Origin: Nemertoderma westbladi
Lineage: Eukaryota; Animalia; Xenacoelomorpha
DNA length: 41,873 bases
Reading direction: 5' to 3'
Assembly (NCBI GenBank): GCA_032718475.1
Contig: JAUCBJ010001325.1
Coordinates: forward strand, 1 to 41,873
Shown here one piece after another: positions 1 through 41,873 of this stretch. Both the position numbers and the translations under genes were made by a program. A model generated the notes under the pieces. It made no database searches. It had not been told where the DNA came from and worked only from the letters and a program-made list of their open reading frames with translations. How positions within the stretch are numbered: the stretch's first letter is position 1; each line of letters begins with the position of its first letter.

Positions 1-880
1 CATTTCCCCTTTTAACATCCGGTTGCAAACATTCAATAATGGTCTATTTAGCACTCCGGTTTTCCATACCTCCGCTGGGATTTCATCTAATCCACTCGCT
101 TTATTATTGGACATGCTTTTAATGCTTCTTTGGAGTTCGGCAGGTGTGAAGTCCCCTGTCTCTATAGGTAGTGTCTTGTCATATATTTTCTTTGTAGGGC
201 TGACCTCGATGTTTGGTGGCTGCCCAAGTAAGTTGCTGAAGTGATTTTTCCACTTCCCAACACGTTCTTCAGGACTATCGGCTTTGAGGCGCCCCTTTGC
301 ACAACTTTTCCGACCAGATACCTCATTTACAGTTTGCCAGGTAAGTCTTGATTGTTGCTGTATGTGAGCAGTTGTAATTGCTTCAGTTTTATCCTGTATG
401 TACTTTTCCTGGCTGATGTTGTAGGCCAATTTAAGATCGTCCTTAGCTTTCTCAACCTTGTTAATGTTTTCGGTTGTTCGGTTTTAACTTTGTAGGCTAT
501 CTTAAGATCTTCTCTCTTACAAGTAACCTCAGAGTTTTGCCATGGCACATACTGTTTTCGTTTAGGTTTCTGGGGGATATGCCTCTTAGCTGATTCCTTG
601 TGGGCTGTTATTATATTCTGGTATATTGAATCGGTGGATTGGTCTTCATCCATTGACTGAAGTGCTTCAAAGCGGTTTTGAACTTCTACTGTATAAGCAT
701 CCTTTACAGCATTGTCAGTTCTGAGTTTCTCCTAGTCATAGTTGATTTGCTTGCTTGTCCTGGGTTTGCTGGCTCTCAAACTGAGTCTGATCTCTGCAGT
801 CACAATTCTGTCGTCCGAACCAATTAGGTTGAACGAGCTGTATGCCTCGCAGTTGATCATGCTATTTCTCCACTTTTTTT
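1..880 (-). pseudogene. Degenerate non-LTR retrotransposon (RTE/L2-like) ORF2 fragment: end of AP endonuclease, linker, start of RT; runs off the left edge
   Basis: Minus-strand translation gives ...NSMINCEAYSSFNLIGSDDRIVTAEIRLSLR (SDH-like end of the APE domain), VEVQNRFEALQS, ORF 327-653 with VPWQNSE, and KASGLDEIPAEVWK (KAPGxDGIP-like RT entry); contains stops and frameshifts. Confidence 0.8.
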
Positions 881-892
881 CCACATTTCTCC

Positions 893-3240
893 ACTACAAC
901 TAGGTACTCAAATTAGTAACTACAACTAGGTACTCAAATTAGTAACTACAACTAGGTAATCAAATTCGTAACTACAACTAGGTAGTCAAATTAGTAACTA
1001 CAACTAGGAATTCAAATTAGTAACTACAACTAGGAACTCAAATTAGTAACTAGAACTAGGTACTCAAATTAGTAACTACAACTAGGTAGTAAAATTAGTA
1101 ACTACAACTAGGAATTCAAATTAGTAACTACAACTAGGAACTCAAATTAGTAACTACAACTAGGTACTCAAATTAGTAACTACAACTAGGTACTCAAATT
1201 AGTAACTACAACTAGGTAGTCAAATTAGTAACTACAACTAGGAATTCAAATTAGTAACTACAACTAGGAACTCAAATTAGTAACTACAACTAGGTTCTCA
1301 TATTAGTAACTAGGTACTCAAATTAGTAACTAGGTACTCAAATTAGTAACTACAACTAGGTACTCAAATTAGCAACTTGTTAACAACTAGGTAGTCAAAT
1401 TAGTAACTACAACTAGGAACTCAAATTAGAAACTACAACTAGGTACTCAAATTAGTAACTACAACTAGGTAGTCAAATTAGTAACTACAACTAGGAATTC
1501 AAATTAGTAACTACAACTAGGAACTCAAATTAGTAACTACAACTAGGTTCTCACATTAGTAACTAGGTACTCAAATTAGTAACTAGGTACTCAAATTAGT
1601 AACTACAACTAGGTACTCAAATTAGCAACTTGTTAACAACTAGGTAGTCAAATTAGTAACTACAACTAGGTACTCAAATTAGTAACTACAACTAGGTACT
1701 CAAATTAGCAACTTGTTAACAACTAGGTAGTCAAATTAGTAACTACAACTAGGAACTCAAATTAGTAACTACAACTAGGAACTCAAATTAGTAACTACAA
1801 CTAGGTAGTCAAATTAGTAACTACAACTAGGAATTCAAATTAGTAACTACAACTAGGAACTCAAATTAGTAACTACAACTAGGTACTCAAATTAGTAACT
1901 ACAACTAGGTACTCAAATTAGTAACTTGTTAACACTAGGTAGTCAAATTAGTAACTACAACTAGGTACTCAATTTAGTAACTACAACTAAGTACTCAAAT
2001 TAGTAACTAGGTACTCAAATTAGTAACTAGGTACTTAAATTAGTAACTACAACTAGGTACTCAAATTAGTAACTACAACTAGGTACTCAAATTCGTAACT
2101 ACAATTAGGTAGTCAAATTAGTAACTACAACTAGGAACTCAAATTAGTAACTACAACTATGAACTCAAATTAGTAACTACAACTAGGTACTCAAATTAGT
2201 AACCGCATACTCATATTAGTAACTAGGTACTCCAATTAGTAACTAGGTAGTCAAATTAGTAACTAAGTAGTCAAATTAGTAACTAGGTACGCAAATTAGT
2301 AACTAGGTACTCAAATTAGTAACTACAACTAGGTACTCAAATTAGTAACTACAACTAGGAACTCAAATTAGTAACTAGGTACTCAAATTAGTAAGTACAA
2401 ATGGGTACCGGTACTCAAATTAGTAACTACAACTAGGTACTCAATTTAGTAACTATAACTAGGTACTCAAATTAGTAACTAGGTACTCAAATTAGTAACT
2501 ACAACTAGGTACTCAAATTAGTAACTACAACTAGGTACTCAAATTCGTAACTAAAACTAGGTAGTCAAATTAGTAACTAAACTAGGTACTCAAATTTGCA
2601 ACTACAACTAGGTTCTCACATTAGTAACTAGGTACTCAAATTAGTAACTAGGTACTCAAATTAGTAACTAGTTACTCAAATTAGTAACTAGGTACTCAAA
2701 TTAGTAACTAGGTACTCAAATTAGTAACTAGGTACTCAAATTAGTAACTAGGTACTCAAATTAGTAACTAGGTACTCAAATTAGTAAGTACAACTAGGTA
2801 CTCAAAGTAGTAACTACAACTAGGTACTCAATTTAGTAGCTACAACTAGGTACTCAAATTAGTAACTAGGTACTCAAATTAGTAACTACAACTAGGTACT
2901 CAAATTAGTAACTACAACTAGGTACTCAAATTAGTAACTACAACTAGGTACTCAAATTCGTAACTACAACTAGGTAGTCAAATTAGTAACTACAACTAGG
3001 TACTCAAATTAATAACTACAACTAGGAACTCAAATTAGTAACTACAACTAGGAACTCAATTAGTAACTACAACTAGGTACTTAAATTCGTAACTAGGTAC
3101 TCAAATTAGCAAGTACAAATAGGTACCGGTACTCAAAGTAGTAACTACAACTAGGAACTCAAATTAGTAACTAGGTACTCAAATTAGTAACTAGGTACTC
3201 AAATTAGTAACTAGGTACTCAAATTAGTAAGTACAAATAG
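893..3240. repeat. Tandem satellite, 26-bp unit ACTACAACTAGGTACTCAAATTAGTA mixed with 20-bp unit ACTAGGTACTCAAATTAGTA (left arm)
   Basis: Directly visible tandem array of about 2.35 kb; continues after the LTR element at 16841. Confidence 0.97.
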
Positions 3241-4197
3241 TGTTCGCGCTTTTAGACCTTTAGCAGTTTAACCTGCCAAATTTAGGTGTCTTCTAGGTTA
3301 TAAATCGACTTTAGCCTATGACAAGTATTTGATACACATAAAACTACATTAGCCGAAGCCAGCCTATGCGCGACCATTCACCCACTGGATTTACCCGGGA
3401 GACTGGATTCGGATGCTCTGACCTTATTGCGGTGTAGGCCTACTGTATTATTCGATTGATCGTTAATATAATCTCTGACAAATATTATTCACTTTCGGGA
3501 AATATTAACAGTTCCTTTAGGACGTGGCGCTCTAAGTATGTAAACAGAGTTATGACTTACACTAAACACAACGGGATGGCTAATGATTCACGTATAAAGC
3601 GCATTCTTTAGGAGATGCTTTGTTATCTATCACACTCATGCACACTACCGCACAATGCTGCACACCGATCTGCCGACCTTCACTAATTTTAGTCACATAT
3701 AAAGAGAACAGCAACTGACACATGTAGGGCCTATGAAATAGCATTCAATTCACTCCAAAACCACTAAAATGTAAGTCGCAATTGCTATATGTAACCGGTC
3801 TCTCTAACCTTCAGTATATCAAGAAGATTGGGGCTTTCTGATTATTTATCGATATTCTCCAAATATAACAATATTCCATCAATTGATACAATTAATAACC
3901 GACAGTAGATAGCAGTAAAATAATGCGGTGCAAGGTATGTATAATTTAAGATGCTGAGTTAATGCGTGACTTGATATGATAACAGTTATACGTTTCTATG
4001 ATCAAAGCCGATCTAATGTTTGGCTAAAGTCTGAAACACAGAATAATTCCAAAGCTAAAGTACACATACAGAAGAAATGGCTTTTTATGTCCACTAAAAC
4101 ACCGGTACAGTAAGGAAACGGCTTTTTATGTCCGCTAAAACACCTACCGAGTACTTTGCGGGGAAAATGACTAGCTAATTCCGCAAAAGCCTTTACA
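3241..4197 (-). repeat. 3' LTR of copy 1 (957 bp; 228-bp U3 deletion)
   Basis: TGTTCGCGC...CCTTTACA on the + strand; matches 15656-16840 except about 12 substitutions and loss of 16471-16698. Confidence 0.95.
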
Positions 4198-4207
4198 CCG
4201 CTCCCAG
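4198..4207 (-). other. Polypurine tract (short, CTGGGAGCGG) adjacent to the 3' LTR
   Basis: Purine-rich run immediately 5' of the LTR TG on the minus strand; copy 2 has CTGGGAGTGG at 27413-27422. Confidence 0.6.
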
Positions 4208-4275
4208 AAAATGGGATTTAATTCTATAAAATATAAAAAATCACAGTTTCTAAAACATAAAAATACTCTAAACAG

Positions 4276-5824
4276 TTAGTCTTTCTTGCGCAGACGGCGT
4301 TTACGCAGTTTTTTGAGGCTAGCAAGAGTCCTTTTCTCTTTGGGGCGAGCCACTTTACTAGGAGGGCTATAACTCCTGGGTGAAGGGTGCAATACAATTG
4401 CATCGGAAGGTTTAGAATTACGGTCGATGTATCTGCCGGTCGAGGTACCTGGTTGATCTATATCAACCTCAGTGGAACGAGGTCGAACAACCTTGAGAGC
4501 GCATTTTAAGACAGCAGCTCTTATTGGTCCCTGACGATTCGTCTGCACAAGAGCGGTAGGTGGACCGTGTGTAGTGAGAAATTTCCTCGGTTTGATGATT
4601 CTTTTCAACTCGCGTTCTCGGGCTCTATCGGAATCGATATGCTTCTCCTCGAGCTGATTTTCCTCCACTTGTTGTTGGAAGCATTCGTCTAAAACTCTTT
4701 TAGAGTAGAGTCATCCAAGTTCGATATCTTCTTGGAGATTCTGGATTTCCTGATCGAACTGAGATAAAACTAATTCGTTTACCGCTTGGACTTGCTGCTG
4801 CAATTTACGTTTCTCTAAACAATTGTAGGTTCCTTTTCCGATCTTTTAACAAATAGTTTCCAACGTGTTTTGTACAACTCTCTCTTCCACCTCGGTGACA
4901 GGTTATATTGGGTTAAACCGGGACGATGATACGGTTGAATGGCGTTATTAGATGTCCGCGTCCCAATCCGGCTAGGTAAGATGGGTGAATATCTAGGGAG
5001 CCCACAACCGGAGTGCCACCGACTAACTGTTCGGGTAACACTAGATCTTTGAACAGTGAGTACAGTTCGGGAGGATCCGTTATACTATTAGGATCAAGAG
5101 TCTGAGGTCTAACTAGGAATGAGGAGGTCTGACCGAGTATTCCGGAACTCTGATCATAGGTTTATTTAAGGATCATTTGAGTCGAGCGAGCGTAGGTGAT
5201 ACATCGAACAAGTTTCGCTCGAAACTCCCGTAAATATAGCGAGTAAAACTGTGTTTAGCTCAACGTCTCCGCGGATGTTTATGTCTTTCCGTTTGTTGGT
5301 TGGGTCTTGGGCATTCATCGTAATAATACCAAAGACGCACGTCTTGTAGGGGAAACACGGGTGATATTTATTCGGTTTTACAATGTTTCTCTCAAGAATT
5401 CCAAATATACGTTGGAGTTACTGCGTTTATCCGGTTCTTTAACGTCTTCTCTTTCGAGTCGATTTCGAATAGAATTTTCGCATTCGATTTTCAGTTTATC
5501 GTTCCGACTCCGCTGGGTAGGATATTTAAATAGTACCATTTCCCTTTCGGTGTCGACATAGTCCGTATCGTGTAAATCGATAGGATGGCCAGTAGTTAAG
5601 AAGTCCATATACGTACCATTACGATGCGTATAGCAAGCAGTGAATTTTCGATAGTCCAATTCACGAGTGAGTTGCTCCTGGGACATTGGCGGTTCGACAT
5701 AACGAACATCGTCCTCTGTAGCAGTTGGACTAGCGTCGCCGCGTATTAAGCTATCAACAAACGCTTGCAACGGTAGAGTATATTGCTCCCTGATACCAAG
5801 ATCATCTTCTATCAACTCAGTCAT
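4276..5824 (-). pseudogene. Extra post-pol ORF (ORF3) of copy 1, disrupted; pieces 5378-5824 and 4276-4668
   Basis: Homologous to 27491-29044; the 148-aa N-terminal part and the basic C-terminal part are open, while the middle has stops. Confidence 0.65.
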
Positions 5825-6648
5825 AGCTGCTATATGAGTTTATCAATATTATAATGAGTTTATAATTAGGCTAGCAGGCGTCGCTGCCTACCCCTCACGG
5901 CCCCCGGACAGCGCAAGATCCTCAGCACTGATGCACTTTCGCCGATGTGCCTATCGCCAACATAGTAGCTGCACAACGACCACAACAACCAGCGCGAGTC
6001 ACTCCACTGTCCGTCCCAAGGGCTAAGATTTACTTCAGGTTATTACTTCAGAGTTAGGGCTACTTTCACAATTGCGACTCGCTACTGTAAACACACTTTA
6101 GTAGTAACATTCACCTATAAACGCACAAATTCCACACAACTGTCACAAACCGCACACATTCGGGCCATTTGTACGTTAGTCAAGTACCTTTCAGAATGCC
6201 ACATTATTATTGGGTATCCTTGGATACTAGCAGTGTGCTATTTATTCTTTATGCTATTCAATGGGGCAAGCCTTTATTGTTCTTTTAACTCACTTCTAAT
6301 TCTAGCATGGTTGTTGCCATGGTGACATTATGGAAAGCTAGCAGTAGAATTAGGGTAATTCTCATGCATACAGATCTGGGATGCTATTTAATAGTAATTC
6401 TTTAATTGTCAATATTCCTCTTTATACATGATTTTATGAATTTTATCGGCTATTGACTATATATTAGAGATTCTCGCACACTAATATACTTAATAGGGTG
6501 AATCTCCGCTCCCATGATCTATTAATTAATGGAATTTTGGGAATGTTATAAATTGTATAAAAATGACAATTTATCAAATTCATTAAAAGAAATGAATGTA
6601 AATTTATTCCCGTAAATTTTATTATTTAATATTAAAATAGACACAATT

Positions 6649-7000
6649 TTATTCCAGAACATATCTGGGGACTGGGATCCTTGATTCTAGGAAATTTGTC
6701 CTTTTAAGAGTATTGGTAAGTGCTACGATATCTTAATTGACTAGAATTTTAAAGGATCTAAATTTTGACAGATTTTAATTTATAGATTTTCTAGAGTTAA
6801 CTTGTAAGTAGTTACTCTATTGTATTTGTTTGACAGATTTTATAAATATTAATAGTTAATATTTAAGATGGGCACCGGTTTATTCCAGAACATGTCTGGG
6901 GACGTTAACCACTGATTCTAGAATTTTGTCTTTTAAGTATATCGGTGGGTGCCGCAATATCTTAATCGACTAGAATTACAGATGGTCAAAGGGTTTAACA
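6649..7000. repeat. Imperfect direct duplication (about 230-bp period) in the post-pol non-coding region
   Basis: TTTATTCCAGAACAT(A/G)TCTGGGGAC...GATTCTAG...ATATCTTAAT(T/C)GACTAGAATT at about 6649 and 6879; same pair in copy 2 at about 31536 and 31767. Confidence 0.8.
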
Positions 7001-7618
7001 GATTTATTTTGCATTTTACGCTACTGTTAAAGGGACATCACAGCTACTATATGTATTATTTAATATACGGTATGAGAGCAATATCGCAAGAAGCAATGTC
7101 AGTGAGAAGAGGCAAGTCGTTTCCAAGGTCTACCCAGAGCTTGGTTTAGCCGAGACACGAGGATCTGAATTTTGCATTCCTAATACTCTACTTACCAATA
7201 ATACTTGAATATAGTAGGAGCTTTATTGTACTTTAATAAGTACGGACATTTCATCTTACTGTAGTCACGTATTTATAATGTACTACGGACAGTAAGGAAA
7301 GAGAAAAAAGAATTATTTCTCGCCGTCGCACTAAATATATAATATATAAGTAATTAAGTAATAAGACTAATATATATTGCACTAATCTACTAAATAATCG
7401 CTAAAATAACATTCTACTAAATAAAATTAAAGAAAACGATTATAATAAAATTACATAATAATACATACATAAATATAAAATAATAAAAACAAATATTAAA
7501 TAATATAGTCACACACCCACTCCAGACGCTGTTACGTTGGGGAGTCCCTAGATGTTTGTTGGATTAGGGAGGTGGTCGTGGGAAGAGTATCTTGCCTTCC
7601 ATAGTTTCCGGACAGTTC

Positions 7619-9754
7619 TCAGTCTCTTTCCAGTAAACATAAACGACCAACTGGGCGATTGAGTTGTTGTGTTTCGAATACAATTCCAGGTTTCCTCTTT
7701 GTCCTGGAATAGTGACGATAGAAACATCGCTTCAAATACACGACGGCCTTACAAAGCCGATTCCAGGATCTATAGTGGTCCATCGCTCCCGGCAGGAGAG
7801 GTGAGAGTCCCGGCGAGACGTCTGATGTTCCAGATCTCCAGTCTCTCTCTCTGATCTCCACAACAGATCGGTTCGTGGTAGGGGAGTTTAGATCCACAGC
7901 GTCATCCCTGGCAATGTGTAGTACAGACAGATCTATCACGGGTTTAAATAACCTTGATTTACTCGTCCGGGTTTTAGGTTTGACTTTCTCCGCTCCCTTG
8001 GCTTGTCTAATCTCAGCCGTGGTAAGATGGGGAGGCCATTCATCTTCTTTACTTAGGAATTCGGGTCCACCTAACCAGTCTGGAGTATCTGTCAGTTCTT
8101 GAGGAGTTGCTCCTCTGGAAGCGATGTAGGCTAGATTAATCGTCTCGGGGCAATGTCTCCATTGATCTACATTAGAGTTAATATCGTCATTATCTGAGGA
8201 GTATGGTGTTCCCTCAGTTGTGGTCGTCTCTCCCTCACTGATGTCTTCTTCCCATTCACTCTCCTGATGGACCTGATCTTTGGGTAGCCTTTCTAGGAGT
8301 GTCCTACGGGAAGGTCCAGTGAGGTACCAACCTACTCTTGTTCTTCCCGCATAGGTTTGCAATGGTTGCGGTCGAGTAGGCCGTTTCTCTAATGTCTCAA
8401 GCGCCTCATGCGCATTTTGGCCGATGAGTATTTGCACTCCAGGGTAGTCTGTGTTGAATCTAGGTATCTTATGCTGCTGGGTGAAATAGTCCTCATCCCA
8501 GTTATAAGGTTCCACTTGGCTGGTAGCGAAGTTCTTTATCGCCACCATTTTTACTGACCTTATACTGTGTTCTCCTAGTTCATCCTGGGGGGTGGACAAC
8601 GCGCCTACATAGTAGTCTGTAGCTACTGTAGATTTCCAAACCTGCATAATTTCTGCAAGGTTCAACTTAGTTCGGAACTTGGGTTGTCCAGCAAAGATGT
8701 CTTCGGCTAGTTCTTTGTCGATGAATGTTCCTGTGCTGCCGGAGTCAAGGAGGGCGTTCACTATATAGCTCTTTTCGGGCCCGTGGACTCTCAACTGCAC
8801 TACGTGAAATTCTCGGATTCCTACGTTGGAAGTTGGCGCTTTCCAAGATGGTTGTCGGTCAGGAGTAGTTAGGGGGAGCTCACTATCGGTTTCTGTCTCA
8901 TACGTAAGTGCTCGATACACTGCGGTGTTTATTAAGTAACAGGATTCGTTTTCGTCGGAGAATTCATCCGTATAGAATCCTTCCATCTCAGAACTTTGGT
9001 CAGTGTCGTTCACATCACTGAATTGGACATGTAGTTCGGACTCACTTACCTGACTCCGGCTGTTTCTTTCGAATTCAGTGTGCAACAAGATATGATGTTT
9101 CGCGCTGCACTTAGCACACCTTGCGTCGGAGTAACAGGTTCGCCGTTGGTGTCCTCGTCTGAGGCAATTATAACATAACCGCTTATCCCACATGACTTCA
9201 CATCTATCTTTTAGTGACTTCCTTAGGAATTCATCACACACACTCAAACGGTGGGGCCCGTCGCACAGCACACATTTTGGTTTGATGTTACTTACCTTAC
9301 CTTGGGTAACGTTGTGCACACTCGTTCTTTCCTCGGGCTTTCTTCCATGAATTCTCTTAGGAGACGTAGGAGGAGTTTTTCTTACCTGTTCTCTCCTGTC
9401 ACTGGTTCGAGACTTGAATTTACTTACGTCTTTAGGCGCTTTGTTGACATAGTAAGATCTTTCAGTGTCTTTCCCGCTGTCCTCCTCTTGAGAGGCCTGG
9501 CTTTCGCCATCGTCGGTATAACACACTGGTGTTACCTTTCTCCTAGAAACGGGTTTCTCTCTTACCTTATTTTCCGGTGTCTTCTCTCTGGACTGCTTTA
9601 GGAGCTGTAATTTTACCTCTCCATCTAAGAATGACATGAGATCAGCCATGGTAGGGTCTCGTCGTTGTTGTTCCATGATATATAACACTTTCTTGTCCCA
9701 GCGTGTACCTACTCCACCCTTTGGTAAAGTAGAGGCCACGGCTCCAATAACCAT
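7619..9754 (-). CDS. Gag C-terminus (3 zinc knuckles) + aspartic protease fused in frame to RNase H tail/linker and integrase C-terminal remnant
   Basis: CVLCDGPHRLSVC, CYNCLRRGHQRRTC, CAKCSAKHHILLH; ALLDSGS; then DQWRHCPETINLAYIASRG (WxHxxGxxNPADxxSRG-like) and LNRPVGRLCLLE (BEL IN C-terminal motif). Confidence 0.88.
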   Translation of the reverse strand: MVIGAVASTLPKGGVGTRWDKKVLYIMEQQRRDPTMADLMSFLDGEVKLQLLKQSREKTPENKVREKPVSRRKVTPVCYTDDGESQASQEEDSGKDTERSYYVNKAPKDVSKFKSRTSDRREQVRKTPPTSPKRIHGRKPEERTSVHNVTQGKVSNIKPKCVLCDGPHRLSVCDEFLRKSLKDRCEVMWDKRLCYNCLRRGHQRRTCYSDARCAKCSAKHHILLHTEFERNSRSQVSESELHVQFSDVNDTDQSSEMEGFYTDEFSDENESCYLINTAVYRALTYETETDSELPLTTPDRQPSWKAPTSNVGIREFHVVQLRVHGPEKSYIVNALLDSGSTGTFIDKELAEDIFAGQPKFRTKLNLAEIMQVWKSTVATDYYVGALSTPQDELGEHSIRSVKMVAIKNFATSQVEPYNWDEDYFTQQHKIPRFNTDYPGVQILIGQNAHEALETLEKRPTRPQPLQTYAGRTRVGWYLTGPSRRTLLERLPKDQVHQESEWEEDISEGETTTTEGTPYSSDNDDINSNVDQWRHCPETINLAYIASRGATPQELTDTPDWLGGPEFLSKEDEWPPHLTTAEIRQAKGAEKVKPKTRTSKSRLFKPVIDLSVLHIARDDAVDLNSPTTNRSVVEIRERDWRSGTSDVSPGLSPLLPGAMDHYRSWNRLCKAVVYLKRCFYRHYSRTKRKPGIVFETQQLNRPVGRLCLLERD

Positions 9755-9842
9755 AGAACTCTGATATTCATGAGACTTACCTAGCCAATCTAATTGTCTA
9801 CAGATCTCCTGAATCTCATCGGAAAACTCTATAATCCCGCTG

Positions 9843-12209
9843 CTAATGAACTTTCGGGGGGGCTACCAATTTTGCATACAAATACCTAGCTATGTTATTC
9901 CTATTACCATACCTGATGTTTAGTGTATCCCAAACTTGTCTTAATCCATCTGGATGTCCAATAAACTTTAACGCCATTAACTTGGGAGATCCTTCCAAGC
10001 ACTCGATGAGGAATCTAAGTTTCTCTCCGTTAGATAGCACAGAGTTCTGTATGTTATCTTTGTAATATTCATTAAAAGGTAACCATTTCATCTCATCTCC
10101 ATTGAACTTGACGATCTCTCCCACCTTTACCGCTTGACGGGCTTCGGTTCTAGCCATTTGACGCGTAAAACTTTCTTGGGCCATCGTGTTATTTAATATC
10201 GAGTTATCGATATATAAATTTCTCGGATTATGGTCAGGTCTATATGGAATATCATTGTCAACAGGTTTATAATTACCCTTAATAGGGTTTACGATAGGAG
10301 TTTCCACTTCACTAGCAGTATAGATGCGTGTAGGCTCCACACCATGCGCATGAAATACTTCAGACCTAACAGGTTGACACATTGTTGCAGGGGGTGGTGG
10401 TATACCCTTTTGTGTATTTACTAATTTATCGCGTTCTAACGCGATACTCTGCTGCACTTCTTGCAACTCTAACCTACTTTCCCTTACTGTTCCCTTAAAC
10501 TGATGAACAGTCTCCTGCATCTGCCCGAGCAGGAGATTCATCCCCCGCCGCCCCTCATCCACCCACTCGACCGCCGAAGCAGGAGCCGCCAACATAGTAG
10601 CGGGCAGACGAGGGACAACGGGCGACAAATCATTGATGTTTCGCTCAGAGTCCAGGACAGGAACTGTCTCAGGGGCTGTTCTGCTGGGCACAGGTAGTTT
10701 AGTGCTATGCAAAGGGAATTTAGAGGTAGGTTCTGGGAGTACAGGTGTCTCTATCACCGAAGGGGTGGCTTCGAGAACAGGCCTAATTATTTCAGGCTCA
10801 TCTACTATAGTAGGGAGTCTTGCTGCCCTAATAATTTGGTCTGTGGGTTCTGTACTACCTAAGTCTGTACTAGCTAGTTGCCTTCTAACAGCTGGGGGCA
10901 AATCAGGCAATTTCTGACGGTGAGGCATTCTTCTACATCTGTTGGAACGAGATCTATTTCCTCCGCCCTCAGGATCGGTGGTATCGCCTTCATCCGATGA
11001 TGTAAAGCCCTGTCGCTTGGGGGTGGATCGACTTATCATCTGCCACTGAGTAGCTGTTCTCTGTTTATCTATGTAGTCTTGCTTCTCTTGCAGATTTTCC
11101 AACTCTAGTTGGGTGGTCTCTTCAGATGCTCTCCATTCTGCTTCTGCCACTGCTATCTTTCTTTCCGCTTCTGCCGCTTTTCTTTCCGCTTCTGCCACCT
11201 TTCTTTCCACTTCTGCCGCTGCCTCTGCCGCTTTTCTTTCCACTTCTGCCGCTGCCTCTACCGCTTTTCTTTCCACTTCTGCCGCTTTTCTTTCCACTTC
11301 AGCCGCTTTTCTTTCCGCTTCTGCCGCTGCCACTGCCGCTGCTGCTGTCTTTCTGTCTTCTATACGTTTTTTCTTTACTTGTTCTTCTTGGACCCTAGCG
11401 ATGCGGCTGCTTTCATCAAATTTAGCTTGGTTCGCAGCTAACATTTCCGCATCTATTGCGTCCAGCACAAACTTGGCTCCTTCACTATTAGGGCGAAGTC
11501 CAGCCAGCCGTCTCCTCAACTCTTCATCACCTAGAAATCGTTGATAGTCTGACAGATAGATGTCAATAGCGTCCCTCTGCTGCGGTTTCTCTGCTGTCCC
11601 TTCGCTTTCCACTTGAGAAAAGGTAGCGTCTGTTGATTCTCCATGGGTTGAGCGCTCAGCCAGCTGAGATTTCCACTGGGCCGTTCCTTGAACCTTGAGA
11701 CCCACCCGCTGGAACCAAGTCTTTATGGCAACTTGCAACGATGTGTCTTGTCTTCTTTTCGAAGCTTCCTCAAAGGACGATAGGATTAGGCTGATTCTTA
11801 GAATTCTTTCTCGAACTTGATAAAGCAGCTCTCCCTGCTCTTGAGGTCCTTGGGGTTGTTGAAACAGTTGTTCCTCTAATCGCTCCAAAGAGCTGAAGAA
11901 TCCCTGTACATATCCTGCTGCCGACCTCTTCCACACAGCTGGATCACTAGTGTCTTTTGTCACTCCCATCCTGTGTATGTCTTCCCAGGCAGCTTCCGAT
12001 AAGTCAAACGGGAGTCCGGGTCCGGGGAAGTTCCATTGCGACTCGACAATAGACTTCAGTTCCTCCCTTGTGTATCCCGCATAACTGTCCTTGGTCGATC
12101 GCTTACTTCTTGCCCAATCAATTTGGTGTTCCTCCACCGCAATCAATACCCGAGTGAGTACGGCTGCAGGAAGAATGAGAAGGGGATCCGAATAAACCGC
12201 ATCTGCCAT
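9843..12209 (-). CDS. BEL/Pao Gag N-terminal/central part with coiled coil and DUF1759-like domain; separated from the downstream ORF by a 1-bp insertion in a G run near 9856-9862
   Basis: KFNGDEMKWLPFNEYYKDNIQNSVLSNGEKLRFLIECLEG...VWDTLNIRYGN; copy 2 reads through this junction (ORF 37267-38409). Confidence 0.85.
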   Translation of the reverse strand: MADAVYSDPLLILPAAVLTRVLIAVEEHQIDWARSKRSTKDSYAGYTREELKSIVESQWNFPGPGLPFDLSEAAWEDIHRMGVTKDTSDPAVWKRSAAGYVQGFFSSLERLEEQLFQQPQGPQEQGELLYQVRERILRISLILSSFEEASKRRQDTSLQVAIKTWFQRVGLKVQGTAQWKSQLAERSTHGESTDATFSQVESEGTAEKPQQRDAIDIYLSDYQRFLGDEELRRRLAGLRPNSEGAKFVLDAIDAEMLAANQAKFDESSRIARVQEEQVKKKRIEDRKTAAAAVAAAEAERKAAEVERKAAEVERKAVEAAAEVERKAAEAAAEVERKVAEAERKAAEAERKIAVAEAEWRASEETTQLELENLQEKQDYIDKQRTATQWQMISRSTPKRQGFTSSDEGDTTDPEGGGNRSRSNRCRRMPHRQKLPDLPPAVRRQLASTDLGSTEPTDQIIRAARLPTIVDEPEIIRPVLEATPSVIETPVLPEPTSKFPLHSTKLPVPSRTAPETVPVLDSERNINDLSPVVPRLPATMLAAPASAVEWVDEGRRGMNLLLGQMQETVHQFKGTVRESRLELQEVQQSIALERDKLVNTQKGIPPPPATMCQPVRSEVFHAHGVEPTRIYTASEVETPIVNPIKGNYKPVDNDIPYRPDHNPRNLYIDNSILNNTMAQESFTRQMARTEARQAVKVGEIVKFNGDEMKWLPFNEYYKDNIQNSVLSNGEKLRFLIECLEGSPKLMALKFIGHPDGLRQVWDTLNIRYGNRNNIARYLYAKLVAPPKVH
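11135..11350 (-). repeat. Coding 21-nt heptad repeat (KAAEVER/KAAEAER) in gag
   Basis: Repeated TTCTGCCGCTTTTCTTTCC(A/G)C on the + strand; shorter version at about 39185-39310. Confidence 0.85.
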
Positions 12210-12516
12210 TTTTGCTCAGCGCTCGGGTGTCAGCTCTACAGTATCCGCTGTCAGGCCACTGAGAAATAAGTTCTCGGCTCGGGTGTTGCTGCTGTTTAAC
12301 AGCTGCTTCTTGGTCACGCTTGACTTGGGCCCGAGTGCCTATGATAGACCTACGGTGTTGGACTAGCCTAGGGTCTGATACCACTACTGGAGGGATGATC
12401 TTTCTTACAGTAGGAGGTGAGTTGAACTTCGGTCTCACACGTTCCACACTCCTGTCTGGATCACAGATGGTTGTATCTAGGAGACTGTCTGACAGGTTTT
12501 GCTTTGTGTCAGACAT
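12118..12516 (-). CDS. Upstream ORF overlapping the gag start; possibly the frameshifted true Gag N-terminus
   Basis: ATG-initiated 132-aa ORF beginning where the AT-rich leader ends; the gag frame upstream of 12209 is open apart from one TGA (possible CGA>TGA). Confidence 0.45.
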   Translation of the reverse strand: MSDTKQNLSDSLLDTTICDPDRSVERVRPKFNSPPTVRKIIPPVVVSDPRLVQHRRSIIGTRAQVKRDQEAAVKQQQHPSRELISQWPDSGYCRADTRALSKNGRCGLFGSPSHSSCSRTHSGIDCGGGTPN

Positions 12517-12644
12517 GTTTGTTTGTACAGTTGAATGCCTACTGCTATAATTACAGTTAAAGCAAGTCTAATAATTCAGTATCACTGTTAGCCTAGTAAT
12601 TAATTACCGATATCGTTACTCTATGTAACGTGATATATATACAA

Positions 12645-13030
12645 TATATTAGAATACCGGTATACACTTATAGTATATATAAGTATTATTACGGATTAGG
12701 TTTGTCACAGAATACCGGTATATAATTTCAGCACAAATATATAGAAATATATAATAAGCCTATCGTGAATACCGGTATACAGCTTACACTTATAGTATAT
12801 ATAAGTATAATTATAGACTAGAAATTAATTACAGAATACCGGTATATAATTTCAGCACAAATATATAGAAATATATAATAAGCCTATCGTGAATACCGGT
12901 ATACAGCTTACACTTATAGTATATAAGTATAATTATAGACTAGAATTAATTACAGAATACCGGTATATAATTTCAGCTCAAATTTATAGAATAAATATAA
13001 TAAGACTATTGTAAATACCGGTATGTCAAT
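12645..13030. repeat. Tandem repeat in the 5' leader: seven ~60-bp units (alternating, ~120-124-bp higher order) anchored on palindrome ATACCGGTAT
   Basis: AATACCGGTAT at about 12653, 12711, 12768, 12835, 12892, 12955 and 13014. Confidence 0.88.
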
Positions 13031-15643
13031 TATTTTAGAATAATTGAATTTCTGAATTTTAGGGGTTACTTGGTTACTTTACTTTACTTTATTACCGTTA
13101 TTTAAGCAGTAGTCCAACTGATATTAAGACCTAATTGTTGTATGACAGGCCTACTATTTTATAAATCGGTTTGAGTTGATTTATAATATATATATATATA
13201 CCCTTTTATGGGTTTTGTCAATGTATGAAACTAGAACGCCATCAAGATGGCTTTAAACGAACCTGTCTTACACAGACTCCAAGAAACAGATGGGATTGGA
13301 AGATGCAAACCAAGAATGACTTGCATCAACCAAAAAACTGCCTCCCATCTAATGTAATACACATTCGCCTAGGCAAACAAATCATAATCACAATTACTAC
13401 GATGATGTGTGAAATGGTATCCATATCCGCAACCTGAGAAACGGCCCAAAAGAGCAGTTTATTCTGCGGAGGGGTCTTTTCTGTATTAGATAAATAAAAT
13501 AAAGAACACTATAATTACAGTATTTATACCTGATACATTCTCAGTTAGCCTAATAAAAACATCGGAGCAACCAATATAATGTACATGTACAAGCATCCTA
13601 TGAAAGTTTGTGAAATGTTCCCTTAAGTCTACCCAACAGCCGTTGGTACCCGGCTGGCAGCCACCCTGGTTCAGTTTTATGGTTTTGTTAGTTTAATCGA
13701 CAGCTGTTGTAAACGTCCCAGATATACAAAACCTACTAAGCCTTTGCATTACAATTGAGCTTAGCCTAAGTTGATGACAGTATTATAACGATGACAATTA
13801 GGCCCTATAGATACATACGATATATAAATGATGTACTGCTTGACATTACACTAACTGGCTGAATAGAGATAGAACTATAATAATACGTTTGGCATTCTGT
13901 CAGATTTCAGTAGTAAGTAACCTCATAATAATTGCTAAATATCAATCACCTGAAAAACATTTCAAGCAAGGGAGTTGTGGGTATTTAATTTTGCGTTCAA
14001 TAATGTTGAAAATATGCAAATATTTCGAATATCGCACTTCGAATCGTTCCCAACTTTTTTATTCAACAACTAGACAACAATTGATAAATACTTGCGTTTA
14101 CAATTTTACAATGCATGCAAGTGGTTTCAAGCCATTTGGTGAACATACATAGTGAGTGATATAGTGACATATAGTGAGTGATATAGGTAAATATATCCAT
14201 CGTGTTTTTGCCGGCCTCAGCTTTAGACAAAAACTACCCAGTCTAAAGACAGGTTCGTTATAAATGTTATTATTTCTGGGAAGGAGTCACTACACAGAAG
14301 CTGTACGCTCTCAGTGAAGTGCTACCTATTGTTTTGGACACTAAAACAAATAATTCTACTTGCCTAAGTTACTTATTACTACAAATTACATACAATTGCA
14401 GGGTGAGATTACAATCTCTAAATAAACACAAAAATTACACGTACGAATTTTTAGGGTTAATTTTACAGGAAATCTACAAACCCGCCTAACAAGGAGTTAG
14501 AATATCTGGTTATTACAAACGGACAGGATACTACGGTATTTGAAAGTAATAAAGCAGTAGTAAATATATTGCGTTGTCCAGATAGGAAAAATACCACCGT
14601 CTGACGACTTATAGCCGTAGCGCTATAAGTACTACATTATGTATCACGGAGTGTTCCTACCTAGAAGTTAATTACCGCAGCCTACCAGAGCCAACGTGCC
14701 TATTAACCACCTTACAACACAAATATACTGCCTACACACTAATTACCTTCGGAAAGCACTGTACACTAAACCCTAAATTAGGTACAAGTACTTATACAAC
14801 AAATAACCAGCAGTTAAAAATACTTGTACAGCTAAAAGAAAAACGGTATCCGCCGGAGTGACTAGAGCATAAAATCACCAGTCTTTACCTACGCCAAACA
14901 GCCCTGATGTAGTACCGGGGTTAATTTAACTATAACGGTATGTATAACAAGCACAATTACTATAGGAATAAACTTGGGGTTATGAATGTTGCGAATAATC
15001 GCATAAACTCTGAATAATAAATATTACGCTACCCTTACAGACTACACAAACAAAATACAGACCAAACGCTGGCAGACTACTATCAAGCCTAAATAAACTA
15101 CAGTATATGCAGACTCCGAAATGGTTAGTTAGTATGCGTTCTAACCGAGTAGTACGACTTATTCTTTCGGGGGGGGGATTTACCTTACAGCACTGGAAGC
15201 CCCTACGTTCCTAACTAGTACTTTATCGGACATACACTCTACACACACTGCAATCTCTTCAGGCTTAACAACAGCCAGACAACAATCCAGCCTACCAATT
15301 ATCTGTACAATCTGAGCAGGCTTACACGCCTTCTGTTCAATATTAACTTTCAAATAAATAAAACTGACAGAAATAGGCCTAAGTAAAATCTCAATAAAAA
15401 CCAGGCGTCCCCGATTAAATATTAAGACCTACCGGTATATAATTATCAAAATCGAATAATACTGCTGTACCTGTACTGCTGTAAGTACCGGTTCGGGTGG
15501 TTAGGCAGTCAGGCCTACTGGTTACCGGTCGACCGGTACCTTTTACCTTTATTGCTTACTTTGCAATAAAGAAGCAATAGCTGTTATTGTTCTTACCAGA
15601 ACAATAGTAAACTGTATTTATTGCCTACACTGCAATCAGAAGA

Positions 15644-15655
15644 TATAACTGTTAT
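15644..15655 (-). other. Primer binding site position: ATAACAGTTATA, not tRNA-like, complementary to LTR 16394-16405
   Basis: Abuts the 5' LTR end; no TGG; exact reverse complement inside the LTR; identical in copy 2 (39660-39671). Confidence 0.7.
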
Positions 15656-16840
15656 TGTTCGCGCTTTTAGACCTTTCGCAGTTTAACCTGCCAAATTTAG
15701 GTGTCTTCTAGGTTATAAATCGACTTTAGCCTATGACAAGTATTTGATACACATAAAACTACATTAGCCGAAGCCAGCCTATGCGCGACCATTCACCCAC
15801 TGGATTTACCCGGGAGACTGGATTCGGATGCTCTGACCTTATTGCGGTGTAGGCCTACTGTATTATTCGATTGATCGTTAATATAATCTCTGACAAATAT
15901 TATTCACTTTCGGGAAATATTAACAGTTCCTTTAGGACGTGGCTCTCTAAGTATGTAAACAGAGTTATGACTTACACTAAACACAACGGGATGGCTAATG
16001 ATTCACGTATAAAGCACATTCTTTAGGAGATGCTTTGTTATCTATCACACTCATGCACACTACCGCACAATGCTGCACACCGATCTGCCGACCTTCACTA
16101 ATTTTAGTCAAATATAAAGAGAACAGCAACTGACACATGTAGTGCCTATGAAATAGCATTAGATTCACTCCAAAACCACTATAATGTAAGTCGCAATTGC
16201 TATATGTAACCGGTCTCTCTAACCTTCAGTATATCAAGAAGATTGGGGTTTTCTGATTATTTATCGATATTCTCCAAATATAACAATATTCCATCAATTG
16301 ATACAATTAATAACCGACAGTAGATAGCAGTAAAATAATGCGGTGCAAGGTATGTATAATTTAAGATGCTGAGTTAATGCGTGACTTGATATGATAACAG
16401 TTATACGTTTCTATGATCAAAGCCGATCTAATGTTTGGCTAAAGTCTGAAACACAGAATAATTCCAAAGCCGGTGTTCTGGCATCAGGAAAAATGGTAAA
16501 CATAAACCATAATGCATTGCGCGATTTCCCGGAGGTTTCTGTACAAATAAAATGAAAATTGCTCTGATTGGTCGACCGAACAAAGAACAAAGAAAAAGTT
16601 ACACGTGGACATATCAGCTGATAGATGTCGTCATCTGAACTGCACTGTATCAAGAGTATTTTGGCTTATTGCGACATAAAATCGCTAGTTATGTCCGCTA
16701 AAGTACACATACAGAAGAAATGGCTTTTTATGTCCACTAAAACACCCGTACAGTAAGGAAACGGCTTTTTATGCCCGCTAAAACACCTACCAAGTACTTT
16801 GCGGGGAAAATGACTAGCTAATTCCGCAAAAGCCTTTACA
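15656..16840 (-). repeat. 5' LTR of copy 1 (1185 bp)
   Basis: TG...CA termini, followed by TSD AATAG. Confidence 0.95.
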
Positions 16841-19175
16841 AATAGGTACCGGTACTCAAAGTAGTAACTACAACTAGGAACTCAAATTAGTAACTAGGTA
16901 CTCAAATTAGTAAGTACAACTAGGTACTCAAAGTAGTAACTACAACTAGGTACTCAATTTAGTAGCTAGGTACTCAAATTAGTAACTACAACTAGGTACT
17001 CAAATTAGTAACTACTTCTAATTACTCCTATTCTAATTACTACTCAAATTAGTAACTACAACTAGGAACTCAAATTAGTAACTACAACTAGGTACTCAAA
17101 TTAGTAACTACAACTAGGAACTCAAATTAGTAACTACAACTAGGTACTCAAATTAGTAACTAGGTACTCAAATTAGTAAGTACAAATAGGTACCAGTACT
17201 CAAAGTAGTAACTACAACTAGGTACTCAATTTAGTAGCTACAACTAGGTACTCAAATTAGTAACTAGGTACTCAAATTAGTAACTACAACTAGGTACTCA
17301 AATTAGTAACTACAACTAGGTACTCAAATTCGTAACTACAACTAGGTAGTCAAATTAGTAACTACAACTAGGAACTCAAAGTAGTAACTACAACTATGAA
17401 CTCAAATTAGTAACTACAACTAGGTACTCAAATTAGTAACAGCATACTCAAATTAGTAACTAGGTACTCCAATTAGTAACTAGGTACTCAAATTAGTAAC
17501 TAAGTACTCAAATTAGTAACTAGGGACTCAAATTAGTAACTAGGTAGTCAAATTAGTAACTACAACTAGGTACTCAAATTAGTAACTACAACTAGGAACT
17601 CAAATTAGTAACTAGGTACTCAAATTAGTAAGTACAAATAGGTACCGGTACTCAAATTAGTAACTACAACTAGGTACTCAATTTAGTAACTATAACTAGG
17701 TACTCAAATTAGTAACTAGGTACTCAAATTAGTAACTACAACTAGGTACTCAAATTAGTAACTACAACTAGGTACTCAAATTCGTAACTAAAACTAGGTA
17801 GTCAAATTATTAACTACAACTAGGTACTCAAATTTGCAACTACAACTAGGTACTCAAATTAGTAACAGCATACTCAAATTAGTAACTAGGTACTCCAATT
17901 AGTAACTAGGTACTCAAATTAGTAACTAGTTATTCAAATTAGTAACTAGGTACTCAAATTAGTAACTAGGTAGTCAAATTAGTAACTACAACAAGGTACT
18001 CAAATTAGTAACTACAACTAGGAACTCAAATTAGTAACTAGGTACTCAAATTAGTAAGTACAAATAGGTACCGGTACTCAAATTAGTAACTACAACTAGG
18101 TACTCAATTTAGTAACTATAACTAGGTACTCAAATTAGTAACTAGGTACTCAAATTAGTAACTACAACTAGGTACTCAAATTAGTAACTACAACTAGGTA
18201 CTCAAATTCGTAACTAAAACTAGGTAGTCAAATTAGTAACTACAACTAGGTACTCAAATTTGCAACTACAACTAGGTTCTCACATTAGTAACTAGGTACT
18301 CAAATTAGTAACTAGGTACTCAAATTAGTAACTAGGTACTCAAATTAGTAACTAGTTACTCAAATTAGTAACTAGGTACTCAAATTAGTAACTAGGTACT
18401 CAAATTAGTAACTAGTTACTCAAATTAGTAACTAGGTACTCAAATTAGTAACTACAACTAGGAACTCAAATTAGTAACTAGGTACTCAGATTAGCAAGTA
18501 CAACTAGGTACTCAAAGTAGTAACTACAACTAGGTAGTCAAATTAGTAACTACAACTAGGTACTCAATTTAGTAGCTACAACTAGGTACTCAAATTAGTA
18601 ACTACAACTAGGTACTCGAATTAGTAACTACAACTAGGTACTCAAATTAGTAACTACAACTAGGTACTCAAATTCGTAACTACAACTAGGTAGTCAAATT
18701 AGTAACTACAACTAGGTACTCAAATTAATAACTACAACTAGGAACTCAAATTAGTAACTACAACTAGGAACTTAAATTAGTAACTCAAATTAGTAACTAC
18801 AACTAGGTACTTAAATTAGTAACCGCATACTCAAATTAGTAACTAGGTACTCAAATTAGTAACTAGGTACTCAAATTAGTAACTAGGTACTCAAATCAGT
18901 AACTACAACTAGGTACTCAATTAGTATCTACAACTAGGAACTCAAATTAGTAACTACAACTAGGTACTCAAATTAGTAACTTCAACTAGGAACTCAAATT
19001 AGTAACTAAGTACTCAAATTATTAACTAGGTACTCAAATTAGTAACTAGGTACTCAAATTAGTAACTACAACTAGGTACTCAAAATTAGTAAACGCGTAC
19101 TGAAAATAGTAACTAGGTACTCAAATTAGTAACCGCGTACTCAAATTAGTAACTAGGTAGTCAAATTAGTAACTG
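16841..19175. repeat. 20/26-bp satellite (right arm)
   Basis: Same units as 893-3240; resumes in register after the TSD. Confidence 0.97.
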
Positions 19176-19355
19176 GGGTACTCCACTTGGAACCAGATAT
19201 GCCGGGGCACTCCGCAAATTCTAACCAGATACTTAAATTCGTAATCGTGTGCTCTGATATGTAACCAGGTGCTCCAATAATAAGCGGTTACTAAAAGTAA
19301 TAATAACATATTCCATTTTTTAGCAGGTTATGCTGATTAATAACCAGGCGCACTA
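19176..19355. repeat. Degenerate edge of the satellite (diverged ~20-bp units)
   Basis: Units such as AACCAGATACTTAAATTCGT and AACCAGGTGCTCCAATAATA resemble AACTAGGTACTCAAATTAGT; similar units at about 21445-21530. Confidence 0.6.
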
Positions 19356-19410
19356 CTAGAAGTGTTACCCTAAATTGTTACGCTAAATTGTGTTACCCTA
19401 AATAACAACA

Positions 19411-21423
19411 GGCTCATTCCATGAAAAGGTCAACCTCCCCACTAATTTCTAAAAATGAGATGTAGCTTTGAATTTATACTTATTTTAGGTCAAAATTTAT
19501 CGTACTCCATGAATTCAGTGCTAAAAATTGTATCAACACAGGTGGTTTATCAAAAATAGTCGAATTACAAATTATGGACCTGCTCTGCACAAAATGTGAA
19601 TAAAAGTGTGCAAAAGTTTGGTTTCCTGTAGGCACTTCCTATGACCAATAAATTAACATTTCTGAGCATGTACCAAATCAAAAATAAACCCATTTTCGAA
19701 TTTTTTTGGTTTCATTTAATTTCACCAGTGTTTCATTCCTCTGTAATGAAATCAATAAAGTTAATCTTGTGATGTCCCATACTTTACCTAAAATAGTGAA
19801 ATTTTTAGTTTATTCACAGAGATGTAACTCAGCCTAATCACCCAGTGGAATGCAAAGCACATTTGTGTTGCGTCATTGTATAAAACAATTAGTTTCATCT
19901 TCACTCCCTCAGAAATATCATGGCGGCCAATTGAAAATTGTCCCATACTTTACCATTAAAATAGCGATTATATTAGTGCACTGTATTAATGTAATATGTG
20001 AAGCCATGAGTGATATAATACTCTAAGGTCATAGTCGGCCGTAAGAATAGGAGTCTATATTTGAACTGAGAATCATTCCTCAGTCAAGAAATCTTTGGTT
20101 TTATGCATGTAAAGTCCCATACTTAACCAAAAAATAGTGAAATTTTTAATTTATACACATAGAAGTAGTCTAACTCAGCCCAATCACCCAGTGGAATGCA
20201 AAGCACGTTTGTGTTGCGTCATATAAAGAAACAATTACCTGTAGTTTCATAATCTACTCCCTCAGAAACATCATGACGGCCAATTGAAAATTGTCCCATA
20301 CTTTACCATTATAATGGCGATTACATTTTAGTGCACTGTATTAATGTAATATATGAAACCTGGAGGACAGGAGTGTTATAATGCTTTAGGGTGATAGTAG
20401 GGGGAAGCATAGAAGTATGTATTTGAACTAAGAATCATTCCTCAGTTAACTAATCTTTGAGTTTATGCATGTAAAGTCGCGTACTTTACAACAAATTTCA
20501 AAAAATTTAGTTTTTTAGCAGATAAGAAGATCGGTAAGTACAGTAATTGATACATTTTCAGAAAAATGGAAAGAATTTCGAAACTTTTTACAGACTACAT
20601 GTGTACCAAGTTTGGTTATATTTCATCAATGATTGGCGGACTTATTTTGGTTTTATCAAAATTTTGAAACTATCGGTACCAACAGACAGACTGTCTGATA
20701 TGTGACATTTGATTCCTTAAACTTCAGATTCTATCCAAACTTTTGACAGACTTCATACGTACCAGGTTTGGTTTAATTTCATCTAAAAATGACCGAGTTA
20801 TACAGTATTAGCGATCAAAAATTTGACAGATCACATACAACTCCTCAAGGGCACATATGCTAAGACTTCGGGTCAATTTGTGGGCCGCCCCACATTTTGT
20901 ATCCATATCTTGGTTGGAAATACTTAGTTGCACTTTATTATCACTAATTATCCAGAAATTACTGTTAGGTTAAGTGTAAGAGACCATTTTGACCATAAAA
21001 TTCGTACAGGTCCCGTACTTTACTTAGCAATGTCCCATACTTTACCACACAAACCACACTGTAAAAAATTAGCAATGCAGCAATTCGTCTTATATTTATA
21101 TTTTTATTTAAGCTTAATAATACAGCTTTATCCTAAACATCAACTCAACACTGTACCTGCGCACAATTCGCTAAATTTTAGAATTGAAATCATAAAATAA
21201 AAAAAACCATTTCGTACGAATCCGTACTTTACCTTAATTGGACAAGCTGGTGTTTTCTCAAAAGTGACTAAGTCCCGCCATAATCTTAGCGAAATCAAAG
21301 CTGATATTCGAAAGTTCAATCCAAGCACAATTTTGTGTACATATGTGCTGTGGATAACATTGTACAGGCAATCAAAGTTCAAAATTGTGTACGAATGTCC
21401 CGTACTTTACTTTGGAATGAGCC
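19411..21423. mobile_element. Non-autonomous DNA transposon with 11-bp TIRs and 4-bp TSD; superfamily not assigned
   Basis: GGCTCATTCCA (19411-19421) / TGGAATGAGCC (21413-21423), flanked by AACA on both sides; internal ~340-350-bp duplication and about 9 copies of GTCCCRTACTTTAC; no transposase. Confidence 0.75.
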
Positions 21424-22239
21424 AACAACTGAATAACTGGAAAATGAAATTCGTAATCAGCTACTCGAATTGTTACTGGATGCTTCAATTTATAACCGGG
21501 TAATCAAATTAGTAAGCGGGTAAAAGTTAAAAGTAAACGTTGAATGAAATAAATTTTCTTTTAATAATTAACTTTTTTATACGCAAAAATGCGGACATAA
21601 AAGACTTTTTTGTCCGTAAATGCGGACAAAATAATTATTTATTACATGGGAAAAAAGTAGAACTACTGTAGTAGGTTGAAGGGCGTCTGTGTCTATAAGT
21701 AGGGGTAGACTGCAGACTAAGTGAGCTATTTATTACATGATTTTTGTGTGACCTCTAGTACGTATGTGTGACGGCTGCCACTATGTTTGATGGTGTTGTT
21801 GGGGTTGCAGCCTGTGCGTGGGGTTTTCCAGTTTGCTTTTGCTCATTTGGAAGAGTATTGGACTTACAAACTTGGAATTCGAAATACCGGGTTTAATCCC
21901 ATAGATTCCCATATCCAATTCTACTAAAACATTTACATTTCTTTCAAGGTTTCAAGGTCAAGTGACAGGGAGGTGGGGGGAACTTGACGCAAATCTCATC
22001 TCGACGAATTAATATTCCGCCTCAATGTTAAATTCTCAATTTAGGGAAAGGAGCAGGTTACAGTGGCGCGTTATTCTAACCAAAATAATAAACTAAAGTC
22101 AATAGCACAGGTTATAGTATTATTTTGGGAGTAATCAGTTGTTATTTGCATCGAATCTGGTTTTAAAAGATCATTACTAAAATATTATTATGAAAAAATA
22201 ATTAAAATATTTTTAATTAAGTTATTTAAATATGGTTAT

Positions 22240-22790
22240 TTTCAGACCCGATGCATTATTATCTTCGCAGAAGAGAAAGTTGGCATGTATTCAACTCAGA
22301 AATGCAGCAAGGTTGTTGGATCTTCGAACTTCAAAAGAATAGGAATATAACATTGAGCATCTTGGTCACGACTACCACTACAATGCAGTTGGCGTCGACC
22401 AAGTGATGCATCAGCAAAAGATTTGAAGAGTACTGTAAGTTATGTTTCCCGACAACCCGACAAATGCTGCAGAAGCATTGTTTATGTGACTCGAAACTCG
22501 CAAAGTTGATGTCCAACTGTCCCAGGAATGCCAGCTATTTGTCACGAACCGTCCAGAAAAATCATCAATCGTTCAATGCAAATCGATGCAAATCATCAAT
22601 TGCATCGTAAATGTCATGACTCGCGAAGTTGTCGACCAAATCCCATCATTCTACTGTACAGTACTCCATCGTCATCGATGAGACAAGTGATGTCTCACAA
22701 ATGGAGCAGATCTCACTGTCGATGCACTATGTCGACACATACTGTGAAGACAGTGAAAGCTTTGTAATATCGTTGGGGGAGTTTGATCTT
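22240..22790 (+). pseudogene. hAT (ZMYM1/DUF4371-like) transposase remnant, N-terminal catalytic region
   Basis: YSIVIDETSDVSQMEQISLSMHYVD (FSIxxDExTDxSxxEQxxxxxRYV motif) in ORF 22629-22835. Confidence 0.75.
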
Positions 22791-23129
22791 TTTCAGGTGA
22801 CACAAATTAAAGTTATACCAAATATTTCGGCCTAAAAGCGTTTAACAATGGATATATAGGTATTATAAAAACACGTAAAACACTGGTCAACGTACCGACA
22901 AGAAGAAGTACCGGTAAGTCCTGACGAATGATTTAGTACAATGAAACGGCTTTAACAATAATATAATATAAAGCAGAATTTACAATTAATATTATACACT
23001 GATAATTTTACAAGAACCTACAGTAACTATAATTCCAAAAAGACTAGCACAGATACAAATAAGAGAAAGCACAACACATTACATAGTTTACAGATTCACT
23101 TTACTGAGTCAGGCGAGCAATTCGAGTGA

Positions 23130-23608
23130 TCGGCAATTAAGCTCCATCCTCCGTACCCAGACCACTGCCCCCCTGATGCAATGAGAAGCCCCTCGAACTA
23201 TTGCGAACTGCACACGGCGGCGAACTCACTCCATTACGGTGCTATAAGGTCTGTCCCAGTTGTGGTGTAAACGGTCAGCGAAGATTCTCAGGAGCTTGTT
23301 GGCCTGCGGTACCAGAACTCCATCGCAAGAGAATACGAAGGGTGCAAAGTCCGCTCTCCTCTATCTTGTGGTTCCGCATATAGTGCGGTTTTAGCGTCCT
23401 CCGTAGATTCTAGGACCCTCATCGGGGGGCGTCCAGCAGACGACTCGGCGTCAAGGTTTACGACCCTGATATCTAACAATGCCTGAGTCTGAGTCTGTGG
23501 GTTGAATGCCCCTGGAGCTGGAACTCCTACATCACACCAAAGTCCTGCCCCATCACTTAATCTGGGCTCGTCTGTGACTACTGGTTGGACTATGGGTTTG
23601 GGTTCCGA
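23130..23608 (-). pseudogene. 3' fragment of a CRE/NeSL-type non-LTR retrotransposon (restriction-like endonuclease domain)
   Basis: Across frames: GLWCDVGV..GAFNPQTQTQALLDIRVVNLDAES...E.AK..LY / FAPFVFSCDGVL...W.RPYSTVME*VRRRVQFAIVRGASHCIRG. Confidence 0.75.
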
Positions 23609-24599
23609 CTGTCACGTTTCGTGGTCCAAATGCTAGAGAGGCCAGATCCCCAACAACATCACGGAGTTCAATATATCAGACAATTGGGCAAACCATAAAT
23701 ATTTCATTAACGATATAGACAGTACAAACAAAACAAATAAACAAAACAAGTATACAAAAGGCACTAAACAATTAAAGATTACAAAACTCTATAAAGAATT
23801 ACAAAATTAAAGAGTACAAAATACAATAAACAATTGAATTGAAGTAAACAAACAGAAATAAAACTACCAGTATAAATTAAAGTAACATAACGTTATACAC
23901 TATTTATTAAAGTAAGCAAAACTCATTAAGCTATTAAACGTAAATAAAGAAAACTCAATAAACGCAACTCTGCAGTACAGCAGCAGTAGGCCTACTGACC
24001 ACAAAATGACTGAATGAGTCATTTATTGGCGATGAATCATGTGACTGATTCATAATTGTAATGCGTGTCAAGCACCACTAAAGTTGTCAAGTTATAAAGT
24101 CACCGAAAGTATTATTCTAGGAATACACAATTTGTTAACAATTTGCTAAGTGCATTGCATGATAACAAGTAACCACCCAAATATTTCTTAAAATCTATAC
24201 TGTACTTGGCAAGTATTTTTTAATTCCATATTAATATTTTAATTATTATATAGCTTATATAATATTATATTATATAGCTGTTATTATAGTTATATTATAG
24301 TTAGTGGCCAAGTTCCCATTTTGTTCCCATACCATCTCATACCATCTCGGCTATACCTCGATGAAATTTTCTAAAACTTATTTTCAGATCTAATTTCTTT
24401 ATATTACAACAACCTATCATGGAAAAAACAAATTTTATCGCTCAGTCTCAGAGCGGCCTCTAGAAGGTTAACAAATAATTCAAAATGTGGTAATTGTAAA
24501 ATTTTAGTAAAATTATCATGCCAGTAACTTGCCATTAGGTAACAGGGTAAGGTAGTACTTTATTAATATGATAAGATTCTCAACCCGGGATTGTACGCA

Positions 24600-25000
24600 T
24601 ACTGGACTGCTGGAGATCTTTCTCGTTACACTGTGACGACATGCACAGCTGAGTGCTCATTCAGCCTGTTGAAGACACATTACCGCTCAACAACAGGACT
24701 GGAGTGGCTGAATAGGCTGGCTTTACTTGATATACAGTACATAAGGATATAAAGCTCGATTACAGCAAGGTCATTGCTAAATATATGCCCACCGTTACGA
24801 TCCTCGCCTTTGTCTGATGACTAATATACTGTAACCTCTTTATGGTAAAGTAAAGTTAAGTAGTGTAAAAGTAATTAACATAACATAATAGACACCGCTA
24901 GTACTGTACACACTACTGATGCTATGCATTATTTAGTCTCCATCCCCCCCCCCCCCCCCCCCCCCCCCCACACAAACACAATATCCTGGCTACACCACTG
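24600..25000 (+). pseudogene. hAT transposase C-terminal dimerization domain remnant and right terminus
   Basis: VTTCTAECSFSLLKTHYRSTTGLEWLNRLALLDI from about 24633 (xERSFS..K...RST....RL..LALL motif); end: poly-C then TCCTGGCTACACCACTG at 25000. Confidence 0.75.
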
Positions 25001-25004
25001 GTAT

Positions 25005-25429
25005 TGTACCCAGTCATGCGCTGCGTTTACTTATCGCTATCGGAGCACCTCACTCCCACTTGCGCTGCACTTCAGCGTTCATTAGAGAAAGAGAAAAAAA
25101 TATAAATAAACCACTCAGCTCGGTTTACTCATAGACTGGAACACTAATGGTGAAACGCTCCGAAGGCGATTGTCCTTTCTCATCACACGAAGACTTTGGC
25201 AAATTTTTATCATCAGACGGAAGGAATCCCACCCCGCGGCCGAGGATAGTCAGTACATAGTAGTGGGCATGGGAGTTCCACCGGTTCTCACTCTCCAGCA
25301 TGGATGGATGAATCGAACGCCGAACCATCATCCCCCAAACCCACTGATAATCGATCTTTCTCGACACTTCGAACCAATTTGACAACCTACCGATAACGTA
25401 CCATTGCATTGGGGTGACGAGTTTCTACA
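25005..25429. mobile_element. Probable solo LTR (425 bp), unrelated to the BEL copies
   Basis: TGTA...TACA termini flanked by 4-bp direct repeat GTAT (25001-25004, 25430-25433); internal AATAAA. Confidence 0.5.
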
Positions 25430-25861
25430 GTATATAGCCAAATCTAAAGTCCGTTACTTCGTAAGTAATCTTCAGACTTTGTTCTTGTCGAGTTTAGTAA
25501 GTGCAGTTTAATATTAATAATATACTTTACTACTATCCGTTCATGGCTTATTAGATGTCAGTTATGATACTGATATTTTAGTGTATTTTTTTGTTAGATT
25601 TTGTATTGCTACACCGCTTTTCTTTCAATTACATGCCATTCACCACCCCGTGCACCTGCGTCTTCTGCTATTCTTATATTACCGGTAGGCCCCCTACAGA
25701 TATTATTAGCTTTTCTTGTGCTCTTGTGCATTATGTAAAGCACCTAATGTACTGCACTTAGTAGCGATATTAATGTTAACAATATCGAACAATTTTATAT
25801 TTAAGTGCAGGATCCATACCAATAACACAAAAACTTATTCGGTTTTATGAAGACCTAACTA

Positions 25862-26224
25862 CTACTACTAGTATCGGCATGCTGCATTGCAGCTGCATTT
25901 TTAAGAATGCTGTGCCGGCTTGTCGAACAAAATTGCGCCGCCACAACTCCCTATCACCCATGACATTTGCTAGATCATCCGCATCTTCAAGGCCAGTTTC
26001 CTTTAAGATGCGTCTCAAGAAAGTCATGGGCTGTCCACCATGCTTATTCACTCCATGAGGCTGCCAAAGTACAAGATTATGCACTGGCTGGACCTCACGG
26101 CGAAAGCAATGTCCTGCAAAGCGGAGGCGATTTTGTTCTAGTGTCAAGCTTGGGGGAACCAATGAGACACCTCCAATGTTATATAGTGTCTGGTTGGAAA
26201 TGTGTGCATTGTACTTGACACAAT
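25862..26224 (-). mobile_element. 3' end of an RTE-like LINE, interrupted by BEL copy 2
   Basis: QNRLRFAGHCFRR...VLWQPHG...DRELWR C-terminal motifs; short (TAG)n tail; TSD AAGACCTAACTA at 25850-25861. Confidence 0.88.
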
Positions 26225-27412
26225 TGTTCGCGCTTTTAGACCTTTAGCAGTTTAACCCGCTAATTTTAGGTGTCTTCTAGTTTATAAATCGACTTGAGCC
26301 TATAACAAGTATTTGTTGCATATAAGATATAAAGTTACATTAGCCGAAGCCAGCCTTTGCGCGACCATTCACCCACAGTTAAGGGAGACTGGATTCGGAG
26401 GCTCTGACCTTATTGCGGTGTAGACTTACTGTATTATTCGATTGCTCGTTACTATAATATCTCTGACAAATATTATTTACTTTCGGGAAATATTAACAGT
26501 TCCTTTAGGACGTGGCGCTCTAAGTATGTAAACAGAGTTATGACTTACACTAAACACAACGGGATGGCTAATGATTTTCGTATAAAGCGCATTCTTTAGG
26601 AAATGCTTTGTTATCTGTCACACTCATGCACACTACCGCACACTGCTGCACACTAATCTGCCGACCTTCACTAAATTTGATCATATATAAGGAGAATAGT
26701 AACTGACACATGTAGGGATTATGAAATAGCATTCAATTCACTCCAAAACCACTATAATGTAAGTCGCAGTTGCTACAGGTAACTAGTCCCTCTTACCTTC
26801 AGTATATCAAGAAGATTGGGGTTTTATGATTATTTATCGATATTCTCCAAATATAACAACATATCCATCAACTTATAACAATCAATAACCGACAGTAAAT
26901 AGCAGTAAAATAATGCGGTGAAAGGTATGTATAGTATGATATGGGCTGCGATAACAGTTATACGTTCCTATAATCAAAGCCGTCGAATGTTTGGCTAAAG
27001 TCTGAAACTCAGAATAATTCCAAAGCCGATGTTCTGGGGCTCAGGAAAAGGTAAACAAAAACCGTCATGCATTGCGCGATTTCCCGTAGGCTTCTGTGCA
27101 AATAAAATGAAAATCGCTCTGATTGGTCGAGTGAGCTGAACAAAGAGAGTTAAGAAAGCTCCACATCGACATCAAAATCAGCTGATAGATTTCGTCATCT
27201 GAACCACACTGTATTAAGAGTATTTGGCGTATTGCGGCATAAAATGGCTTGTTATGTCCGCTAAAGTACACATACAGAAAAAATGGCTTTTTATGTCCGC
27301 TAAAACACCTACACAGTACTTTGTGGGAAAAATGGCTTGTTATGTCCGCTAAAACAACTAAACAGTTCATTGCGGAGAAAAATGACTGGTTATATCCGCA
27401 AAAGCCTTTACA
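26225..27412 (-). repeat. 3' LTR of copy 2 (1188 bp)
   Basis: About 8 substitutions relative to 39672-40859, counted by eye. Confidence 0.96.
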
Positions 27413-27490
27413 CCACTCCCAGAAAATGGGATTTAATTTTATAAAATATAAAAAATCACAGTTTCTAAAATATAAAAATACTCTAAACAG

Positions 27491-29044
27491 TTAGTCTTTC
27501 TTGCGCAGACGGCGTTTACGCAGTTTTTTGAGGCTAGCAAGAGTCCTTTTCTCTTTGGGGCGAGCCACTTTACTAGGAGGGCTATAACTCCTGGGTGAAG
27601 GGTGCAATACAATTGCATCGGAAGGTTTAGAATGAAGGTCGGTGTATCCGCCGGTCGAGGTATCCGGTTGATCGGTATCAACCTCAGTGGAACGAGGTCG
27701 AACAACCTTGAGAGCGCGTTTCAAGACAGCAGCTCTTACTGGTCCCTGACGATTCGTCTGCATAAGAGCGGTAGGTGGACCGTGTGTAGTGAGAAATTTC
27801 CTCGGTTTGATGGTTCTTTCCGACTCGCGTTCTCGGGCTCTATCGGAATCGATATGCTTCTCCTCGAGCTGATTTTCCTCCGCTTGTCGTTGGAAGCATT
27901 CGTCCAAAACTCTTGCAGAGAGTAGAGTCGTCCAAGTTCGATATCTTCTTAGAGATTCTGGATTTCCCGATCGAACTGAGATAAAGCTAATTCGTTTCAC
28001 CGCTTGGACTTGCTGCTGCAATTTACGTTTCCTCCAAACAATTGTAGGTTCCTTTTCCGATCTTTTGACGAATAGTGTCCAATGCGTTTCGTACAACTCT
28101 CTCCTCCACCTCGGTGACAGGTTGTATCGGGTTAAACCGGGACGATGATACGGTTGAATGGCGATATTAGATGTCCGCGTCCCAATCCGGCTAGGTAAGA
28201 TGGGCGAATATCTAGGGAGCCCACAACCGGAGTGCCACCGACTAATTGTTCGGGTAACACTAGATCTTTGAACAGTGAGTACAGTTCGGGAGGATCCGTG
28301 ATACTATTAGGATCAAGAGTCTGAGGTCTCACTAGGGAGTGAGGAGGTCTGACCGAGTATTCCGGAACTCTGATCATAGGTTTATTTAAGGATCGTTTGA
28401 GTCGAGCGAGCGTAGGTGATACATCGAACAAGTTTCGCTCGAAACTCCCGTAAATATAGCGAGTAAAACTGTGTTTAGAGCAACGTCTCCGCGGATGTTT
28501 ATGTCTTTCCGTTTGTTGGTTGGGTCTTGGGCATTCATCGCAATAATACCAAAGACGCACGTCTTGTAGGGGAAACGCGGGTGATCTTTCTTCAGTTTTA
28601 CAATGTTTCTCTCAAGAATTCCAAATATACGTTGGAGTCACTGCGTTTATCCGGTTCTTTAACATCTTCTCTTTCAAGTCGATTTCGAATAGAATTTTCG
28701 CATTCGATTCTCAGTTTATCGTTCCGACTCCGCTGGGTATGATATTTAAATAGGACCATTTCCCTTTCGGTGTCGACATCGTCCGTATCGTGTAAATCGA
28801 TAGGATGACCAGTAGTTAAGAAGTCCATATGCGTACCATTACGATGCGTATAGCGAGCAGTGAATTTTCGATAGTCCAATTCACGAGTGAGTTGCTCCTG
28901 GGACATTGGCGGTTCGATATAACGACCATCGTCCTCCGTAGTAGTTGGACTAGCGTCGCCGCGTATTAAGCTATCAACAAACGCTTGCAACGGTAGAGTA
29001 TATCGCTCCCTGATACCAAGATCATCTTCTATCAACTCAGTCAT
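27491..29044 (-). CDS. Extra post-pol ORF3 of copy 2, in three overlapping frames (28598-29044, 28132-28560, 27491-28096); unknown protein with basic C-terminus
   Basis: ATG at 29044; conserved in copy 1; CxxC in YYCDEC; ends in KKLRKRRLRKKD about 80 bp before the 3' LTR. Confidence 0.65.
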
Positions 29045-29623
29045 AGCTGCTATATGAGTTTATCAATATTATAATTAGTTATAATTAGGCTAGCGGGCGT
29101 CGCTGCCTACCCCTCACGGCCCCCGGACAGTGCAAGATCCTCAGCGCTGATGTACTGTCGCCGCTGTGCCTATCGCCAACATAGTAGCTGCACAACGACA
29201 ACAACAACCAGCGCGAGTCACTCCACTGTCCATCCCAAGGGCTTAGATTTACTTCAGGTTCTTACTGCAGAGGTAGAGCTACTTTCACAACTGCGACTCG
29301 CTACTGTAAACACACTTTAGTAGTAACATTCACCTATAAACGCACAAATTCCACACAACTGTCACAAACCGCACACATTCGGGCCATTTGTCCTTTAGTC
29401 AAGTGCCTTCCAGAATGCCACGTTATTATTATGTATCCTTGGATACTAGCAGTGTGCTATTTATTCCTTATGCTATTCAATGGGGCAAGCTTTATTGTTC
29501 TTTTAACTCACTTCTAATTCTAGCGTGGTTGTTGCCATGGTAACATTATGGAAAGCTAGCAGTAGAATTAGGGTAATTCTCATGCATACAGATCTGGGAT
29601 GCTATTTAATAGTAATTCTTTAA

Positions 29624-31284
29624 CGCAATAATTTTTATTGTCCGTTTAAATCCTTTTTTTGTCCTTTTTTTTTATTTTTTATGTCCTCCAAAAGTCTAAT
29701 GTTAGGTTCCATGCTACCGGTTTCTCTACTGCTGTTCTCTCAGGCTATCAGTACCGGTATTAGTATATATAGCACTATTTTGCTGTATTGTATGTACAGA
29801 TGTAGGTATAGAGCAGGTATTTCTGTATTTTAGTACCGGTACCGGCACCGGTACTGCTATAGGCCTACTGTGTAGCCTACCATTTAAATACGGTAATGGT
29901 AGGCCTACCGGTTGTGCTAATAAATTTTAAATAATTGATAGGCCAAACTGGATTGCAGGATTGTGGAAAATGTGGATATACCTTTCACATAATTTAGGCC
30001 TATTACTGTATTAGTTTTATAATCAATAATGGATCATGACTACTGTCTGAGTAGTGTTACGGTTAGCGGCACCACTTCTTCCAACAGCACAGATCAGTTC
30101 ATAAACTCATCCGTACTCGAAAAAACTACTTATACATGTTACATGGTAAAGTGACTGTTTATTGTTTTGGTTAGAAAATCCGGCCTCTGTAACCTGCTCC
30201 TTTCCCTCAATTGGTAATGTTATCGTTTATTGTTTTGGTTAGAAAATCCCGCCTCTGTAACCTGCTCCTTTCTCTCAATTGGTAATGTTATCGTTTATTG
30301 TTTTGGTTAGAAAATCCCGTCTCTGTAACCTGCTCCTTTCCCTCAATTAGTTAAATGATCGTTTATTGTTTTGGTTAGAAAATCCCGCCTCTGTAACCTG
30401 CCCCTTTCCCTCAATTAGTTAAATGATCGTTTATTGTTTTGGTTAGAAAATCCCGCCTCTGTAACCTGCTCCTTTCCCTGAATTGGTAAATTGACCGTTT
30501 ATTGTTTTGGTTAGAAAGGCCCGCCTCTGTAACCTGCCCCTTTCCCTCAATTAGTTAAATGATCGTTTATTGTTTTGGTTAGAAAATCCCGCCTCTGTAA
30601 CCTGCTCCTTTCCCTCAATTAGTTAATTGATCGTTTATTGTTTTGGTTAGAAAATTCCGCCTCTGTAACCTGTCCCTTTCCCTCAATTAGTTAAATGATC
30701 GTTTATTGTTTTGGTTAGAAAATCCCGCCTCTGTAACCTGCTCCTTTCCCTCAATAAGTTAAGTGATCGTTTATTGTTTTGGTTAGAAAATCCCGCCTCT
30801 GTAACCTGCTCCTTTCCCTCAATTAGTTAAGTGATCGTTTATTGTTTTGGTTTGAAAATCCCGTCTCTGTAACCTGCTCCTTTCCCTGATTTAGTAAAGT
30901 GACTGTTTATTGTTTTGGTTAGAAAACTCGGCCTTAATCTGCTCCTTTCCATCAATTGGTAATTGTTTTTGGCTATAAAATGAGTGTTTTGCTACGTCAT
31001 GTGGTAATCGATTATCGACAACAACCACAAACTATTAAATATAGAGTCTTTTTACCACAGGCGCATATGGAAATCTATCTCATAGTCTATAAATCATGGA
31101 ATCATAGAATGTTTTGGCACAGGCATAGTGAAATCAACTGTCTGACAGTTTGAAGAAATACATACATAAAAAGTCATTAAAAAGACAATAAAAGTTATTA
31201 AAAGGACAACAAAAGTCATTATGCATAATTCGTAAAAAAAAAGGACAAAAAAAGTCAAATAAAAGGACATATAAAATCACTGCC
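29624..31284. mobile_element. Non-autonomous Mutator/MULE-like DNA transposon nested in copy 2
   Basis: Absent from copy 1 (empty site near 6397); 9-bp TSD ATTCTTTAA (29615-29623, 31285-31293); imperfect TIRs of about 50 bp rich in TTTTGTCCTTTT / AAAAGGACAAAA. Confidence 0.85.
30150..30960. repeat. 68-bp minisatellite, about 12 copies, inside the MULE-like element
   Basis: GTTTATTGTTTTGGTTAGAAAATCCCGCCTCTGTAACCTGCTCCTTTCCCTCAATTAGTTAAATGATC starting at 30157, 30225 ... 30905. Confidence 0.95.
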
Positions 31285-32415
31285 ATTCTTTAATTGTCAA
31301 TATTCCTCTTTATACATGATTTTATGAATTTTATCGGCTATTGACTATATATTGGAGATTCTCGCACACTAATATACTTAATAGGGTGAATCTCCGCTCC
31401 CATGATCTATTAATTAATGGAATTTTGGGAATGTTATAAATTGTATAAAAATGACAATTTATCAAATTCATTAATAGAGATGAATTTAAATTTATTCCCG
31501 TAAATTTTATTATTAATGTTGGAATAAGCACAATTTTATTCCAGAGCATGTCTGGGAACTGTGATCCTTGATTCTAGGAAATTTGTCTTTTTAAGAGTAT
31601 CGGTAAGTGCTACGATATCTTAATCGACTAGAATTTTAAAGGATCTAAAATTTAACAGATTTTAATTTATAGATTTTCTAGAGTTAACTTTTAAGTATTT
31701 ACTCTATTGTATTTGTTTGACAGATTTTATAAATATTAATAGTTAATATTTAAGATGGGCACCGGTTTATTCCAGAACATGTCTGGGGACGTTAACCATT
31801 GATTCTAGAATTTTATCTTTCAAGTATATCGGTGGGTGCCGCGATATCTTAATCGACTAGAATTACAGATGGTCAAAGGGTTTAACAGATTGATTTTGCA
31901 TTTTACGCTACTGTTAAAGGGACATCACGCTACTATATGTATTATTTAATATATGGTAGGAGAGCAATATTGCAAGAAGCAATGTCAGTGAGAAGAGGCA
32001 AGTTGTTTCCAAGGTCTACCCAGAGCTTGGTTTAGCCGAGACACGAGGATCTGAACTTTGCATTCCTAATACTCTACTTACCAATAATACTAGAGTATAG
32101 TAGGAGCTTTATTGTACTTTAATAAGTACGGATATTTCATCTTACTGTAGTCACGTATTTATATTATGATACGGACAGTAAGGAAAGAGAAAAGAATTAT
32201 TTCTCGCCGTCGCACTAAATATATATAATATAAGTAATTAAGTAATAAAGACTAATATATATTGCACTAATCTACTAAATAATCGCTAAAATAACATTCT
32301 ACTAAATAAAATTAAAGAAAACGATTATAATAAAATTACATAATAATACATACATAAATATAAAATAATAAAACAAATATAAAATAATATAGTCACACAC
32401 CCACTCCAGACGCTG

Positions 32416-35400
32416 TTACGTTGGGGAGTCCCTAGATGTTTGTTGGATTAGGGAGGTGGTCGTGGGAAGAGTATCTTGCCTTCCATAGTTTCCGGACAGT
32501 TCTCGGTCTCTTTCCAGTAAACATAAACGACCAACTGGGCGATTGAGTTGTTGTGTTTCGAACACAATTCCAGGTTTCTTAAAGTTACGTCGCATGACGA
32601 CGAGTTCTACCGATCGCACCAAACCATCATCTGAGATATGAGTCTCGATGATACGACCTGTCTGCCACCGCTTACGTGGAAGATCTGATTCCACAATAAG
32701 GACCATGTCTCCGGCGCTGACGTTTTCTTGCTGCGCAAACCACTTATTTCGAAGTTGTAGCGTAGGCAGATAATGTTTTTCGAAATGGTCAGCGAAACGA
32801 CGGGATAACAACTGCATAAGTTGCAAAGTTTGCCGGTAGTATTCGTCTCCGTCCGTGATTTCCGATCGTGGGAGCATGGCTACAGGTTTCTTCAGTAGGA
32901 AGTGCGCGGGTGTTAGCGCTTCCAGGGAATCGGGACTCGATGAGACTGGCATAAGCGGTCTCTCGTTGAGATAGGCGGCGATTTCCTCCATTAACGTCCG
33001 CAAAAGTTTGTCGGTGAGATACGCGCGGCACGGCACTATAAAGTGAAATGCGGTATTCAAGCTCCTGATTAATCTCTCCCAACTTCCTCCCCACCAAGGG
33101 GCGTCGGCGGCGTTGAAGGTCCAGCTAGAAGCTGTTACCCTTAGCTGATCGTCCACCTGTCTTTGGTTCCAATCCTTGACGTAAGCCTTGATTTCATTGT
33201 TGGTACCAATGAAGTTCGTTCCCTTATCAGATCTCATCGTGTTACTAGTTCCAAAGCGAGCGATCTGTCGGCGTAAGCTCAGTATGAAGCTGTTGGTAGA
33301 TAGATCGTTCACCATATCGAGATGGATAGCTCTACAAGTCATACAGACAAAGATGACACACCATCTCTTGACTATAGTCCTAGCACGATATACTTCAATA
33401 GGGCCAAATAAATCCACACCGGTATTTGCGAAGGGTGGTTCATAGAAGCTTACTCGTTCCCTAGGTAATTCTGCCTCTCGCTGTGTTAAAGGCCTACTGA
33501 ATGCTTTCCTACAGGGTATACAGTTCCTAAGAACTTGGTTCAGAGCTCTACGGAGTTTATGAAAATAATAGCGAGTTCGAATTTCGCTAAGAACTCGTTC
33601 TCTACCAGCATGGTAAAGCTTACTGTGAACATCTACAATCATCTTGATTTGTATTTCAAGATTTCTAATGAGTATGGGAAACTTAGTGTCAAAGGATAAT
33701 GGAGCATTAGTTAGTCTTCCTCCAACGCGTATTAACCCATCTATCATTGTGCTAGAGAAACGATCCCTTAAGCGCATCTGTGGATTTCTCAACAACAGGA
33801 AATACTTATCGGAATCCTCATAGCATTGCAGGAGTCTCAGTATCTGCTTATTGGTTTCTTCATGCTCCTGGTAACTGATCCTCTCCTTCAGAAATCTGTC
33901 TGGTATCTTGTATTTGGGAAGATCTTTAACAACATGGACCTGCGCAGATGTCAGTGGAGCGGTATCACTAGCGATCTTCGTCCTGGAGTAGTGATGATGA
34001 AAACATCGCTTTAAATAAGCAACGGCCTTACAAAGCCGATTCCAGGAGCTATAGTGATGTATCGCTCTCTGCAGGAGAGGTGAGAGTCCTTGCGAGACGT
34101 CTGGTGTTCCAGATTTCCAATCTCTCTCTCTGATTTCCACAACAGACTTATTTGTGGCTGGGGATTTTGGATCCAAAGCGTCGTCTCCGGAAGTATGTAG
34201 TACAGACAGATCTATCACAGGTTTAAATAACTTCGATTTACTCGCCCGGGTTTTAGGTTTGACTTTCTCCGCTCCCTTGGCTTGTCTAATCTCCGACGTA
34301 GTAAGATGAGGAGGCCATTCATCCTCTTCCTTGCTTAGGAAGTCGGGTCCACCTAACCAGTCTGGAGTATCTATCAGTTCTTGTGGAGTTGCTCCCCTGG
34401 AGGCGATGTCGGCTGGATTAATCGTCCCAGGGCAATGTCTCCATTGATCTATCTTCGTGCGACTAAGTATAATGGCTACTCTGTTGGTAACGAAGACGCT
34501 GAACTGACAGACTTCATTGGTTATATACTCCAACACGAGTAAAGCATCGGTCCAATAGACAGTTTTCTCCAGTGGATAGTCGATCTGTTCTGTTACATTC
34601 CGGCCGATGGCTGTAGCGTATAGAGCCGCTTTTAACTCCGCTCGAGGAACTTTCAACTTGTTGTTTATCAAGGCCTTAGAGGTAACCAAGGCGACCTTAA
34701 TTCCATCCGGAGTTTCAACCCTCAGGTAGGCTACTATACCTATTCCCATGTCGCTGGCGTCTCCAAACACATGGAGTTGATAGGAATACGTGGGGAGAAC
34801 GTGACCAAAATAAGAACGGGAAATCATAAAATTCTCGATGGATGGTAGAGAATCTTCCCATTTCATCCACTTCTTTAACAGTTCTCCCTTAAGTGGATCG
34901 CCCCACGAGTGGTTTTCAAGCCACATTTGTTGTACTAAACTCCGAGCAATCAATATAACTGGGCTAATAAATCCCAATGGATCGAAATAAGTGCTCAGGA
35001 TACTTAGACAAATCCGTTTAGTTCGAATTGGATTATCTCGCTGTTTTAGCTGGAAAAACAGGATATCTCTCTCCGTGTCCCATTTCAAACCAAGCATCTT
35101 GGTTTCTGGAAGATCGTCCTTGATAAAGTCTAGATCTTTAACTCCTCGGTCTTCTACCGGGATCGATTCCAGAAATTCACGGGAGTTACTGGTGAATTTA
35201 GTTAATCGAAATCCACCTCTTTTCAAGCACTCTATCGTTCCTTTGGCGACATCAATGGCTTCTTCCACCAATGGGAGGGACTTTAAATTGTCATCCATGT
35301 ATATATCCCGTTTGATGTTGTCGATAACCTCTTTGGAGAAGGCGTCCCGGTTGTCATCAGCAGTGGTGCGTTCTACTGAGCAGGCGTTTGAAGGGCTCGA

Positions 35401-36162
35401 GATGATCCCAAAAGCCTGGATGGTCATCCAGTACTCCACCGGTTTCTGGTTGAGGTCTCCTTCAGGCCACCACAGAAATTGTAGGCTGTCCCGATCCCTA
35501 TCCAGCACCTTAACTTGTAAGAACATGCCTTCTATATCGGAGGCGAAAGTAATCGAATATTGTTGTAATCTTAAGAGTATTCCCAACAAGGATTGGAGTA
35601 AGTTGGGTCCCGGCAACAACTCGGAGTTAAGGGATTGGCCCATATAGAGGGCGGAGCCATCAAATACTACCCGGAATTCGTTGGGTTTACCGGGTTTGGG
35701 AACGTAATGATGTGTTAAATAGTACGTTCTCTCAGTTATAGGTGTTTCTTCCGGTACTCGCTCCGCATATCTCTTGTCAATGAATTTCTTCAGCTGGGTC
35801 TTGTACATCTCCTTAGCTGAAGCATTTGCCGTAAGGCATCGATGTAGTTGCGCAATTCTCTTCTCCGCCAAGGGTCGGTTGTTTATAAAATTGGGTTCTC
35901 GCCGTCGGAAAGGCAGACCAATCTCATACCTACCTTGATCTTTAAGAAAACGTGTAGTCGTTTCCTGTATCTGCTTGGCTCTTTCTTCTTCTACCGATAG
36001 GGCCTTATCATAGGAATTGGGCTCTACAGCCTCTTGAGTAAAGATAAAGAATCGTACGGCGTGTTCATCGCGAGTCTTTGCGTTGTAACGATCTATCACT
36101 TCATTCAGTTCATCGTTGTAATCAGATGGATGAGGTGACACAGGTTCACTTGGTTTTGCCAA
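32416..36162 (-). CDS. pol: BEL/Pao Pol: reverse transcriptase, RNase H (Pao peptidase_A17-like region), integrase
   Basis: RVVFDGSA, SLNSELLPGPNL, SDIEGMFLQV, IYMDD; FDPLG, LHVFGDAS, PRAELKAA, YWTD, NPADIASRG; IN HHCC (H..LYHAG...CIPC), GVDLFGP, SDKGTNF, GGSWERLI, RPVGRLCLL. Confidence 0.96.
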   Translation of the reverse strand: MAKPSEPVSPHPSDYNDELNEVIDRYNAKTRDEHAVRFFIFTQEAVEPNSYDKALSVEEERAKQIQETTTRFLKDQGRYEIGLPFRRREPNFINNRPLAEKRIAQLHRCLTANASAKEMYKTQLKKFIDKRYAERVPEETPITERTYYLTHHYVPKPGKPNEFRVVFDGSALYMGQSLNSELLPGPNLLQSLLGILLRLQQYSITFASDIEGMFLQVKVLDRDRDSLQFLWWPEGDLNQKPVEYWMTIQAFGIISSPSNACSVERTTADDNRDAFSKEVIDNIKRDIYMDDNLKSLPLVEEAIDVAKGTIECLKRGGFRLTKFTSNSREFLESIPVEDRGVKDLDFIKDDLPETKMLGLKWDTERDILFFQLKQRDNPIRTKRICLSILSTYFDPLGFISPVILIARSLVQQMWLENHSWGDPLKGELLKKWMKWEDSLPSIENFMISRSYFGHVLPTYSYQLHVFGDASDMGIGIVAYLRVETPDGIKVALVTSKALINNKLKVPRAELKAALYATAIGRNVTEQIDYPLEKTVYWTDALLVLEYITNEVCQFSVFVTNRVAIILSRTKIDQWRHCPGTINPADIASRGATPQELIDTPDWLGGPDFLSKEEDEWPPHLTTSEIRQAKGAEKVKPKTRASKSKLFKPVIDLSVLHTSGDDALDPKSPATNKSVVEIRERDWKSGTPDVSQGLSPLLQRAIHHYSSWNRLCKAVAYLKRCFHHHYSRTKIASDTAPLTSAQVHVVKDLPKYKIPDRFLKERISYQEHEETNKQILRLLQCYEDSDKYFLLLRNPQMRLRDRFSSTMIDGLIRVGGRLTNAPLSFDTKFPILIRNLEIQIKMIVDVHSKLYHAGRERVLSEIRTRYYFHKLRRALNQVLRNCIPCRKAFSRPLTQREAELPRERVSFYEPPFANTGVDLFGPIEVYRARTIVKRWCVIFVCMTCRAIHLDMVNDLSTNSFILSLRRQIARFGTSNTMRSDKGTNFIGTNNEIKAYVKDWNQRQVDDQLRVTASSWTFNAADAPWWGGSWERLIRSLNTAFHFIVPCRAYLTDKLLRTLMEEIAAYLNERPLMPVSSSPDSLEALTPAHFLLKKPVAMLPRSEITDGDEYYRQTLQLMQLLSRRFADHFEKHYLPTLQLRNKWFAQQENVSAGDMVLIVESDLPRKRWQTGRIIETHISDDGLVRSVELVVMRRNFKKPGIVFETQQLNRPVGRLCLLERDRELSGNYGRQDTLPTTTSLIQQTSRDSPT

Positions 36163-37301
36163 GTTTCATTTTCCATAAGGAGGTCGATGGTATTCTCCTC
36201 GTCGAATAGTTGATGAATATCGTCATTATCTGAGGAGTATGGTGTTCCCTCAGGTGTGTTGTCTCCCTCACTGATTTCCTCTTCCCATTCACTCACCTGG
36301 TAGACTTGTTCTTTAGGTAGCCTATCCATGAGAGTTCTATGGGAAGGTCCAGTAAAGTACCAACCTACTCTAGTTCTTCCCGCATAGGTTTGCAGTGGTT
36401 GCGGTTGAGCAGGCCATTTCTCTAATGTCTCAAGCACCTCATGCGCATTTTGGCCGATGAGTATCTGTACCCCTGGGTAGTCGGTGTTGAAACTAGGTAT
36501 CTCCTGCTGCTGGGTGAAATCGTCTTCATCCCAGTTATAAGGTTCCACTTGGCTGGTAGCGAAGTTCTTTATCGCCACCATTTTTACTGACCTTATACTG
36601 TGTTTTCCTAGTTCATCCTGGGGGGTGGACAACGCGCCTACATAGTAGTCTGTAGCTACTGTAGATTTCCAAACCTGCATAATTCCTGAAAGGTTCAACT
36701 TAGTTCGGAACTTGGGTTGTCCAGCAAAGATGTCTTCGGCTAGTTCTTTGTCGATGAATGTTCCTGTGCTGCCGGAGTCAAGGAGGGCGTTCACTATATA
36801 GCTCTTTTTTAACCCGTGGACTCTCAACTGCACTACGGGAAATTCTCGGATTCCTACGTTGGAAGTTGGCGCTTTCCAAGATGGTTGTCGGTCAGGAATA
36901 GTTAGGGGGAGCTCACTATCGGTTTCAGTCTCATACGTAAGTGCTCGATACACTGCGGTGTTTATTAGATAACAGGATTCGTTTTTGTCGGAGAATTCAT
37001 CTGTGTAGAATCCTTCCATCTCAGAACTGTGGTCAGTGTCGTTCACATCACTGAATTGGACATGTAGTTCGGACTCACTTACCTGACTCGGGCTGTTTCT
37101 TTCGAATTCGGTGTGCAATAAGATATGATGTTTCGCGCCGCACTTAGCACACCTTGCGTCGGAGTAACAGGTTCGCCGTTGGTGTCCTTGTCTGAGACAA
37201 TTATAACACAACCGCTTATCCCGCATGACTTCGCGTCTATCTTTTAGGGATTTCTTTAAGAATTCCTCACACACACTTAAGGGGCCCGTCGCACAACGCA
37301 C
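36105..37301 (-). CDS. Gag zinc knuckles + aspartic protease (frameshifted piece of gag-pol)
   Basis: CYNCLRQGHQRRTC, CAKCGAKHHILLH, ALLDSGS; continuous with upstream gag in copy 1. Confidence 0.88.
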   Translation of the reverse strand: MRCATGPLSVCEEFLKKSLKDRREVMRDKRLCYNCLRQGHQRRTCYSDARCAKCGAKHHILLHTEFERNSPSQVSESELHVQFSDVNDTDHSSEMEGFYTDEFSDKNESCYLINTAVYRALTYETETDSELPLTIPDRQPSWKAPTSNVGIREFPVVQLRVHGLKKSYIVNALLDSGSTGTFIDKELAEDIFAGQPKFRTKLNLSGIMQVWKSTVATDYYVGALSTPQDELGKHSIRSVKMVAIKNFATSQVEPYNWDEDDFTQQQEIPSFNTDYPGVQILIGQNAHEVLETLEKWPAQPQPLQTYAGRTRVGWYFTGPSHRTLMDRLPKEQVYQVSEWEEEISEGDNTPEGTPYSSDNDDIHQLFDEENTIDLLMENETWQNQVNLCHLIHLITTMN

Positions 37302-38409
37302 ATTTTGGTTTGATGTTACTTACTTTACCTTGGGTAGTGTTGTGCACACTCGTTCTTTCCTCGGGCTTTCTTCCATGAACTCTCTTAGGAGACGTAGGAG
37401 GAGTTTTTGTTACCTGTTCTCTCCTGTCACTGGTTCGAGACTTAAATTTACTTACGTCTTTAGGTGCCTTGTTGACATAGTAAGATCTTTCGGTGTCTTT
37501 CCCGCTGTTCTCCTCTTGAGAGGTTTGGCTTTTGCCGTCATCTGTATAACACACTGGGGTGACCTTTCTCCTAGAAACGGGTTTTTCAATTACCTTATTT
37601 TCCGGTGTCTTCTCTCGGGACTGCTTTAGGAGCTGTAATCTTACCTCTCCATTTAAGAATGACATGAGATCAGCCATGGTAGGGTCTCTTTGTTGCTGAT
37701 CCATCATATAGAGCACTTTCTTGTCCCAGCGAGTACCTACTCCACCCTTTGGCAAAGTAGATGCTACGGCTCCAATAACCATAGAACTCTGATATTCATG
37801 AGACTTACCTAGCCAATCTAATTGTCTACAAATCTCCTGGATCTCATCGGAGAATTCTATAATCCCGCTGCTAAGAATCTTTCGGGGCGCTACCAATTTC
37901 GCATACAAATACCTAGCTATGTTATTCCTATTACCATACCTGATGTTTAGTGTATCCCAAACTTGTCTTAATCCATCTGGATGTCCAATAAACTTTAATG
38001 CTATTAACTTGGGAGATCCTTCCAAGCACTCGATGAGGAATCTAAGTTTCTCTCCGTTAGATAGCACAGAGTTCTGTATGTTATCTTTATAATATTCATT
38101 AAAAGGTAACCATTTCATCTCATCTCCGTTGAACTTGACGATCTCTCCCACCTTTACCGCTTGACGGGCTTCGGTTCTAGCCATTTGACGCGTAAAACTT
38201 TCGTGGGCCATCGTATTATTTAATATCGAGTTATCGGTATATAAATTTCTCGGATTATTATCAGGTCTATATGGAATATCATTATCAACAGGTTTATAGT
38301 TACCCTTAATGGGGTTTATTATAGGAGTTTCTACTTCGCTAGCAGTATAGATGCGTGTAGGCTCCACACCTTGCGCATGAAATATTTCAGACCTAACAGG
38401 TTGACACAT
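37267..38409 (-). CDS. Gag central domain (DUF1759-like), frameshifted piece
   Basis: KFNGDEMKWLPF...EKLRFLIECLEG; near-identical to copy 1. Confidence 0.85.
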   Translation of the reverse strand: MCQPVRSEIFHAQGVEPTRIYTASEVETPIINPIKGNYKPVDNDIPYRPDNNPRNLYTDNSILNNTMAHESFTRQMARTEARQAVKVGEIVKFNGDEMKWLPFNEYYKDNIQNSVLSNGEKLRFLIECLEGSPKLIALKFIGHPDGLRQVWDTLNIRYGNRNNIARYLYAKLVAPRKILSSGIIEFSDEIQEICRQLDWLGKSHEYQSSMVIGAVASTLPKGGVGTRWDKKVLYMMDQQQRDPTMADLMSFLNGEVRLQLLKQSREKTPENKVIEKPVSRRKVTPVCYTDDGKSQTSQEENSGKDTERSYYVNKAPKDVSKFKSRTSDRREQVTKTPPTSPKRVHGRKPEERTSVHNTTQGKVSNIKPKCALCDGPLKCV

Positions 38410-38447
38410 TGTTACAGGGGGTGATGGTATACCCCTTTGTATATTTA

Positions 38448-39441
38448 CTAATTTAATTTCTGCTGCACTTCTTGCAACTCTAACCTACCCTCTCTGACTG
38501 TTCCCTTTAACTGTTGAGCAGTCCCTTCCATCTCCCGGACCTGCTGATAGGAACACAAACGGTGTTCCCTCAGCTGCCCGAGCAGGAGACCCATCTCCCG
38601 CCGTCCCTCATCCACCCACTCTACCGCCGAAGCGGGAGCCGCCAACATAGTAGCAGGTAGACGAGGGACGATGGGCGATAAATCGTTAATGTCTCGCTCA
38701 GCGTCCAGGACTGGAATTGACTCTGGAACAGTCCTACTGGGTACAGGTAGTTTAGTACTGTGCAAAGGGAATTTAGAGTTAGGTTCTGGAAGTACAGGGA
38801 TCTCTATCACAGAAGGGGTGGCTTCGAGAACAGGCCTAATTATTTCAGGCTCATCTACTATAGTAGGGAGTCTTTCTACCCTAAAAATTTGGTCTGTGGT
38901 TTCTGTACTACCTACGTCTGCACTAGCTAGTTGCCTTCTCACAGCTGGGGGCAGATTAGGCAATTTCTGATGGTGAGGCATTCTTCTACGTCTGCTGGAA
39001 CGAGATCTATTTCCTCCGCCTTCAGGATCTGTTGTATCGCCTTCATCAGATGATGTAAATCCCTGTCTCTTGGGAGTAGATCGACTTATCATCTGCATAT
39101 ACTTAGCTGTTCTTTGTTTATTGAAGTAATCTTGCTTCTCTTGAAGATTGTCCAACTCTAGTTGGACTGTCTCTTCAGATGCCCTCCGTTCTGCTGCTGC
39201 CACTGCCTCTGCCGATGCCGCTGCCGCTTCCGCTGCCGCTTTTCTTTCAGCCTCTGCCTCTGCCGCTGCCGCTTTTCTTTCAGCTTCTGCCGCTGCCGCT
39301 GCGGCTACCTTTCTGTCTTCTATCCGTTTTTTCTTTAATTGTCCTTCCTGTTCCCTAGCGAGGAGGATGCTTTCATCAAATTTAGCCTGCTCTGTGACTA
39401 ACATTTCCGCATCTAATGCGTCTAACACAAATTTGGCTCCT
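38448..39441 (-). pseudogene. N-terminally truncated Gag coiled-coil region
   Basis: Homologous to copy 1 at about 10440-11481; joined directly to the 5' leader at 39441/39442. Confidence 0.8.
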
Positions 39442-39671
39442 CCGGTATATAATTATCAAAATCGAATAATACTGCTGTACCTGTACTGCTGTAAGTACCG
39501 GTTCGGGTGGTTAGGTAGTTAGGCCTACAGGTTACCGGTCGACCGGTACTTTCGACTTTATTGCCTATGTTGCAATAAATAAACTAGAATAATGTTATTG
39601 TTCTTACCAGAACAATAGTAAACTGTATTTATTGTCTACTGTGCAATAAAGGAAAAATCTATAACTGTTAT

Positions 39672-40859
39672 TGTTCGCGCTTTTAGACCTTTAGCAGTTT
39701 AACCCGCTAATTTTAGGTGTCTTCTAGTTTATAAATCGACTTTAGCCTATAACAAGTATTTGTTGCATATAAGATATAAAGTTACATTAGCCGAAGCCAG
39801 CCTATGCGCGACCATTCACCCACAGTTAAGGGAGACTGGATTCGGAGGCTCTGACCTTATTGCGGTGTAGACTTACTGTATTATTCGATTGCTCGTTACT
39901 ATAATATCTCTGACAAATATTATTTACTTTCGGGAAATATTAACAGTTCCTTTAGGACGTGGCGCTTTAAGTATGTAAACAGAGTTATGACTTACACTAA
40001 ACACAACGGGATGGCTAATGATTTTCGTATAAAGCGCATTCTTTAGGAAATGCTTTGTTATCTGTCACTCTCATGCACACTACCGCACACTGCTGCACAC
40101 TAATCTGCCGACCTTCACTAAATTTGATCATATATAAGGAGAATAGTAACTGACACATGTAGGGATTATGAAATAGCATTCAATTCACTCCAAAACCACT
40201 ATAATGTAAGTAGCAGTTGCTACAGGTAACTAGTCCCTCTTACCTTCAGTATATCAAGAAGATTGGGGTTTTATGATTATTTATCGATATTCTCCAAATA
40301 TAACAACATATCCATCAACTTATAACAATCAATAACCGACAGTAAATAGCAGTAAAATAATGCGGTGAAAGGTATGTATAGTATGATATGGGCTGCGATA
40401 ACAGTTATACGTTCCTATAATCAAAGCCGTCGATTGTTTGGCTAAAGTCTGAAACTCAGAATAATTCCAAAGCCGATGTTTTGGGGCTCAGGAAAAGGTA
40501 AACAAAAACCGTCATGCATTGCGCGATTTCCCGTAGGCTTCTGTGCAAATAAAATGAAAATCGCTCTGATTGGTCGAGTGAGCTGAACAAAGAGAGTTAA
40601 GAAAGCTCCACATCGACATCAAAATCAGCTGATAGATTTCGTCATCTGAACCACACTGTATTAAGAGTATTTGGCGTATTGCGGCATAAAATGGCTTGTT
40701 ATGTCCGCTAAAGTACACATACAGAAAAAATGGCTTTTTATGTCCGCTAAAACACCTACACAGTACTTTGCGGGAAAAATGGCTTGTTATGTCCGCTAAA
40801 ACAACTAAACAGTTCATTGCGGAGAAAAATGACTGGTTATATCCGCAAAAGCCTTTACA
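39672..40859 (-). repeat. 5' LTR of copy 2 (1188 bp)
   Basis: TG...CA termini, followed by TSD ACAAT. Confidence 0.96.
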
Positions 40860-41386
40860 ACAATGAACCCTCCGTAGCATTCTTGTGAATGTGCCATCCA
40901 GAGATTTGGTGTCCTCAGCAGTTAGAGCCCAGCATGGACTCCCATAGAGGAGTACTGGAACTACTGGCTGCTCTAAATAATCGGACCTTAAGTTTCCGAT
41001 TAATTCTCGGTGACTTCCAAATCCTGGAAAGCCTATTCAAGGCTGCCCATGCCTTTCCCTTACGTATTCGAAGGTCCTCACCTGACTTCCGGATCCATGA
41101 TCCCAGGTAACAAAAGTCGTCCATATGCTCAAGCATACCATCCTTTGAGCTTATGCTCTTCCGATCAGAGACTTGCTGAGAACTTTCAAAGTTAACTGTC
41201 AAAATTTTGCTCTTTCTGGAGTTAATAAAAAGACCAACACTAGAAGCAGCATGTTCTAATGAGCTGAGGAGCCGTTGGGCTCCCTCTAATGATTCTGAGA
41301 GTACTCCTAAGTCATCAGCAAAGTCTAGATCAGTTAGGTACTTGGCATGATTTCCTCGACTTCTGGAGCCAGTAGGTGGAGATATC
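40860..41386 (-). mobile_element. 5' part of the truncated RTE-like LINE (RT C-terminal half)
   Basis: LTDLDFADDL, GLFINSRKSK, FCYLGS, RKGKAWAA; TSD AAGACCTAACTA at 41387-41398. Confidence 0.9.
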
Positions 41387-41873
41387 AAGACCTAACTAGA
41401 ATATACTCCAAACATCTGCAATGTGCAATCTAAACCCCTCAACCATCAAAATAGACCGATGAAACCTCGGATTACAAATCTTATCACAATCTATACGAAA
41501 TAACGATAAATTATACCGAACTACCGGTACTTACGTAACCACAATGGTCTACTAATATACTGTATAAATGTTTACGTTTATCTCCACCCACCCCAACCCA
41601 AAGGAGGACAAAGGATTGATGACACCCAGGTATTAACAGAGAATTGGGGTTTTAAAAGTACGATAATTTAGGCGTGATGCGACCCAATTTGTAAGAAATA
41701 GTAAAACTCCTTATGCCGATAGTATTGGTACTGAAATATTAATAAATTAATTTACCATGTCAATGCCTCAACATAATTATTTAGCTAATTCTAAAGAATT
41801 ACCATTAAATACCCTAGCCAATCATTTTACGAAATAAACAATAAGTTACCTGTCTGGCTCCTTTCGCAGTCAA

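Follow-up and report, generated by a model that had tools for sequence, protein, structure and literature searches.

A putative self-priming clade of BEL/Pao retrotransposons, with primers predicted to be joined by splicing in most readable relatives

The window (the whole stretch of 41,873 nt from Nemertoderma westbladi that was analysed) contains two BEL/Pao copies, E1 and E2, which both lie on the minus strand and are both broken. Sequence comparison makes it quite likely that a fragment of their own RNA serves these elements as the primer of minus-strand DNA synthesis. Such tRNA-independent self-priming in a BEL/Pao element had been proposed in an earlier note from the window alone, and the comparison across families supports it. 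The earlier note did not anticipate that, in most readable relatives, the self-match is found only across a predicted intron. On the evidence of these sequences, it is probable that a broad marine-invertebrate BEL/Pao clade gave up tRNA primers and has its primer built by the spliceosome, which would be the third independent origin of self-priming and the first one licensed by splicing. The splice-built primer of the relatives is the most novel part; self-priming as such is known from Tf1.

E1 and E2 have the ends expected of BEL/Pao elements. Their LTRs begin and end with TG..CA, target-site duplications flank both copies, and a short purine-rich tract precedes the 3' LTR. The main features are as follows.

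3241..16840, minus strand: whole element E1, flanked by a 5-bp target-site duplication
15656..16840, minus strand: E1 5' LTR, 1185 bp, TG..CA
3241..4197, minus strand: E1 3' LTR, 957 bp, 98.7% identity with the E1 5' LTR
9843-12215, minus strand: E1 gag ORF, with DUF1759
26225..40859, minus strand: whole element E2, flanked by a 5-bp target-site duplication
39672..40859, minus strand: E2 5' LTR, 1188 bp
26225..27412, minus strand: E2 3' LTR, 99.3% identity with the E2 5' LTR
32416-36165, minus strand: E2 pol ORF, with Peptidase_A17, Integrase_H2C2 and DUF5641

The LTRs of E1 and E2 share about 89% identity, and the E1 3' LTR is missing about 237 bp upstream of the 12-mer described below. The Pfam domains above cut-off (DUF1759, Peptidase_A17, Integrase_H2C2, and DUF5641) are those of BEL/Pao. 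The protein search gave 143 matches at E<=1e-3, and PF05380 was present in all 120 of the matches listed; the best BEL/Pao protein matches reached up to 43% identity, and the best named ones came from marine invertebrates. The Pfam search found no chromodomain in the window elements, and thus not the Pol of a Ty3/gypsy chromovirus. E1 and E2 are BEL/Pao members that probably work like Tf1, not members of the Tf1/sushi group.

The two copies are damaged in different places. In E1, the leader measures about 3.4 kb, and pol is broken through deletions, with parts absent. E2 has its gag spread over several frames, and the gag start and most of the leader are absent. A gag N-terminal extension of about 240 codons and a long leader (11481-15428) are present in E1 and missing from E2. 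E1 and E2 have in common the 3.4-5 kb that separate pol from the 3' LTR (4198-7690 and 27413-32410). As Pfam matched none of the ORF remnants 3' of pol, no env gene is claimed. A 68-bp tandem array lies in E2 (about 30010-31057), with a related inverted copy near 22030-22093; E1 sits inside a long satellite array (832-3240 and 16851-19183) with a main unit of 26 bp.

The 12 bases directly after the 5' LTR (sense ATAACAGTTATA) are the exact reverse complement of a 12-mer that occurs once in each of the four LTRs, with no further copies elsewhere in the window. The positions are listed below.

15644..15655, minus strand: E1 PBS, non-tRNA type, at offset 0 from the LTR end
16394..16405, minus strand: 12-mer of the E1 5' LTR, exact complement of the PBS, with the predicted 3' end of the self-primer at 16394
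3979-3990, minus strand: 12-mer of the E1 3' LTR
39660..39671, minus strand: E2 PBS, identical to the E1 PBS
40398..40409, minus strand: 12-mer of the E2 5' LTR
26951-26962, minus strand: 12-mer of the E2 3' LTR

Self-priming of the Tf1 type is recognized by a perfect complement of at least 10 nt at an offset of 0-5; here 12 of 12 bases pair at offset 0. The coordinates and the exact reverse complementarity given in the earlier note hold in both copies, and the TG..CA ends and 5-bp duplications confirm its statement that the site abuts the LTR end. Its claim that a TGG-type PBS is missing was likewise borne out: there is no TGG in the first 12 nt past either 5' LTR, whereas the ICTV describes a PBS that pairs with the 3' end of a host tRNA. 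The missing tRNA-type PBS does not undo the protein-based BEL/Pao assignment. ARAGORN and Rfam searches found no tRNA or Rfam families in the window. Dinucleotide-shuffled LTRs reached a 12-nt match, counted at any offset of 0-6, in 6 of 5000 cases for E1 and 1 of 5000 for E2. The heteroduplex of the 12-mer with the PBS was calculated at -11.4 kcal/mol, and the self-dimers at -5.9 and -6.4 kcal/mol.

Two other claims about the 12-mer fared less well. The earlier note had taken its invariance between the copies, next to differing flanks, as support; the quoted flanking differences are correct, but the invariance is weak evidence because 29% of LTR positions begin a 12-mer identical between E1 and E2. 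The base just 3' of the LTR 12-mer and the 4 bases just 5' of it are also common to both copies. Pairing was said to stop after exactly 12 nt. This does not hold: E1 gains a G.U pair, and for both copies a further helix is predicted 5' of the core. A contig of run X1 has a collapsed leader and differs at 2 of the 12 PBS bases, with the LTR partner uncovered; this run comprises contigs only (share 0.10), its status as RNA is a guess, and its cover of 29 of 30 window bins leaves out the LTR 12-mer and yielded no start or end sites.

Relatives were collected using an alignment of 30 sequences as the query. This gave a first set of 79 loci from metagenome contigs, taken from the best 80 of 549 confirmed stretches, with 20 of the 64 parts of the metagenome contigs scanned; three scans of viral contigs gave no relatives. 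A locus was called split if its post-LTR site pairs over 10-16 nt with its own LTR only once a GT..AG intron is removed. The first set contains 29 split loci (22 families), 5 unsplit loci, and 1 of the tRNA type. Another 3 loci have one intron side on the contig and are compatible, 2 have no match, and 39 gave no result, most of them lacking an LTR or leader (12 were viewed by eye). The two loci in which no LTR self-match was found, L008 (1-240) and L068 (6600-7030), belong to an in-clade family with a non-TGG site; the 3' LTR of L068 appears truncated.

Thirteen loci with LTR ends from direct repeats were tested; L055 and L070 were left out as unclear, the end of L029 was set by eye at 10 nt short of the BLAST end, and the end of L059 was set after L063. 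No TGG site was found in 12 of them, and the post-LTR sequence was distinct for each family. A contiguous search gave only 6-9 nt in 11 of the 13 loci, often directly after a pyrimidine tract and AG. Once a GT..YAG segment was removed, these same 11 reached 10-15 perfect pairs at offsets of 0-4; L056 has an unsplit match of 11 nt, and L041 has a TGG site and a self-match of 4 nt. Any GT and any YAG were permitted, yet the donor chosen was of the GTAAG- or GTACG-type every time. Among nine families, shuffled LTRs reached the split score in 0-3 of 100 cases with any GT, and in 0 of 100 with strong donors. The 11 x 11 cross-family matrix gave 10-15 nt for own pairs, and 6 of the 110 foreign pairs reached 10. 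A further 18 split and 4 unsplit loci came from scans in which the LTR ends were inferred, and were accepted after the match was seen.

The 21 tabulated introns are 71-488 nt long; their acceptors are rich in pyrimidines, and 12 of them have GTAAGT. The sister loci L037 and L038 differ by a 168-nt intron, which L038 has and which is absent from L037 to the exact base; the removal is precise for a genomic as well as for a transcript-derived L037. An initiator-like AG just before the match was considered as the transcription start of the relatives and rejected: the AG is the splice acceptor, and the match crosses the donor. E1 and E2 represent the unsplit form, with no intron within the pairing stretch. 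A junction-built primer was also tried for these two elements and rejected, as the best junction matches were 8 and 7 nt at weak sites, against 12 nt unsplit.

The same query was used against genome contigs, giving a second set of 37 loci; the analysis covered 28 of them and left out 9 short ones. All 5 readable in-clade loci are split: L080, L082, L083, and L084 match at 11 of 11 positions across the intron (the LTR ends of L080 and L082 being inferred), and L081 at 10 of 11, with one mismatch. Seven loci of this set have TGG sites and self-matches of at most 7 nt; 6 of the 7 fall outside the clade by tree, and L115 is not in the tree. The LTRs of L109, L110, and L115 were placed separately, as flanking repeats confounded the automated detection. 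A TGG-type PBS was thus found in 8 fetched loci of both sets together. According to these controls, the search yields no matches at loci with a tRNA-type site. The loci L080-L116 are 37 animal-type BEL/Pao loci in contigs filed as bacterial or archaeal genomes, which are most likely host contamination of those assemblies.

The match covaries between families, as the earlier note had suggested checking. The 26 tabulated elements have 25 distinct cores, each of which matches its own post-LTR site. These cores are 10-15 nt long; 20 of 26 end in AC and 5 of 26 in AT, followed by C in 19 of 26, which suggests a shared predicted cut context. The core of E1 and E2 ends in AT followed by C and fits this context; the offset, length, and end context of the two window elements are all common to the clade. 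In the split relatives, only 3-9 nt of the core precede the donor, and the predicted introns end 5-8 nt before the predicted cut. Of 23 relatives, 16 have AATAAA or ATTAAA on the stretch from the core to the LTR end, whereas an upstream stretch of the same length has one in 2 of the 23; the core of the relatives therefore lies in R. The distance from the core to the LTR end is 726-738 nt in the window elements versus 74-216 nt in the relatives, and the window LTR contains neither AATAAA nor ATTAAA. The 14 nt 5' of the core pair with their own leader at a mean of -6.7 kcal/mol versus -5.1 kcal/mol for foreign leaders (p=0.002, the families not being independent). The own leader is top-ranked in 3 of 26, with E1 at 7/24 and E2 at 10/24. 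There is no own-leader preference on the 3' side of the core (p=0.73).

Phylogenetic analyses were quick or FastTree runs without bootstrap, and the RT/RNase H trees hold no Sinbad, Sparrow, Surcouf, Suzu, or Flow references. The branch of E2 is long and its placement weak; E2 falls with marine-invertebrate sequences and away from the insect and fish rows. With about 965 columns, E2 is sister to, or at the base of, the clade with all self-matching loci (support of 83, 92, and 75 in three trees), and the tRNA-type L041 lies outside this self-priming clade. With 495 columns, E2 groups weakly with L041 (support of 83), and the AU test did not reject this grouping (p=0.30). The unsplit loci are scattered among the split ones within the clade, which suggests repeated intron loss. 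The unsplit state of E1 and E2 could be due to intron loss, as in L037 versus L038, or to a lineage that branched before the intron was gained. The long-branched unsplit element of the window may be a surviving pre-intron stage, not a loss. A separate origin of the self-match in E1 and E2 is also conceivable from these trees.

Several other features surround the core in the LTR and leader.

16406..16425 with 15625-15643, minus strand: predicted second helix, RNA 5' of the 12-mer with the leader 3' of the PBS
16567..16571 (in E2, 40569-40573), minus strand: CCAAT motif, 166 nt upstream of the 12-mer
16446..16712, minus strand: predicted candidate intron upstream of the 12-mer (donor 16712, acceptor 16446)
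40722 (donor) and 40449 (acceptor), minus strand: predicted candidate intron in E2
15450..15462 with 15860-15872, minus strand: second exact leader/LTR complement, 13 nt, kept in E2
15550..15643, minus strand: leader with a degenerate second LTR-end/PBS motif (15581-15592)

The second helix is not significant for E1 and E2 alone. The CCAAT motif, whose promoter role is inferred, is present in three of the four LTRs; the shortened E1 3' LTR lacks it. TATAA begins exactly at 16405/40409, and the same is found in all four LTRs. The candidate LTR intron, scored with a matrix built from the introns of 21 relatives, ends about 40 nt before the core. The gap of the E1 3' LTR falls wholly within this candidate intron, and both splice sites remain. 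The leader has two AATAAA signals (15622 and 15553), the second one inside a strong predicted hairpin in E1. Inverted repeats surround these signals (15550-15643 and 39560-39659), and both units are collapsed to one in the X1 contig. These leader repeats could yield short polyadenylated LTR-PBS RNAs or switch the access to the PBS. A GTAAGT donor-like site lies downstream of the 12-mer (15975 and 39995) and is kept in all four LTRs; there are also pyrimidine-rich AG sites just past the PBS. Together, these sites would possibly give a spliced mRNA without the PBS.

In the proposed mechanism, the transcription start would lie within the 5' LTR, probably at a point upstream of the 12-mer, and the 12-mer would fold back on the site beside the LTR end. 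Cleavage of the RNA would follow where the duplex ends on its 3' side (16394/40398), and would probably be carried out by the RNase H of the element, as Tf1 suggests by analogy. The RT would then extend the primer, copying U5 and the remaining R, and jump to the 3' R. In most readable relatives, a predicted spliceosomal intron splits the pairing stretch, and host splicing would join the primer. Given this split, a primer would form solely from the cap-proximal copy once it is spliced; the 3' copy, which stays unspliced, would transmit the intron without competing for the site. An intron 5' of the cut could be spliced and still inherited, because the sequence on that side would be lost along with the primer and restored from the 3' R after strand transfer; for an intron 3' of the cut, splicing would preclude inheritance. 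Cap-proximal introns splice more readily than a donor ending a multi-kilobase exon.

Two alternatives keep the self-match as the primer and differ in where the RNA starts or in which molecule carries it. Under the strict geometry of Tf1, which the earlier note had predicted, transcription would start at 16404-16405/40408-40409, and the first 11-12 bases would form the whole primer. The duplex length resembles the 11 nt given for Tf1 in the accessible part of PMC7175516. In E2, the primer:PBS helix reached P 0.57-0.93 only for RNAs beginning at the core or 1 nt ahead of it, and fell to P 0-0.18 when 100-200 nt of upstream RNA were added; global folding of E1 gave this helix P<=0.04 in 8 of 8 trials with any start tried. 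However, only 3-9 nt precede the donor in the split relatives, and a start at the core would therefore need a micro first exon of that length. The pairing 5' of the core favours the own leader and the 3' side does not, which also argues against this geometry. TATA-like boxes were matched in 9 of 21 relatives at inconsistent positions that do not fix the start site: L071 has TATATAA 31 nt before the core, as a start at the core would have it, whereas those of L051, L012, and L029 lie 133-165 nt upstream, and in the window the stretch 25-35 nt upstream of the core contains no TATA box. The strict geometry thus seems unlikely, and the sequences suggest that transcription of E1 and E2 probably starts further upstream than the 12-mer. 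Priming might also act in trans, with a short LTR transcript (spliced in the relatives) being co-packaged with the unspliced genomic RNA and priming it. The intron would be preserved in this case too, the poly(A) signals after the core in 16 of 23 relatives would make short R-only RNAs possible, and the 738-nt loop and poor cis folding of E1 would fit. The cis model, however, would already account for the retention of an intron that always lies 5' of the predicted cut, and priming in trans is considered rather doubtful.

The other alternatives deny the match a role as primer. A tRNA half or another small host RNA could prime the window element, with the LTR match being merely structural, for example in masking the PBS. 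Half-tRNA priming exists in Ty1/copia lineages, according to the accessible part of PMC6317226. The grouping of E2 with the tRNA-type L041 was not rejected, and the second LTR/leader complement is a case of long-range pairing here that has other causes. Against this, the 25 differing cores each track their own LTR, as no fixed host RNA could; the TGG-type elements show no such match, and E1 and E2 have the offset, length, and end context of the clade. A host RNA primer is therefore improbable. The match might finally be an accident, in which an AT-rich, near-palindromic promoter element recurs after the LTR. The 12-mer is near-palindromic and may resemble a Myb site; TATAA begins at its edge in four LTRs with CCAAT upstream in three, and the leader has one more copy of the LTR-end/PBS motif. 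However, few of the shuffled LTRs reached a 12-nt match, and the heteroduplex is far stronger than the self-dimers. An accident would leave the element without a primer, despite its target duplications and 98.7-99.3% LTR identity, and the relatives have the same geometry with unrelated sequences. This explanation is very hard to credit. Self-priming, probably by an internal stretch of the element's own RNA, is the preferred reading.

In the literature searched, neither self-priming in BEL/Pao nor a splice-built primer was found; supplements, Repbase, GyDB, and most subscription papers were outside its scope. The main texts of three BEL/Pao papers (PMC554778, PMC3118150, PMC6238403), as far as accessible, do not contain 'tRNA' or primer terms. 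The accessible parts of six further papers (PMC5445492, PMC3601003, PMC4558846, PMC12451622, PMC13524379, PMC6934838) do not report a self-priming BEL/Pao element. A self-priming clade would change the picture of the Belpaoviridae as host-tRNA-primed, and would be a further origin of self-priming in addition to Tf1/sushi and the plant TAR lineage, for which it is predicted. The splice-built primer, if true, would tie retrotransposon replication to host splicing, which would offer a control point to the host. It would also explain the persistence of an intron in an element that is copied via RNA. Since contiguous PBS searches are blind to split primers, such primers may explain LTR elements listed without a PBS.

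Another solution within BEL elements is the nematode Cer7, which has reportedly been proposed to encode its own tRNA-like primer; this would be different from the self-match found here. The Belpaoviridae are described by the ICTV as host-tRNA-primed, with an 18-nt PBS for tRNA-Arg or tRNA-Gly and a poorly understood replication (PMC8742986). E1 and E2 share with them the Gag-Pol domains, LTRs of up to 1.2 kb, and TG..CA ends; the window elements and their clade differ in lacking a tRNA PBS, and the window elements are 13.6-14.6 kb long versus 4.2-10 kb. The fungal GalEa elements and bivalve TRIMs likewise have no tRNA PBS and carry short inverted repeats near the PBS position, according to the accessible parts of PMC5445492 and PMC6934838. 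Their hairpin is local to the leader, whereas the partner in the window elements is in the LTR; for GalEa, the accessible text of PMC5445492 states that its authors found no LTR complement.

For the plant lineages Tcn1 (Ty3/gypsy) and TAR (Ty1/copia), self-priming is predicted in the accessible part of a survey (PMC6317226), and TAR extends the prediction to a second superfamily. The same criterion was used there, i.e., an LTR complement of at least 10 nt starting 0-5 bp past the 5' LTR. These elements belong to other superfamilies and plant hosts, and the contiguous BLAST criterion, as given in the accessible part of the survey, would miss intron-split primers. The closest parallel in function is found in Tf1 and Tf2 (Schizosaccharomyces pombe) and Tj1, for which self-priming has been described in the accessible parts of PMC7175516 and PMC4600332. 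In Tf1, according to the same parts, RNase H cuts between bases 11 and 12, and the primer consists of the 11 nt that begin the mRNA. E1 and E2 are similar to this Tf1/sushi group, as far as it is covered there, in having no tRNA PBS but a site complementary to about 11 nt of their own LTR RNA. However, the Tf1/sushi elements are of the Ty3/gypsy family, whereas the window elements have BEL/Pao Pfam domains. The Tf1 primer is the 5' end of the mRNA, whereas the primer of the window elements would probably be an internal stretch of R, with the core about 730 nt from the LTR end. Most readable relatives also have a predicted intron within the primer, a feature that the accessible texts do not describe for Tf1-type elements, and which would set this clade apart from them.
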